Positions 1 through 64,000 of a DNA stretch of 64,000 bases are shown here, piece by piece. Origin of the DNA: Euglena gracilis (taxonomy: Eukaryota); assembly GCA_039621445.1 (NCBI GenBank), contig CP154954.1, positions 7,938,634 to 8,002,633 of the forward strand, read 5' to 3'. A model generated the notes under the pieces. The model saw only the letters and a list, made by a program, of their open reading frames with translations. It did not search any database and was not told the DNA's origin. The translations under genes were made by a program, and so were the position numbers. Within the stretch, counting starts at the first letter, position 1, and every line of letters begins with the position of its first letter.

Positions 1-1289
1 AATTTTAGGCCATTTTAGCTATGGGTTCCTGCATATGGGTCCCAAAATGGGTCAAAAAAAAACACCCGGCGCCAAAGGCGCCGGAAAAATTATTTCGGGT
101 CCAAAACTGCCCTGGAGGGGCAGTCCTTAAGGGGCAGTTAACTAAAAAAAAAAACCCGTCCCTGATGGACCGCCCTGACCCGTGCACCCACACCGGATAG
201 CCTCATGAACACTGACAAAATCATCCAACTTTTTCATGTGAGCAATACCAAACGCGTGCCCATGCAGTGTGCCGCCATACACATTGCTCAAAACCTTGTT
301 GCATGGATACAGAGTGGGTCACCTCGAAACGCGAAACTCGAAACCATCCATTTTTTTCATTGCAATTACTTTAAATTTCTGACCCTATTCAGGACATTTG
401 CGTGCCTGTTGGCCTTAAATGGCCTAAAATGGCCTCAAATGGGGAAATTTTGGGGCTTGACCATAGGTGCTTGCCAAGGTTGACTGCTTGTTTTTTTTTT
501 GAAACAAAAAAATGTTTTTTTTTAAATATGTGTTTAAAAAAAAGGCAACAAACAAAAGTCTGGAAAAATTTGAAAACGTCACTTTTTGATGACAAAAAAT
601 TACTTTAGACCTTTTTCCTCAAAAAATGGCCATTAAACTCCCTCAAACCCCCATTTTTCACACCTTCCAAAAAACCTTTGAGATTTTTTAGTCAAAATCA
701 ACATTTCTCAAAATTTTAATTTTGAGAGATTTTGGAAGCAAAAAAATGCCACTGAAAATCCAAAGAATTTCCAAGGGAAAAAATGTCAGTAAAATTTGAC
801 TGTTCCAAAATTGGTCCCATTTTTTTGACCTCATTTTTTGACCCCCCTCCTAAAAACTAACAGTTTTCATCCCTAAAATTTTGGTGATTTTTTTGGAGGA
901 AAATGTAATTTTCCATCAAAAAACCAACCATGCATTTTGGGTTCATTTTTCAACGTAATTTTCAAAAAAATTTCCCCTGCCAAAATCCCCTTTTCCTTAA
1001 TTTTTGGTTGAAGTGTATGAGGACAGGATTTTTAAGGTTTTTTAAGGTCATCACGGGGAAGAAAAAACTTCCCCGGGGTGATTTTTTAAGGTTTTTTAAG
1101 GTTTTTTAAAGTTTTTTAAGGCATTTTGGCAAAAAAAAATTTAAGGTTTTTTAAGGTTTTTTAAGGTTTTTTAAGGCGCCTTAAAAAATAATAATGCCTG
1201 CTTGCGAGGACAAGCAGCAATTCAATTCTACTTTGAGGTGCAGTTGGAGGGGGTTGGGGTGAGGATTCTCTGGGGCAGCATACTCTCTC

Positions 1290-4200
1290 CAGAATGCGGT
1301 GTCCCGGCGGATGTGGTTGCAGCGAGCCGTTTGGACCCAAAAGCAGTGGCTGGGCGTCGTGCCTGGTGCCCATCCATTCGTTGCAGGGGCCGAGATAGCA
1401 GCGTGCACACCGCGGAACCCTCCACTTCTCGGAAACCCCACAGAATGCGGTGTCCCGGCGGATGTGGTTGCAGCGAGCCGTTTGGACCCAAAAGCAGTGG
1501 CTGGGCGTCGTATCTGGTGCCCATCCATTCGTTGCAGGGGCCGAGATAGCAGCGTGCACAGCGCGGAACCCTCCACTTCTCCACATTTATCCTGCCTGGT
1601 TTTTCCCCCCGCTTTGCGGTTTGTGTGACAAGAGTTACGCCGGTTATGGGGTGGGAAAATGCACGCACCAAACCGATTTTTGAGCATGCCCCACGCAGCT
1701 TGCCAATGCACTTCAATCTGCAGCTCATTCTCGACGATGATGCCATGGCAATTCTGCCAACACCAGTGTTTGTTATTAATAGTTTGGCCACCGGTAGGGA
1801 CAGAGGGAAAGGTGGCGGGCCCGCTGGGGGAGATTTTGGGTCGCCCAGATTCAGGGAAAGCCAGCCCCGAGGGTTGTCAGCGGGAGTGGCTGCGAGGACA
1901 AGCAGCAAGTCAATTCTATTATGGGGTGCAGTAGAAGGGGGTTGGGGTGAGGATTCTCTGGGACAGCATACTCTTCAGAATGCGGTGTCCCGGCGGATGT
2001 GGTTGCGGCGAGCCGTTTGGACCCAAAAGCAGTGGCTGGGCGTCGTGTCTGGTGCCCATTCATTCGTTGCAGGGGCCGAGATAGCAGCGTGCACACCGCG
2101 GAACCCTCCACTTCTCGGAAAACCCCACAGAATGCGGTGTCCCGGCGGATGTGGTTGCGGCGAGCCGTTTGGACCCAAAAGCAGTGGCTGGGCGTCGTGC
2201 CTGGTGCCCATCCATTCGTTGCAGGGGCCGAGATAGCAGCGTGCACACCGCGGAACCCTCCACTGCTCGAAAACCCCACAGAATGCGGTGTCCCGGCGGA
2301 TGTGGTTGCAGCGAGCCGTTTGGACCCAAAAGCAGTGGCTGGGCGTCGTGTCTGGTGCCCATCCATTCGTTGCAGGGGCCGAGATAGCAGCGTGCACACC
2401 GCGGAACCCTCCACTTCTCGGAAACCCCACAGAATGCGGTGTCCTGACGGATGTGGTTGCGGCGAGCCGTTTGGACCCAAAAGCAGTGGCTGGGCGTCGT
2501 GTCTGGTGCCCATCCATTCGTTGCAGGGGCCGAGATAGCAGCGTGCACACCGCGGAACCCTCCACTTCTCGGAAACCCCACAGAATGCGGTGTCCCGGCG
2601 GATGTGGCTGCAGCGAGCCGTTTGGACCCAAAAGCAGTGGCTGGGCGTCGTGCCTGGTGCCCATCCATTCGTTGCAGGGGCCGAGATAGCAGCGTGCACA
2701 CCGCGGAACCCTCCACTGCTCGAAAACCCCACAGAATGCGGTGTCCCGGCGGATGTGGTTGCAGCGAGCCGTTTGGACCCAAAAGCAGTGGCTGGGCGTC
2801 GTGTCTGGTGCCCATCCATTCGTTGCAGGGGCCGAGATAGCAGCGTGCACACCGCGGAACCCTCCACTTCTCGGAAACCCCACAGAATGCGGTGTCCTGA
2901 CGGATGTGGTTGCGGCGAGCCGTTTGGACCCAAAAGCAGTGGCTGGGCGTCGTGTCTGGTGCCCATCCATTCGTTGCAGGGGCCGAGATAGCAGCGTGCA
3001 CACCGCGGAACCCTCCACTTCTCGGAAACCCCACAGAATGCGGTGTCCCGGCGGATGTGGCTGCAGCGAGCCGTTTGGACCCAAAAGCAGTGGCTGGGCG
3101 TCGTGTCTGGTGCCCATCCATTCGTTGTAGGGGCCGAGATAGCAGCGTGCACACCGCGAAACCCTCCAATGCTCGAAAACCCCACAGAATGCGGTGTCCC
3201 GGCGGATGTGGTTGCAGCGAGCCGTTTGGACCCAAAAGCAGTGGCTGGGCGTCGTGTCTGGTGCACATCCATTTGTTGCAGGGGCCTAGATAGCAGCGTG
3301 CACAGCGCGGAACCCTCCACTTCTCCACATTTATCCTGCCTGGTTTTTCCCCCCGCTTTGCGGTTTGTGTGACAAGAGTTACGCCGGTTATGGGGTGGGA
3401 AAATGCACGCACCAAACCGATTTTTGAGCATGCCCCACGCAGCTTGCCAATGCACTTCAATCTGCAGCTCATTCTCGACGATGATGCCATGGCAATTCTG
3501 CCAACACCAGTGTTTGTTATTAATAGTTTGGCCACCGGTAGGGACAGAGGGAAAGGTGGCGGGCCCGCTGGGGGAGATTTTGGGTCGCCCAGATTCAGGG
3601 AAAGCCAGCCCCGAGGGTTGTCAGCGGGAGTGGCTGCGAGGACAAGCAGCAAGTCAATTCTATTATGGGGTGCAGTAGAAGGGGGTTGGGGTGAGGATTC
3701 TCTGGGACAGCATACTCTTCAGAATGCGGTGTCCCGGCGGATGTGGTTGCGGCGAGCCGTTTGGACCCAAAAGCAGTGGCTGGGCGTCGTGTCTGGTGCC
3801 CATCCATTCGTTGCAGGGGCCGAGATAGCAGCGTGCACACCGCGGAAACCCTCCACTTCTCGGAAAACCCCACAGAATGCGGTGTCCCGGCGGATGTGGT
3901 TGCGGCGAGCCGTTTGGACCCAAAAGCAGTGGCTGGGCGTCGTGCCTGGTGCCCATCCATTCGTTGCAGGGGCCGAGATAGCAGCGTGCACACCGCGGAA
4001 CCCTCCACTGCTCGAAAACCCCACAGAATGCGGTGTCCCGGCGGATGTGGTTGCAGCGAGCCGTTTGGACCCAAAAGCAGTGGCTGGGCGTCGTGTCTGG
4101 TGCCCATCCATTCGTTGCAGGGGCCGAGATAGCAGCGTGCACACCGCGGAACCCTCCACTTCTCGGAAACCCCACAGAATGCGGTGTCCTGACGGATGTG

Positions 4201-7200
4201 GTTGCGGCGAGCCGTTTGGACCCAAAAGCAGTGGCTGGGCGTCGTGTCTGGTGCCCATCCATTCGTTGCAGGGGCCGAGATAGCAGCGTGCACACCGCGG
4301 AACCCTCCACTTCTCGGAAACCCCACAGAATGCGGTGTCCTGACGGATGTGGTTGCGGCGAGCCGTTTGGACCCAAAAGCAGTGGCTGGGCGTCGTGTCT
4401 GGTGCCCATCCATTCGTTGTAGGGGCCGAGATAGCAGCGTGCACACCGCGGAACCCTCCACTTCTCGGAAACCCCACAGAATGCGGTGTCCCGGCGGATG
4501 TGGCTGCAGCGAGCCGTTTGGACCCAAAAGCAGTGGCTGGGCGTCGTGTCTGGTGCCCATCCATTCGTTGTAGGGGCCGAGATAGCAGCGTGCACACCGC
4601 GAAACCCTCCAATGCTCGAAAACCCCACAGAATGCGGTGTCCCGGCGGATGTGGTTGCAGCGAGCCGTTTGGACCCAAAAGCAGTGGCTGGGCGTCGTGT
4701 CTGGTGCACATCCATTTGTTGCAGGGGCCTAGATAGCAGCGTGCACAGCGCGGAACCCTCCACTTCTCCACATTTATCCTGCCTGGTTTTTCCCCCCGCT
4801 TTGCGGTTTGTGTGACAAGAGTTACGCCGGTTATGGGGTGGGAAAATGCACGCACCAAACCGATTTTTGAGCATGCCCCACGCAGCTTGCCAATGCACTT
4901 CAATCTGCAGCTCATTCTCGACGATGATGCCATGGCAATTCTGCCAACACCAGTGTTTGTTATTAATAGTTTGGCCACCGGTAGGGACAGAGGGAAAGGT
5001 GGCGGGCCCGCTGGGGGAGATTTTGGGTCGCCCAGATTCAGGGAAAGCCAGCCCCGAGGGTTGTCAGCGGGAGTGGCTGCGAGGACAAGCAGCAAGTCAA
5101 TTCTATTATGGGGTGCAGTAGAAGGGGGTTGGGGTGAGGATTCTCTGGGACAGCATACTCTTCAGAATGCGGTGTCCCGGCGGATGTGGTTGCGGCGAGC
5201 CGTTTGGACCCAAAAGCAGTGGCTGGGCGTCGTGTCTGGTGCCCATCCATTCGTTGCAGGGGCCGAGATAGCAGCGTGCACACCGCGGAACCCTCCACTT
5301 CTCGGAAAACCCCACAGAATGCGGTGTCCCGGCGGATGTGGTTGCGGCGAGCCGTTTGGACCCAAAAGCAGTGGCTGGGCGTCGTGCCTGGTGCCCATCC
5401 ATTCGTTGCAGGGGCCGAGATAGCAGCGTGCACACCGCGGAACCCTCCACTGCTCGAAAACCCCACAGAATGCGGTGTCCCGGCGGATGTGGTTGCAGCG
5501 AGCCGTTTGGACCCAAAAGCAGTGGCTGGGCGTCGTGTCTGGTGCCCATCCATTCGTTGCAGGGGCCGAGATAGCAGCGTGCACACCGCGGAACCCTCCA
5601 CTTCTCGGAAACCCCACAGAATGCGGTGTCCCGGCGGATGTGGTTGCGGCGAGCCGTTTGGACCCAAAAGCAGTGGCTGGGCGTCGTGCCTGGTGCCCAT
5701 CCATTCGTTGCAGGGGCCGAGATAGCAGCGTGCACACCGCGGAACCCTCCACTGCTCGAAAACCCCACAGAATGCGGTGTCCCGGCGGATGTGGTTGCAG
5801 CGAGCCGTTTGGACCCAAAAGCAGTGGCTGGGCGTCGTGTCTGGTGCCCATCCATTCGTTGCAGGGGCCGAGATAGCAGCGTGCACAGCGCGGAACCCTC
5901 CACTTCTCGGAAACCCCACAGAATGCGGTGTCCTGACGGATGTGGTTGCGGCGAGCCGTTTGGACCCAAAAGCAGTGGCTGGGCGTCGTGTCTGGTGCCC
6001 ATCCATTCGTTGCAGGGGCCGAGATAGCAGCGTGCACACCGCGGAACCCTCCACTTCTCGGAAACCCCACAGAATGCGGTGTCCTGACGGATGTGGTTGT
6101 GGCGAGCCGTTTGGACCCAAAAGCAGTGGCTGGGCGTCGTGTCTGGTGCCCATCCATTCGTTGTAGGGGCCGAGATAGCAGCGTGCACACCGCGGAACCC
6201 TCCACTTCTCGGAAACCCCACAGAATGCGGTGTCCCGGCGGATGTGGCTGCAGCGAGCCGTTTGGACCCAAAAGCAGTGGCTGGGCGTCGTGTCTGGTGC
6301 CCATCCATTCGTTGTAGGGGCCGAGATAGCAGCGTGCACACCGCGAAACCCTCCAATGCTCGAAAACCCCACAGAATGCGGTGTCCCGGCGGATGTGGTT
6401 GCAGCGAGCCGTTTGGACCCAAAAGCAGTGGCTGGGCGTCGTGTCTGGTGCACATCCATTTGTTGCAGGGGCCTAGATAGCAGCGTGCACAGCGCGGAAC
6501 CCTCCACTTCTCGGAAACCCCACAGCACGCGGTGTCCCGGCGGATGTGGTTGCAGCGAGCCGTTTGGACCCAAAAGCAGTGGCTGGGCGTCGTGTCTGGT
6601 GCCCATCCATTCGTTACAGGGGCCGAGATAGCAGCGTGCACAGCGCGGAACCCTCCACTTCTCGGAAACCCCACAGCACGCGGTGTCCCGGCGGATGTGG
6701 TTGCAGCGAGCCGTTTGGACCCAAAAGCAGTGGCTGGGCGTCGTGTCTGGTGCCCATCCATTCGTTGCAGGGGCCGAGATAGCAGCGTGCACACCGCGGA
6801 ACCCTCCACTTCTTGGAAACCCCACAGAATGCGGTGTCCTGGCGGATGTGGTTGCAGCGAGCCGTTTGGACCCAAAAGCAGTGGCTGGGCGTCGTGTCTG
6901 GTGCCCATTCATTCGTTGCAGGGGCCGAGATAGCAGCGTGCACACTGCGGAACCCTCCACTTCTCGGAAAACCCCACAGAATGCGGTGTCCCGGCGGATG
7001 TGGTTGCGGCGAGCCGTTTGGACCCAAAAGCAGTGGCTGGGCGTCGTGCCTGGTGCCCATCCATTCGTTGCAGGGGCCGAGATAGCAGCGTGCACACCGC
7101 GGAACCCTCCACTGCTCGAAAACCCCACAGAATGCGGTGTCCCGGCGGATGTGGTTGCGGCGAGCCGTTTGGACCCAAAAGCAGTGGCTGGGCGTCGTGT

Positions 7201-10200
7201 CTGGTGCCCATCCATTCGTTGCAGGGGCCGAGATAGCAGCGTGCACAGCGCGGAACCCTCTACTTCTCGGAAACCCCACAGAATGCGGTGTCCTGACGGA
7301 TGTGGTTGCAGCAGGCCGTTTGGACGTAAAGTCAGTGGCTGGGCGTCGTGTCTGGTGCCCATCCATTCGTTGCAGGGGCCGAGATAGCAGCGTGCACACC
7401 GCGGAACCCTCCACTTCTCGGAAACCCCACAGAATGCGGTGTCCTGACGGATGTGGTTGCGGCGAGCCGTTTGGACCCAAAAGCAGTGGCTGGGCGTCGT
7501 GTCTGGTGCCCATCCATTCGTTGTAGGGGCCGAGATAGCAGCGTGCACACCGCGGAACCCTCCACTTCTCGGAAACCCCACAGAATGCGGTGTCCCGGCG
7601 GATGTGGCTGCAGCGAGCCGTTTGGACCCAAAAGCAGTGGCTGGGCGTCGTGTCTGGTGCCCATCCATTCGTTGTAGGGGCCGAGATAGCAGCGTGCACA
7701 CCGCGAAACCCTCCAATGCTCGAAAACCCCACAGAATGCGGTGTCCCGGCGGATGTGGTTGCAGCGAGCCGTTTGGACCCAAAAGCAGTGGCTGGGCGTC
7801 GTGTCTGGTGCACATCCATTTGTTGCAGGGGCCTAGATAGCAGCGTGCACAGCGCGGAACTCTCCACTTCTCGGAAAACCCAAACAACAAAAAAAAACCA
7901 AAAAAAAAGCCAGCAACGCGGTGTTCCCGGCCTTTTTGGTGGGTTAAGGGTAGTTTTAGAATCTCCTCTATTGTGGTTTGGTTTGTCCCGCGGATGTGGT
8001 TGCAGCGAGCCGTTTGGACCCAAAAGCAGTGGCTGGGCGTCGTGTCTGGTGCCCATCCATTCGTTGCAGGGGCCGAGATAGCAGCGTGCACACCGCGGAA
8101 CCCTCCACTTCTTGGAAACCCCACAGAAGGCGGTGTCCTGGCGGATGTGGTTGCAGCGAGCCGTTTGGACCCAAAAGCAGTGGCTGGGCGTCGTGTCTGG
8201 TGCCCATCCATTCGTTGCAGGGGCCGAGATAGCAGCGTGCACACTGCGGAACCCTCCACTTCTCGGAAAACCCCACAGAATGCGGTGTCCCGGCGGATGT
8301 GGTTGCGGCGAGCCGTTTGGACCCAAAAGCAGTGGCTGGGCGTCGTGCCTGGTGCCCATCCATTCGTTGCAGGGGCCGAGATAGCAGCGTTCACACCGCG
8401 GAACTCTCCACTGCTCGAAAACCCCACAGAATGCGGTGTCCCGGCGGATGTGGTTGCAGCGAGCCGTTTGGACCCAAAAGCAGTGGCTGGGCGTCGTGTC
8501 TGGTGCCCATCCATTCGTTGCAGGGGCCAAGATAGCAGCGTGCACACCGCGGAACCCTCCACTTCTCGGAAACCCCACAGAATGCGGTGTCCCGGCGGAT
8601 GTGGTTGCGGCGAGCCGTTTGAACCCAAAAGCAGTGGCTGGGCGTCGTGTCTGGTGCCCATCCATTCGTTGTAGGGGCCGAGATAGCAGCGTGCACACCG
8701 CGAAACCCTCCAATGCTCGAAAACCCCACAGAATGCGGTGTCCCGGCGGATGTGGTTGCGGCGAGCCGTTTGGACCTAAAAGCAGTGGCTGGGCGTCGTG
8801 TCTGGTGCCCATCCATTCGTTGCAGGGGCCGAGATAGCAGCGTGCACAGCGCGGAACCCTCCACTTCTCGGAAACCCCACAGCACGTGGTGTCCCGGCGG
8901 ATGTGGTTGCGGCGAGCCGTTTGGACCCAAAAGCAGTGGCTGGGCGTCGTGTCTGGTGCCCATCCATTCGTTGCAGGGGCCGAGATAGCAGCGTGCACAG
9001 CGCGGAACCCTCCACTGCTCGGAAACCCCACAGAAGGCGGTGTCCCGGCGCATATGGTTGCGGCGAGCCGTTTGGACCCAAAAGCAGTGGCTGGGCGTCG
9101 TGTCTGGTGCCCATCCATTCGTTGTAGGGGCCGAGATAGCAGCGTGCACACCGCGAAACCCTCCAATGCTCGAAAACCCCACAGAATGCGGTGTCCCGGC
9201 GGATGTGGTTGCAGCGAGCCGTTTGGACCTAAAAGCAGTGGCTGGGCGTCGTGTCTGGTGCCCATCCATTCGTTGTAGGGGCCGAGATAGCAGCGTGCAC
9301 ACCGCGAAACCCTCCAATGCTCGAAAACCCCACAGAATGCGGTGTCCCGGCGGATGTGGTTGCGGCGAGCCGTTTGGACCCAAAAGCAGTGGCTGGGCGT
9401 CGTGTCTGGTGCCCATCCATTCGTTGTAGGGGCCGAGATAGCAGCGTGCACACCGCGAAACCGTCCAATGCTCGAAAACCCCACAGAATGCGGTGTCCCG
9501 GCGGATGTGGTTGCGGCGAGCCGTTTGGACCCAAAAGCAGTGGCTGGGCGTCGTGTCTGGTGCCCATCCATTCGTTGCAGGGGCCGAGATAGCAGCGTGC
9601 ACACCGCGGAACCCTCCACTTCTCGGAAACCCCACAGAATGCGGTGTCCCGGCGGATGTGGCTGCAGCGAGCCGTTTGGACCCAAAAGCAGTGGCTGGGC
9701 GTCGTGTCTGGTGCCCATCCATTCGTTGTAGGGGCCGAGATAGCAGCGTGCACACCGCGAAACCCTCCAATGCTCGAAAACCCCACAGAATGCGGTGTCC
9801 CGGCGGATGTGGTTGCAGCGAGCCGTTTGGACCTAAAAGCAGTGGCTGGGCGTCGTGTCTGGTGCCCATCCATTCGTTGCAGGGGCCGAGATAGCAGCGT
9901 GCACACCGCGGAACCCTCCACTTCTCGGAAACCCCACAGAATGCGGTGTCCCGGCGGATGTGGTTGCAGCGAGCCGTTTGGACCCAAAAGCAGTGGCTGG
10001 GCGTCGTGTCTGGTGCACATCCATTTGTTGCAGGGGCCTAGATAGCAGCGTGCACAGCGCGGAACCCTCCACTTCTCGGAAACCCCACAGCATGCGGTGT
10101 CCCGGCGGATGTGGTTGCGGCGAGCCGTCTGGACCCAAAAGCAGTGGCTGGGCGTCGTGTCTGGTGCCCATCCATTCGTTGCAGGGGCCGAGATAGCAGC

Positions 10201-11711
10201 GTGCACACCGCGGAACCCTCCACTTCTTGGAAACCCCACAGAATGCGGTGTCCTGGCAGATGTGGTTGCAGCGAGCCGTTTGGACCCAAAAGCAGTGGCT
10301 GGGCGTCGTGTCTGGTGCCCATCCATTCGTTGCAGGGGCCGAGATAGCAGCGTGCACACTGCGGAACCCTCCACTTCTCGGAAAACCCCACAGAATGCGG
10401 TGTCCCGGCGGATGTGGTTGCGGCGAGCCGTTTGGACCCAAAAGCAGTGGCTGGGCGTCGTGCCTGGTGCCCATCCATTCGTTGCAGGGGCCAAGATTGC
10501 AGCGTGCACAGCGCGGAACCCTCCACTTCTCGGAAACCCCACAGAATGTGGTGTCCCGGCGGATGTAGTTGCGGCGAGCCGTTTGGACCCAAAAGCAGTG
10601 GCTGGGCGTCGTGTCTGGTGCCCATCCATTCGTTGCAGGGGCCGAGATAGCAGCGTGCACACCGCGGAACCCTCCACTTCTCGGAAACCCCACAGAATGC
10701 GGTGTCCCGGCGGATGTGGCTGCAGCGAGCCGTTTGGACCCAAAAGCAGTGGCTGGGCGTCGTGTCTGGTGCCCATCCATTCGTTGCAGGGGCCGAGATA
10801 GCAGCGTGCACAGCGCGGAACCCTCCACTTCTCGGAAACCCCACAGAATGCGGTGTCCCGGCGGATGTGGTTGCAGCGAGCCGTTTGGACCCAAAAGCAG
10901 TGGCTGGGCGTCGTGTGTGGTGCACATCCATTTGTTGCAGGGGCCTAGATAGCAGCGTGCACAGCGCGGAACCCTCCACTTCTCGGAAACCCCACAGCAC
11001 GCGGTGTCCCGGCGGATGTGGTTGCGGCGAGCCGTCTGGACCCAAAAGCAGTGGCTGGGCGTCGTGTCTGGTGCCCATCCATTCGTTGCAGGGGCCGAGA
11101 TAGCAGCGTGCACACCGCGGAACCCTCCACTTCTCGGAAACCCCACAGCATGCGGTGTCCCGGCGTATGTGGTTGCGGCGAACCGTTTGGACCCAAAAGC
11201 AGTGGCTGGGTGTCGTGTCTGGTGCCCATCCATTCGTTGCAGGTGCCGAGATAGCAGCGTGCACACCGCGGAACCCTCCACTTCTCGGAAACCCCACAGC
11301 ATGCGGTGTCCCGGCGGATGTGGTTGCGGCGAGCCGTTTGGACCCAAAAGCAGTGGCTGGGCGTCGTGCCTGGTGCCCATCCATTCGTTGCAGGGGCCGT
11401 GATAGCAGCGTGCACAGCGCGGAACCCTCCACTGCTCGGAAACCCCACAGAAGGCGGTGTTGTGGCGCATATGGTTGCGGCGAGCCGTTTGGACCCAAAA
11501 GCAGTGGCTGGGCGTCGTGTCTGGTGCCCATCCATTCGTTGCAGGGGCCGAGATAGCAGCGTGCACAGCGCGGAACCCTCCACTTCTCGGAAACCCCACA
11601 GCATGCGGTGTCCCGGCGGATGTAGTTGCGGCGAGCCGTTTGGACCCAAAAGCAGTGGCTGGGCGTCGTGTCTGGTGCCCATCCATTCGTTGTAGAGGCC
11701 GAGATAGCAGC
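1290..11711. repeat. 151-bp tandem satellite, roughly 60 copies, with interspersed ~394-bp spacer units
   Basis: Monomer CAGAATGCGGTGTCCCGGCGGATGTGG...CTCGGAAACCCCA recurs every 151-152 nt; spacer copies at ~1582-1975, 3326-3719, 4769-5162. Confidence 0.97.
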
Positions 11712-14700
11712 CAGGGATTTTTTTAAGTGTGGACCCCCGGGGGGGGGGGGGGGGGGGGGAGGGGGGGGGGGGCCGCCGGACCCTTCCCCCCCCCCGGGGG
11801 GGGTCCCCCCCGGAGGGGGTGGGATATACTTTTCGGCGCCGCAGGCGCCGAAAAAATTCTATTTTTAGCACATTTTCGCGATTTTTCGGCCATTTTTTGT
11901 GGGTCCCCCGGGACCCCCTACCCCCCGGGGATTTGGATTTGGATTTGAAGCGCCCCACTTGACTGCAATGCCCAAGGTCGACAGGGCCTCTATGGTCCTG
12001 CCTCCAAGGGGCCTACCCGGGGCCGGTGTCGTGGGTGGATCTGGAAGCCAGGGGGTGGATGAGGGCGTGCCCGCTGGGGGGGCAGAGGCCGGGATGATAT
12101 GATGCAGGGATGAGGGCGTGCCCGCTGGGGGGCAGGGGCCGGGATGATATGATGGATGGATGAGGGCGTGCCCGCTGGGGGGCAGGGGCCGGGATGATAT
12201 GATGGATGGATGAGGGCGTGCCCGCTGGGGGGCAGGGGCCGGGATGATATGATGGCTGGATTGGGGCGTCCCCGCTGGGGGGCAGGGGCCGGGATGATAT
12301 GATGGATGGATGAGGGCGTGCCCGCTGGGGGGCAGGGGCCGGGATGATATGATGGATGGATGAGGGCGTGCCCGCTGGGGGGCAGGGGCCGGGATGATAT
12401 GATGGATGGATGAGGGCGTGCCCGCTGGGGGGCAGAGGCCGGGATGAAATGATGGATGGATGAGGGCGTGCCCGCTGGGGGGCAGAGGCCGGGATGATAT
12501 GATGGATGGATGAGGGCGTGCCCGCTGGGGGGCAGGGGCCGGGATGAAATGATGGATGGATGAGGGCGTACCCACTGGGGGGCAGGGGCCGGGATGATAT
12601 GATGGATGGATGAGGGCGTGCCCGCTGGGGGGCAGAGGCCGGGATGAAATGATGGATGGATGAGGGCGTGCCCGCTGAGGGGCAGGGGCCGGGATGATAT
12701 GATGGATGGATGAGGGCGTGCCCGCTGGGGGGCAGGGGCCGGGATGATATGATGGATGGATGAGGGCGTGCCCGCTGGGGGGCAGGGGCCGGGACGATAT
12801 GATGGATGGATGAGGGCGTGCCCGCTGAGGGGAAGGGGCCGGGATGAAATGATGGATGGATGAGGGCGTGCCCGCTGGGGGGCAGGGCCCGGGATGATAT
12901 GATGGATGGATGAGGGCGTGCCCGCTGGGGGGCAGAGGCCGGGATGAAATGATGGATGGATGAGGGCGTACCCGCTGGGGGGCAGGGGCCGGGATGAAAT
13001 GATGGATGGATGAGGGCGTGCCCGCTGGGGGGCAGAGGCCGGGATGAAATGATGGATGGATGAGGGCGTGCCCGCTGAGGGGCAGGGGCCGGGATGAAAT
13101 GATGGATGGATGAGGGCGTGCCCGCTGAGGGGCAGGGGCCGGGATGAAATGATGGATGGATGAGGGCGAGCCCGCAGGGGCGCAGAGGCCGGGATGATAT
13201 GGATGGATGCGGGCGTGCCCGCTGGGCGGCAGAGGCCGGGCTGAAATGATGGATGGATGAGGGCGTACCCGCTGGGGGGCAGGGGCCGGGATGATATGAT
13301 GGATGGATGAGGGCGTGCCCGCTGGGGGGCAGAGGCCGGGATGAAATGATGGATGGATGAGGGCGTGCCCGCTGGGGGGCAGGGGCCGGGATGATATGAT
13401 GGATGGATGAGGGCGTACCCGCTGAGGGGCAGGGGCCGGGATGAAATGATGGATGGATGAGGGCGTACCCGCTGAGGGGCAGGGGCCGGGATGATATGAT
13501 GGCTGGATTGGGGCGTGCCCGCTGGGGGGCAGAGGCCGGGATGAAATGATGGATGGATGAGGGCGTGCCCGCTGAGGGGCAGGGGCCGGGATGAAATGAT
13601 GGATGGATGAGGGCGTGCCCGCTGGGGGGCAGGGGCCGGGATGAAATGATGGCTGGATGAGGGCGTGCCCGCTGAGGGGCAGGGGCCGGGACGATATGAT
13701 GGATGGATGAGGGCGTACCCGCTGGGGGGCAGGGGCCGGGATGATATGATGGATGGATGAGGGCGTGCCCGCTGGGGGGCAGGCCGGGATGAAATGATGG
13801 ATGGATGAGGCCGTGCCCGCTGGGGTCAGGGGCCGGGATGATATGATGGATGGATGAGGGCGTGCCCGCTGAGGGGCAGGGGCCGGGATGATATGATGGC
13901 TGGATTGGGGCGTACCCGCTGAGGGGCAGAGGCCGGGACGATATGATGGATGGATGAGGGCGTGCCCGCTGAGGGGCAGGGGCCGGGATGAAATGATGGA
14001 TGGATGAGGGCGTGCCCGCTGAGGGGCAGGGGCCGGGATGAAATGATGGATGGATGAGGGCGTACCCGCTGGGGGGCAGAGGCCGGGATGAAATGATGGC
14101 TGGATGAGGGCGTGCCCGCTGGGGGGCAGGGGCCGGGATGATATGATGGATGGATGAGGGCGTACCCGCTGAGGGGCAGGGGCCGGGATGATATGATGGC
14201 TGGATGAGGGCGTGCCCGCTGGGGGGCAGGGGCCGGGATGATATGATGGATGGATGAGGGCGTGCCCGCTGGGGGGCAGAGGCCGGGATGATATGATGGA
14301 TGGATGAGGGCGTGCCCGCTGGGGGGCAGAGGCCGGGACGATATGATGGATGGATGAGGGCGTGCCCGCTGGGGGGCGGGGCCGGGATGAAATGATGGAT
14401 GGATGAGGGCGTGCCCGCTGGGGGGCAGGGGCCGGGATGATATGATGGATGGATGAGGGCGTGCCCGCTGGGGGGCAGGGGCCGGGATGATATGATGGCT
14501 GGATGAGGGCGTGCCCGCTGAGGGGCAGGGGCCGGGATGATATGATGGATGGATGAGGGCGTGCCCGCTGGGGGGCAGGGGCCGGGATGATATGATGGAT
14601 GGATGAGGGCGTGCCCGCTGGGGGGCAGGGGCCGGGATGATATGATGGATGGATGAGGGCGTGCCCGCTGGGGGGCAGGGGCCGGGATGATATGATGGAT

Positions 14701-17700
14701 GGATGAGGGCGTGCCCGCTGGGGGGCAGAGGCCGGGATGATATGATGGATGGATGAGGGCGTGCCCGCTGGGGGGCAGGGGCCGGGATGATATGATGGAT
14801 GGATGAGGGCGTGCCCGCTGGGGGGCAGGGGCCGGGATGATATGATGGATGGATGAGGGCGTGCCCGCTGGGGGGCAGGTGACGGGATGATATGATGGAT
14901 GGATGAGGGCGTGCCCGCTGGGGGGCAGAGGCCGGGATGAAATGATGGATGGATGAGGGCGTGCCCGCTGGGGGGCAGGGGCCGGGATGACATGATGGAT
15001 GGATGAGGGCGTGCCCGCTGGGGGGCAGGGGCCGGGATGAAATGATGGATCGATGAGGGCGTACCCGCTGAGGGGCAGGGGCCGGGATGATATGATGGAT
15101 GGATGAGGGCGTGCCCGCTGGGGGGCAGAGGCCGGGACGATATGATGGATGGATGAGGGCGTGCCCGCTGGGGGGCAGAGGCCGGGATGAAATGATGGAT
15201 GGATGAGGGCGTGCCCGCTGGGGGGCAGAGGCCGGGACGATATGATGGATGGATGAGGGCGTGCCCGCTGGGGGGCAGAGGCCGGGACGATATGATGGAT
15301 GGATGAGGGCGTGCCCGCTGGGGGGCAGGGGCCGGGATGACATGATGGATGGATTGGGGCGTGCCCGCTGGGGGGCAGGGGCCGGGATGATATGATGGAT
15401 GGATGAGGGCGTCCCCGCTGGGGGGCAGGGGCCGGGATGATATGATGGATGGATGAGGGCGTGCCCGCTGGGGGGCAGAGGCCGGGATGAAATGATGGAT
15501 GGATGAGGGCGTGCCCGCTGGGGGGCAGGGGCCGGGATGACATGATGGATGGATGAGGGCGTGCCCGCTGGGGGGCAGGGGCCGGGATGACATGATGGAT
15601 GGATTGGGGCGTACCCGCTGAGGGGCAGGGGCCGGGATGATATGATGGATGGATGAGGGCGTGCCCGCTGGGGGGCAGAGGCCGGGACGATATGATGGAT
15701 GGATGAGGGCGTGCTGATGGATGTGCTGAGGGCCGTGCCCGCTGGGGGGGGGGGGGCAGAGGCCGGGATGATGGAATGATGGATGGATGAGGGCGTGCCC
15801 GCTGGGGGGCAGAGGCCGGGACGATATGATGGATGGATGAGGGCGTGCCCGCTGGGGGGCAGAGGCCGGGATGAAATGATGGATGAGGGCGTGCCCGCTG
15901 GGGGGCAGGGGCCGGGATGACATGATGGATGGATTGGGGCGTGCCCGCTGGGGGGCAGGTGACGGGATGATATGATGAATGGATGAGGGCGTGCCCGCTG
16001 GGGGGCAGGGGCCGGGATGATATGATGGATGGATGAGGGCGTGCCCGCTGGGGGGCAGGGGCCGGGATGATATGATGGATGGATGAGAGCGTGCCCGCTG
16101 GGGGGCAGGAGCCGGGATGATATGATGGATGGATGAGGGCGTGCCCGCTGGGGGGCAGGGGCCGGGATGATATGATGGATGGATGAGGGCGTGCCCGCTG
16201 GGGGGCAGGGGCCGGGATGATATGATGGATGGATGAGGGCGTGCCCGCTGGGGGGCAGGGGCCGGGATCATATGATGGCTGGATGAGGGCGTGCCCGCTG
16301 GGGGCAGGGGCCGGGATGATATGATGGATGGATGAGGGCGTGCCCGCTGGGGGGCAGGGGCCGGGATGATATGATGGATGGATGAGGGCGTGCCCGCTGG
16401 GGGGCAGGGGCCGGGATGATATGATGGATGGATGAGGGCGTGCCCGCTGGGGGGCAGAGGCCGGGACGATATGATGGATGGATGAGGGCGTGCCCGCTGG
16501 GGGGCAGAGGCCGGGACGATATGATGGATGGATGAGGGCGTGCCCGCTGGGGGGCAGAGGCCGGGACGATATGATGGATGGATGAGGGCGTGCCCGCTGG
16601 GGGGCAGGGGCCGGGATGATATGATGGATGGATTGGGGCGTGCCCGCTGGGGGGCAGGTGACGGGATGATATGATGAATGGATGAGGGCGTGCCCGCTGG
16701 GGGGCAGGGGCCGGGATGATATGATGGATGGATGAGGGCGTGCCCGCTGAGGGGCAGGGGCCGGGATGATATGATGGATGGATGAGGGCGTGCCCGCTGG
16801 GGGGCAGGGGCCGGGATGATATGATGGATGGATGAGGGCGTGCCCGCTGGGGGGCAGAGGCCGGGATGAAATGATGGATGGATGAGGGCGTGCCCGCTGG
16901 GGGGCAGAGGCCGGGATGATATGATGGATGGATGAGGGCGTGCCCGCTGGGGGGCAGGGGCCGGGATGAAATGATGGATGGATGAGGGCGTACCCACTGG
17001 GGGGCAGGGGCCGGGATGATATGATGGATGGATGAGGGCGTGCCCGCTGGGGGGCAGAGGCCGGGATGATATGATGGATGGATGAGGGCGTGCCCGCTGA
17101 GGGGCAGGGGCCGGGATGATATGATGGATGGATGAGGGCGTGCCCGCTGGGGGGCAGGGGCCGGGATGATATGATGGATGGATGAGGGCGTGCCCGCTGG
17201 GGGGCAGGGGCCGGGACGATATGATGGATGGATGAGGGCGTGCCCGCTGAGGGGCAGGGGCCGGGATGAAATGATGGATGGATGAGGGCGTGCCCGCTGG
17301 GGGGCAGGGCCCGGGATGATATGATGGATGGATGAGGGCGTGCCCGCTGGGGGGCAGAGGCCGGGATGAAATGATGGATGGATGAGGGCGTACCCGCTGG
17401 GGGACATGAGCCGGGATGATATGATTGATCTACGAGTGCGTGCCCGCTGGGGGGCAGAGGCCGGGATGAAATGATGGATGGATGAGGGCGTGCCCGCTGA
17501 GGGGCAGGGGCCGGGATGAAATGATGGATGGATGAGGGCGTGCCCGCTGAGGGGCAGGGGCCGGGATGAAATGATGGATGGATGAGGGCGTGCCCGCTGA
17601 GGGGCAGAGGCCGGGATGATATGATGGATGGATGAGGGCGTGCCCGCTGGGGGGCAGAGGCCGGGATGAAATGATGGATGGATGAGGGCGTACCCGCTGG

Positions 17701-20700
17701 GGGGCAGGGGCCGGGATGATATGATGGATGGATGAGGGCGTGCCCGCTGGGGGGCAGAGGCCGGGATGAAATGATGGATGGATGAGGGCGTGCCCGCTGG
17801 GGGGCAGGGGCCGGGATGATATGATGGATGGATGAGGGCGTACCCGCTGAGGGGCAGGGGCCGGGATGAAATGATGGATGGATGAGGGCGTACCCGCTGA
17901 GGGGCAGGGGCCGGGATGATATGATGGCTGGATTGGGGCGTGCCCGCTGGGGGGCAGAGGCCGGGATGAAATGATGGATGGATGAGGGCGTGCCCGCTGA
18001 GGGGCAGGGGCCGGGATGAAATGATGGATGGATGAGGGCGTGCCCGCTGGGGGGCAGGGGCCGGGATGAAATGATGGCTGGATGAGGGCGTGCCCGCTGA
18101 GGGGCAGGGGCCGGGACGATATGATGGATGGATGAGGGCGTACCCGCTGGGGGGCAGGGGCCGGGATGATATGATGGATGGATGAGGGCGTGCCCGCTGG
18201 GGGGCAGAGGCCGGGATGAAATGATGGATGGATGAGGGCGTGCCCGCTGGGGGGCAGGGGCCGGGATGATATGATGGATGGATGAGGGCGTACCCGCTGA
18301 GGGGCAGGGGCCGGGATGATATGATGGCTGGATTGGGGCGTACCCGCTGAGGGGCAGAGGCCGGGACGATATGATGGATGGATGAGGGCGTGCCCGCTGA
18401 GGGGCAGGGGCCGGGATGAAATGATGGATGGATGAGGGCGTGCCCGCTGAGGGGCAGGGGCCGGGATGAAATGATGGATGGATGAGGGCGTACCCGCTGG
18501 GGGGCAGAGGCCGGGATGAAATGATGGCTGGATGAGGGCGTGCCCGCTGGGGGGCAGGGGCCGGGATGATATGATGGATGGATGAGGGCGTACCCGCTGA
18601 GGGGCAGGGGCCGGGATGATATGATGGCTGGATGAGGGCGTGCCCGCTGGGGGGCAGGGGCCGGGATGATATGATGGATGGATGAGGGCGTGCCCGCTGG
18701 GGGGCAGAGGCCGGGATGATATGATGGATGGATGAGGGCGTGCCCGCTGGGGGGCAGAGGCCGGGACGATATGATGGATGGATGAGGGCGTGCCCGCTGG
18801 GGGGCAGGGGCCGGGATGATATGATGGATGGATGAGGGCGTGCCCGCTGGGGGGCAGGGGCCGGGATGATATGATGGATGGATGAGGGCGTGCCCGCTGG
18901 GGGGCAGGGGCCGGGATGATATGATGGCTGGATGAGGGCGTGCCCGCTGAGGGGCAGGGGCCGGGATGATATGATGGATGGATGAGGGCGTGCCCGCTGG
19001 GGGGCAGGGGCCGGGATGATATGATGGATGGATGAGGGCGTGCCCGCTGGGGGGCAGGGGCCGGGATGATATGATGGATGGATGAGGGCGTGCCCGCTGG
19101 GGGGCAGGGGCCGGGATGATATGATGGATGGATGAGGGCGTGCCCGCTGGGGGGCAGAGGCCGGGATGAAATGATGGATGGATGAGGGCGTGCCCGCTGG
19201 GGGGCAGGGGCCGGGATGATATGATGGATGGATGAGGGCGTGCCCGCTGGGGGGCAGGGGCCGGGATGATATGATGGATGGATGAGGGCGTGCCCGCTGG
19301 GGGGCAGGTGACGGGATGATATGATGGATGGATGAGGGCGTGCCCGCTGGGGGGCAGAGGCCGGGATGATATGATGGATGGATGAGGGCGTGCCCGCTGG
19401 GGGGCAGGGGCCGGGATGACATGATGGATGGATGAGGGCGTGCCCGCTGGGGGGCAGGGGCCGGGATGAAATGATGGATCGATGAGGGCGTACCCGCTGA
19501 GGGGCAGGGGCCGGGATGATATGATGGATGGATGAGGGCGTGCCCGCTGGGGGGCAGAGGCCGGGATGATATGATGGATGGATGAGGGCGTGCCCGGTGG
19601 GGGGCAGAGACTGGGTGAAATGATGGATGGATGAGGGCGTGCCCGCTGGGGGGCAGAGGCCGGGACGATATGATGGATGGATGAGGGCGTGCCCGCTGGG
19701 GGGCAGAGGCCGGGACGATATGATGGATGGATGAGGGCGTGCCCGCTGGGGGGCAGGGGCCGGGATGACATGATGGATGGATTGGGGCGTGCCCGCTGGG
19801 GGGCAGGGGCCGGGATGATATGATGGATGGATGAGGGCGTGCCCGCTGGGGGGCAGGGGCCGGGATGGAATGATGGATGGATGAGGCGTGCCCGCTGGGG
19901 GGCAGAGGCCGGGATGATATGATGGATGGATGAGGGCGTGCCGGCTGGGGGGCAGGGGCCGGGATGATATGATGGATGGATGAGGCCTGCCCCGCTGGGG
20001 GGCAGGGGCCGGGATGATATGATGGATGGATGATGGCGTGCCCGCTGGGGGGCAGGGGCCGGGATGATATGATGGATGGATGAGGGCGTGCCCGCTGGGG
20101 GGCAGAGGCCGGGATGATATGATGGATGGATGAGGGCGTGCCCGCTGGGGGGCAGGGGCCGGGATGATATGATGGATGGATGAGGGCGTGCCGCTGGGGG
20201 GCAGGGGCCGGGATGATATGATGGATGGATGAGGGCGTGCCCGCTGGGGGGCAGGGGCCGGGATGATATGATGGATGGATGAGGGCGTGCCCGCTGGGGG
20301 GCAGGGGCCGGGATGATATGATGGATGGATGAGGGCGTGCCCGCTGGGGGGCAGGGGCCGGGATGATATGGGGGATGGATGAGGGCGTGCCCGCTGGGGG
20401 GCAGGGGCCGGGATGATATGATGGATGGATGAGGGCGTGCCCGCTGGGGGGCAGGGGCCGGGATGATATGATGGATGGATGAGGGCGTGCCCGCTGGGGG
20501 GCAGGGGCCGGGATGATATGATGGATGGATGAGGGCGTGCCCGCTGGGGGGAGGGGCCGGGTTGATTTGATGGGTGGATGAGGGCGTGCCCGCTGGGGGG
20601 GCAGGGACCGGGATGATGTGATGGATGGATGAGGGCGTGCCCGCTGGTGGGCAGGGGCCGGGACGATATTATGGATGGATGAGGGCGTGCCCGCTGGGGG

Positions 20701-21268
20701 GCAGAGGCCGGGACGATATTATGGATGGATGAGGGCGTGCCCGCTGGGGGGCAGGGGCCGGGATGATATGATGGATGGATGAGGGCGTGCCCGCTGGGGG
20801 GCAGGTGACGGGATGATATGATGGATGGATGAGGGCGTGCCCGCTGGGGGGCAGGGGCCGGGATGATATGATGGATGGATGAGGGCGTGCCCGCTGGGGG
20901 GCAGGGGCCGGGATGATATGATGGATGGATGAGGGCGTGCCCGCTGGGGGGCAGGGGCCGGGATGATATGATGGATGGATGAGAGCGTGCCCGCTGGGGG
21001 GCAGGAGCCGGGATGATATGATGGATGGATGAGGGCGTGCCCGCTGGGGGGGCAGGGGCCGGGATGATATGATGGATGGATGAGGGCGTGCCCGCTGGGG
21101 GGCAGGGGCCGGGATGATATGATGGATGGATGAGGGCGTGCCCGCTGGGGGGCAGGGGCCGGGATGATATGATGGATGGATGAGGGCGCCCCTCCCCCCC
21201 GGGGGGGGGCCCTCAGGGGGGTGGGTGGGTGGGGGGGGACCGCCCCCCCGGTCTTAAAAAAACCCCTG
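11712..21268. mobile_element. Non-autonomous TIR element (hAT-like) expanded to 9.56 kb by an internal satellite
   Basis: TIRs CAGGGATTTTTTTAAG / CTTAAAAAAACCCCTG (15/16); perfect 8-bp TSD ATAGCAGC at 11704-11711 and 21269-21276. Confidence 0.88.
12055..21188. repeat. 50-bp G-rich tandem satellite, about 180 copies
   Basis: Monomer GATGGATGGATGAGGGCGTGCCCGCTGGGGGGCAGGGGCCGGGATGATAT. Confidence 0.97.
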
Positions 21269-23337
21269 ATAGCAGCGTGCACACCGCGGAACCCTCCATT
21301 TATCGGAAACCCCACAGCATGCGGTGTCCCGGCGGATGTGGTTGCAGCGAGCCGTTTGGACCTAAAAGCAGTGGCTGGGCGTCGTGTCTGGTGCCCATCC
21401 ATTCGTTGCAGGGGCCGAGATAGCAGCGTGCACAGCGCGGAACCCTCCACTGCTCGGAAACCCCACAGAAGGCGGTGTCCCGGCGGATGTGGTTGCGGCG
21501 AGCCGTTTGGACCCAAAAGCAGTGGCTGGGCGTCGTGTCTGGTGCCCACCCATTCGTTGCAGGGGCCGAGATAGCAGCGTGCACAGCGCGGAACCCTCCA
21601 CTTCTCGGAAACCCCACAGCACGCGGTGTCCCGGCGGATGTGGTTGCAGCCAGCCGTTTGGACCTAAAAGCAGTGGCTGGGCGTCGTGTCTGGTGCCCAT
21701 CCATTCGTTGCAGGGGCCGAGATAGCAGCGTGCACAGCGCGGAACCCTCCACTGCTCGGAAACCCCACAGAAGGCGGTGTCCCGGCGGATGTGGTTGCGG
21801 CGAGCCGTTTGGACCCAAAAGCAGTGGCTGGGCGTCGTGTCTGGTGCCCATCCATTCGTTGCAGGGGCCGAGATAGCAGCGTGCACAGCGCGGAACCCTC
21901 CACTGCTCGGAAACCCCACAGAAGGCGGTGTCCTGGCGGATGTGGTTGCGGCGAGCCGTTTGGACCCAAAAGCAGTGGCTGGGCGTCGTGTCTGGTGCCC
22001 ATCCATTCGTTGCAGGGGCCGAGATAGCAGCGTGCACACCGCGGAACCCTCCACTTCTCGGAAACCCCACAGCATGCGGTGTCCCGGCGCATGTGGTTGC
22101 GGCGAGCCGTTTGGACCCAAAAGCAGTGGCTGGGCGTCGTGTCTGGTGCCCATCCATTCGTTGTAGAGGCCGAGATAGCAGCCAGGGATTTTTTTATGTT
22201 TGGACCCCCGGGGGGGGGGGGGGGGGGGGGGGGGAGAGGGGGTGGGTGGGGGGGGGTTCCGCCGGACCATCCCCCCCCCCGGGGGGGGGGGTGTCCCCCC
22301 CGGGAGGTGGGTGGGGGATAAAAAAGAAAAAAAAATAAAAGTAAGAAAAAAAACAAAAAAAAAAACATAAATAAAAAAAATTACGAATATATAAATTAAG
22401 TAAATAAGATATAAAATAACTTTTTTCGGCGCCGCAGGCGCCGAAAAAATTCCATTTTTAGCACATTTCCGCGATTTTTCGGCCATTTTTTGTGGGTCCC
22501 CCGGGACCCCCTCCCCCCCGGGGGGGGGGGCCCTCAGGGGGGGGGGGGGGGGGGGGGGCCGGCCCCCTTCCCCCCCGGAGCGTGCACACCGCGGAACCCT
22601 CCATTTTTTGGAAACCCCACAGCATGCGGTGTCCCGGCGGATGTGGTTGCAGCGAGCCGTTTGGACCTAAAAGCAGTGGCTGGGCGTCGTGTCTGGTGCC
22701 CATCCATTCGTTGCAGGGGCCGAGATAGCAGCGTGCACACCGCGGAACCCTCCACTGCTCGGAAACCCCACAGAATGCGGATAGCAGCGTGTACACCGCG
22801 GAACCCTCCACTGCTCGGAAACCCCACAGAAGGCGGTGTCCCGGCGGATATGGTTGCGGCGAGCCGTTTGGACCCAAAAGCAGTTGCTGGGCGTCGTGTC
22901 TGGTGCCCATCCACTCGTTGTGGGGGCCGAAATAGCAGCGTGCACACCGCGGAACCCTCCACTGCTCGGAAACCCCACAGAATGCGGTGTCCCGGCGGAT
23001 ATGGTTGCGGCGAGCCGTTTGGACCCAAAAGCAGTGGCTGGGCGTCGTGTCTGGTGCCCATCCATTCGTTGCAGGGGCCGAGATAGCAGCGTGTACACCG
23101 CGGAACCCTCCACTGCTCGGAAACCCCACAGAATGCGGATAGCAGCGTGCACACCGCGGAACCCTCCACTGCTCGGAAACCCCACAGAATGCGGTGTCTT
23201 GACGGATGTGGTTGCAGCGAGCCGTTTGGACCTAAAAGCAGTGGCTGGGCGTCGTGTCTGGTGCCCATCCATTCGTTGTAGGGGCCGAGATAGCAGCGTG
23301 CACAGCGCGGAACCCTCCACTTCTCGGAAACCCCACA
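21269..23337. repeat. Continuation of the 151-bp satellite (about 10 copies, some partial)
   Basis: Same monomer resumes in register after the TIR element; interrupted at 22183-22578. Confidence 0.95.
22183..22578. mobile_element. Short (satellite-free) copy of the same TIR element; right TIR not visible
   Basis: Same left junction (TGTAGAGGCCGAGATAGCAGC|CAGGGATTTTTTTA), same internal GGCGCC-GCA-GGCGCC hairpin and CCCTCAGGGG block as 11712-21268. Confidence 0.75.
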
Positions 23338-24436
23338 GGAAGTCAGGGTCGGCGTGGTGCGTTGGTGCGTCTTTGGCGGAGGCGATCGCCGCCACCCGCG
23401 GTCAAAGGGTTTGGGGTGCAGTGGGGTGTTGGGTTCCATGGGGGACGGGGGGGGCAGAATGTTTGTTGTTGTGTGCTGCCAGTGGAAGAGTCCCACACCT
23501 ATCGTGTTTGCTTTCCCCCCCCCGCTTTGCAGTTTGTGCGACAAGGGTTACGCCGGTTATGGGGTGGGAAAATGCACGCACCAAACCGATTTTTGAGCAT
23601 GCCCCACGCAGCTTGCCAATGCACTTCAATCTGCAGCTCATTCTCGACGATGATGCCATGGCAATTCTGCCAACACCAGTGTTTGTTATTAACAGTTTGG
23701 CCACCGGTAGGGACAGAGGGAAAGGTGGCACACCGGCTGGGTTGTACGCTGTTCTGCAGGGAGTAAAATTGTATTCAGATGTCCGTACTCAGATTTGTTT
23801 GGTGACTTGCACTGTACGGGAGCAGTTTCTTTTTCACCAAGGACAAGGATATGGAGTTCGTACTTGATTTGGTGTCAGGGGGTGGTCTGGTACAGCAACG
23901 TTGCCAAGGAATTCCTTTGGTTCATCTGCCCCTCATATGCTTATGTTCCGCATCCCCGAAACCACATCAATTTGGTGCACAGCTCGAATTTAAGGCAGTC
24001 AAAGAACAGGCAGGCCATACGCGATGAGTCCTTCAACATCAATGCACGTGTCATCCCTGGGATGAGCATATGGGAAGGAACTCCTTACAGAAATAGAGAC
24101 ACAGCCCTCCCAAGGTCAAACCAATTGGTGTTTGATTGAGTGTCAAGCCTGAAGGATGCGCATTTGTGCATTTTTGGAAGCCTCCAAAAATGCGCAGGTG
24201 CGCATTATTGGAATGGACACAGGCTATGGGAAGGGGAAATGCGCATCGGTGAACACCAGGTGGGACACCCAGGTCCTGGGCTTCCGTAATGCGCAGATGC
24301 GCATTTTCATTCAAACTGCCTGATTTTTGTGGCTCAACAAGAAAGGTGCATTCCTTGGCCGTCTAAGTCTTTATTTTGATTTATTTATTTATTTGTTTAT
24401 TTATTTTTGGCGTGTTGTTTTCTGGCCACTGGTGCC

Positions 24437-24759
24437 CAGGGGATTTCTTAAGCCGGAGGGGAGCGGGCTGCCCAGCTCACGTATCCCTGCATTTTTTTTT
24501 CTCATCACAACTTCCTCGCCCTCAATGTCCAGCCTTGATCTAGCTCCATCCATCAAAATGTCGAGAAGGCAAAAATGTTTTAGAAAATTTTGTTTTTTTC
24601 ATCGACCCAGCCCTGCACAACCCCCTCCAGCCCCAGACCCCCCCTCCCCCCCATCCCCCGGGGGGGGAGGGGTCCAGCCAGCAGCTCGTTTCCAGCCAGC
24701 AACCTTTTTTCCAGCCGGAGGCTGGACCCCCCCCCCCCGGATCCTTAAGAAATTCCCTG
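24437..24759. mobile_element. CAGGG-TIR MITE
   Basis: CAGGGGATTTCTTAAG / CTTAAGAAATTCCCTG; flanks CTGGTGCC / CTGATGCC (7/8). Confidence 0.85.
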
Positions 24760-24814
24760 CTGATGCCCCCCCCCCCCGAGTCGCAACATTCTGCTCCCCT
24801 TGACCCCCCCCCAG

Positions 24815-24937
24815 GGCGGCGCCGGGCGGGTGATGGTCATCGGCAGCTGCCACATGTTCGAGGACGCGTGGCTGGACAAGGAGGAGAACGCCAAGCTGCA
24901 GGAGGTGCTCTTCGACTGGCTGATGCGCTCCCCAAAG
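24815..24937 (+). CDS. IFT52: IFT52 internal exon A (GGAGRVMVIGSCHMFEDAWLDKEENAKLQEVLFDWLMRSPK)
   Basis: Matches the IFT52 GIFT-domain motif GRxxVxGSxxMFxDxWLDKEEN; CAG acceptor ends 24814, GTGTGT donor starts 24938; 123 nt, phase 0/0. No upstream exon recognised in the window. Confidence 0.93.
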
Positions 24938-26964
24938 GTGTGTGCAGGGTGGACCCCCAGGGCAGGGCAGAACGGGAATCGGCCGAACCGCCAGGGTGGT
25001 GGGTGGGGGGGGGGTCGACCCCCCCCACCTCTTCCCGTATTTCCGGGAGAACCAATTTTTGGACCCGAAAAAATTTTTCGCCTTCGGCGCCGGGTGTTTT
25101 TTTGACCCATTTTGGGACCCATACCGCCCACCCCTCCCCCGCAAAACCACCCAAAACCCCATTTTTTCACACCTTTCAAAAATTCGACATTTTCACAAAA
25201 TGTTGATTTTGAGAGGTTTTTGAAGCAAAAAAAATGCCATTGAAAGTCCAAAAAAGTTCAACAAGAAAAAATGTCAGTAAAATTTGATTTGATTGTGCCA
25301 AAATGTTGTCCACTTTTTTTGAGCTTCGATTTTTTCACCCCCCCTCCTGAAAAGTACCAGTTTTCAGGACGGAAAATTTTGAGATTTTTTGTGACAAGCC
25401 AATTGTGAGGGACAAAAATTTTATGCGCGGTGTTTGCCCTGGGCCTGAAATCGGTCACCCGCACTGGCCATTGTTCCCGGGGCCCGACCCCACCTGATTT
25501 TATATTGAACCCTGATCCCCCCCAGGTCTCTCCAAACAGCCGTGCCCACACATCGATTCCGACCGCCTGCAATTTTTTCCGTGTTGGGGGGGGGAAGGTC
25601 AACAGTTGGTTATGTAATGCTCAAATGCTAAGAGATGCACAAGTTTTTGTAAATTGCTGATTGTTAGACTTTTTTCACTGCCTGGATACTTCTGGGTACG
25701 GTTCTCTCCCCAACTCTGGCATGGCCTCAGCTGGCGAGGAGGAGGGTACCATGAGGACAATATGGGGGGGGGTCGACCAGCATCTTTTTCCCAGCTAGCC
25801 AAGTCTTCCAGCCGGAATCCTTGGGGAAGCCAATAAGCAACTCTGTGGTGCAGAACGGTTGAATTGCCAAAGGAGCCGAAATGTTCACATCCCTTTTCAA
25901 GAGTTTCATCGGATCATGGAGGTTTTTTTTGATGTTGAAATCATGGCCAAACTCTCAGTCTGGGCATTTCGCCAAGGCACTCCACTCCGGCGCCGAAAAA
26001 TGCCCAGAAGAGGCCTTCTTTGGGCCTGTTTCGGGCCTGTTTCGGGCACGCCAGGCCCAGGGTTCGATATAAGGAGGGCGTGCGTGGTTTAGGTGGGGGG
26101 GTGTCCCCCCCCCCCCCCCCCCACCCCCCCACCTCCTGGCCCGCACGGGGGGGTCCGAACCGACCCCGGGGGGGGGGGGGATACCCGGGACCCCCCCCCA
26201 AAAGGTCAATTTTTTCGTCCGGCGCTCTGCGGCGGAGTTTTTTGTATTTTTTGTTGCAACAGCCAAATGTTTTCTTTCGGCTCCCTGCACTGCTAGTTTA
26301 TTTGCTTGTTCTTTTGCAGCTGATGTCTCGCCAGCTTCCTTTGTTTATGTGCTGCTTGCGCTTTGATTTCGCTGGATGTCAAACTTTTGGCCCGGCGCTT
26401 TGTGCCGGGCCCAAAATCGTTCACCCGGACCGCGCCACTGTTTAGGTGGGGGGGGGGCCCAGGGATCGATGTTCGGAAGGTGTGCTGGGAAGAGGAGGGA
26501 GGTGTCCCCCATCCCTCCTGGACGGGGGGGGCAGACCACCCCCATGGCCAAGTGGGGTCCAAACCGTTTCCTGGGGGTACCCGGGACCCCCAGGTAATAG
26601 GTAATAATTTTCTTTCAGGTGCTTCACTTTGCACCAATTTTTTTAAAAAAAAATAACAAATTTTGCCCAAAAAGTGCTTTTTCGGTCGATTTTTGGCCTT
26701 GCGCTTTGCGCTGTGACGAAAATTGGTCACCTGGACCGGGCTCCTGTTTAGAGTTTAGGGGGCATCCCGGAAAAGGTCATTTTCAATGAAAATTTTCTGA
26801 GTACCCCCGGACTCCACCGGGGGGTGTGCCTGCTAGGGACAGGCACCCTATAGCGGTTCCCGGATCTGGCCTGGGGGGGGGTAGTGGGCCTACCCTGGGC
26901 TTGGCCAAATACGACCCTAGGGTCGCTAAGGTCGCCCCCCCCCTTTCTGGACAGGAGGAGGGAT

Positions 26965-27318
26965 CAGACAATTGCTTAAGCACTGACCAACCCCCCCCCC
27001 CCCCCCGGGGGGGGTGGGTGACTGGTTTTTTCAAAGTGACTGACTGGTTTTTGGCCCGGACCCCTCCCCCCCCCCGGGGGGGGGTCGGCCAGGAGTGGGC
27101 AAAAGTGGCTTGAGTGACCCCGGCGCCGAAGGCGCCGGAAAAATTTTTTGGGCCTAAAATGGCCTCAAGTGACTGGAAAGTGGCCGTTTTTCTGAGTGGC
27201 CGACCCCCCCGGGGGGGGGTAGTGACTGGCTGGTTTTTTGAAAATGAGTGACTGACTGGTTTTTAAAAAAGTGGAGAACCCCCCCTCCCCCCCCCGGGGG
27301 TCGGTAAGCAATTGTATA
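26965..27318. mobile_element. CAGAC-TIR MITE
   Basis: CAGACAATTGCTTA / TAAGCAATTGTATA (12/14); perfect 8-bp TSD GGAGGGAT. Confidence 0.85.
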
Positions 27319-27428
27319 GGAGGGATCTGACCCCCCACCAGCCTTTATGTCGAATCCTGGCTGGCCCTCTGAGACCCCTCCCCTCTGGGGTCGGTCAAGG
27401 TTCAGCCTGGTCGGGCGTGCTCTCGCAG

Positions 27429-27629
27429 GTCAAGCTGAACCAGATCGACGCGGAGGACCCCGAGATCAACGACTACCACTACCTCCCCGACACCCACGCG
27501 CTGGCGGAGCGGCTGCGGGTCTGCGTGGAGGAGCGGGAGGAGCTGCCCCGCGACTTCACCGCGATGTTCGACCTGACGATGTTCAAGTTCGACACCAACC
27601 TCATCCCGGAGGCGGTGGAGCTGTACAAG
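27429..27629 (+). CDS. IFT52: IFT52 exon B (VKLNQIDAEDPEINDYHYLPDT...FKFDTNLIPEAVELYK)
   Basis: IFT52 LNQIDAEDPEI motif; CGCAG acceptor, GTGTGG donor at 27630; 201 nt, in frame with exon A. Confidence 0.95.
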
Positions 27630-28076
27630 GTGTGGCTGGAGGGGGTCTGGCTTATTGTCAATGTCTCAAAAACCTCTTTTTTGGGATGCTTTTCTTTGTC
27701 CAGCACATCCTCAAAAAACGCGACCCCAAAAAACCACAAAAAACCCGCATGTTGCATATACATTCCCCCTGACCTGCAACCCCCTGACCCGGACTGGGGG
27801 GTCGTTGTTTAGGGGTGGTCGGTTGGCAAAGGGTAGGAAAGCTTTTAGCTCCTCCAGGAAAATTTTCCATTTTGCAAAAATGAGCATATTGTTGACCAAA
27901 AAAAAGTGCAAAAACGACAAAAAAGATTGACAAAATTTTAGGTCTCAGGGAAAATTAGGACCAAAACGAGGAATTTCAAAAGGAGGAGTCAAAAAAAATC
28001 TCCCAGCAAAAAAAAATCCAAAAATCGCCAAGGAAAAAATGCAAAAAAAATAAAAGAACATAAAAACACAAATTCT

Positions 28077-28775
28077 GCCGCGATCCTTTCCCTAATTGTT
28101 GCGAAGGGCGGCAGGCGGACAGGCGCAACTTTGCCCGCGGCGGGCGTGCGTAAAGCGCAGAATTTTCCGCCCGGGAGGCGCAAAATAGCACGTAAGTAAC
28201 GAACGCCCGAAATAACGCCATTTTTCGGTCATTTTCGGCCAAAATCGGCTGCGGCGGCCCTCCAAAAACGAGCGGTCTGCCCCGGCTAGAGGTCGGCGAT
28301 CCTTTCCCTAATTGTTGCGAAGGGCGGCGGGCGGATCGGCGCAATTTTGCCCGCGGTGGGCGTGCGTAAAGCGCAGCAGTTATCGCCCGGGAGGCACAAA
28401 ATAGCACGTAAGTAACGGACGCGCCAAATAACGTCAGTTTTTCGGTCATTTTCGGCCAAAATCGGCTGCGGCGGCCCTCCAAAAACGAGCGGTCTGCCCC
28501 GGCTAGAGGTCGGCGATCCTTTCCCTGCTTGTTTCGAACGGCGGTGGGCGGATAGTCGCAATTCTGCCCGCGGCGGGCGTGCGTAAAGCGCAGCAGTTAC
28601 CGCCCGGGAGGCGCAAAATAGCACGTAATATATTGCTGCGTTTTACGAACACCCGCCACGGGCAAAATTGCGCCTGCCCGCCCGCCGCCCTTCGCAACAG
28701 TTAGGTAAAGGATCGCCCACCTCTACCCGGGGGGGAGCGCTCGTTTTTAGAGCGCCGCCAAAATCGAAAAACGGT
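28077..28775. repeat. Three ~216-bp tandem units ending in an inverted copy (foldback structure)
   Basis: GATCCTTTCCCT...GGCGG at 28082, 28298, 28515; reverse-complement copy at ~28660-28770. Confidence 0.8.
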
Positions 28776-31700
28776 TAAACACAATTTTTTTTTGTGTTTT
28801 ATCCCCCCTGCTTTAACCCCCCCCAAAAGGGTTGTTCCTTTGTGCAAATGCACCAAAGAGCACCAAAAAAACTTAAATGCGAGACTGCTGCCTAAATCCA
28901 TATGAGTTCCTTGTCCCTATTTTACCAAGTTTTTGATCCAAGCTGTGCTCTTTGTTGAGGAAAACTTTTGGTCATTGCCAATTGCCAACATTCAAATACA
29001 TATCAAGAATAGCCTGGGGGAAAAACAGCGGCGGACTTGCAAAAAAAACAACAAATTTTGGCAAGATTGAGAAACTGTGAAAAAATGCTTGGAAAAAAGT
29101 GCAAAAGTGAAAAAAAATGGAAAGGTGGTTTGGGCATTGGGGGGGGGGTTGTCATATGCTCATTCTTTTTCAAAACTGTGATTTGCAGGTCATTTTTTAG
29201 GCAATTGTCCGATTTCGCCCCCCCCCCCCCCGAGGGAAGGTGGGCTAGCCAGTCCAAATTTCTAGCCCTAGCCCAGCAACCATCCGGGTCTTTACAGAGG
29301 TGCATGGATCCAACCATTTCATTTTGCAAGTTTACAGCACATTTTCCTTTGGCGTTGCATTTTGGGTCAGGCGAATTTTTTATGTCCTCTCCAGCAGCCA
29401 GGGAGCTCCTAAAGGAACTAACTTACTTGCATTTTTTGCATTGCGTATTTTGAGGAGCCTTGTTGCATATTCAGGGGGGTGGGGATGCGGATTACATCAT
29501 CCCGCATGATCCCACATAATTTGCTTTTTTGGGGGAAAATTTGAAAAACGAAAGGCCCAGAAAAGCATTCAAAACAAATGCCTTCTGTTTCAGAGATCCT
29601 TCAGTACTTTCTACAGTAAATGTTCTTTTTTCCTCTCGCAATTGCATCCATTTTGTGATTTATGTAATGTTCCTGTTGAATTATCCTCTTAGTTTGTTTG
29701 GCTCATTGAAGTGCAGAGGAGGGGGTTGTTGTTTGGCAGTCAAAGTTGGTCCTGAGAGCGGGAGGTCACCCTACCTTTTCACCTCAAAAATTAGGCTGAA
29801 AAATCGAACCCAGCTGGATTTGGGCTTTTTGCCTTTTGGGGGGGGGAGTGCCGGACCCACCCCTCCGGATCCCCATCTCCATGGGGAGGGGGGATCCAGA
29901 TATCAGCTTTTTTCAGCCTGGAACCCTCCCTCCCCTCTGGTACTTCAGAAATTCCCTGATCGGAAGCCCTTCCTTTTGAGGTACGTGAATACCAACACAA
30001 ATACCATTTTCTGGGAAAAAAAACATCATCTTTGTGGAAAAAAAATACCCATGTGCACACCATCTATTTCCCAGTTTCTCCATGTGGTTGGTGCGCGCAT
30101 TTGCGCGGACAAACAAGTTTCATTTGTGGGCGCATTTGCGCGCAAGGACATGTCATTTTAATTTCGACATTTTGCGTTGTGCGTGCCGACAAACAAAATT
30201 TGTTTGTGCGCGCAAATGCGCGCACAAACACAGGTCAGTTGCGCGTGTTTGGCTGGGGAACACATGTAGTATGTTATGTAATATCCTTTCGTTCCTAACG
30301 GGCGGCTGCACCCTGGCCAGTTTGAGGCACCACGTCAGCATCAGTGCCAATTGTCGTCACAGTGGGTGTGTGTTTCCCTCCTGTTTGACATCCGAGAGCA
30401 CCAATCTCATCCTCGGCCCCCTCGCGTCACTCGGTGAGAAACATGTGTACCAAACCACCTGGCATTACAGCCCAGTTACAGTTGCAGCCCTCCAATACCG
30501 GGTTGCAGCAGTTCATAAATTGTTTTATTTGTGTCAGGGTGTTTCATAAAAATGGTGAATTTGCACAAATGTGCTTATTTTAAAGAAAAAAACCTTTAAG
30601 TGCGAATCCGGCCGTGTAGGATTTTTTTATTTTGGGGACCTCGTTCAGAAACCACCCCACTTTCGTTGAGGTTCTGTGACAGCCACACGATACAAAAAAC
30701 AATGTTTGTTTTTTGCGGAAATGTGCAGAGGGAGTATGTTTTGTTGTTTTGCGCATTTGCGCAAAGGAACGCTTTCAAAACCAACCAGCAGTCTCTTATG
30801 CCAGTCTGTTTGGCCTGAAAATAGACATTGTGAAATTGTGGTGCTCCCCCCTCCTGTATCTTTGTCTTGTCGGAGCCCCTTCCCACGAACATTGCTGAAT
30901 TCACCGAATGGTGCAAGGTTTTTTTTTTGAGGATTTGAAAGTGGAGATTTCTGAGACGAAAGGAGATCTGGAAGGAGTGGAATCTCGAGAGAGCCGTCCA
31001 CAAAGGTGAGGTGTTTGTACAGCATGTCTGAGCTGGTCAAAGAAAGCATGTACGTTGCCCCATATGACCCCTGAACGCGGAGGTTTCTAGTCAGCAAGCA
31101 TATCAATGATGAACGCAATGAACTTCGCCTCAATTTTTTGACAAAAAGGTCATCGTTGAACCGGCGTCATCTTTGAACGCATTTTTTTCAAGAATGAAAC
31201 CGTGTTTTGCCAGTTATTTTGATGTTGCAGGGGCCATGAAATGATTTGTCACAAGGGTCAAGTGCCAAAATGTCCGAATTCGGTCGCTCAAGGTGTCTTA
31301 ACCTGCTTTTTAATTACAGCAATTTCCCGTGTTATTTGCAGCACAAATGCAGCAAATCCCGTGCCTGCAATGACCATTTCCGCAATTGCTCACATGTTCC
31401 GTTGTGCAATTGCGCAAAGGAACATTTCTTGTTGCGCATTTTCAAAGAGGAACCATTTCCAGGATTGTGGGAACAGTCCGGTTTGAGCAGTTGTGCAAAT
31501 GGAACGTTCCCGCAGTTGCACCAGCAGTCTCTATGTGCAGTTGTGCACTGGTTCCTTGGTGCGATTGCGCAAAGGAACCCCCAATTTTCTAAAGTCAAAG
31601 TGCCATTGTGCTGGGTTCGGTGTCATCTGCCCTGTTTTTTTCCCCCCAACAACATCCCCAGTTGATGAGGCATCTTTTGAAAGGTTCCCAAAGACACGTG

Positions 31701-32465
31701 GTAGGCGCACACTGACGTGCTCCAGGGTACCCTAATTTTCTAATTCCTCATATTTCCCCCTTGCGGTCACCAGACCACATCCCAACCACATTTTATGGGT
31801 CGCGTTCCCAGTATTAGGGATTTCAGGAACAAGGCACCTTTGCGCAAAGGCACAAAGGAACAAACCAATGTGTCAAGTGTGAGTGCCGCCGCCTAACTTG
31901 GTCCTGTTGAGTATTTTTAAAAGGGGGGATTAGTTGGTGGGCAGAGAAAATGTTGCTCAAAAAACCGACCTCAAAATTGCCCGCCGCAAATTATGGCAAA
32001 TGACATTTTCCGTGACCCTCGGGCAGGAACCACAATCTTGTAGTTGGTCAAAGACAGTTTGGCGGACCAAGCAAACCATGTGCATCCTGGGTGGCAGTTG
32101 GGAAGCGGTCGCCGTCCAACAGAAGGAGGGTGTCTGGGGTTTACAGTGTCAACAAAAATCATGGGAGACAAAAAATACGGAGGGAAAAAACAGGTGGAAA
32201 TTTATTGGAAAATTTTCAAATATGAAAAAAAATTGAAAAATGGTATTTTTAATAATGGGAAAGTTTTAGCTTTTTGAAACCAATGAGGGGACATTTTTGG
32301 GCTCTTTTTGCAAACTATTTTTCGAAATGGATTGGACGGAAGTACCTCGTGCAGTTTGGAAGACGTCGCTTTTTTTTTAACCATACTCATTTAGACCATG
32401 CCACAGTGTCCATACAGGGGGGATCGGCTGTGAAAAAAGCTTTCTATCACTCCTCTGCTCTACAG

Positions 32466-32510
32466 AAGCTTGGAGTGAAGCACGAGGCTCTGTCGCTCAT
32501 CCACCCTCAG
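32466..32510 (+). CDS. IFT52: IFT52 exon C (KLGVKHEALSLIHPQ)
   Basis: TACAG acceptor, GTGTGA donor; 45 nt; matches IFT52 LxVKHEPLxLIxPQ. Confidence 0.9.
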
Positions 32511-34136
32511 GTGTGATCTGACCCTCTATGAAATAACTGGCTCGAAGGAACGTCGATGGCAACAGTTGACAGCACCTGCTTGGTCCACCTTTGCGCAATC
32601 TCATTGTAAGTGGAAATTCACCTGTTTGGAACTCTCTTGTCCAATGAACATCCCCGGTTGGCATTTCCCATAACTTGTTTTTCGGTGGCCGGCCAGGATT
32701 GAAAGTGATGGGTGTCACTGCAGGGTTTGGGGTTCGAAAAAGGAGTGTGCGGGGGTGGGGGGCGCCTCCCCCCTCCACAAGAGGTGGGCCCAGACCACAA
32801 CCTGCCAAGGTGGTCCGGACCGCCCCGGGGGAGGTTCGGACCCCCTGCCCCCAAAAAGGGTAAAATTTCCCTCTGGCACTTTGTGCCAAAAATTTTGGGC
32901 ATGCTTGACAAATTTCGCCCAAGAAAGTCCCCAAAAAGAAAGGGCATTTTTGGCCGAGTGTGAGGGCAAAACTTCGGTCCAGCGCTTCGTGCGGACCAAA
33001 AATCGGTCACCTAGACCGTGCCACTGTTCAGGTGGCGTTTCCCCCCCCCCCCCCACGACTGGACTGGGGGGCATCCAACCCCCCCCCCCGCCCTTATGCA
33101 GGGCCTGAGAAGGTCGGAAAACTCATTTTTTGAGGTTTTGCTTGTCCTACCGGGGGGGGGGGAATTGGATGCCAAAAAAATTGATTGGGAAAAAATTGGC
33201 GTACAGAAATCCTGCCAAATTTTTCCGGGCCTTTTTTGAAAATCCTGCCTCAAAATTTGAAAATCACCCTTTTTCCAGTCATCTTGCACACAAAACCTGC
33301 CAATTTTTTCCGGGCCGTTTTCAGGTTTGGCACCAATTTTTTCGGCTTCCAATTTTGTGGGGTCTAATTTTATCTAGCTTCAATTCCCCCCCCCCCCCCA
33401 GTAGGATGCCGGAAACCATTCCCCCCCCCTGATATCAGCCTCTTTTTTTTGCCAAAATATGGCCATTTTTTGGCAGTTTTCTTGTGAGATTTTCATTGAA
33501 TGTGCTGGACCAGGGGTCCAGCCAGCAGCTCCAAGCCAGGCTGGGGGGGGGTCCATTGAAATAAAGTTTGGGCCAGCGCAGCCACACTGAGCAGAAAAGA
33601 CATTGACACAAAGAACCGGAAAAAGATTTACAAAAAAAAATGGTGTCAAAATGGCTGAAAAATGGTGTTCTTGAAGGTTTTCTGGGTTTGAAGGTTTTCA
33701 AATCCTCAAAGTTTCAGCTGAGAATTTCAGTTCCAGCCCAGCTGGATTTGATTTCCTGCCACAATTTGGGTGCAGTCGGGTCCAGCCTGGCAGCCAATTT
33801 GACCTCTCCCAATTTGGAACCCCCACCCCCTGGGGGGGGGGGATCCAGCCAGTATTTTTTTCCCTTTCCAGTCAGCACATTTTTTTCCAGCCAGCATGTT
33901 CGCCCCCCCCCCAAGAAAACCCCTGGCTGACATTTATTTTATATATGCTCAAGGACCCCCCTGCCTTTATGTTGGGGGGGAAAAAACCTGGCCCACCCAA
34001 GTTTGCTGTTTCTTTTTGTATTTCTAACCGGCTCAGCACCACAAGTGACTTCGAGGAGGGGGGTGTAAAACAACACGTTTTACATTTAAGGCGGTGGTTT
34101 GTTGGTTGCAGGTCCTCTTGTCTCCCTCTCCGTCAG

Positions 34137-34188
34137 TTTGAAACCCCATTGCCGCCATTGTACCCTTCGGTGTTTCTGCCCACACACC
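34137..34188 (+). CDS. IFT52: IFT52 exon D (FETPLPPLYPSVFLPTH + first base of Arg)
   Basis: Pyrimidine tract and CAG acceptor; matches FETPLPPLQPAVFPP. The 3' boundary has no GT and is placed by the nonconventional intron consensus (uncertain by 1-2 nt). Confidence 0.85.
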
Positions 34189-35017
34189 GCGCAAGGCTTT
34201 TCAATGTGAAAAAATTCCCCTTACTCCCATTCCCTTGTTTGAGAACCCCCATCCCAAAAATAGCCTAAAATGATTTGGGGTCCAAAAATCATTTAAATCG
34301 CTTGAAATGCCTTAAAATGCCTGAAATGGAAATTTCTGTGGCCCGAAATTATTTGCGTTTTTATGACCAATCCCATGTTCAAAGTTTTGTATTCATCATG
34401 ACAATCAGGATGTGTGGTGTGTAGGCTTCTTTTTGAGAAAGATTGTACCCCTGGGGGGTATTATGGGCAGGCAGGGGGTAGGGCACGTTCGACCCCCCCC
34501 CCCCGGGAGGTTGGGGTTTTGGCCCTCTACCGGCCCCTCTACTGGCGCCGAAGGCTCCAGGGGCCCGAAAATGGCTAATTTCAAGAGAAGTTTGCAATTT
34601 GCCTGGGTTGGCAGGCACCGGGGTCCGACCCCTCCCCCGGGTGTGCCTGCAATGGGCAGGCACCCAATAGCACAAGGCACCCTCCCTCCCCCCAGGGTTG
34701 GTAAAAAGAAGCCTGGTGGTGTGTGGGTGTGTGTGTTTCCTTAGAAGCCAGGTTGAGAAAGAGCTCCTATCTGCAAGCACCTTAAGTAAGCTTGGGTCAG
34801 GTCAGATACAGTGTGTTATCTGAAATTGAGCAATCAAGCATTTCCCAATTTTGGGCAGTTGATGCACTGATCATTTTGTATCTTATTTCCATTGAAAATG
34901 TTCCCAAAAATTTTCATTTCCCATATTTTTTTGTTTGGATTATATTGGCGAAAGAGAAGCAATTGTATCTGATTCCAAAAGCTCCCAATGGGAACTCTAA
35001 CGAAGAGCCTTGGCATT
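34189..35017 (+). other. Putative euglenid-type nonconventional (non GT-AG) intron, 829 nt
   Basis: Ends GCG-CAAGGCTTTTC ... GAAGAGCCTTG-GCATT; 34192-34202 pairs with 35002-35012 (10 Watson-Crick + 1 G.U), i.e. +4..+6 with -8..-6; Y|R at the 3' junction; removal restores THREPPPP. Confidence 0.75.
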
Positions 35018-35107
35018 GTGAGCCGCCACCGCCAGCATTGGACCTCTTTGATTTGGATGAGCATTTTGCCACGGAGAAGGCGCGGTTGGCATACCTGACA
35101 AATAAAT
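35018..35107 (+). CDS. IFT52: IFT52 exon E (REPPPPALDLFDLDEHFATEKARLAYLTNK)
   Basis: Conserved IFT52 EPPPPALxLFDLDExF...LTNKC motif; GTGTGT donor at 35108, phase 1. Confidence 0.92.
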
Positions 35108-35130
35108 GTGTGTTTGTTGTGAGTTGGGGG

Positions 35131-35549
35131 CAGGGGCTACCCCGGGGCTGGTCCAGCCAGCCAGCATTTTTTTTTCGGCCAGCACCTCTCAGCCGGGCTG
35201 CAGACTGTGGACCGCCCGGGGGTCTGCTGAAATGAAGTTTGCGAAACCGTGCTGGATGGAAAGAGATTTTGGCACAAAGCGCTGAAAATTTTGGGAAAAT
35301 GGCCCAAAAATGGCATTGTTGGGTGGTTTTTGGGTCTGCACCAAATTTTGGCTGAAAAAAATGCCAACCCAGCTGGATTTGGGCTTTTTTGGAGCATTTT
35401 GGGGGTATCCGCCGGGTCCAGCTGGCCAGACCCCCCCCCCCCTGAACCCCCTACTCCCCAGAGGGGGGTCCGGCAAACACCTTTTTCCAGCCAGCACCTT
35501 TTTCCAGCCGGCCCCCAGGACCCCTCAGGGGTCTTTAAGAAAAGCCCTG
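35131..35549. mobile_element. CAGGG-TIR MITE 23 nt inside the exon E donor
   Basis: Starts CAGGGGCT, ends AAAGCCCTG; flanks GTTGGGGG / GTTGCGGG (7/8). Confidence 0.72.
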
Positions 35550-35974
35550 GTTGCGGGATATTTGATTTAATGGTGTTTGTTCAAAGGTCATTCTATTAAT
35601 TATGAGACAATATGACAATATGCAAAGCAATTATGTTCTGCCAGTTACCGCTTATTCGCATTTTTCATACCAAAATTTACCTACCTCCCCCCCCCCCCAT
35701 GCCCAATGAACACCCTTGCCCAATGAACAGGGGGTGTTCGGACCGTCTACATTGTCACCATAAACCTTATCTACACAGAAACCGTACCCCAAGCCCAATG
35801 AACACCCCCCGTTCGGACCGTCTAGATCGTCACCTTAGTGTTCATTGGGCTTGGGGGGGGAAGGTAAAATATTCGGATTCCTTGGCAAATCTCCCTGTTT
35901 TTTTTTATTTGGAATTTTCCGACAACCCACCCACCCACCCACTCATTTCCCTCTCCCCTGACCCTTATACATGC

Positions 35975-36546
35975 ACACACATCCACACACATCCACACAC
36001 ATCCACACCCACAACCTCAAAACCCCAACCCCGCACACCACCCACTCACACACCCACCCACCCACCCACCCACCCACACACACAACACAAACGCGCGTGC
36101 ACACACACAACACAACACAACACAACACAACACAACACAACACAACACACACACACACACACACACCAAGGTGTAAGCTTTAGAGAATTTGACCCCACCC
36201 CCTGGGGGGTTCAAGCTAGCCAGCAGCTTTTTTCCAGCCCCGGACCCCCTCCCCCCATGAAAAATACCAGCAATAATTAAATAATAAATAAATTCTTTGT
36301 TTGTTTGTTTCCAGCCACCCTTTGGGCGGCTGGAAATATATGATTTTTGCTTTTGGGGATACAAAAATGGGCAAAAATGGGTCAGATTTGGCCGGCCAGG
36401 AAGAATTTGTGGGTCAAAAAAAATCGTTTTTGGGTATTTTTGCATTTTCGATTTTTTTTGGTTCCCGGTTCGGCCCGGGGGGGGGGGGTCGGCCAGCAGC
36501 CTTTTCCAGCCAGTCCAAGTTCGTTAAAAAACGCCCTGACACACAC

Positions 36547-36601
<55 letters not shown>

Positions 36602-37160
36602 TATCTCCCCAACCCCCTCCCCAATCCCCCCCCACCCACCCACACCCACCCATGCACCCATGGGGATGTATGGGAATTGTGGGGGGTCCCCACCATCACC
36701 TGGACCCCCCCTTGGATGCTGGGAGGGGGTGTCCAGACCATGCCATTGCTTAAGGTGTACAATATGCTCAAAATGAGGGAAAACGGCATTTTTTTGCATT
36801 TTCCGGTGCACAGCACAGCACACAGTGCCGGAAAGATTTTTCGCCATTTTTAGAACCTGCCCAAAAGGGGGGGGGGGCGGGGGGACCTGGACCCTGCCAT
36901 TTCTCACTGACCCCCAGGGGGAGGGGGTCATTTTCCATTTTCAAAAAACAGTCAGTCATTTTTTAAAAAACCAGTCACCCACTTCCTACCCAGGGGGCGG
37001 GCTTCGATGTAAAGGCAGGTGGGGGGGGGGGTCAGTCCCCCCTCTGGTCCACAGGGAGACACCCCCACCTCTACAGTGAAACGTTCTGGGAAATCAAAAA
37101 AAATGCAAAAAAATTTCGGCACAAAGCGCCGGAAAGAGACCCCCCATGTGTGTGTGTGTG

Positions 37161-37201
<41 letters not shown>

Positions 37202-37829
37202 TTGGGTGGGGAGGGTTGGGTGTTGTTGGGTGTGGGTGGGAGGGGGCTCACCTTCCATCGACAAATTTTAACGATTGTCCAGTAGCCGTATTACGAGCCA
37301 CTGGAATAAGCCACTAGCCGGCTAGACCGCCCCTCCGGGGACCCTGAACTGGAATTTTTTTTCTCTGGCGCTGCGTGCCGAGGTGGAAATGGTATTTATT
37401 TTGTGTTCTTTTTGTTCCAAAAATTCCTAAAAATTCCTAAAAATGGCCAAAAATGGGCATTCCTGGCCATTTTGGGGGGGGTCAAAAAAATGCACCAGCC
37501 ACCCCCAAGCGGAACCCCCCCCCCTGGGGGAGGGTCCAGTTGGATGTCCACTGGCCAAATTTGGACAGGGGGGGGGTATATCAGAGGATTTGGTGCCATG
37601 AATAATTAATCAGCTAACCCTGCATGTTTGGGTCACCCTCCTGCTTAAGGGTTCGCAGCCTCCCTCTCCCGAGGAGGCTTGACTGCATGGCGTTTGAGCC
37701 CCCCTGTGCTGTGCTTGAGCTGGAGGGGATGGAAAGAATGCTTGGGAAGCCCGGGGGGGGGGGTCCGGACCCCTCCCAACATGGGGGGGGTCACACACGC
37801 ACGCACGCACGCACCCACCCACCCACCCA

Positions 37830-37860
<31 letters not shown>

Positions 37861-38060
37861 CACAAACGCACCCACCCACGCACCCACGCACGCACCCACC
37901 CACGCACCCACCCACGCACCCACCCACGCACCCACCCACGCACGCACCCACCCACGCACCCACCCACGCACCCACGCACGCACCCACGCACGCACGCACG
38001 CACCCGCGCACCTGCACACACGCACACACACACACACACACACCAACACGCCACCCACAC
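35975..38060. repeat. Cluster of CA/CACG/CAACA microsatellites
   Basis: Simple repeats at ~35975-36166, 36539-36600, 37147-37200, 37792-38060; further (CA)n at 40417-40468 and ~41030-41095. Confidence 0.9.
36167..36538. mobile_element. MITE inserted in a (CA)n tract
   Basis: Starts CAAGGTGT, ends ACGCCCTG; ACACACAC on both sides (TSD uninformative because it is microsatellite). Confidence 0.6.
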
Positions 38061-39078
38061 CCAAACCTCTGCTTGATGATTTTTGCCTGATGCCTGATTT
38101 TGGGTGCCAGTGGGTGCAGTCTGGAAGCTGGTGGGACCCCCCACCCCCGGACCCCACCCCCCAAGGGATGGTGTCCAGCCAGCATCTTTCTTCCAGCTTC
38201 TTTTCCAGCCAGCTGGCCAGCTGGACCTCCCTCTCCCATCAAATCTTCACATTTCTTCTGTTTGAAGCGTGGCTGGACGGTAATGGATTTTCTGCTTTTG
38301 TGGTCAACTCTGGACAAGTGGTCAAAATGGGCCAGAATGGTTTTCCCGAAAGGTATGAGGAGAACCAAGTTTGTGGCAGCGAGGGGTTTGGCTTTCAGTT
38401 CTTTCCGAAAGAAGTGTCCATGCTGAAAATTCCCCAATTCCCTGTCTGGAGCAGATGATTCATCAATGGTGCCTTCAACATGGATTATGAGCAAAGAAAA
38501 CAGTTTGCATTTCATTTATTTGCCTTTGGGGAGGGTCATTTTTTCAATTGCAAATAAAAGTCAAACTCATTGAAGACACTCTGTCATTTCTGTCTTTTTT
38601 TGTGAAGTTTCTGGCGCCGTTGGTGGCAGAGAATTTCAAAAACTAGAGGTCCCCCCTGGAGAGGTCGCTTTTTAAAATTGGGGTCGGTTCGGCAAAGCTG
38701 GGCTGGAAATAATTTCTGTGTCTTGCATTATGCAACATTGGTGTGGAGCCTGTGCTTGTGCCTGTGCGCATTTTTTTTATAAAATAACGCCAGATATCTT
38801 ACTTTTCTGTAGTTTTGGGAATTCACCTGTCAGCCAAATTCAAAAATGACCAAAATTTGATGAAAAGTTTGGTGTCAGATGAATCTGGTCCTGAGCAGGG
38901 CAAGTTGATATCATTTGCCAGAAAAAATTCTGAACAAGGAACAAAAAGGCCAAAACTTACAAAGTTTTCTATAAGCCAAGTTATGCGATAAGTTGTGAGA
39001 AAAACGCTGGCTTTTCACCCCCATCAAGGAATGGCCAGAACTCATCCCATCATGAATTGCTTGGCTGTGGATCAACAG

Positions 39079-39185
39079 GTGAGAATGACGATTTGGAGTA
39101 TTATATATGTGAGGCAGGAGAGGCGCTGGGGGTGACCAAAAAGTTGAAGAAGGACCAGGCCGACAATGCGAAAGCCATTCTGGAG
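39079..39185 (+). CDS. IFT52: IFT52 exon F (CENDDLEYYICEAGEALGVTKKLKKDQADNAKAILE)
   Basis: AACAG acceptor completes the split Cys codon T|GT; DLEYYI..AG..LGV and AK.ILE motifs; GT donor at 39186. Confidence 0.9.
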
Positions 39186-40117
39186 GTGTTGTCAGCTCAA
39201 ATGTTCTATTCCAAACAAATGATTTGGCGGCTGGTGATGAATTTTCACTCATCGCCCTCCAAGTCCTCCAAATAAGCTATTCATTATTTGAGAGATTTGA
39301 TGTTTTCGCTATTAATTCTGATTTTTTGCCGTCATTTTGATCGGACTCAGATGGTACCGCTTTTTACCTTTCTTCTCCTTGTTCTTCCACCTGTTTTTTC
39401 CTTCACCTCATTTCAGAAAGGAGGGGGATGTCATTCATCTTTTGTGGGTGATGTCAAAAAGAAAACCTTGGTGTGGACAAACAGCGGGAGACAAAGATTA
39501 CAGGGGAAAAAATATGGGGTTATTCAGAAGGGAAAAAAAGATGGGCAATTTCAACCATTTGAGAAAAAATGCTGGTAATTGATAATTTATTGATCGGTTT
39601 TTATTGTTTTTATTGTTTTTTTGCACATTATTTTGTTGTTGTTTTTTTCGGTTGTACCCCCCCCCCCGTTTTTGCCCACTGACCACCCATACCAAGCACT
39701 CCCCGGTTGGGGGTCAGGGGGGTCAGGGAACCTGGTCGTGCAACCAACTCCCTGGTCAGGGGTGCACCCCCCCCCCCCCATGGTCAGGGGTTGTTGGGCA
39801 CCTGGTCGGTGGGCAAGGGGGTGCGGGTTTAAGGGGGGGAATTAAGTCATTTGTAAATTGTCTTTACAAATGACAAACTATTTGCAATTTCATGAGTCAC
39901 AAAAGCCTGTTGTGATTCTACGCTACAAAACATCCACCTGCAAATGAAATGCCTTGCTGACATTCAGCAAAAGTCCAAAAAAAACTGGCCAAAAAAAACA
40001 GCTGGTGGTGGGAAACACAATTTGATGAACTGATTCATTTGACTCAGGGAATGATCCCTGTCTCCCGAAATTCTAGAAGGGCACATCCTGCACCACCACC
40101 GCACTCGTCTTTTGCAG

Positions 40118-40240
40118 TACATTTTCAAGCAGATTGTGCAATTCAAGAAACTCAACCACGAGTTCACCCAGAAGGCACCCAAGTCCAAGCCCAACAGCCC
40201 TGTGGATGGAATGTTCTCGGCAATGGGAGAACATCTGTAA
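40118..40240 (+). CDS. IFT52: IFT52 terminal exon G (YIFKQIVQFKKLNHEF...GEHL*)
   Basis: TTTTGCAG acceptor; IFxQIVxFKKLN C-terminal motif; TAA at 40238-40240. Confidence 0.9.
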   Translation, partial: YIFKQIVQFKKLNHEFTQKAPKSKPNSPVDGMFSAMGEHL

Positions 40241-40415
40241 TAGTCCGCCACCTGTATCCAAAAAGAATTGTGTGCATTGTTCACTGACCCTGTGCATTTT
40301 TCGTCTCCCTCTTTTGACTTTGACCGACCTGACCTGTGTGTTTATCTTGTTTTGCACTATTTCACCTCCACACCGACGTGATGTTGTTTTGACCTTTGAG
40401 ATTGGTTGTTTTTTG

Positions 40416-40470
<55 letters not shown>

Positions 40471-41950
40471 GTCACTCATTCACTCATTCACACACCCACC
40501 CATCTTCCCCCTGCTCCCCAGGTCCACAGGAATATGGGGTCCACAGGAAACCCCATTTTGGCCAAATAGCAAATTTGGGGAGAGGTGAAATTCTACAGGC
40601 TGACGGACTAATCTAGGCGGGGGGGGGGATGCAAACCCAGTTTGTGTGTGTGTGTGTGTTATGTATTTGCATTTTTTGGATAAATTTGCATTTTGGGTTT
40701 TTTTTGTTTTTTTGTGTGTTTTTTGTGTGCCCTCCGTGTGATTTTTTTTCCAGCAATTTTTGGGATTTTTGCTGACACCTAAAATTTTCTCAAATTTTTG
40801 GCATTTTTGCATTCTTTCAAGTTCTCTCCAGTGAAAAGTGTGCCTCCCGGAGGAGCTCCTGAAGGATTTTTCATGAAATTTGAGTTTGTTTTTATTTTTT
40901 TTGCATTTTTTTTGCGAGGGTCCATGTTGCATTTCCTCTGCATGTCTGGGTGGGGAATCTGGGGTGAGAGAGGGTCCCACCCACACCCACCCACACGAAC
41001 ACAGCCACACCACCACACATACCTCACACAAACATGCACGTGCACACGCACGCGCGCGCGCGCGCGCGCACACACACACACACACCCACGCACGCAAGCA
41101 CTGCTGGACTGCAAGAACTAGAAGCACGCAAGAACTGGACGCCCCCACCCCCCAAACGCACAAACACCCACACCCACCACCCCATCCACCTCAAAACATC
41201 CACACCCACAAAACCATCACCCCCCCACCCCCCCACACACATTAATTAGGACGAATTTTTCAGGGTGAAGGGGCGGGTGTTCAGGAGAGCTGCAGGGCAG
41301 CGGGGGTGTCCCCAAGGTGTGCTCGACCCATCCCGGCACACCTGAACGTGGCGTCGCGCTGCCATTTTCAACGGGGCCTAAAATAAGACTCTTTCACCTC
41401 CTTGAAGCCTGTCTTTCCTCAGCGGCCATCCTCCGGCTTGGGCTCTCGCCAAGCCTGGGGTTGGCCTCGAGGAGGGCTTTTATGTCTATGAGGTGGGTGC
41501 CGCCCGCCGCTCTGCTCCACAGCTCCAGAAGTTCTCGAGGCGCTTGGACCTTCACCTCGTCCCAAGTGAACTTGGTTTCCTCTGGCTCTTCGTCCTTCGC
41601 CTGGGTCTTCTCCTCAGGTGACTCCTCCCAGTCGGCAGCTTCCACGGCCGTCGCAATGGCGAAGGCGGCCTCCGCCACCTCCGGTGCCGCTTCCAACGTC
41701 GGCAGCACGATCTAATGCAGGAGTGCGATGGCCAGGAGCAAAGAGGCTCTGTAGGGGGCAAATTCGGCCTGCAGTAAGGCCACTCCGCTGATCTGGAAAA
41801 GCCGCTTTGATGCTTTTCCTGTCGGACTCCCACGACACAGGAAGGGGGAGGAAGGGACCAAGAGGGCGAAGCACAAGAAGATGGTGAGGTCCTGCTTTCC
41901 TTGCCGGCTGTTCTGTTCTGGTGTGTTTGTGCGTGCGCGGGGGGTGCTTC

Positions 41951-43287
41951 TTACTGCGCCTTTGTTGCCGGAGTTGGCGATGATGAGGCCTCCTCCGACA
42001 TCTTGGCGAAGCTGAAACGCCGTGGCCCCGCCCCCCCCCTCTCCCATGGTCGCTTGGTGGGGGCCCCCCCCCCTGATGGGGATGGTGGTCTCTTTCTGTG
42101 TTTCTGGGTGGGTGGTTGGGGCTGCTTGGTTGGGGGTCCCTTTTCTGGTTGGGATGTTTTTCTGCTGATTTTTTGGGTGGGAGGGTTGGGCTCACCATCT
42201 TCTTGTGCTTCGCCCTCTTGGTCCCTTCCTCCCCCTTCCTGTGTCGTGGGAGTCCGAGACCATTCGGGCTCCGCACTGCGAGATGGTGAGGTACTGTGCA
42301 CCCCCCTTTGGGCCATAATATTTTGAATTTTTGACACGACTCCCAGCCTCAAATAATGGGCTTGGAAGGCACCAAAATTTTTCCACTGACCCAGCTGCTG
42401 GACTTCTTCCACTTGCAAACCAGCATTTTTCCACCATAAGACCCCAGCCCCTCTGGTGCTGTGGGGTTTCCAGTGGGTGGTGTCCACCCCCCCCCCTCCT
42501 GCAGAATTTCTTTGGTTAGGGAGTTCACCCTTTCTGATGTCAAAGGTCTTTTACCATCCAAAGACCACAACAAATTATTTTTGTGCCCAACCATGTGGGC
42601 TGTCCTTTCCACATACTCTTTCAATAAATGCCATGGGCTTATGAGGGGGGTGTGTGGCAAATTCAAAATCTCTTCCCATTTTGGGAATTGCCACCCTTTC
42701 CTTTGCAATAAAATGAAAATTTTTTCTCCCACGAAACTGATTTTTCGCTGTGTCCTGGCTAAATCAACCCCCCTGTGGAGGGCCAAAAGCCTCCAACAGA
42801 TGATGAGTCTGTTTCTGAGCTCTTTCACAGATAGGTCTGAGAGGGGTGTGGAATTCCTCATGATGTTTTCTAGGAAATCAGTGGGGTCCCAAAAGTGGGC
42901 ATACTTGCAGACATTGGCATTCCACTTCCTTTTCAATGGAGCCAGAAGGGGTGAAAATCTCAAAGACCCAAACCCTGGGAGTAGTAAGGCTGCTGCATAT
43001 GCATTTCGTGCAGTATTGATGCTATGAACAGCAAGATCAAGGATGGCTTCAGCCATCTTGGGGACTGTGCACTGCTGCAGAGGCACCCCTTTGTGCAATA
43101 ATTGACCCACCAATGCCCTGAAGGCTGAGTCATATCTTTTGACATTTCCCAGATTTTTTATGTAAGTGTCGATACTGGACATCGAAACTTCCTGGGATTG
43201 TAATATTTGCCTGACACAATCAAGCAGGCCAAATTCCACCTTGGGGGGGGCATCTCCTCCCCCCAGCAGTTGGTGAACAGACCCCAC
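41951..43287 (-). CDS. DIRS tyrosine recombinase (frameshift at the homopolymer near 42490)
   Basis: Catalytic-type motifs LHRGVDL, HSTRGAG, LGQW, AHY split across ORFs 42349-43287 and 41951-42487. Confidence 0.88.
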
Positions 43288-46066
43288 TGGGGGGTACTAG
43301 CAAAACCTTGCTGCCTGGCTGCCTGATTGACATTAATTGGCGCCACCATGATGTCGAAGCCCAGTGGGGTACAATCAACAGACAAATTAGGTCTGGGTTT
43401 AACATTAATCTCTGAATCCATTGGGGAATGATGCTCCAGGGAGGGTTGGCATAAACTGGGGGGAGACCCCTTAAATCTGCCTTCAGAGCATCCACCAACA
43501 AAGCCCCTTGGTGGGGGTATCGACAAATGAACTTGGGGAATTTTTTGTTGCTGGGTGTGCAAAACATGTCCACCTCTGGGGTGATGTGGTTTTTGAAAAA
43601 CTTCAGAATCTGGTGAAAAATGGTCAGATTCAGGGTATAATCCCCTGGATCTTTTTGCTCCCTGGTCAGGGAGTCTGCCAATTGTTCTTTTGTGGGAACC
43701 CAAACCACCTGCAAGTTGATTTGCCTTTCTTGGCAATGGTACAGAAGGGGTTTTAGGATGGAATTTAAATATGGCTTTTTGCCTCCCCATTTTGTCAAAT
43801 AACTGACTGCCACCTGGCTGTCCACATGAAGAACAATGGTTTGTTTTGGTTTTGCCAAAGCCTTTACAGTTTCCACCGCAGACATCAATTCTTTTTGATT
43901 GATGTGAAGGACATGCAGGTCCCTCCAGAAATCCTGGACCTTTTGACCAGACTTTTTGTCCAGCCCCCCCCATTGCCAGGTGCTGCTGTCTGAGAACAGT
44001 TCCTGAGAGGCCTGGGATTGAAAGGCTCTGCCCACACCTGGCTGCAAAAACGTTTTTAACTCCACAATTTGATCTTTGACCCCCTGGGGAATGGTCAGGG
44101 TGTGGTCCCAACCCCACTTTGTGTGCAAATCCACCATTTTGCAAAGTTGATCTGTCAGAATTCTGAGAAAAGGCATTGAAACTAAATAGCTTCTGACTTG
44201 CCCTACAATAGAGCTGAGTTTTCTGCAGCTCATCTTTTGTGCTGTCAGCACCTTTCCTAATTCCTTTCTTAGGGATTTTAATTTTTCCTGTGGAATTTCC
44301 AGCTGGCCTTTTTTCAAATTGATCCACTGGCCCAAATGCTTTATTTCTTGTGTTGGTTCCAGACATGATTTGGGGAGGTTTATTCTGAAACCTGCCAGTA
44401 AAAGATCTTTTTTCATTTCTGCCAAATGCTGGGCTGCTGTCTTTTTGCTGGGGGCTAACAGCAAAATGCCGTCTAGGTAGATGAAAACTACCTTTCCTTC
44501 CTTCCTCCATTTCCTTTCCCAGACTCTCATGAGAGTCATAAACTTTTGTGGCAGGCTGCTTAACCCAAAGCATGCAGCTTGAAATTGCCACGTTTCCCCC
44601 CCCACTTGCATGCAGACATGCTTTTCCAGGCTGCTGTGCAGCTTTAAATGGAAATAAGCATCTTTCAGATCTATTTTTCCACAGAACCAACCCTTTCTGA
44701 GATATGGGAAAATGTTTCCCATGTGTTCCAGTCTGAACTTCTGGGGGGTGAAATAGTGATTTAACTGTCGACAATCTGAAATTAGTCTTTCCTTGGTCTT
44801 TTCCCCTTCTTTTTTGGAAATTATGAAGTAAGGGACAAAATGTTTTGCCTCCTCTGGGGGGATTTGCCTGGTTGCCCCTGCACATTCGTATTCTCTCAGA
44901 ATTTTTTGGGCAGTCATTACTTCCTTGGGGGCTTTGAAGGGAACTTTTAAGGACATTAGAGGGGGGAGGGGAAGATCTGCCATGACCCCTTCCCTTATCA
45001 GGTTTAATACCTCTCTGCTGGCACCTGCCTTTTCCCAATGGGGGATACTGGCCTGCAGGGCTTTGTAAGGGGGCACCCCTGGATGTAATGTGTCTGGGGA
45101 TTCCACAGGCCCCATCACTGGGGTCCTTCCCCCTGGCTGCCCCATCACTGGGGTCCTCTCTGGCTGCCCCATCACTGGGGTCACCTCTGGCCCTGCCATA
45201 GGGCTGCTCAAAGACAGGCTTTCCCCCTGTTTTTGAAAGATGGGGGAAGGTCTGTTTCTGCAGTGGGGAGGTACATATACAGCTGGGGGGTGTGGGCTGA
45301 TTATCTTCTGGGGGGGCCCTGGTGTAGCCAATCTTGGGCCTCCCCCCCAAGGGCTGTGGTCTTGAATGCATTGGCCTCCCATGGCCACCTGATTTTGATT
45401 GAAATGGCCTCCATTGGCCTTGATATTTTTCCTCTGGCCTCCATTGGCCTCTTGGATATAATGGCCTCCATTGGCCTGCCCCTGAAGGGGGGGCTGCTTG
45501 CTTGGATGGGCAGCTCCTGAGGGGTTTTTGATTGAGGGAGCTGTGGGGTAAGTTGGACATACCTTCCCCCAGTGGGATCTTCCCAGGTTGGGATACAGGC
45601 TGCCATAGCCTTGCAACTGGGCCCACTGCCCTCTTGAATGCTGGCTGCCATAGCCTTGATTCTGGGCCCCAGGCCCTGTTAAATGATGGCTGCCATAGCC
45701 TTGAGTTTGATTTGAATCCTTTCGATTTCTGATATCTCCAGAGAGGCTGCCATAGCCTTTGCTTTTTCCCCTGGAAGGGGAGGAATTGGGAAAAAGGGGT
45801 GGAGTCTGTTGGACCTGTGATGGTAGTCCCCCTCTGTCTTCTCTTCCTGACCACTGCTGTCCATGGTCCATGGCCATCATTTTGAGTGGGGGATCCTGAA
45901 AACTTTGAATTGCTGGGGGGTGGGGGGGTTGCGATGGCCACGGACTGACGTGCTGCTGCCGCCTCATCACCTTCTGCAGCTGCTGCTGTGTGTCCACCTT
46001 CCCCAGCTGTTTTCTTGGAAGTTCGTTGGAGTTCTTCTTGGCAGTTTGAATTTCTTTGCAGATCAT
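43158..46066 (-). CDS. DIRS pol: reverse transcriptase, RNase H, phage-type adenine methyltransferase-like domain
   Basis: KIDLKDAYFH, CFGLSSLP, IYLDGILL (YLDD expected), FSDSS/HINQKEL/VDS/ADSLTR (RNase H), VDMFC...YANPPW...VPHW...WW (MT); apparent 1-nt indel in the G run near 43290. Confidence 0.9.
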
Positions 46067-49000
46067 TCTTCATGGAAGTCCAGTGTGATGCTGTCTTCTT
46101 AATTGAAATATTTCTGGGATAATTCCAGTTGAACTCGAAGAGTTGAATTCTTCCTCCTGGAAGTCGAAGGTCAGCAAAAACTTTTGATCCACCAGTTGAT
46201 AATTCGCCGTTCTTCGGTGAATGTAATGCTCCTTGTAAATATTTTCCAAGTGAACTCGTAGCAGTAAAATTCTTTCTCCTTGAGGTCGAAGGGCAGAATT
46301 AGGAATCAGCCAACTCCGGCAACAAAAAGCAGTAAGAAGCACCCCCCGCGCACGCACAAACACACCAGAACAGAACAGCCGGCAAGGAAAGCAGGACCTC
46401 ACCATCTCGCAGTGCGGAGCCCGAATGGTCTCGACCAACCTGTTCCAGTAAACTTCAACCCAGCGTGCAAGATGGCGATGACGACATTCTTCTCCAGGTC
46501 GTGTAGTTGGTCCTTAGTTGGTCCTTAGTTGCACCAAGTTGAAAATGAACTCGGTCCACGATTGTTCGAGGAGCGGTCCTTCCTCGGTGAGCTGGGCAAC
46601 GAGATTATTCTCCACGTCCATCTTGTATTGGATTGATTGCAATCTTCACCAATTATGGATCTTGTTGGTACTTGTTGATCTTGCTTGCTTTGCTGTGCGA
46701 TAGCTTGTGATAGCTTCCCTTTGTAGCAGGGCTACGTCAGCCAACTGCCGGCGCGAAGAGCAGTAAGGAGAAGACGCAAGGCAAGAAAAACAAAGAACAA
46801 TAGCCGGCGAGGGAAAGACAGGTCCCATCGAGCCAAAGTGTGGAGCAAGGGTGGTCCGCCTACCCTTGTCACGGAAAGCCTGAGGGCCCTTTTTTATTTT
46901 AAAAAACCACCGGCCTTCTTGGGCTTTTCCGGCTGGCCTCCGTCCTCTTTTGGGCGCCATCGCGTCCGTCCAGGGTGGGCTCCCCGCCAAAGGAAATTCA
47001 AGGTCAGCCCCGAAAAGCCCAGCTTTGTCGAAGATTTTTCCGTGCGAACGCAGTCGCAGGTACTCTTTTTTCGGGAAAGCGAGGGGTAGCGCCGAAAGCC
47101 ACCTCGGGCCACCTCGGGCTCCGCACTTTGCCCTTGTGAGGCCATGCCTTGTTCGCCGGCGGTGTTGTTTGGATCGTTCGTTGTGCGTTGGGTTAGGAGT
47201 CCCCGCTTAGTGTCTTTTTTCGTCGGAGCTCGCTGATTCTTAATTTCCCCTTCGACCCAGAAGAAAGGATCTTCAATACAAGAACCCTGACAATTGGATA
47301 TCAAAGGATAGGTCAACTAAATTTTACGGAAAGCGACCCTCGTGCAGAAGATAAAATCAAATTTTGTCGACAAATTAAAGATTTCAATGACAAAGGCCCC
47401 CGGAATTTCAAAGACAAAGAAGAGCATCGCTGGTCAACAAGAACTGGCTGCCGCTGCAGCTGGACGACCTGACAGTGTGGTGCAATCGTGGCGAATCGTG
47501 GCTGTCCCTCCCCTCCCAGAAAAAATTTCTGATCACCCACCCAGCGACAGCCACGGACTGTGGCAGACAGTGGTCAGAAAAACCTGAAGGACACAAAAAG
47601 AAAGACAACTGTCAGGCCACTACAGCCAAGGCCATGGAGGCCTATATCCCAGTCACACAAATACATCGTTCAAGCTGGGCCACGGAGGTCACAAAAGCAA
47701 TGACCACATGGAACAAAGGCCAGGGTGGCCAACAATATCAAACCCACGGAGGCCGACTCCACAAGCAGATGCCCAGTGGCAGGGGCAGGACAGGTCCGGA
47801 ACACCCCCCAACCATTTCTTCATCACAACCCCTTTCAGGGGCAAAGGAGTGGCCCCCAGAGGCCCCACAAGATTTTCAATGGGCATGGCGTCACAGAACA
47901 AAGAAAAGTCAATGGTGACTTTCAAAGTTTCAAGAGAATTATTCTCATCAAGGCCCCCGGACCCCTCATCACGCTCAAGTCCAACAGTTTCCTCAAACCC
48001 CTTCAGGGGTAAAGGACTGGCCCCCAGAGGCCCCCCAAGATCTTCATTGGGCATGGCGTCCCAGAACAAAGACAAGTCCATGGGGTTTGTCAAAATTTCA
48101 AAAGGCGGGTGGACTCAACATCAAGAGTGCCAGTGGGGCCAGGATTTTTGTCAAGGCCACTGGGGCTAGCATTATTCTCATCAACCTGGTCAAGACCAAC
48201 AATTTCAAGGCCATTGGGGCCATCAATTATCAAAAGGGGGAAAACCCCAGAAGTTAAAAGGCTGTTCCCGCAAAATGGGAATTCAATATACTGTGGCAGG
48301 CCTGGGAGGAAGCCCCAAGAGGGGCAGTGGATGACAAGTTCTTCAATGCCCATGGCAGGGGCAAACCAAAGCAAGGGGGAAGGGGCCACTACGGAATGTC
48401 AATTGACAACACCAACGACAAAGTGGAGGATGCACAAACAATTGATTTTTTTTGTAGTTTTGTACCAGTGCATGGTGTGGGCAAAAAACCCTGTGTGTGA
48501 GATTGTGTTTGAAATTGGTGGGTTCGAGTGGGGACTTTCTTAGGTTAATTAGGGAAAATGGAAAAAACCTAATGTGAAAAATTGGTCGGCCGGTCTTGAA
48601 AACTTCCAAGAATCGGCCTTGCTTGGGTGACTTTAGGTGGGTAGGCTCCACCCCGCTGCCGTGAGGTGTCCGGGACTGTGCAGCCCTGGCCAGGGGTCGG
48701 TGGTCTCTGCAGGGCACTGGGGGCTCGCTGGGGCCTGGTTGTTCGTGGCCGCCTGGGCACCCGGGCAACCGAGGGGGGCGCGGCATGGCCCCTTGGGCAC
48801 CCCTCCTCGGCTGCAGCTCCCTGTCAGCGGCCCCCAGCGCCCCTCGAGACCCCGGTCCTCCGGCCGGAGCTGACCAGCTGCAGGCACCCTCCGGGCTGTA
48901 TGGGCTTCACCTGCCTGACCGGCCGCCCCTCCAGGCCCCCCCTGGGGTTGCCCGGACGGTACTGAAGCCGCTTAGGATCCCTTCGGGGCGGTCGGCCCAC

Positions 49001-49994
49001 CCCACCCTCCTCCATGCCCACTCGCCGCGGGGAGCAGCGTGTGGGTTTAGGAGGGGTGCGGCCTGCGTTGGCGGCATGCCTCGGCTCCATGGCATGCCCC
49101 CGGGGTACCACCGTGCCACTGAGGCTGGAGGTGCAGGTCCGACTTGGTACCCCGTTGGGGGGTGTACAGGGAGTCTGCAGTCGACACACCTTGTTTAAAA
49201 AGAAAAAATTGTGCAGCTGGACGGCTACTCGACACCGTAATTACTTCAGGCATTTGGGCTTTCGCGTCGGAACCCAGCGAAACGTGCGGGGTTAAGCTAC
49301 CAGCTTTCCCTACCGCATGGGAAACGAGCGGTAAAAGTGCTGTGGGTACGGGGGCAGCTTTCTATTTACCCCTAGGGTAGGAAACGGTGTTTTCGGTTGT
49401 GGGAAACGTTATGGAAATGCGGGGGGACGTCCGGGGTGACGTCACAGTGAACAAGTTTGGGGGTTCGGTGTGTGTGCGGACGGAAGTGCGCAAAACGTGC
49501 GAAGGACAATCCCACCACCAATCGGAGTTGTCGTAGGAATGGAAAAACCAGTATGACATTTGACCCGGCGATATTCGCCTCGAATGCCCAAGTACCCAGA
49601 AAATTTTGTAATTGTGGGGAGTGTGTGTGGTGCTTCAGGATAATGGGTAGGACTATGTCCAAAATGCATCCCAAGTCACCACCGCACATGGGGCTGTTGT
49701 CAGCGGCCATAATTTTGGTGAGATTCTTGGCATGAGCCAAGACGGGGGTGGGTAAAAGTCCTTTGCGGAAAAGAAGGGGGATTCGACACCCTGTTTCGAC
49801 TAAAATTTTGGCCCGTGCACAAACATTTTGGGTTTTGATTTTCGCTAGGACCAAAAGTTCCATGGGGGGTACGCAAAGCGAAGGGTCTGGTGTAAAATTG
49901 TTGTCGCGCCAACTGGTTCATGACCCTTTGCTTACTTTGCTCATCATTCCAAGCAAAAATTTGGCGCAGGGAGTGGGGGACGCGAAAATTTTCC

Positions 49995-50416
49995 GGGTAA
50001 ACGCCGCCCAAATAATATACCCCCCCGGTCTATTTTTTAGAAACCCGAATTCGGGGTCCAGGGGGGTTTATTTTTTGGGGGGGTTATTATTTGGGCAAAA
50101 AAATTGAAGGCAAAAATTGGCCCGAAAACCCCTCCAAGGCCCCAATGGTCACTTTTTTGACGTTTTTGGGCTTTTTTGAAAATTGTGTGGTTTTTGGCAC
50201 ATTTTATGCACCAATTTTTCCTATTTTTGTGATTTTCGGCAACATTTCTGTTAATTTTTGACTCTGTTTTTCTTTGGATTCACACCTGCCGGAGGGGGGG
50301 TTTATTATTTGGGCGGCCGAAGTCGGTCCTCAGGGGAGGGGTTATTATTTGAGGGGTTTATTATTTGGGGGGGTTATTATTTGGGGAGGTTTTATTATTT
50401 GGGGGGGGGTTTACCG
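49995..50416. mobile_element. MITE with GGTAAAC...AAATAAT TIRs and GGGGTTATTATTT subterminal repeats
   Basis: GGTAAACGCCGCCCAAATAAT / ATTATTTGGGGGGGGGTTTACC; sits between the gag and protease remnants. Confidence 0.7.
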
Positions 50417-53400
50417 ACCAGAAAGACCGATGGGCAGGGGGGGCAGGGGTGATCAGTTCCTACCTCCATCTGTTCATCAGCCTAGAGGTCCGTGCCCTCA
50501 GATCTCGGGCTCCCCTACTCCGTATCGGAGTCGGCCTTTTCCTAGAATAAATTGCGCGTATCGCGCGAATTCTATTGCTGTCTTCCGCCATTCTATTGCT
50601 CTCATCCCCCACCCTGCCCGATTCCAGTTTTTTTTCCTCGATGGAGGATATTTTGATACAAACCCGCTGCCTATTGGCAGAACCGCGATTGGAATCACGA
50701 CGACCCCGGATAGGGCGGGGAGAACGGGAACGGGGGCACTTGTATGAGTGGTGGTCTTTAGACCCACGAAGGGAGCAACGGTTTAGCGATTGCGATTGCC
50801 TTTTGGCATCACGGCGACGCGGGGAGCGGGTATCCGCTCGACCGCGGTCGATCGCGAAGAGGATGATCCACTTCGCGATCAAGATTACGAAGAATCGCGA
50901 TTCGCATCCCGATTGCGGGTAGGGGGGTGGGGTGACCGACCTCGCGGTGTGAAACCACGTCCGCTACTGCGGTGAGGTGAACGTAAACGTGACCTACCGT
51001 CACCCGATCGGCATCCCGACCGCTGCGAATACGCAGACCGCGAAGTACGCGAACTCCAGGAAGAGAAGGATCCCCGTGGGTTCTTACTGCGCTTTCGCGC
51101 TTGGGGGTTCGGACATTTGCGAGACATATGTACTGATTGGTTACACAAAAAGCACACTTTGTCCGAAACTTGATCAGAAGAGCGTGAATATAGCACAGTT
51201 TGGAATCTCGTGTGAGGGATTTGGTGTTTGAGCGCGGATAGCGTGTTTTGGAATCACTCCATGCGGTGGGGTAGTGTTGGTATTCTGATTCAATCTGTCC
51301 CAGAAGTTGTGATAACTTCATTTGTTTGGAAACATAGTTCCATCTCTCATCGAGAGTCAAAATGTGTCCCGAGTTCCTCCCCGTGAATTTCCTTGATGTG
51401 TTTGGGGATGTAGTGCAGCAATACTGCATCAAATTGTTCTTTTATTTGCTTTTCCCCTAACTCATCAACTTCGGCTGCCACCCCGAGCCATTTGGAGTAC
51501 CACAAGTCTATTTGCGACTTCCATTTGCGGTCCGGGGGGGGCAACTTGCTGCCACTTGTTTTCCATACTGATTCTGGGAACCAATCTGAGCATGATGAAG
51601 AATATTGCTCAACTAATTCCTCAAAAGAAATGCGTCCGCGAATGACCAATTGCCTGGCGCGTTCTTTTTCTTCCCTTGGGAGGGAATCAATAAACTCAAT
51701 CTTGATTACCTCCGGGTTGTTATCGTCCCATTGGGACTTCCCCTTGTTCGCGATGGCAATGGTGCCTTTGAAATCTTTCTGAGAAACCCGTGGCCATTCG
51801 GTGGTATTCATGGGGGGTGGGCGCGGGTGCAAAATCGCACCATGTGCAAGTACTCCGGTGGTTGCACCAAGGGTTTTGTTCGATTGCGAGTGCGCATGGA
51901 ACATACCACTCAGTGTACCATCAGTATCGTGCAGGTTTGGGGATTCGCGAATGCACGAATGGTGATGCGGTTGTGCATGTGGGGGTGAGGTGTCACATGC
52001 CAGGTTGCACCATTGGTGCTACTAAGCGAATTTGGGAGGTATGACCAATACCTCGTGTGGGGGTGCGGCTGATACCGCGAATTAGTTCGTATTCCCGAAT
52101 CTCTTGATTTAAGAGGGGGGTGGGCCTGGTTTTCGCTTGAAAACCTGACTCATCATCAGAAAGCTCGTCCATTGGGTAATGCTAAGGTGGGAACCACCGC
52201 ATGAGTGGGAACGCGGTGTGCCTGTGGACTCGAGGACTGGTGCACGAATAGCGCTTTTTGAGCTGGAAGATGCGGCAAGTGTGCGAATCATAGCCGATTG
52301 CGGGTTGTGGTGGATGGAACGCAGTTGTGCTTGAATTTGGTGAAATTTTTTTTGCAAACTCCTGCACACTTTGCTCCAAATGGTCAACAACCTGCCAATT
52401 GTCGGTTATCGGGCCCACGTCCTCCTGCAAACGCTTTATCTGCCTACGGTATGAGGGTAACTCATCCAAAAGCGGATTTTGTCGAAAATCGACTGGAAAT
52501 CTTACGAAATTGCACAAAATCCAGTGTCCAATTCCTGTAATCTTACCGCTAAAGTGCGAATCGCACTGGAAATGGCCTCCAATTGTGGAGATGTTTTGGT
52601 GGGTTGGTCCGAATGCGGATCTTTGACTTTTTCAGCCATTGGCTGTTCTTTCAACACTAAAACTTGCGCGGATAGCGCGGTAAGGTCATTTTGCCGTTTT
52701 GTGACACCCTGCTTCACCGTTTTCCCGGTGTTCATGAGACTATCACAAAATCCTTGCATGATTTGATGATTTTCCGCACGCATTTCAGCGCATAACTGCT
52801 CCAAGTGTGTGGGTATGGATGTGGTTGTGGGTGTTGGCGGTGGTAATGTGCCTTGGGTTGGTGATTGCACCTGAAGCACTTTTGTGTTCAATTCTTGCAT
52901 GTGTTCGTGCAAATCGGCTATCACGGTTTGAATGCCGGTAACATCCGAAATACTACCAGCTACTTCCGTATTGCGGGCAAGATTTCTGCAACAATCGAGA
53001 AAGTCTCTCCTCCAATTGGTGCACATACGTGCGGGAGGCAAAACTTTTGTTCCTTGGGCATAAAAATGGCAAAATTCGCGGAATCACTGCTCAACTGGAA
53101 AATGCGCTGTTGCACTTCCTGGAACGCCGTTGCAAGTGCGAAGAATTGCTACAATGTGATAAATTGTCGCAAATCAGGATTTTTTATCGGGGTTCATGCA
53201 ACGTTTGCTGCAACTGTGAAAAAATTGCTGGAATTGGCTTGAATTGATGGGATAAAGCTTGCAAACTATGTTGCATGTTGGAGAAAAGCACGTCATTGCG
53301 GGATTGTGTTTCACACACGGCTTCACTCACTTTTTGAAAGTGTTGTGACAAATGTGCCTGCAAGTGTGTCTCCAAACCTTGACGCAAAGTTGCTACGTCC

Positions 53401-54312
53401 ACATTGGTGGATTGAAAATTCGTTTGGCAATATTCACCAACGTCACACACATAACTCCAGAGGTAGCCCAGCTCGTTTTCTACAACCTTTTGGTTGTTTT
53501 CATCAAAATCCTAAACCTTGTTAAGCTTCATAGCGCAATCCGCTACAGTGGACATGAGAGATTTGCCGCATAAGCGGGTGGTCAACTGGGATGTTTGCGA
53601 CTATGCGCTGAATCACCGTAATGGGATGAGAAGAAATATTTTCCGACTCTTCCACATCACTGCTCATGGATTGTGCGGGGCTTGCATAAGCGGGAACCGT
53701 CAAACGCATCTCCGGATGCCATGGCAATGCAGGAAAGGAACTGCTGGCAATTGTCCTATCGGACTTGTGGTGGGAAGCGCAGCCTCGAAAAAAAGTTGTC
53801 GTGGCGCATCCGCCTCAGAGTCAAATGTGCCTATCGGCACCATTGCAAGATCTAGCCGGGGGGAATAACTATCAGCCGCTCGGCTTTCTAACAAAAGGGA
53901 GTGTGCCTGTTGAGCATTGGGCTGACTCACGAAGGGAAGGAGGATTACCTGAACCCTTGAGTACCCCTATGGGGTTGAGAATGCTCATCAGAGCTGGTCA
54001 ATTATGCCGCAGGTTCAAGTGCTCGGAGTGAACCAATCAATGCAGCGTAGTCAATGGCTGTTGGTGTTGTGCTCTGCATTTATGCAGGAAAAACACAAAA
54101 ACCAAGTGTAGATTGAAACGAAAATTGCAGAAACAAGTGTAAGAAGAGGGGATTGTATAAAAAATAAGCAGAGACCCGAACTCTGAGGTTTGAAGCAGCG
54201 TATACTGCGAACTGTCAGAGGACGTGTCCGTGTGTACGGCTTTGGCCAGAAACGGCTTGTGGTGCCTGTGGTCGCCTATAGGCGGTGCGCCACACGACCG
54301 TTTGTGGTCAAA

Positions 54313-54338
54313 AGGATCGAAAACCTAAACTGCTACCA
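54313..54338 (-). promoter_or_regulatory. Primer-binding site for initiator tRNA-Met
   Basis: Plus strand GGATCGAAAACCTAAACTGCTACCA resembles the tRNAi-Met 3' end (GATCGAAAC T-loop, CTGCTACCA), 2 nt from the LTR end. Confidence 0.75.
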
Positions 54339-55311
54339 AGTGTACGTCCAACCTTTCCTTGTTTTAGCCCTTGGGTGCACAAAAAGGTAAAAGTTGGAGT
54401 AACGGAGAAAAAATTATAAAAAATTGAAGAGCCCTTTTCCCCAATAAAGAGGCAGAGCACAAAGCAGGCGAAGGATCCCTATGGGCTGCAACAAAGAATG
54501 CCAAGTGACTTGGCTGTACTTTCCGGATTTTTGAAAACAAATAAAACTTGAAATCAAGTGAAGTCAAGAATAAAAAAAATAGAATATAATACCACCTGTG
54601 GAGAGGAGAACCAGAACAAGTTTTTGCTCTATGGAGCTAGGTATTCCTAATCCAGGCCGTTGGCCATCTTTAGGAATAAGACCTAGCATAGTACTGTGTA
54701 TGGGGCTCAGAACTATATCTGACCGCAGGCTTATACCTACATACACAGTATCATGGCCTTACGGCTGCCTGGTACACAACAAGCTCGTAATACATACAGC
54801 GCTATGCTTTTGATGGGTTTGGTGGGCTGAGATTCTACACGCTGTTGACCCCTTACAAGATGCTTTGGAACAAAAATCTGGAGAAGTATGGGGCATTTTG
54901 GGCTCCGCTCCCAATCCTCCTGGGGCTGGTAAAGGCGCCTATGCCCAATGATATTTGTACATTGCGAACACAACTTATTTTTTGCTCACAAATACTCTGT
55001 TTCTACAGATCTTCATACCTGGCACAGGTCAAACGAACCACAAGCGTGTTGAGTAGGGCACCGTTCATCAAAATTAAGCACAAAGGCCAAAAAATCCACA
55101 AGGTTGTGTCCATACCCAGTGCCCACAAATAAGCCCCTTTCATTTTAATGATGTGTTATGTGGTGGCCACACGTTTATTCGTGAGATCTGGGGGCCCCTC
55201 CTGATTTCATTGAAACCCTCCTCCAGAGCCAAAAGTGCAGACACCATTGCTTCTATCACAAAATAATTTTTGTCCAAACATGGGGTAACCCCCCAGGTGT
55301 GGGGGGCCCAC

Positions 55312-56331
55312 TGTATGTAGGTTTAGCAAACCGCTGTTGGACGGCCACGGGGCAGCTCATACTACTTGCCGTGGCTCGTCCGCTAGCGAGGGGTCACGCC
55401 CGTGGTAATCCTACCGATCAACGTTCGTCCACGTGCCCAGCCTCACGCGCCGATCGATCCCCGCGGTATGCCCTCTGCTCGTACGGGACGGATCAGGACT
55501 CACACGGCGGGACCTGGATCTTGAACCCACGACCTCCCGCGTCTGATCCCAGTGCCCTTACCGAATAAGCAACTCGAGCGATACTCGGCTTGGTACTACG
55601 CGCCGGCGACCTACCCCCGTAGGATCTTCCGTCTGCCGCACACTCCCCTCCCAAGAGCCTTACTACACTAGCTCACTGCGTCACTATGGCCGTGGCCCCT
55701 GCATCTCGGGTTATGCCTCACACGGCCCTAGTCGGCTGAGTGCCTCTCACGAGGACTGCGTCACCAGGCTGCCGACCGCTGCAGCTCGGGTTTACTGTTG
55801 CCGGAAGTTTACGTGTTGTCGACTTCCACGGGCTCTGCCGCCTTGGAGCGTCCTCCTTAGCATCGGCTTGAGGCTTTGGAACGGTGTAGGAGTTTCAGTC
55901 GCCCTAGACTCGGCGCGTCCGCCTCCGCCTTCCAGGCGCCGTGGGGTCAGGCTCTGATGTCCCGGTTCGTGTTGCATTAGACGGGTTCCCCTGCTACCAT
56001 GTATGTAGGTTTAGCCACCCGCTGTTGGACGGCCACGGGGCAGCTCATACTACTTGCAGTGGCTCGTCCGCTAGCGAGGTGCCACGCCAGTGGTAATCCG
56101 ACCGATCAACATTCGTCCACGTGCGCAGCCTCACGCGCCGATCGATCCCCGCGGTATGCCCTCTGCCCGTACGGGATCGATCAGGACTCACACGGCGGGA
56201 CCTGGGTCTCGAACCCACGACCTCCCGCGTGTGAGCCCAGTGCCTTACCGAATAAGCTACTCGAGCGATACTCGGCTTGGTACTACGCGCCGGCGACCTA
56301 CCCCCGTAGGATCTCCCGTCTGCCGCACACA
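55312..56331 (-). mobile_element. TRIM (non-autonomous LTR element, 1020 bp) with tRNA-derived LTRs
   Basis: Direct repeats 55312-55642 and 56000-56331 (TGT...ACA); PBS TGGTAGCAG adjoining 56000; PPT GGGAGGGGAG at 55643-55652; 5-bp TSD CCCAC / CTCAC; non-coding interior. Confidence 0.9.
56194..56266 (-). promoter_or_regulatory. tRNA-derived segment with Pol III A and B boxes inside the TRIM LTR (second copy 55506-55579)
   Basis: GCTCGAG TA GCTT ATTCGGTA AGGC A CTGGG CTCACAC GCGGG AGGTC GTGGG TTCGAGA CCCAG: tRNA spacing, D and T arms pair, CAC at the anticodon position; acceptor and anticodon stems broken. Confidence 0.75.
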
Positions 56332-57342
56332 CTCACTCCACCAGAGCGGCAGGAGTTGGTTTACTCAAAAAATTGGGGATTTCTGCCCAAGAGGTTTGTG
56401 AAATTGGCCAGTGGTGGGGGGTGGATGCTTTTACAGGCCATTATCAACGACTTGGGGCCCAGGGTGCTCTTGGAAATGCCCTGTTCCCCCAGTGAACAAT
56501 CCGGCCTCACTAGAGCAAAGTGAGGACCCCGGGGTGTCTCGTACTCTCTCAAGGCAAACCGTTCATCACTGTACATTGTCATTGATGACATCTTTGAAAT
56601 TGTAATTACAGGTCCTGGTGCTGAGCCGTGAGGCACGGCCTTCGAGAACTTCCAGGTGGAGCATCGAGATGAGCCTTGAGGCACGTAATGGAGAACCAGA
56701 TGGTGGTTATTTGTGGTTTTGGTGGTCATTTGCTGTTGTTGACATTACAGTAGGTTTGCATAATCGCTGGGTTGTGAGTTCACCTACCGTTTACGAAAAA
56801 ACTCTCGCCGTTTCGTTTGGCAATTGGTGCTGCCATGTGCTGGCGTTCTGCGGCAGAAGGTGGTTACTTTCATCCGTTTTACTTCGTCTTCAACTTCTTC
56901 TTGTCGTGTTCCAAGTGGCTCATCAAGATGTTCAACGTGGGATAAAGGTCTGTCCTATGTCGCTCCGAATGCTGGGTAAATTGTGGACAATTTTTCTGAG
57001 AAGGAGGGTGAGAGCAGACATCAAAGTATTCCAGAATCTGTGATTGCAATCTGAAATTAGGCATGGCTAGAAAAGATATTTCGCCCATTGAAAATTCTAC
57101 TTGGCTTTTTCACATTGGTACGGCAAACAGTGCATCACTTTGTAGTAGTTGTATCTGGCAAGGTCTTGGATTGCATGTGTTGGGAAGTGTGGAAGGGATT
57201 TGGAGAATTGAAGTTCAAGGTTCTACTCTGGCAGATTGCCATGGGAGGTTGATGGGAAAGGCTTTTCTAGGTTGCTTGCCCTGGGGGCCTCGCCCACGTG
57301 GTGGGGAAAGTTGAGTTGTGTTTGATGTACTCACCCATGTAG

Positions 57343-57733
57343 CCTAAACCCAAAAAATAAACTCCCCCGGTTTATTATTTGGACACCCGAAGTCGGGGTC
57401 CAGGAGGAGGTTTATTATTTGGGGGGGGGGTTTATTATTTAAGCAAAAATTTCGAAGTCATAAATCAACCCAAAAAACCCTCAACGGGCTCCAATGCTCA
57501 CTTTTTTGGCAATTTTGGGCTTTTTTGAAAATTGGGTTTTTTTTTGGCGTATTCTGTGCACCAATTTGATCAATTTTTGTGATTTTTGTGCCGCTTTCTT
57601 GCAAATTTTGACTCTTTTTTCTTTGCCATCACACCTAACACAGGGGGGGGGGGTTATTTTTTGGGCCGCCGAAGTCGGTCCTCGGGGGGGGGGGTTATTT
57701 TTTGGGGGGTTTATTATTTGGGGGAGGGGTTTT
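57343..57733. mobile_element. Second, diverged copy of the 49995-50416 MITE
   Basis: Colinear similarity (CCCGAAGTCGGGGTCCAGG, GGCCGAAGTCGGTCCTC, TTATTATTTGGGG). Confidence 0.7.
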
Positions 57734-60175
57734 CAAGGGGCAAGAAGCCACGTCGCCAAGTCGGAGCAGCATCGTCATCCAACTCGGGCGAGGCGACACT
57801 CAGCGGGGACTCCTAACCCAACGCACCACGAACGATCCAAACAACACCGCCGGCGAACAAGGCATGGCCTCACAAGGTCGTTGTGCTTTGCCCTCGGTGT
57901 CCCTTCCTCCTTGTCGGTTAACCTCGAGGGAGTACGGGGCGTTAGGTTCAAAAAATGACCAAGCGCATTTTTTGTCCTTGGGTATAGCGCCCCTTTGCCT
58001 TTCATAAGCTTTTCCGAAGCGCCAGTCTTTTTTACAAGCAAAACATTTCCCATCGAAAAGGGGCCACAAAACTGACGGCCCACTGATCGAGAAACGACTG
58101 ACCATGGCGCGAAAAAAATTCCATAGGGAAGACATTGTTGTTCCAACTCGAAAATTGCCCAGAGCGGAGCGTTGAAAATTTTACAGGAATTGGCGCTGTG
58201 TGAGTGACATGGACATCCCTCATCTTAAACAAACCTGCCCGGCCCAGGTCCGGGGGATGGTCGGGTTGACTTGATGGGCTGGGCGGTCCCAGAAGGCCCA
58301 AATAAAGCTGGGTTGGCTTTCTTTTTCAGCCAAAACTGAGGTCCCCAAACCCCGGAGGGAATGTTTTCATGCTTTTAAAAAAAAAGTTGGTTTTTCTTCA
58401 GGTTCCCGTTCCATTTTTTTGAAAAGTCCAACCGATGAATTTGAGGATGGAGCCTCAAGAGGGTCTGAAACTCTTTTTCGAACTGCGCGGGATACCCTAT
58501 CAAGTTAACCATCACAACGGTGCCGAAGGCGTTGCTTTCAAGAGAGGGAGAACCAGGAAGTCCACCAATCTCCTCACAAATCGTCAAAAAAGGGGGTTTA
58601 GAAATAATGCCAGAGCACTGCACCATACACTGGAACTCCTTGCACGCAGAACAGTGAACAAAGGTAACCTTTCGAGAGACCAAATAATGCACCAGACTGA
58701 TGAGAGCTGGAAAAGGAGGTTCACAAAGCAACGCAAATTATTGTTGCAACAGGATGCCGATACAGAGCGTCGAGCAGTAAGGTGGCAACCAGCAATTGGG
58801 GATTTACTTTGTCAAATTAGTTTGCGTTGGAACGTGTCGGCCGCCGGCTTTCGCAGGCAGCCAAAAATTGCCAGAAAGCGCATATTACAAAGTCGCGGGT
58901 AACAGCCAATCAGTTAGAGAAACCCGCGACTTAAATTGGAAGCGGGTCAAATTTCTAAGCGCCTTCAAATTTATCATTTTTCACAGAAACTTGAGGGGTT
59001 TTCCCCATTATTTGGCAAAGAGGAAATATATTGAATTGGATTTGATCAATCACATTGTTGAATTTGAATTGACAGTTACATTGTTGGTCATTACATTGTT
59101 GGTGGAGTTGTTGAAGTCAATTTGGTATTGAAATCAAGAAGGAGACCCTACAACACCGCCACCCTCACCGCCGCTTCTATTCCCTATACCCCTCTTCCTT
59201 GCCCCAGGTTGTTTTTTTCATCACATTCAGTCACTCTCACAGATTTCCAACAGTGTCATTGCTTCTCCAGTGGGTTGGAATTCATTTCAGAATTCAGTGG
59301 TTTGGTTTTTCCTTCAAGGTGTGCAAGAGAGTGTGAGAGAGAGAAAGAGAAAAAAGTGAGATTTCAGAGAGAAAAGTTCTATTTCATTGCAAATGGCAGA
59401 TTTTTCGGTGTTCACCAAATTTTCAGAAAACATTAAAAAAACGATCCTACCCACCGGCAGGGGTTGGGGAAAATACCTGAGTGAAACAAACGGGGGTTGG
59501 CTTGAGCCCACCAACCCTCGGAGAAAGCGCAGGCCCCACCCCGGAAACACCCACCCCCCGGCTGTTGGTGGTTTTCCACGACGGCGAGGACCCCCCGGGC
59601 GCTCGGCCCACCGGGACTCGCCGGTCGCGGGGGCGACCGGCGGCGCACAGGGGGTGGGGCCGGCGAACATGGTCGCAGATGTTTGTTCTGCTGGCTCTGC
59701 CAGCAGAATCATTGAGGATTTTTCAGATTCGGTGAACATCGTGGCAGAGGTTTGTTCCACTGGCTCAGCCAGCAGAATCAGTGCAAAGTTTTCGGATTCG
59801 GCTGACATCGCAAGCAAAGGTTCTTTCACTGACCCAGTCAGTGAAAATTTTCCAGAGACGGTCGACACGGTCACAGAGATTTGTTCTGGTGGCTGTGCCA
59901 GCAGAATGGTGCACGAGGACAGTTTCATCATCCCTGTGGTCTGTGAATTTTCAGAAGAATCTGCAGAAATCTGCTCGTTTCCCGGCCACATTTTCTGAGA
60001 TATGTGGCAGAAATCTATTTTCAGAACGAAAAGGAAACTGAATTTTCTGCAGCCCAGTTTTCAGAACCTGTGGCATCATTGCAAATCATGAGCTGTTAAC
60101 ACAGAGTTCAGAAATCGCAGTCAGCACAGCAGATGAAGAAAAGACAATGAAAAGTTTGTAAGAAAGAAAAGACAG

Positions 60176-60505
60176 TGTGCTTTGAGTTCGGAGCTATGGG
60201 GGGTTTTGTTTTTGGTCTTGGGGTTGTTTTCTTTGGTTGTTTTGTTGTGTGTTTTGTTTTTTTTATGCTTGTTGTCTTTTCTTTTTGGGGGTTTTTGTTT
60301 GGTTTTTTGGGTTTCGTTTTGGGTTTTGGTTGGGGTGTGGGGGGGGTGCTGTTTGTTGTCTTTTTTTTTGGTTTGGGTTTTTGTTAGTTGTTTTGTTTTG
60401 GTTTTGTTTTTTTTTTTGTTGGGTTTTTTTGTGTTTGGTGTGTTTTTTTGGGTTGGGGTTTTTTGTTTGGGGTTTTGGTTTGTTTGTATTTTGTTTTGTT
60501 TTGTG
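60176..60505. repeat. T/G low-complexity tract
   Basis: About 330 nt almost devoid of A and C. Confidence 0.9.
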
Positions 60506-60516
60506 GCTGAGATATC

Positions 60517-63500
60517 TTGTCCCAGCCCAAGACTTCACAGGTTTCAGCCCAGCCCAGCCAGTTGCGGATGGAGTCATCTGTCCCAGCAATCATGGGGCCA
60601 GCCCAGATGACTTCACAGGTTTTTCAGCCAGCCCAGCAGTTTTCGGCTGAGTCATCTGTCCCAGCAATCATGGGGCCATCCCAGATGACTTCACAGGTTC
60701 TTCATCCAGCCCAGCAGTTTTCGGCTGAGCCCTCTGTTCCAGCAATCATGGGACCAGCCCAGATGCATGGGCAAGTTTTTCAGCCAGCGTTAACAGTGTC
60801 TTCAAACACAGGCCCAGCCCAGATTTTCCAGCTAATTCAGCCAGATTTTCCACAGACCCAGCCACAGAATTTACAGCCAAACACCAGTTCTTCTGCAGAA
60901 ACTGGGTCCGAAAACCCTGAAAATCAGCATGATGTGGAAATGGAATCGGGCTATGGCCAGTCCGATGATGATTGGAACAATTGGGGTGAAGAAATCAGTT
61001 GCAAAATTGAATGTTTACATTGCAGACTTTTGGTGCAGGAAGGAAAAAAATCCTGAGAAAACGGCTGAAAATCTGGTGGGGGAGGCAGAAAACAGGCTAA
61101 ATCAGGCATTGGCCATGTCACAGGGGCAGACATTGAATCTGGTCAATGAGGCATTGGGCATGCATGATCAGCAAATGGCGGATCACATTGCCATGGTGAA
61201 ACGTGAAATTCAGGCTGAACTGAGTGCAACCATAAACGACTTGCTTTTGCAGTTTCAGCAAAATGGTGAAATGGTGCAAAATCTGGCCCAATGCCAAAGA
61301 CATTTGTTGAGTGTGGAAATGGAACGGCAGTTTGCTGAAAAAGTGAAGAAAGTGGAGGATGGAGTAAACACGTTTTTTGAGACCAAGGTTGAGGGGTTGA
61401 CAAAAAATGAGAGGGATTTTTCTCAGAAGCTGTCGTTTTTGGAAAAATCTGTGGGGGAGATGCATGTGGCGGTGCAACAAGTTGGGGAGAAGGAAAAACA
61501 GCAGGAAATTGCTGTTAATCAGGTCAAATCTGCAGTCGGTGAGCTAAGCTCTGGTCTGGAGGGACGCTTTGGGACCATTTTTCAGCAATGCAAAAGTTTG
61601 GAGGAGACTGAGTGTGCCAATTTTCAGGCACAGGCTGAGAAATTGAAGGAATTTTCACAGTCCCTGGAGCGAGAGAGCAAAGCTCTGAATGATCGTTTGG
61701 GGAGGTTGGAGAATTTTCTGGGTCGGAAAGATTTTCCCATTGAGAAAGTCTCTGCCCTGATTAACAAGAGTGAGGAAACAATTCGGTTGGAGGTGCAAAG
61801 GGAGTTGGGGCTGCAAACGAGAAAGCATTTGGAGGTGATTATCAGTGAAATGTTGCACGAAAGGTTGAGGCTGAGTGAAAGGGAGAGGCAGTTTGAGAAA
61901 GTTCGGGCCGAAATGGAAAACTCGATGAAACAGCAGGTTGGAGTTTTACTGCAACAGCAGTGCGTTGAACTTCGAAAAGAACAGCAGGAGCGGAAAAAAT
62001 TGAAACAAAAGCTGGATTTATTTCAGGCTGAGATTTTGGTGATGAAAAATCAGCAAGCTGAATCTGCCAAATCTGCGACAGTGGATCTGACAAAGGAAAC
62101 GAGAGAAAAATCAGCTGGAAACCCAGAAATCGACGAGTTTGATCTTTTTGGTTGCAATGATTTACCTGTGATCGAGAAAAATCTGGTTGAAATTGAAGAC
62201 TATGAATACGCTGAACCAGGGTCACATGCGACACATGTCAGGCAGGTTTGTGCACGACCTGTGGGGGCAGTGCCTGCAGGTGCAGGGCTGGTTTCATCAA
62301 ATGCAGTGGTAACGCATCAATTGATGAAAAACCTGGTAGCTCCAAATTTTTCTGGACAGCCAAAAGACTGGTCGTCCTTTGTGCGGGATTGGGATCAATA
62401 TGTCAGGACGTTGGTTATTTTGCAAAATGGACATGTGTCTGATTCACTCAAACTTCGGCTTTTTGCAATGACGCTGGACGACACAAATAAAAAGGAATTG
62501 CAATCCCGAATGGAATTCAACCGAAAAACATCTTTCGACGAGGAATTTGACAGGATTGACGGGAAAATGCTGGAACTCAGTCCGACTGTGCCAGAAAAAA
62601 ATGGAATGATGTCCACCTTGTGAACCAAGGGAAAATTACTGTACGGGAATGGCAAGACTTTGTCATAAATTTCAAAATGGCCTGGAGACAGGTGAAAAGC
62701 GCCACTGACGATGAGGCAGAAAGACTGGTCAAAGGAAAACTGCCAAATTTCATTTTGCATTGGGTCGCCGATGAGGAGGAAAGGAAATCAACGTGTGGAC
62801 CGAAAGTCAAAATGTACCCTGGAGTGCCAGCAACGGAGGAAAACATTATTTGTGCTGTGGAACGTGTCACTGGGGAAAAGCCCTGCAAGGTTTCGAAAGT
62901 TTCACCGCTGGAGTTCGAAGTCTTTTTGCCCTATACTACGATTTGCTACAAACTGAAAGAGGTCAGTGTGAAACCAATCACAGGCACGGATAAAAGAATC
63001 AAAATTGTGGAGGAACAGTCAAAAATGTGAGCTGAAGAAATTTTCCGTTTTGTTGAGCGAAAATTGTCATCCAGGGATAATCAAGACATGTTACACAGTT
63101 CCGGAGAGCCAAATGGGTCCGGAAACCGGAGGGCCAGGACTGAAAAGGCAGATCGGGCCAAGGGGTCCAGGACACCCTCCCCAGCACGGTCAGCAAAGGG
63201 GGGCGAAACGGTGGTAAAACCGTCCGTTGAAAAATCAGATTCACAGGTGGCAGCTCCGGCGACCGATGCAAACGCGAACCCCCAAGTGCAAAATCCAGTG
63301 CCAGTGGTTCGATCACAGTCATATTCACCCCCCCAGCAATCTCAATTTGGCAATGGGGGTGGATGGAGAAACGATTCTGGGAGGAATTCCAATGCCAATG
63401 CCAATTTTCAGGGAAATCAGTGGTGGCACTCAAATCAACAGAATTTTGATTCACAGTTTGGTGGTGGCAAAGGCAAAGGCAAAGGAAAGGGCAAAGGAAA

Positions 63501-63606
63501 CAATTCTTGGGGGAAAGGAAACAATGGAAATGACTGGTCTAGGGGAAAGAGCCAAGATGGTGGAAAAGGCAAAGGCAAAGGAAGGGGGAAAGGAAACCGT
63601 TGCTAG
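60517..63606 (+). pseudogene. Gag-like ORF of a retroelement (two frameshifts at A runs, one internal TGA)
   Basis: 78-bp in-frame repeats at the N-terminus, long coiled-coil-like region, PNFSGQPKDWSSFVRDWDQYV capsid-like motif, GKGKG-rich basic tail, TAG at 63604-63606. Confidence 0.7.
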
Positions 63607-64000
63607 GATAGCCGGGGTGGACCGTTGGGGGCGGGGGCCGCCCCGGGCTCACATACCCAGCCCCACACAAAGACATACACAAATCCCAGGTGGCATGAAA
63701 AATCTCGTGCGAGTGAAACCACGATGAAAAATCTGCCATCCCAGGAGATCTCTGCACAAGGTGTGTCCAGTGTGTCGGGTGCGTGCCTGCGTGACGTGCA
63801 AATCTGTGACTCGGCCCAAATCTGTAAAGAATCAGACCTCATAAGAGGTCGTGCACAGCCTTCCGTAAGGAAAAGAGCTTTAGACTTTTTTTGCGGTAAA
63901 GGCTCGGTTGGGGATTGCCTGAGAGAGCAGGGGTTTAAGGTTGTGTCAGTGGACATAAACCCCAGATTTAACCCAACCCACTGTGCAAATATTTTGGAGT
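63607..64000 (+). CDS. Open frame after the gag stop; N-terminus of a C5 DNA cytosine methyltransferase-like domain (runs off the window)
   Basis: Manual translation: RKRALDFFCGKGSVGDCLREQGFKVVSVDINPRFNPTHCANILE = FxGxG motif I, a VVSVD strand and a motif III-like NI. Not in the ORF track because no stop is reached. Confidence 0.75.

Follow-up and report, generated by a model that had tools for sequence, protein, structure and literature searches.

The IFT52 locus and its D/E junction

The 64-kb stretch of DNA analysed here (the window) is the IFT52 locus of Euglena gracilis. All positions below are window positions, and all features are given on the plus strand. Seven IFT52 exons were mapped by tblastn with P0002 (EukProt EG_transcript_9433). 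These exons are separated by six introns, five of which have a GT-AG solution; the intron between exons D and E is the exception. On either side of this exon pair the introns have GT-AG borders (32511-34136 upstream, 35108-39078 downstream). Exon D (34137-34188), which ends with QFETPLPPLYPSVFLPTHR and a split last codon, and exon E (35018-35107; EPPPPALDLFDLDEHFATEKARLAYLTNK) were delimited by tblastn with P0002 together with an enumeration of junctions. The window also contains a paralogue of EG_transcript_4936; this other gene has no introns and shows frame breaks only. Rfam gave no match in the window.

For the enumeration, every donor and acceptor position within +/-12 nt was tried against the protein. 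Only four introns were compatible with it, namely 34189-35017, 34190-35018, 34191-35019 and 34192-35020, with the borders GC..TT, CG..TG, GC..GT and CA..TG, respectively. Neither GT-AG nor GC-AG occurs among the four, which agrees with an earlier sequence-only reading of this DNA that had seen no GT at the D-E junction. Each of the four introns measures 829 nt, and this is taken as the length removed because the transcript-derived protein keeps a conserved Glu. The peptide THREPPPP runs across the junction both in P0002, the transcript-derived protein of E. gracilis, and in P0122 from E. longa. At the junction itself, predicted as CAC CGT GAG, CGT and CGC are alike compatible with the protein.

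The same reading had named an in-frame intron with GC-AG borders (34191-35022), which would give CAC CGC CCG without the Glu, as the alternative; this would be a conventional spliceosomal intron. The GC at 34191-34192 and the AG at 35021-35022 do exist, and they are in frame. However, this intron is contradicted by P0002 and P0122, which both retain the Glu, and by the homologues: in a set of 122 IFT52 proteins the downstream motif is present in 94, and every one of these shows Glu or Asp at this position (the 28 without the motif were left out of the count). Moreover, no 832-nt solution reproduces the protein, and a pyrimidine tract is absent ahead of 35022. We consider a GC-AG intron at this site extremely improbable.

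In a metagenome scan with IFT52, 47 loci were found, with at most about 55% identity over long matches and no euglenid genomic copy among them. These loci mostly resembled transcripts of other eukaryotes.

Terminal helix and register of the intron

The two ends of the intron can pair with each other. The 5' arm (34192-34202; CAAGGCTTTTC) and the 3' arm (35002-35012; GAAGAGCCTTG), which are at the same time the putative terminal inverted repeats (TIRs) on the left and on the right, form the 11-bp stem noticed before, made up of ten Watson-Crick pairs and one G-U pair. The duplex of the intron ends has an energy of -22.5 kcal/mol. When 3000 random pairs of segments with equal spacing were scored, anywhere within the segments, 2.4% attained this value. 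In the minimum-free-energy fold of an 859-nt stretch spanning the whole intron the terminal helix is absent; instead, the CA-rich exon end is paired with a GT run. We put this down to a common shortcoming of folding over long ranges and do not count it as counter-evidence.

From the first to the last paired base the helix spans 821 nt (34192-35012), so that the 829 nt removed exceed it by exactly 8 nt. The proposal that removal takes the element span plus 8 nt is thereby borne out for the length, and in-silico deletion of the span plus one 8-mer from the DNA restores the conserved frame ...THREPPPP.... While the sum of the spacers is fixed by the protein, its split into 3 and 5 rests on the rule that nonconventional introns have pyrimidine|purine (Y|R) junctions (available text of PMC4770533). 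In the register 34189-35017 the junctions read C|G on the 5' side and T|G on the 3' side, the spacers are 3 and 5 nt long, the helix extends from +4 to -6, and the downstream exon starts with a purine. This register is preferred because it has Y|R at both junctions together with spacers of 3 and 5 nt; it thus combines the protein with published rules (PMC4770533 and PMC12501133, in their accessible parts), and its exact cut sites are to be read as the presumed ones.

According to the accessible part of PMC12501133, a splicing rule tested by knock-in reads N3-CDG...CH'G-N5-6|R; synthetic inserts were spliced, and single changes in the CDG/CH'G motif abolished splicing. The IFT52 intron has CAA and TTG where the published motif has CDG (+4..+6) and CH'G (-8..-6). 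It falls outside this signature because its third pair is A-U (CAA/UUG) and not G-C (CAG/CUG); the pairing as such is retained. In E. agilis the signature is present in 61.2% of the nonconventional introns, and 38.8% of the annotated ones lack it (PMC12501133, same part).

The non-GT-AG borders and the paired ends match the published geometry, as had been claimed. We are highly confident that 34189-35017 is a nonconventional intron which is removed as 829 nt, and it is probably non-spliceosomal. Its removal from the mRNA is supported at the protein level.

Neighbouring CAG...CTG elements

The sequence-only reading had described neighbouring MITEs with CAGG/CAAGG...CCTG ends and 8-bp target-site duplications (TSDs). 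Such elements are indeed present, and we found more of them than it had listed. One lies inside the intron, a 294-bp MITE (34422-34715) with the ends TAGGCTTCTTTTT and CAGGCTTCTTTTT. It is flanked by GTGGTGTG on both sides (34414-34421 and 34716-34723), an 8/8 match found at length 8 only, which is somewhat weakened by the GT-rich surroundings. The next, GT-AG, intron contains a 419-bp MITE (35131-35549; ends CAGGGG... and ...GCCCTG), whose flanks GTTGGGGG and GTTGCGGG agree at 7/8 positions, again at length 8 only. A composite element of 865 bp (33099-33963) occupies the C-D intron; it has CAGGG at both ends, an extra right terminus at 33925 and the flanks CCCTTATG and CCTTTATG (7/8). Upstream of exon A by 55 nt there is a 323-bp MITE (24437-24759) with the ends CAGGGGATTTCTTAAG and CAGGGAATTTCTTAAG and the flanks CTGGTGCC and CTGATGCC (7/8). 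The ends of a 354-bp MITE (26965-27318), CAGACAATTGCTTA and TATACAATTGCTTA, match at 12/14 positions, and GGAGGGAT stands on both of its sides (8/8). A 372-bp element (36167-36538; CAAGG... and ...GCCCTG) is located in a CA microsatellite, which makes its flanks uninformative.

A further element (11712-21268), 9,557 bp long and with the same CAGGG...CCCTG ends, contains a tandem array (50 bp x 183) and is itself inserted in a satellite of 151-bp monomers. Its ends coincide exactly with the interruption of the satellite, which stops at 11711 and resumes at 21268, and ATAGCAGC is found on both sides (8/8). The corresponding target is present uninterrupted in 69 satellite monomers, where 0 are expected. 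These 69 empty-site copies prove the 8-bp duplication of this element.

Altogether seven element pairs were examined. The six informative ones have flank matches of 7-8/8 at length 8, and the same six are near chance at flank lengths of 3-7 and 9-12. In a generic scan of 7,161 inverted-end pairs, 8-mer matches were no more frequent than in the shifted controls (11 matches versus 3-17 in 7/8 shifted controls and 167 at shift 6) because pairs of C-runs and G-runs swamp the signal. The evidence for the elements thus rests on ends defined by the family and not on a blind scan. An exact-seed scan of the window for inverted ends and repeats likewise found little.

The ends of hAT transposons follow a 5'-YARNG pattern. 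The neighbouring elements resemble hAT MITEs in their 8-bp TSDs, in their short CAGGG/CAAGG TIRs, which fit this pattern, in being non-coding and in their size of 0.3-0.9 kb. A putative assignment to hAT is based on these features. Duplications of 8 bp are made by hAT elements (PMC2803484, PMC3276498) but also by P elements (PMC3276498, Table 3). The target preference of hAT, given as nTnnnnAn in the accessible text of PMC2803484, is not clearly seen in the duplications (T at position 2 in 4/7, A at position 7 in 2/7). No transposase was found among the ten long ORFs scanned in the window; they yielded reverse transcriptase only. An autonomous member of the element group is likewise absent from the window.

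One might also argue in the reverse direction, i. e. that the dispersed CAG...CTG elements are mobilised nonconventional introns, for example excised circles that re-integrated. The end features are common to elements and introns, and excised nonconventional introns have been reported as full-length circles (available text of PMC11282704). Yet the element in the satellite stands in non-genic DNA, its 8-bp duplication is clean and its empty sites are intact, which is the mark left when a transposase makes a staggered cut in DNA. In addition, a 9-kb tandem array is carried by one element, and no reverse transcriptase is linked to the elements, the only one in the window belonging to a separate DIRS-like element. 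We regard mobilised introns as a very unlikely source of the elements.

Relation of the intron to the elements

If the intron were such an element, the nucleotides next to its helix should be remnants of a duplicated target. The left 8-mer, ACACCGCG (34184-34191), consists of five exon nucleotides and intron +1..+3 and is a putative target-site copy; the right one, GCATTGTG (35013-35020), consists of intron -5..-1 and three exon nucleotides. As had been noted, they are identical at 4/8 positions and differ by transitions only (4/4 mismatches). An identity of at least 4/8 is reached at 12% of 39,000 window positions with equal spacing (p = 0.12, not significant); because 12% of random pairs attain it, the identity alone is at chance level. 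In contrast, purines and pyrimidines agree at 8/8 positions, which holds for 0.5% of positions (p = 0.005, with a criterion set post hoc). The transitions-only pattern is suggestive.

The ends of the intron resemble those of the elements. Its 5' arm matches the right terminus of the element at 35131-35549 at 10/11 positions, and its inverted ends CAAGGCTTTTC and CAAGGCTCTTC agree in type with the TIRs of the element family. With a weight matrix built from nine element termini, the intron's 3' terminus ranks 95th and its 5' terminus 1079th of 127,970 positions. This resemblance is only partly independent evidence because CA-G and the pairing of the ends are needed for splicing anyway. The interior, on the other hand, has no homology to the local elements by blastn within the 64-kb window, and local alignments gave short AT-rich patches only (z up to about 6 versus simple shuffles). 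Sister copies of the intron were not found in the 64-kb window, which is a weak negative. Hence, of the claim that the intron is such an element, the likeness of the ends holds, while the 4/8 flanks and the lack of a homologous interior copy in the window speak against it. We lean slightly towards a transposon ancestry of this intron.

Alternatively, this could be a nonconventional intron of the ordinary sort that resembles the elements through convergence or by coincidence, with 3 + 5 = 8 as a coincidence of numbers. Selection for splicing would then keep the helix and the CA-G start, and the intron could have originated through double-strand-break repair with filler DNA or through conversion of an older intron. 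The chance-level flanks and the unrelated interior fit this, a spacer total of 8 would be no great surprise beforehand if each spacer could take many values (5-10% by a rough estimate), and the discoverers of 8-nt repeats at a new intron took these to indicate break repair (accessible part of PMC4770533). It does not account so readily for the six informative elements in the window, one of them inside the intron, that combine like ends with exact 8-bp duplications. Against it are also the rank of the intron 3' end among terminus-like positions and the full purine/pyrimidine agreement of the 8-mers. Furthermore, a direct repeat yields Y|R at both junctions, as found. We regard a coincidence as rather unlikely, though far more credible than mobilised introns or a GC-AG intron.

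Taken together, the locus holds an ordinary nonconventional intron, and the argument about its origin is plausible, testable and partly new. It supports the published idea of a transposon origin of such introns but does not prove it.

Proposed explanation and its implications

A possible course of events is the following. In the pre-mRNA the ends of the intron would pair as the 11-bp helix; the euglenid machinery would place its 5' cut 3 nt upstream of this helix and its 3' cut 5 nt downstream of it, each time between a pyrimidine and a purine, and exon ...CACACC would then be joined to GTGAGC.... Most likely the intron arose when a non-autonomous DNA transposon inserted into an IFT52 coding exon. 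This transposon would have been of a type with 5'-CAGGG/CAAGG...CCCTG/CCTTG ends, an 8-bp target-site duplication and hAT-like features. Since 3 + 5 = 8, removal of the element and one duplicate at the RNA level would restore the original reading frame. A younger element of like kind would later have inserted inside the intron (34422-34715). Taken as a joint statement, the nonconventional intron in IFT52, its helix-guided removal, its origin by MITE insertion and the frame restoration by 3 + 5 = 8 have our moderate confidence. If the intron is an exonic insertion, an intron-less relative is predicted to read ...CCCACACACCGCGAGCCG... at the D/E position of IFT52.

The earlier reading overstated the novelty of this proposal. 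A MITE origin, the paired ends as TIRs, 'TSD-like' repeats, the 3 + 5 spacer rule and an 8-nt repeat at a new intron have all been published. Our literature search, in which subscription journals were thinly covered, found no paper that connects nonconventional introns with hAT elements or with a duplication of 8 bp. The explicit link between 3 + 5 = 8 and the TSD of hAT-like elements in this genome was not met in the literature searched and makes the proposal partly new.

A bolder generalisation, which we offer tentatively and would at present sooner doubt than accept, would derive most or all nonconventional introns of euglenids from hAT-like CAG...CTG elements that inserted into exons, so that the splicing rule records transposition. 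If it were true, the helix at +4/-6 would mark the start of the inverted ends, and the unpaired 3 + 5 nt would be one 8-bp target copy split at its fifth base. The Y|R steps, the 'slidable' junction repeats and perhaps the A/C at exon +2/+3 would be remnants of the target (compare the hobo motif GTNCGNAC). Any such element would be a seamless intron at birth provided that position 6 of its exonic target is a purine, and the splicing machinery would be a host or transposon-derived system that removes elements at the RNA level.

Both the origin and the removal of euglenid nonconventional introns have been unsettled since the 1990s, and the origin was still called unclear in the available text of papers from 2018 and 2025. 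As of 2014, by the field's own statement, euglenids had no known transposable element. The elements in the window bear exactly those end features that were sufficient for splicing in the knock-in work of 2025, and their 8-bp duplications equal the summed spacers. The MITE hypothesis thereby gains a sharp numerical prediction: the two 8-mers should be identical in a single register, and most markedly so in young introns. Existing Euglena assemblies, in which introns have been annotated by the hundreds of thousands, offer material for checking it, as does knock-in at the bench.

Comparison with known systems

The IFT52 intron shares with the euglenid nonconventional introns, as described by Milanowski et al. 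(2014, 2016) and Nomura et al. (2025) in PMC3935182 and in the accessible parts of PMC4770533 and PMC12501133, the non-GT-AG borders and, in the preferred register, a helix at +4/-6, spacers of 3 and 5 nt and Y|R junctions. Its length is within the published range, and like others it is located among conventional introns of one gene. Unlike typical members of this class it contains a nested transposon. Short junction repeats were given for 84.4% of E. agilis introns (PMC12501133, accessible part), and in the same species the junctions of a strain-specific, recently gained gapC intron carry direct repeats of eight nucleotides (PMC4770533, accessible part).

A MITE origin of nonconventional introns was proposed in PMC3935182. 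The Mob DNA review of 2024 (PMC11282704), in its available text, reads the CAG/CTG pairing ends as TIRs and calls 'TSD-like' repeats frequent at intron-exon junctions. This published text names no element family, duplication length or superfamily and does not equate 3 + 5 with the length of a duplication. The neighbouring elements agree with hAT MITEs in the features given above; the intron itself differs from these in its 4/8 duplication and in having no sister copy in the window.

In 2016 Huff et al. reportedly described transposon-derived introners in Micromonas and Aureococcus. The introner elements of Amoebophrya have inverted and direct repeats and non-canonical borders, and their inverted repeats approximate the exon ends (accessible part of PMC7789003). 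The direct repeats there are 3-5 nt long (same part of PMC7789003), compared with 8 here. The introners of all three genera are read as spliceosomal, whereas the literature takes the euglenid machinery to be non-spliceosomal. Introners are further defined by families of near-identical introns, while the window holds one nonconventional intron. What the IFT52 intron, as interpreted here, would have in common with introners is the principle: an element with inverted ends and a TSD enters an exon, and splicing takes out the element together with one copy of the duplication, so that the insertion is harmless at birth.

The IFT52 gene in the window

IFT52 proteins were retrieved with the exon translation as the query. 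The best full-length match, P0002, is Euglena gracilis EG_transcript_9433 according to its EukProt label; P0122, from the same cluster, comes from E. longa. With P0002, tblastn placed residues 237-483 in seven exons at 97-100% identity: A (24815-24937), B (27429-27629), C (32466-32510), D (34137-34188), E (35018-35107), F (39079-39185) and G (40118-40240). Residues 1-236 had no match in the window, including 1-24814 upstream of exon A. Thus the intron before exon A would be longer than 24 kb, made up of satellite and transposon, unless the assembly is interrupted there. The region upstream of exon A is filled by a 151-bp satellite, which forms long arrays (~95% identity) at 1100-11711, 21268-22182 and 22579-23900. 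The acceptor of the intron preceding exon A (24798-24814) is a pure C tract (cccccccc CAG), which fits the C-rich pyrimidine tracts described for E. gracilis conventional introns in the available text of PMC11170887. Exon D reads CTG (Leu) at 34176-34178, where the IFT52 proteins of E. gracilis, E. longa and other euglenids carry Pro (FPPTHR); allelic or strain variation, or a mistake in the assembly, could account for it.

Two further features were found downstream. At 41800-46430 on the minus strand lies a retroelement, presumably DIRS-like, with inverted repeats at 41822-41978 / 46309-46407 and a 949-aa ORF that contains a reverse-transcriptase domain (E = 1.6e-12) and a weak Dam-methylase-like match. 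A paralogue of E. gracilis EG_transcript_4936 without introns occupies 60532-62691 (83-90% identity over aligned segments) and encodes a repeat-rich protein with no Pfam match. Its frame is broken near 61046 and 62569-62638, and it could be a pseudogene or a gene carried by an element.

The D/E junction

Between neighbouring exons, all donor and acceptor positions within +/-12 nt that reproduce the protein were enumerated. Five introns could be read as GT-AG (AG|GTGTG type). Four solutions were obtained for the D/E interval, 34189-35017, 34190-35018, 34191-35019 and 34192-35020, all of 829 nt, and none is GT-AG or GC-AG, as expected from the sequence-only reading, which had seen no GT at this junction. 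That reading had also named a rival, a GC-AG intron at 34191-35022 which loses a Glu. This is contradicted by the proteins of E. gracilis and E. longa, which contain the Glu, and by Glu/Asp at this position in 94 of 94 homologues with the downstream motif (122 stored proteins, the other 28 without the motif). The first two solutions give the mRNA codon CGT and the last two CGC; since both encode Arg, protein evidence does not separate the two codons.

The register 34189-35017 would leave 3 nt and 5 nt as spacers, with C|G at the 5' and T|G at the 3' junction. It would thereby follow the published rules for nonconventional introns in its spacers and in the pyrimidine|purine step at both junctions: positions +4..+6 pair with -8..-6 and both junctions are Y|R (PMC4770533, available text), and knock-in tests required 3-nt and 5-6-nt spacers and a purine first in the downstream exon (PMC12501133). 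Its motif, CAA/TTG in place of CAG/CTG, departs from the tested signature, to which 61.2% of E. agilis nonconventional introns conform (PMC12501133).

The 11-bp stem described earlier is present: 34192-34202 (CAAGGCTTTTC) and 35002-35012 (GAAGAGCCTTG) are joined by ten Watson-Crick pairs and a single G-U. For the intron ends the duplex energy is -22.5 kcal/mol, a value reached by 2.4% of 3000 random segment pairs of the same spacing; these were scored anywhere within the segments, whereas the position of the D/E helix was set beforehand by the protein. From first to last paired base the helix spans 821 nt, and thus the removed piece (829 nt) equals this span plus 8. The terminal helix is absent from the minimum-free-energy fold computed for all 859 nt. 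Folding of the whole intron pairs the CA-rich exon D end (34178-34190) with a GT run flanking the nested element (34716-34745), a predicted alternative structure that would compete with the terminal helix. The sequence observation is confirmed, and the D/E intron is an unremarkable example of an intron class already described.

Neighbouring CAG...CTG elements

Element 24437-24759 emerged from a search for CAG...CTG ends whose flanks match. Sensitive blastn with this element returned a loose family with a common terminus (consensus CAGGGnnTTTCTTAAG), and pairing of the ends gave seven elements. The flanks are identical (8/8) for 11712-21268 (ATAGCAGC / ATAGCAGC), 26965-27318 (GGAGGGAT / GGAGGGAT), 34422-34715 inside the D/E intron (GTGGTGTG / GTGGTGTG) and 36167-36538 (ACACACAC / ACACACAC), the last lying in a CA repeat and hence uninformative. 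They agree at 7/8 for 24437-24759 (CTGGTGCC / CTGATGCC), 33099-33963 (CCCTTATG / CCTTTATG) and 35131-35549 (GTTGGGGG / GTTGCGGG). In the six informative elements the flanks match at length 8 only (lengths 3-12 tried), which bears out the 8-bp target-site duplications (TSDs) claimed for these MITEs. When all 7,161 inverted-end pairs were scanned blind, flank matches were not in excess at zero shift, because C-run/G-run pairs dominate; the element evidence thus rests on ends defined by family likeness. C runs followed by G runs (CCCCCCCC GGGGGGGG hairpins), together with motifs like GGTCCAGCCAGCA...TTTTTCCAGCC, are common to 24437-24759, 26965-27318, 33099-33963, 35131-35549 and 36167-36538, and dominate the self-matches of the window.

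The strongest TSD case among the seven is 11712-21268. It is embedded in the 151-bp satellite, whose array ends at 11711 and restarts at 21268, and its uninterrupted target occurs in 69 other monomers versus 0 expected (a 24-base test string was found in 69 satellite monomers). A 50-bp unit, G-rich on the plus strand (GC skew ~0.5), is repeated ~183 times at 12056-21188; lying within the 9.6-kb CAGGG...CCCTG element, this array indicates a small transposon inflated by an internal tandem array. At 22183-22578 a second copy of the left end (CAGGGATTTTTTTATG) occurs at the same satellite target (ATAGCAGC) with the right end absent; it is either an independent insertion that was truncated or a duplication of the junction.

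The 8-bp duplication and the CAGGG-starting ends tentatively point to the hAT superfamily, whose element ends follow a YARNG pattern. Duplications of 8 bp are made by Hermes and hobo (PMC2803484, PMC3276498; available text), and also by P elements. The hAT target motif nTnnnnAn is not clearly seen in the elements' duplications, and no transposase was found in the window among ten ORFs scanned.

Ancestry of the D/E intron

We regard a transposon ancestry of the D/E intron as somewhat probable. Its 5' end equals the right terminus of element 35131-35549 at 10/11 positions, and in a weight matrix from nine element termini its 3' end ranks 95 of 127,970 positions. The nested element, which is of the same kind and younger, also counts in favour. 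Against this, the 5' end ranks only 1079 in the same matrix, and some of the resemblance of the ends is imposed by the splicing rule. On the decayed TSD proposed from sequence alone the data point both ways: the flanking 8-mers ACACCGCG and GCATTGTG agree in purine/pyrimidine class at 8/8 positions (0.5% of 39,000 control positions, by a criterion picked post hoc), but their plain identity of 4/8 is reached by 12% of controls. Also in favour of the ancestry, removing the span and one 8-mer yields ...FLPTHREPPPPALDLFDLDE..., the conserved frame. Comparison of the intron interior with the MITE families, suggested as a check, gave no homologous copy within the window (blastn), only short AT-rich patches. 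The transposon-origin argument is partly supported; it turns a published hypothesis into a sharper, directly testable form.

Comparison with known systems

The logic of an element plus one duplication was reportedly described for spliceosomal introners by Huff et al. in 2016. An analogous logic is described for Amoebophrya (PMC7789003, available text). For nonconventional introns, a MITE origin was proposed in 2014 (PMC3935182), paired ends as terminal inverted repeats with 'TSD-like' repeats were published in 2024 (PMC11282704), and the spacer rule and the splicing of synthetic inserts in 2025 (PMC12501133). In the literature, incompletely covered, no paper was found that brings hAT, a duplication of 8 bp or a named element family into connection with these introns.

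The published intron geometry already gives 3 + 5 = 8. The window contributes the finding that elements of the same genome, with end features sufficient for splicing in the knock-in work, duplicate exactly 8 bp. By our reading of the ends, four of the seven would fit the core published signature (CAG, CTG, purine at target position 6) with their own flanks, and six of the seven have the purine at target position 6. Intron positions +2 and +3 reportedly lack conservation, which speaks against a pure duplication model. Exon +2 tends to A and +3 to C (43 and 30 of 55 introns), and the hobo target motif GTNCGNAC (PMC3276498, available text) ends similarly, a resemblance that is only a lead. The same base classes at both intron junctions are what a direct repeat would give and fit a duplication origin of the spacers. 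So do other published observations: eight-nucleotide direct repeats flank a gapC intron specific to one strain of E. agilis, and were read by the authors as break repair (PMC4770533), and short junction repeats occur in 84.4% of E. agilis introns (PMC12501133).

Follow-up and report, generated by a model that had tools for sequence, protein, structure and literature searches.

A 64-kb window of the Euglena gracilis genome (the whole stretch of 64,000 nucleotides analysed here) carries on its minus strand a gene-less mini LTR retrotransposon of 1,020 nt, located at 55312-56331 and found by BLAST as a sole copy within the window. We consider it likely that this is an aged TRIM of the Helenus type, that the tRNA-derived A and B boxes of its LTRs form an internal Pol III promoter, and that the element was copied by the proteins of a full-size LTR retrotransposon. 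Its LTRs, primer site and purine tract, its 5-bp target-site duplication (TSD) and its non-coding, multi-copy nature are all features of a TRIM; its length lies slightly above the nominal 1,000-nt TRIM limit. The parts of the element are listed in Table 1.

Table 1. Positions of the parts of the element, predicted RNA stems included.
Feature	Positions	Strand	Remarks
5′ LTR	56000..56331	-	332 nt, TG...CA
LTR head module	56135..56331	-	~197 nt: U3-like 65 nt, tRNA-like segment, two predicted hairpins
tRNA-like segment, 5′ LTR	56194..56266	-	73 nt, sense orientation; LTR positions 66-138
A box TAGCTTATTCGG	56248..56259	-	from the sequence and pattern test
B box GGTTCGAGACC	56205..56215	-	from the sequence and pattern test
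Predicted stem 1	56184..56238	-	56238-56223 with 56200-56184, 16 pairs, z -4.36
Predicted stem 2	56139..56183	-	56183-56173 with 56149-56139, z -2.48
Primer-binding site TGGTAGCAGGGG	55988..55999	-	12 nt, immediately 3′ of the 5′ LTR
Internal region	55643..55999	-	357 nt; ORF list: no coding frame recognised as confined to the region
Polypurine tract GGGAGGGGAG	55643..55652	-	abuts the 3′ LTR on its 5′ side (from the sequence)
3′ LTR	55312..55642	-	331 nt; lacks a terminal dinucleotide present in most family contigs
Decayed tRNA-like segment, 3′ LTR	55506..55579	-	A box TTGCTTATTCGG, B box GGTTCAAGATCC, one inserted base
TSD, left copy CCCAC	55307..55311	.	single copy retained in empty-site joints
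TSD, right copy CTCAC	56332..56336	.	one mismatch to the left copy

The two LTRs are direct repeats with TG...CA ends and 94.3% identity (BLAST). Their global alignment showed 21 differences, comprising 7 transitions, 11 transversions and 3 gap positions, and the K2P distance between them is 0.057. A frame at 55981-56523 that overlaps the element had no Pfam match. The internal region also holds an old duplication of 38 nt (55675-55712 and 55755-55792), the two copies of which are 74% identical and 80 nt apart.

The ends of the element were defined with contigs from four DNA runs, aligned at 82% likeness to a 1,851-nt stretch that included the flanks. In each of the runs, contigs representing the empty site (17, 14, 11 and 14 respectively) joined 55308 directly to 56334, and this joint skips 1,025 bases, i.e. 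the 1,020 bases of the element plus the 5 of the TSD. The imperfect 5-bp TSD is therefore genuine. Together with the LTRs, the primer site and the purine tract, the empty-site joints in all four runs upheld the coordinates and the complete mini LTR structure given in a preliminary description of this DNA, which was also right about the length of the TSD. An additional 'CA' was inserted behind 55638 in ~95-99% of contig depth in all four DNA runs. This extra dinucleotide and the 1,025-base skip ruled out an element end at 56329 with a TSD of only 3 bp.

The DNA contigs further showed that the element was inserted in another high-copy repeat to which both flanks belong. This flanking repeat (54900-55311 and 56332-56750) is of very high copy, with a contig depth equal to or above that of the element. 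A resemblance of the right flank to the purine-tract side (BLAST extension to 56347) had hinted at a tandem remnant, which was rejected, the letters of the right flank up to 56347 continuing the host repeat in the empty-site contigs. Likewise, a joint from 56327 to 55639 was not counted as a tandem array, since the 3′ LTRs of other copies fit the 5′ LTR better.

The primer site, described from the outset as of the Met type, was confirmed as such: TGGTAGCAGGGG is complementary over 11-12 consecutive nt to the 3′ ends of eukaryote-type initiator tRNA-Met(CAT) genes other than Euglena's own. Scanning for initiator-type tRNA ends yielded 25 loci, 19 of which ARAGORN called Met(cat); the scan pattern itself fixes 11 of the matched bases, and the result is to be read as such ends belonging to Met tRNAs. 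For the Leishmania initiator tRNA, agreement with the primer site is limited, by eye, to the last 8 nt of the tRNA, so that it is no stand-in for that of Euglena. A related tRNA-Met primer site, TGGTAGCAGAGC, appears for GalEa Copia elements in the available text of PMC5445492. Self-priming was rejected, as the LTR contains no stretch of at least 7 nt complementary to the primer site.

Each LTR was initially described as holding a 73-nt tRNA-shaped segment in the sense orientation, and this stood up to comparison with the Rfam tRNA model. Positions 56266-56194 matched RF00005 over model positions 1-71, at 18.5 bits (E 1.6), and of the stem pairs the 5′ LTR segment keeps 4/4 in the D arm, 4/5 in the T arm, 4/7 in the acceptor and 3/5 in the anticodon arm. 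The covariance-model check was hence positive as to a full-length match and negative as to its score, which lies under the 29-bit gathering score and beside four further sub-threshold Rfam matches; moreover, ARAGORN called no tRNA anywhere in the 64-kb window. Such a score and the ARAGORN result are what would be expected if the tRNA likeness were due to chance and the element an ordinary TRIM. We hold this to be very improbable. A relaxed A-box/B-box pattern, composed from a box consensus after the sequence had been seen, matched once in both strands of the window (128 kb), at this very segment, and in only 6 of 20,000 dinucleotide shuffles of the LTR. Chance would also have to account for a model match that spans the full length and includes D and T stems, and for the identities to real tRNAs, which reach 55 of 73 positions in a set selected by motifs and, by hand count, 47 of 73 for Leishmania tRNA-Lys(CUU). 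On sequence grounds, then, the segment is tRNA-derived, as judged from the full-length model match, the D and T stems, the shuffle test and the likeness to tRNAs. It is predicted to encode no functional tRNA, given the state of its acceptor (4/7) and anticodon (3/5) stems, a disfavoured cloverleaf and the negative ARAGORN result. In metagenome contigs, a pattern based on the boxes gave 0 matches.

The isotype of the ancestral tRNA was originally given as Val-CAC-like, a label that found no support. The segment shares 44-55 of 73 positions with at least 96 real tRNAs of many isotypes, the best being Asp (55), Ile (53), Val(CAC) and Met (52 each) and Lys (51), in a comparison set of viral-contig tRNAs picked by shared motifs (ARAGORN called 126 tRNAs in 164 phage/viral loci, and the comparison drew on the ones whose isotype was parsed). 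Nearly all phage BLAST matches with an annotated RNA were tRNAs, and isotype assignment via phage and viral tRNAs proved uninformative. Against the two Leishmania infantum genes found in the available part of PMC13298570, Lys(CUU) scored 47/73 and Val(CAC) 44/73 by hand count. The letters that had been read as the Val anticodon loop form one arm of predicted stem 1.

Both boxes had been thought to be kept in each LTR. This held for the 5′ LTR; in the 3′ LTR they read TTGCTTATTCGG and GGTTCAAGATCC, the segment fails the A/B pattern, and its anticodon position reads CAG. Six of the 21 LTR-LTR differences fall in the tRNA-like segment, i.e. 6 in 73 positions versus 15 in 259 elsewhere. Family contigs favour the 5′ LTR version of the segment ~30-45:1 by depth (in run X1, ~536,000 versus 11,600 for the 3′ LTR version), so that the version with intact boxes is that of the family, and the 3′ LTR has decayed. 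The copy is aged, and because of the decay of its 3′ LTR it is probably inactive.

The number of contigs matching the 1,851-nt stretch, flanks included, was 5,912, 7,178, 3,267 and 4,635 in the four DNA runs. The element belongs to a large interspersed family with many variants and with sister LTRs. These sister LTR families have in common the head module and diverge beyond 56135. Loose ends at 56132-56135 were present in 4/4 DNA runs and in 1/4 RNA runs; a joint from 56004 to 56135, seen in 3/4 DNA runs, represents a short-LTR relative with the same primer-site flank; and relative to the internal region, depth in all four runs was 2.7- to 5.3-fold for the head (56140-56325) and 1.1- to 2.6-fold for the remaining LTR, where each value sums the homologous bins of both LTRs and contig depth is no copy number. 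From the loose ends, the joint and the depth excess, it follows that several LTR types share the ~197-nt head. Loose ends at 56113 and 55375 (runs X24, X2 and X8) mark another LTR variant, which departs in the 3′ part of the LTR. With this further variant, the number of LTR types sharing the head is at least three.

The shared module reaches 65 nt upstream and ~60 nt downstream of the tRNA-like segment, an extent that does not distinguish the boxes from their neighbours in the head. Within 56194-56266, no variants were listed in the RNA reads (depth 1-8) or among 40 of the 168 DNA variant rows. The segment could in principle have been missing from most relatives, an outcome that the preliminary description had named as counting against its proposal; instead it falls where coverage of the element is highest in 4/4 DNA runs. 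The same observations bear on whether the segment might be a passenger, that is, the head of a tRNA-derived SINE inserted by accident into an otherwise ordinary TRIM LTR, where it plays no role. The share of LTR-LTR differences in the segment and the lack of an expression signal in four RNA runs (see below) would fit with this. Yet differences between the LTRs of one inserted copy are expected to be neutral, the box-bearing head is precisely the part that sister LTRs have in common while the remainder was replaced, and the sequence contains neither a separate SINE tail nor an inner TSD. We therefore regard a passenger origin as improbable, and favour a segment kept for its promoter.

We then looked for expression of the element in four RNA runs, sampled at 12.9, 12.9, 12.9 and 8.3 million records (~5-6% of each run). 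Only 13, 11, 4 and 31 reads fell on 55643-56392, on both strands, and in none of the four runs did reads on this interval share a start or an end. RNA reads covered the adjoining 60 nt of the flanking repeat to the same degree as the element, and 65-100% of them continued into unrelated sequence. The transcript start predicted near 56266 was accordingly not seen in any of these runs. The RNA signal is background; it neither supports nor refutes a discrete Pol III transcript, which library type or silencing could hide.

The presence of reads on both strands, in a euglenozoan host, also recalls the trypanosomatid snRNA genes, in which tRNA-like boxes serve as an external promoter for an oppositely oriented neighbour; the available text of PMC4950102 reports that tRNA-like boxes A and B drive the Leishmania U2 snRNA. 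By analogy, the boxes of the Euglena element would promote RNA of the other strand. We give this very little credence, since the segment is oriented like the primer site and the purine tract, as a genomic RNA requires, and RNA of the opposite strand could not be primed at TGGTAGCAGGGG. Moreover, the Leishmania tRNA-like sequence is itself reported to be transcribed (PMC4950102, available text).

On its sense strand the element has no TTTT. The sole TTT lies near the far end of the 3′ LTR, and there is none between the predicted start and the boxes of the 3′ LTR. Base shuffles were without TTTT in 64% and without TTT in 4.8% of cases; the absence of TTTT is weak evidence when taken alone, since the majority of shuffles likewise lack it. 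In this copy, the first TTTT is found 49 nt into the flank. Trypanosomatid tRNA genes terminate at runs of at least 4 T, according to the available text of PMC2695483.

Folding predictions set the head apart from the remaining element. The first 270 nt of the predicted transcript were more stable than 200/200 shuffles (z -3.08), and the signal was confined to the head, with 0/200 shuffles as stable as 56184-56266 (z -4.36). Compared with shuffles, no special folding was seen for U3, the remaining LTR, the internal region (z +1.0) or either flank; the antisense strand folded alike, as expected of any inverted repeat. Fifteen of the 16 pairs of stem 1 had probabilities of 0.96-1.0. This stem is predicted to pair the former anticodon arm with bases just past the tRNA end, placing the T arm and the B box at its tip, and with a calculated energy of -43.1 kcal/mol for the hairpin vs -6.8 kcal/mol for the cloverleaf, the head RNA is predicted to fold as a long hairpin rather than as a cloverleaf. 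A pairing of the 5′ end (56247-56262) with the U3 end of the 3′ LTR (55576-55589) appeared in the fold of the whole RNA and would bring both RNA ends together for strand transfer; formed locally, the hairpin did not surpass shuffles in stability (z -0.65 and -0.23), and this pairing was not relied on.

The shared head module stops 4 nt past stem 2. One pair of that stem, 56181/56141, varies between A-U, G-U and G-C among RNA reads: the variant at 56181 was present in 5/5 reads of X21 and 7/9 of X24, and that at 56141 in 0/6 and 7/9 respectively. The single change that was not observed would cost 4.7 kcal/mol. This putative compensating change concerns one pair and at most 9 reads per run, the two variants having been counted position by position.

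These results raise the question of whether the head was kept for its RNA structure, e.g. for packaging or strand transfer, in an RNA supplied by Pol II read-through of introns or host repeats rather than by Pol III. Such an explanation would account for a head that folds far beyond shuffles (z ~ -4.3) next to an element that does not, for a shared module ending just past stem 2, for the three states of the stem 2 pair, and for RNA reads running on into unrelated sequence as read-through would. Structure alone, however, would not preserve two boxes spaced as in a tRNA, the A box is part of neither strong stem, and the covariation amounts to a single pair with few reads. We judge this explanation unlikely, if less so than the other alternatives considered above. 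A role of the RNA structure and a role as promoter are compatible, not exclusive.

Our preferred reading, an internal Pol III promoter in the LTRs, suggests the following course of events. Transcription by Pol III would begin in the 5′ LTR, near 56266, and with no TTTT in its way would continue across the internal region and past the 3′ LTR. LTR elements generally proceed by priming, strand transfer, second-strand priming and integration, and the Euglena element would do likewise: initiator tRNA-Met would prime at TGGTAGCAGGGG, the resulting strong-stop DNA of ~270 nt would be transferred to the 3′ LTR, second-strand synthesis would begin from the purine tract GGGAGGGGAG, and insertion by a borrowed integrase would produce the 5-bp target duplication. 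The predicted hairpin in place of a cloverleaf may keep the RNA from tRNA processing, or may serve packaging. No autonomous partner was found in the window by BLAST or Pfam. More tentatively, and with less confidence than in the Helenus-type reading itself, we can imagine an independent Euglena lineage of Pol III TRIMs, in which the boxes were kept in the DNA and the RNA was rebuilt as a hairpin, the ~197-nt head became portable across families, and the flank sets the 3′ end of the RNA in a SINE-like manner.

The window itself agrees with the euglenozoan host that had been proposed. It includes an exon of IFT52 (27429-27629, plus strand, AG/GT borders), whose 67 encoded residues are all identical to EukProt EG_transcript_9433; the exon is 94% identical to the Eutreptiella gymnastica protein. 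IFT52 exons extend across 24815-34150 on the plus strand with multi-kilobase, repeat-rich introns between them, and one of the introns carries, at 28080-28628, 2.5 copies of a 217-nt tandem repeat, followed by an inverted partial copy. E. gracilis can be cultured and transformed; owing to this tractability, Pol III use by Helenus could be tested in this host.

The window has several other features. On the minus strand, a frame of 949 residues at 43220-46069 matches RVT_1 (Pfam, E 1.6e-12) and weakly a Dam methylase (E 0.0055), a layout known from DIRS-type retroelements; an overlapping frame of 1,046 residues (43158-46298) had no Pfam match. At 1290-23338, a 151-nt satellite forms several arrays; these are broken by short insertions and by 183 copies of a 50-nt G-rich unit, which form an array of 9 kb (12056-21188). 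A pair of ~370-nt repeats with GGGGTTATTATTT motifs, 80% identical to each other, flanks the region of the element (50007-50371 and 57349-57724).

How does the Euglena element compare with known Pol III-linked retroelements? With the tRNA-derived SINEs (SINE2) it shares a degenerate tRNA head with boxes A and B, small size, lack of coding capacity and high copy number, and it differs from them in its LTRs, its primer site and purine tract and the fixed length (5 bp) of its TSD; SINE2 move by target-primed reverse transcription with a LINE (PMC10886601). Cassandra resembles it in having a Pol III promoter derived from a small RNA in the LTRs of a TRIM, and is the only such TRIM with validated Pol III transcripts according to the available text on the subject (PMC10886601; bioRxiv 10.1101/2023.07.14.548913). 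As far as that text goes, Cassandra contains 5S rRNA sequence (boxes A, IE and C), occurs in land plants and terminates within its 3′ LTR, unlike the Euglena element, which has no terminator inside and in which no 5S rRNA match was obtained (Rfam, 54800-56900, up to E 10). Ajax has in common with it the TRIM layout, a segment resembling a Pol III promoter and a TSD of 5 bp; it is 5S-derived, uses a tRNA-Leu primer and is known from two nemertean genomes (PMC10886601). The preliminary description was mistaken in citing tRNA-bearing Ajax elements from oomycetes: the tRNA-bearing elements are Helenus, Ajax being 5S-derived and nemertean (PMC10886601), and a keyword search of the supplement of that paper for 'oomyc' and 'Phytophthora' gave no match.

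It is Helenus (TRIMp3; Kojima 2024) that the Euglena element resembles most: TRIMs with tRNA-derived LTR sequence from fungi, animals and Selaginella, in which the boxes are conserved and no functional tRNA is encoded, for which Pol III activity is unvalidated and multiple origins were proposed, and which are expected to be mobilised by an autonomous Copia or Gypsy element with the same primer site (PMC10886601). Both are non-coding TRIMs with two LTRs, a primer site, a purine tract and a tRNA-like LTR segment with a broken tRNA fold, and both occur as several families within one genome. At 1,020 bp the Euglena element falls inside the Helenus size range (311-1,263 bp), its LTR of 332 nt being longer than the longest reported for Helenus (323 nt). 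The Helenus boxes TRGCY...YGG and GGTTC correspond to TAGCT...CGG and GGTTC in the Euglena 5′ LTR (TTGCT in the 3′ LTR), and a TSD of 5 bp, as well as priming by the 3′ terminus of initiator tRNA-Met, is also seen in some fungal Helenus. The architecture is thus of the named kind, with the Euglena element showing every structural feature that could be tested; the assignment rests on architecture, not on sequence relatedness to Helenus families.

In rust fungi, the number of tRNA genes is overestimated on account of Helenus-type LTRs (PMC10886601). For the E. gracilis assembly, the available text of the genome paper gives 4,882 tRNAs and does not discuss TRIMs (PMC11252322); part of these tRNAs may derive from the present family. 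Our search of the openly accessible literature brought up no TRIM with tRNA sequence from any euglenozoan. Some differences from Helenus are apparent. In those fungal and bivalve consensus LTRs that could be compared by eye, the tRNA segment stands near the LTR 3′ end, often followed by a T-rich run, whereas in the Euglena element 194 nt without a T-run lie behind it. The predicted refolded hairpin and the head shared between families are seen in the Euglena element and unmentioned for Helenus (PMC10886601). Finally, Table 1 of that paper names as Helenus hosts fungi, animals and Selaginella only, and the present host is a euglenid. This adds Discoba to the fungi, animals and lycophyte in which TRIMs with a putative tRNA promoter were known, and it supports the idea that LTR parasites of diverse eukaryotes have captured Pol III promoters repeatedly.

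What the first reader, a model, noticed from the sequence alone, without database searches (positions are those of the whole stretch)
60517..64000. Retroelement with a C5 cytosine methyltransferase-like domain directly behind gag
Seen: the gag-like ORF is followed in frame by ALDFFCGKGSVG...GFKVVSVDIN...THCANILE. Known: FxGxG plus an acidic second strand is the SAM-binding start of C5-MTases, and DNMT-carrying retrotransposons are described in dinoflagellates and charophytes. Inference: the compact form looks more like viral or prokaryotic C5-MTases than Dnmt1/3/5 and may be an independent capture in this lineage, possibly for self-methylation.
Basis: partly seen in the sequence, partly recalled or inferred. 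Interest (0 to 1): 0.8.

Follow-up and report, generated by a model that had tools for sequence, protein, structure and literature searches.

The report
Euglena-type retrotransposon carrying a compact cytosine methyltransferase
The window ends inside a decayed copy of a very abundant retrotransposon, probably of Euglena gracilis, whose gag-like gene is followed by the start of a small virus-type DNA cytosine methyltransferase; a 2026 preprint already describes this kind of element.

Summary
The peptide is real. ALDFFCGKGSVG..VVSVDINP..ANILE lies at 63877-63999, in the same frame as the two ORFs before it, with a TAG at 63604-63606 between them. It covers only motifs I-III, because the window ends there. 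It matches the N-terminus of a large family of ~195-aa domains: 118 of 172 fetched members hit it. The family has an invariant PC cysteine and ENP glutamate. Its model folds like DNMT3/DNMT1/M.HaeIII and most resembles a 218-aa Tetraselmis virus 1 methylase. Relatives are fused to protease, RT, RNase H, integrase, chromodomain and Dam. Three of them also share the window's gag-like domain. The gag region is 83-92% identical to a Euglena gracilis transcript that reads through two frameshifts of this copy. The repeat is very abundant from about 58.8 kb onward. A 2026 preprint describes Euglena LTR elements with DNMT, DAM and a chromodomain. PC/ENP and RT in this particular copy could not be checked.

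The parts
58804..60516 (+). 5' non-coding part of the repeat (possible LTR or leader). Its left edge is approximate. It includes a T/G-rich low-complexity stretch at about 60180-60500.
   Evidence: Summed contig depth rises from about 130-440 (58000-58803) to 2e5-7e5 from the 58804 bin onward in runs X1 and X3 (table 2). Other copies skip about 500 bases (60113->60616) and hold about 33 other letters there (tables 5 and 5c). Sequence read. No second copy lies in the window, so no LTR pair could be defined.
60532..61047 (+). gag-like gene, N-terminal part (frame 1), with 78-base repeats that encode ..PAQMTSQVFQPAQQFSAESSVPAIMG..
   Evidence: P0174 residues 2-173 align here at 90% identity. Tandem repeat at 60522-60788, period 78.
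61046..62566 (+). gag-like gene, middle part (frame 2): a long helical, coiled-coil-like region and the first half of the conserved gag-like domain (FSGQPKDWSSFVRDW...).
   Evidence: P0174 residues 173-679 align at 92% identity. Residues 466-540 of ORF 60929-62623 match P0137 (E 1e-8), L002 ORF1 (E 6e-6) and L005 ORF1 (E 0.009). Colinear alignment.
62569..63027 (+). gag-like gene, second half of the conserved domain (frame 1). It corresponds to the part that is RRM-like in the model of the L002 homologue. It ends at a stop (63028-63030) that other copies lack.
   Evidence: P0174 residues 681-721 align at 83% identity. Alignment A3 is colinear with P0137, L002 and L005. 63028 T>G in 43 of 43 X1 contigs and 54 X3 contigs (table 3). 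L002 model residues 170-254 match RRM folds at Z 7.4-8.8.
63064..63603 (+). Low-complexity basic linker rich in G, K, N and Q (GKGKGKGKG...), same frame. It ends at a TAG (63604-63606).
   Evidence: P0137 has a similar GGKGGKGGKGG stretch between its gag-like domain and the enzymes. Contigs of other runs bridge 63459-63748 across the TAG (table 8).
63607..63876 (+). Stretch leading into the methyltransferase, same frame.
   Evidence: tblastn alignments of P0037, P0040, P0137, P0005 and Cymbomonas proteins start between 63625 and 63820, upstream of motif I.
63877..63999 (+). Start of a compact C5 cytosine methyltransferase domain: motif I (FFCGKGS), the acidic end of strand 2 (VVSVD) and motif III (ANIL). 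Cut by the window end.
   Evidence: 68% identity over 40 aa to P0001. 118 of 172 family proteins hit this stretch. The family invariants F6, G8 and D27 are present. X15 and X20 contigs run 241 and 128 bases past the window end (table 8).

Best explanation
Positions 58.8-64.0 kb are the 5' part of a decayed copy of a very abundant retrotransposon of Euglena gracilis or a close relative. It encodes a long gag-like protein made of N-terminal repeats, a helical region, a conserved gag-like domain with an RRM-like part, and a G/K-rich basic tail. After a TAG, in the same frame, comes a polyprotein that begins with a compact (~195 aa) virus-type C5 DNA cytosine methyltransferase.

By analogy with its relatives, the part beyond the window most likely continues with a Dam-like adenine methylase, an aspartic protease, RT, RNase H, integrase and perhaps a chromodomain. 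That would make it an LTR, Ty3/chromovirus-like element of the 'EpiLTR' kind.

Inferred mechanism: the methylase is made as part of gag-pol and methylates CpG in the element's own new cDNA or in nearby host DNA. New insertions would then match a host genome in which CG methylation is the default state.

Shown: the fragment belongs to this family, the family is a C5-MTase by motifs and fold, relatives are fused to retroelement enzymes, and this copy is broken and highly repeated. Inferred: everything downstream of 64000, the enzyme's activity, its target and its benefit.
For: Family membership:
- P0001 at E 2.3e-6, 68% identity over 40 aa.
- 118 of 172 family proteins hit 63.6-64.0 kb.
- A search with P0001 found 2500 representatives at E<=1e-3 and 1232 at E<=1e-10.

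C5-MTase nature of the family:
- The PC cysteine and the ENP glutamate are invariant in 30 of 30 aligned members.
- PF00145 reaches >=22 bits in 13 of 25 members, and 19 of 25 score E<=1e-3.
- The family profile hits DNMT1 motifs IV-VI at E 3.4e-4.
- The AlphaFold model of P0003 (pLDDT 88.9) matches DNMT3A/B/C, DNMT1, M.HaeIII and DIM2 at E 1e-9 to 1e-7.

Retroelement linkage:
- P0045: MT-RT-RNaseH-integrase-chromo. P0038: MT-RT-RH. P0066: MT-RT.
- P0170: RT-RH-MT-IN-chromo. P0152: MT-Dam.
- L005: upstream ORF, then PR-MT-RT-RH-IN. L002: upstream ORF, then Dam-PR-MT-RT.

Same architecture as the window:
- P0137 matches both the gag-like domain (62246-62557, E 5e-9) and the MT start (E 1e-8).
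- L002 and L005 share the gag-like domain in the ORF upstream of their MT.

Organism and transcription:
- P0174 is EukProt EP00667_Euglena_gracilis_P004907, transcript 4936. It is 83-92% identical and reads through both frameshifts.
- Contigs of the RNA-labelled run X20 cover 61.2-64.0 kb.

Abundance: 16329 contigs of X1 and 13158 of X3 were laid on the 6 kb at >=90% likeness, against single contigs on the left flank.

CpG depletion: CpG observed/expected is 0.52-0.57 and TpG/CpA is 1.35-1.39 in the element.

Literature: Euglena LTR elements with chromodomain, DAM and DNMT, and CG methylation as the near-default state in E. gracilis (bioRxiv 10.64898/2026.05.21.726589, sections 7 and 8 and passages).
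Against: - The window ends after motif III, so the PC and ENP motifs, the RT and the LTR pair of this copy were never seen.
- No genome is held. A degenerate DNA scan of metagenome contigs found 0 matches. A near-length protein search found none.
- The fragment alone does not reach PF00145.
- The copy has two frameshifts and at least one acquired stop, so it is not functional as it stands.
- The TAG at 63604-63606 may be the true end of gag or may be further damage.
- No Pfam gag family is matched. Foldseek gave no match at E<=1e-3 for the gag-like model. Capsid matches are middling: PEG10 CA at Z 8.2, MLV CA at Z 7.3, Copia CA at Z 7.6 with rmsd 13.4.
- The Euglena DAM elements are described as a mix of DIRS and LTR types, and a DIRS-like RT+Dam ORF lies in this same window.
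- The placement of a 43-aa fragment in the tree is weak: 18% of columns filled, and no starred set holds it.
- No methylation data or enzyme assay were examined.
Confidence: 0.8

Rival explanations
1. It is a DIRS-type element that uses a tyrosine recombinase and has no integrase, carrying the methylase. It is not an LTR/Ty3-like element.
For: The preprint calls the Euglena DAM group a mix of DIRS and LTR elements. SymbioDIRS-Dnmt3 is a precedent (PMC5890265, section 6). The window holds a DIRS-like RT+Dam ORF at 43220-46069 on the minus strand.
Against: The relatives that share the window's gag-like domain carry an aspartic protease (P0137, L002, L005), and L005 also carries an integrase. Members of the tree half that holds the window fragment include P0045 with integrase and chromodomain. 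No tyrosine recombinase was seen in any relative scanned.
Confidence: 0.13
2. The methylase start belongs to a separate unit that happens to lie behind an unrelated gag-like repeat. This could be a nested insertion, an endogenised viral gene or a host gene.
For: A TAG and about 270 bases separate the G/K-rich ORF from motif I. Standalone homologues exist on virus-like and virophage contigs. The preprint mentions possible nested insertions and chimeric elements in Euglena.
Against: The very high summed contig depth runs unbroken from 58.8 kb to the window end, apart from a dip at the T/G-rich low-complexity bin 60211-60411. Short contigs from other runs bridge 63459-63748. P0137, L002 and L005 show the same order, gag-like domain then MT, in independent sequences. 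The fragment is most similar to retroelement-linked members (58-68% identity) and less to virus-context ones. It falls in the tree half that holds none of the 26 low-GC loci.
Confidence: 0.05
3. The domain is not a DNA cytosine-5 methylase. It might be an RNA m5C enzyme or an inactive relic that serves as a structural part of the polyprotein.
For: The domain is short (~195 aa) and has only a small Cys/His-containing stretch where C5-MTases carry the target recognition domain. PF00145 scores are marginal, 19-35 bits. DNMT2-type tRNA methylases appear among weak profile hits at E 0.07-0.12.
Against: The catalytic Cys, the ENP Glu and the motif I residues are invariant across 30 of 30 diverse members. 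The best fold matches are DNA methylases. One of the viral matches is a lymphocystis disease virus DNA methyltransferase. Iridovirus genomes are heavily methylated at CpG and encode such putative enzymes (PMC2396429, passages).
Confidence: 0.04

Closest known systems
EpiLTRs / DNMT-bearing DAM-LTR retrotransposons of Euglena gracilis and Cymbomonas tetramitiformis (Fernandez-Moreno et al., bioRxiv 10.64898/2026.05.21.726589; abstract, sections 7 and 8 and passages read)
   Same: Probably the same host species, judged from P0174. The DNMT family is the same: the Cymbomonas cluster P0121/P0154 was recovered with P0001 at E 7.5e-35, with architecture PR-RT-RH-Dam-IN-chromo-MT. The closest relatives of the window fragment, P0002 and P0152, carry Dam directly after the MT.
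   Different: In Cymbomonas the DNMT sits at the 3' end of pol. Here it sits directly behind gag, at the 5' end of pol. Dam and chromodomain were not seen in this copy because the window ends. The preprint's supplements and sequences could not be read, so identity with its Euglena family is not shown.
SymbioLINE-Dnmt, SymbioDIRS-Dnmt3 and charophyte DNMT3 retrotransposons (de Mendoza et al. 2018, PMC5890265; abstract and section 6 read)
   Same: A C5-MTase is encoded inside a retrotransposon. In SymbioLINE the DNMT lies in the ORF upstream of the RT. The host genome is methylated at most CG sites. Self-methylation of cDNA has been proposed.
   Different: Those are Dnmt3-type or an orphan Symbiodinium lineage, carried in LINE, DIRS and other backbones. 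The preprint states that the Euglena/Cymbomonas DNMT is a distinct acquisition, sister to DNMT4. I ran no phylogeny against those sequences.
Compact viral C5-MTases: Tetraselmis virus 1 putative cytosine DNA methyltransferase, iridovirus (lymphocystis disease virus) DNA methyltransferase, and virophage-contig homologues
   Same: About 200-220 aa with the same fold: Tetraselmis virus 1 at E 1.4e-18, TM 0.77 on the target, 31% identity. Standalone homologues at 31-35% identity lie on low-GC contigs, one of which encodes Sputnik-type capsid proteins.
   Different: Those are free-standing viral genes. Here the domain is part of a retroelement reading frame. The tree splits the 70 rows that hold the window fragment and 18 of the 24 retroelement-labelled rows from the 62 rows that hold all 26 virus-context loci (SH-like support 98, FastTree, unrooted).
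DIRS1-group and DAM-LTR elements with a Dam-like adenine methylase (PF05869)
   Same: A DNA methylase is embedded in a retroelement pol. Many members of this C5-MT family also carry Dam (P0002, P0014, P0040, P0152, L002).
   Different: Dam is an unrelated adenine-N6 enzyme. The window copy shows only the C5-type start.

Membership tests
C5 cytosine DNA methyltransferase (PF00145 superfamily) | Motif I, FxGxG, which binds S-adenosylmethionine | tested here: met
   FFCGKGS at about 63886-63906. It aligns with the invariant F6 and G8 of the 30-member alignment.
C5 cytosine DNA methyltransferase (PF00145 superfamily) | Acidic residue at the end of strand 2 (motif II) | tested here: met
   VVSVD. 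This D is invariant (D27) in 30 of 30 members.
C5 cytosine DNA methyltransferase (PF00145 superfamily) | Motif IV, the PC catalytic cysteine, in this copy | not testable with these tools
   It lies beyond base 64000. No genome is held, the DNA scan found 0 and the protein search found none. In relatives C62 is invariant in 30 of 30.
C5 cytosine DNA methyltransferase (PF00145 superfamily) | Motif VI, ENV/ENP glutamate, in this copy | not testable with these tools
   It lies beyond the window. In relatives E101 and P103 are invariant and N102 is present in >=90%.
C5 cytosine DNA methyltransferase (PF00145 superfamily) | Pfam PF00145 at or above the gathering score (22 bits) | tested here: inconclusive
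   The window fragment gives no PF00145 hit. P0001 scores 20.8 bits. Of the relatives scanned, 13 of 25 reach >=22 bits, and P0003 scores 35.2.
C5 cytosine DNA methyltransferase (PF00145 superfamily) | C5-MTase catalytic fold | tested here: met
   Tested on the relative P0003, not on the window fragment. Model pLDDT 88.9. Top PDB matches are DNMT3A/B/C, DNMT1, M.HaeIII and DIM2 at E 3e-9 to 1e-7, TM about 0.5.
C5 cytosine DNA methyltransferase (PF00145 superfamily) | Target recognition domain between motifs VIII and IX | tested here: inconclusive
   Relatives have only a short stretch with conserved C..C..H after the QKPTR motif. The model shows small strands and helices there.
C5 cytosine DNA methyltransferase (PF00145 superfamily) | DNA cytosine-5 methylation activity | not tested
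   No assay or methylation data were examined.
LTR (Ty3/chromovirus-like) retrotransposon, EpiLTR kind | gag (capsid) gene upstream of pol | tested here: inconclusive
   The conserved domain is shared with the upstream ORFs of L002, L005 and P0137. The Atlas nearest clusters are PNMA, Retrotrans_gag and Ty3_capsid at score 0.85, which counts as a lead only. No Pfam gag family is matched. PEG10, MLV and Copia capsid matches score Z 7.3-8.2, which is middling.
LTR (Ty3/chromovirus-like) retrotransposon, EpiLTR kind | Protease, RT, RNase H and integrase in the same element | not testable with these tools
   Beyond the window end. Present in relatives P0045, P0170 and L005.
LTR (Ty3/chromovirus-like) retrotransposon, EpiLTR kind | Pair of direct long terminal repeats | not testable with these tools
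   Only the 5' part is in the window, and no second copy lies in the window.
LTR (Ty3/chromovirus-like) retrotransposon, EpiLTR kind | Dispersed, multi-copy repeat with diverged copies | tested here: met
   16329 (X1) and 13158 (X3) contigs were laid at 90-100% likeness, and the depth jumps at about 58.8 kb.
LTR (Ty3/chromovirus-like) retrotransposon, EpiLTR kind | Dam-like adenine methylase and chromodomain together with the DNMT (the definition of EpiLTR) | not testable with these tools
   Beyond the window. The closest MT relatives, P0002 and P0152, have Dam right after the MT.
DIRS-type retrotransposon | Tyrosine recombinase instead of integrase | not testable with these tools
   Beyond the window. 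None was seen in the relatives scanned.

The most novel reading that the evidence does not exclude
The compact DNMT of these retroelements is a virus-derived module of the virophage, giant-virus and iridovirus type. It was captured by chromovirus-like elements at least twice: once for the large clade that holds the Euglena-type elements, and once for Cymbomonas, whose DNMT nests among standalone virus-context proteins in my tree. In Euglena, the very many copies of this element would then be a major source of the genome's near-default CG methylation, as has been proposed for Symbiodinium.
Probability: 0.25. Interest if true: 0.6.

Novelty: new member of a known kind. Interest (0 to 1): 0.35.

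Why it matters
Retrotransposons that carry their own DNA methylases show mobile elements manipulating the host's epigenetic marks instead of only being silenced by them. This copy adds one arrangement, with the DNMT directly behind gag at the 5' end of pol, in what is probably Euglena gracilis.

The searches also show that the module is widespread. There are 2500 representative clusters at E<=1e-3, and many of them come from unnamed aquatic metagenome contigs. The module's nearest structural match among viral proteins is a giant-virus methylase, and standalone homologues lie on virophage-like contigs. That points to a viral source and offers compact enzymes for testing CpG specificity.

The core finding is already in a 2026 preprint, and this copy is broken and truncated, so the value here is confirmation and context, not discovery.

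Tried and rejected
- Own-genome search: no genome is held for this window.
- Second copy inside the window: none was found for 57-64 kb, so no LTR pair or full-length sibling was available.
- Extension past base 64000: a degenerate DNA pattern for VVSVDINPRF..PTHC found 0 matches in metagenome contigs. A near-length protein search with the fragment found none. The 'longer' search found only P0001. Contigs of X15 and X20 do run 241 and 128 bases past the end, but their letters are not given.
The 7-member alignment worked.
- Gag fold: Foldseek against PDB gave no match at E<=1e-3, only weak RRM hits. VIA-wide was dominated by RRM folds for model residues 170-254, and the capsid hits were middling.
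- Pfam at E<=1 on the upstream ORFs of L002, L005 and P0137 gave no gag family.
- Phylogeny: only a FastTree with midpoint root was built. The 43-aa window fragment fills 18% of the columns and no starred set holds it. No reference DNMT1-6 sequences were available, so the preprint's 'sister to DNMT4' could not be tested.
- Cluster look-ups gave names for only a few members: Cymbomonas, two small 'Genlisea aurea' contigs and the Euglena transcript.
- Earlier findings of this scan: nothing by place, sequence or words.
- A leaf-litter metatranscriptome (X20) holds 24% of the sampled words. I draw no habitat conclusion from it.
- I considered a programmed frameshift to explain the frame changes and rejected it, because other copies carry the compensating indels.
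Full report
**What is in the sequence**

The window is eukaryotic repeat-rich DNA. Satellites of 151 and 50 bases fill 1.3-23.3 kb, and no genome is held for it.

On the + strand from 60.5 kb there is a series of ORFs:
- 60517-61056, frame 1.
- 60929-62623, frame 2, 564 aa.
- 62620-63030, 63064-63606 and 63625 to the window end, all frame 1.

It is in the same frame as the two ORFs before it. Stops lie at 63028-63030 and 63604-63606.

**This copy is decayed**

A protein from the EukProt Euglena gracilis set (P0174, EP00667_Euglena_gracilis_P004907, transcript 4936) was the only hit of a search with the gag-like region, at E 3e-80. It aligns colinearly with three frame pieces of the window: 60532-61047 in frame +1 at 90%, 61046-62566 in frame +2 at 92%, and 62569-62691 in frame +1 at 83%. 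Contigs of other copies show the matching differences: one base missing at 61044, an extra T after 62566, and G for T at 63028, which removes that stop (tables 3 and 4).

The intact gene is therefore one long ORF from about 60.5 kb to at least 63.6 kb, and the window copy has two frameshifts and one acquired stop. Whether the TAG at 63604 is ancestral is open. It is not among the differences listed, but only 40 of 321 were shown.

The organism is most likely E. gracilis or a close relative. This is an inference from that one named protein.

**It is a very abundant repeat**

On 58000-64000, 16329 contigs of run X1 and 13158 of X3 were laid at 90-100% likeness. Summed depth jumps from about 130-440 (58000-58803) to 2e5-7e5 from the 58804 bin onward, and it stays high to the window end except for a dip at the T/G-rich low-complexity bin 60211-60411. 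Depth summed over contigs is not a copy number, but the contrast with the flank is clear.

Other copies skip the T/G-rich stretch 60113-60616. Contigs of the RNA-labelled run X20 cover 61.2-64.0 kb, and P0174 comes from a transcriptome, so some copies are transcribed. X15 and X20 contigs continue 241 and 128 bases past the window end, so the sequence does go on in other data.

**The methyltransferase**

The fragment alone gives only weak Pfam hits (Methyltransf_23 at E 7e-4). A search for longer proteins found P0001 (303 aa, E 2.3e-6, 68% identity over 40 aa). P0001 continues with ..AAHAPCTEYSRA.. and ..WWLENPRTG...

A full scan with P0001 found 2500 representative proteins at E<=1e-3 and 1232 at E<=1e-10, sharing a domain of about 195 aa. 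Of 172 fetched proteins, 118 hit 63.6-64.0 kb at E<=0.01.

In an alignment of 30 short members, F6, G8, D27, C62 (of PC), E101 and P103 (of ENP) are invariant. The window has the first three.

PF00145 is matched at E<=1e-3 by 19 of 25 members scanned and reaches the gathering score in 13 of 25. The family profile finds DNMT1 motifs IV-VI at E 3.4e-4.

The AlphaFold model of P0003 (pLDDT 88.9) matches DNMT3A/B/C, DNMT1, M.HaeIII and DIM2 at E 3e-9 to 1e-7. Among viral models the best match is a 218-aa putative cytosine methyltransferase of Tetraselmis virus 1 (E 1.4e-18, TM 0.77 on the target, 31% identity). Phage, giant-virus and lymphocystis disease virus methylases follow.

The family is thus a compact C5-MTase of viral type, and the window holds its first 41 residues.

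**Link to retroelements**

Domain orders found in relatives:
- P0045: MT-RT-RNaseH-integrase-chromodomain.
- P0038: MT-RT-RH. P0066: MT-RT.
- P0170: RT-RH-MT-IN-chromo.
- P0182, clustered at 90% identity with MT-bearing P0077: RT-RH-IN-chromo. P0077 itself reads MT, protease, then the start of RT.
- P0154 (Cymbomonas): PR-RT-RH-Dam-IN-chromo-MT.
- P0002 and P0152: MT-Dam.
- L005: a 958-aa upstream ORF, then PR-MT-RT-RH-IN. L002: a 1255-aa upstream ORF, then Dam-PR-MT-RT.

The conserved domain at the end of the window's gag-like gene (FSGQPKDWSSFVRDW...) is shared with P0137 (E 5e-9 by tblastn; E 1e-8 by blastp), with the upstream ORF of L002 (E 6e-6) and with that of L005 (E 0.009). P0137 also matches the MT start and has a similar G/K-rich linker.

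So the order gag-like domain, basic linker, enzymes including this MT recurs in independent sequences. That argues against a chance juxtaposition.

**Is the upstream gene gag?**

This is only partly shown. No Pfam gag family is matched. The Atlas nearest clusters are PNMA, Retrotrans_gag and Ty3_capsid at 0.85, which counts as a lead only.

A model of the L002 homologue (pLDDT 80.9) gave no Foldseek match at E<=1e-3. VIA-wide shows an RRM-like fold for residues 170-254 (Z 7.4-8.8) and middling capsid matches: PEG10 CA at Z 8.2, MLV CA at Z 7.3, and Copia CA at Z 7.6 with rmsd 13.4.

I read it as a divergent gag whose nucleic-acid binding may rest on an RRM-like domain and the G/K-rich tail instead of a zinc knuckle. 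This is an inference.

**Viral relatives and the tree**

Standalone homologues at 28-35% identity lie on low-GC contigs. L018 encodes Sputnik-type major and minor capsid proteins. L016 and L022 encode viral-type helicase or primase domains. L007 and L008 carry other DNA-modification genes.

A FastTree of 131 domains plus the window fragment splits them in two, with SH-like support 98. One side has 70 rows: 18 of the 24 retroelement-labelled rows, the window fragment, and none of the 26 low-GC loci. The other side has 62 rows: all 26 low-GC loci, many ~200-aa proteins, and the Cymbomonas cluster.

The tree is unrooted and quick, and the fragment's placement is weak. I use it only as a lead for a viral origin and possibly two captures.

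**What is known**

De Mendoza et al. 2018 (PMC5890265; abstract and section 6 read) described DNMTs in Symbiodinium LINE and DIRS elements and in charophyte elements.

Fernandez-Moreno et al. 2026 (bioRxiv 10.64898/2026.05.21.726589; abstract, sections 7 and 8 and passages read; supplements closed) describe 'EpiLTRs' in Cymbomonas and Euglena gracilis. These carry DAM, DNMT and a chromodomain. Their DNMTs form one group sister to DNMT4, distinct from the dinoflagellate and streptophyte cases. The preprint also reports near-default CG methylation in E. gracilis. A search for Euglena gracilis + retrotransposon + DNMT listed 4 papers, of which only this preprint is relevant.

The window element is therefore most likely a member of an already described kind. 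The DNMT position directly behind gag differs from the Cymbomonas layout.

**Mechanism (inferred)**

The methylase would be translated with pol and released by the protease. It would then methylate CpG on the element's cDNA or on nearby DNA. The element is CpG-depleted (observed/expected 0.52-0.57; TpG/CpA 1.35-1.39), as expected for methylated DNA, but so is the rest of the window (0.60-0.67). Iridovirus genomes, which encode similar putative enzymes, are heavily CpG-methylated (PMC2396429, passages). No activity was tested here.

**Verdict**

The novelty claim falls: this is a new member of a known kind. Interest 0.35.

Noticed in passing
window 43158-46298 (-) and 49513-49884 (-): A second retroelement lies on the minus strand. 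The ORF 43220-46069 encodes RT (E 1.6e-12), a weak RNase H and a Dam-like adenine methylase (E 0.0055). It is overlapped almost entirely by another open frame of 1046 aa (43158-46298) that has no Pfam match. A degenerate aspartic-protease-like stretch (ETG in place of DTG) lies upstream at 49.5-49.9 kb. No C5-MT domain was found in it.
   Followed up: partly
window 1290-23338: Long satellite arrays: a 151-base unit (many blocks) and a 50-base unit with 183 copies at 12056-21188. The latter has 67% GC and a GC skew of about +0.5.
   Followed up: no
window 60113-60616: A T/G-rich low-complexity stretch of about 500 bases lies in the element's leader. Contigs of other copies skip it and hold about 33 other letters instead, so it is variable between copies.
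   Followed up: partly
L018:6447-7223 and L018:12497-15491: A 24.6-kb low-GC metagenome contig encodes Sputnik-type virophage major and minor capsid proteins together with a standalone compact C5-MTase of this family. L016 and L022 look similar, with helicase or primase domains.
   Followed up: partly
P0137 and P0014 (proteins): The two best architecture matches are labelled Genlisea aurea, but they come from contigs of only 3460 and 2531 bases. They carry gag-like/Dam/PR/C5-MT retroelement parts like those of the protist elements. They may not be plant DNA; this is an inference and was not tested.
   Followed up: no
window 37792-38058 and 28080-28628: A (CACG)n microsatellite of about 62 copies, and a 217-base tandem repeat of 2.5 copies.
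   Followed up: no
window 57349-57724 vs 50007-50371; 57795-57903 vs 47106-47214: Other interspersed repeats at 80-89% identity are shared between the left flank of the element and the region around the minus-strand element.
   Followed up: no
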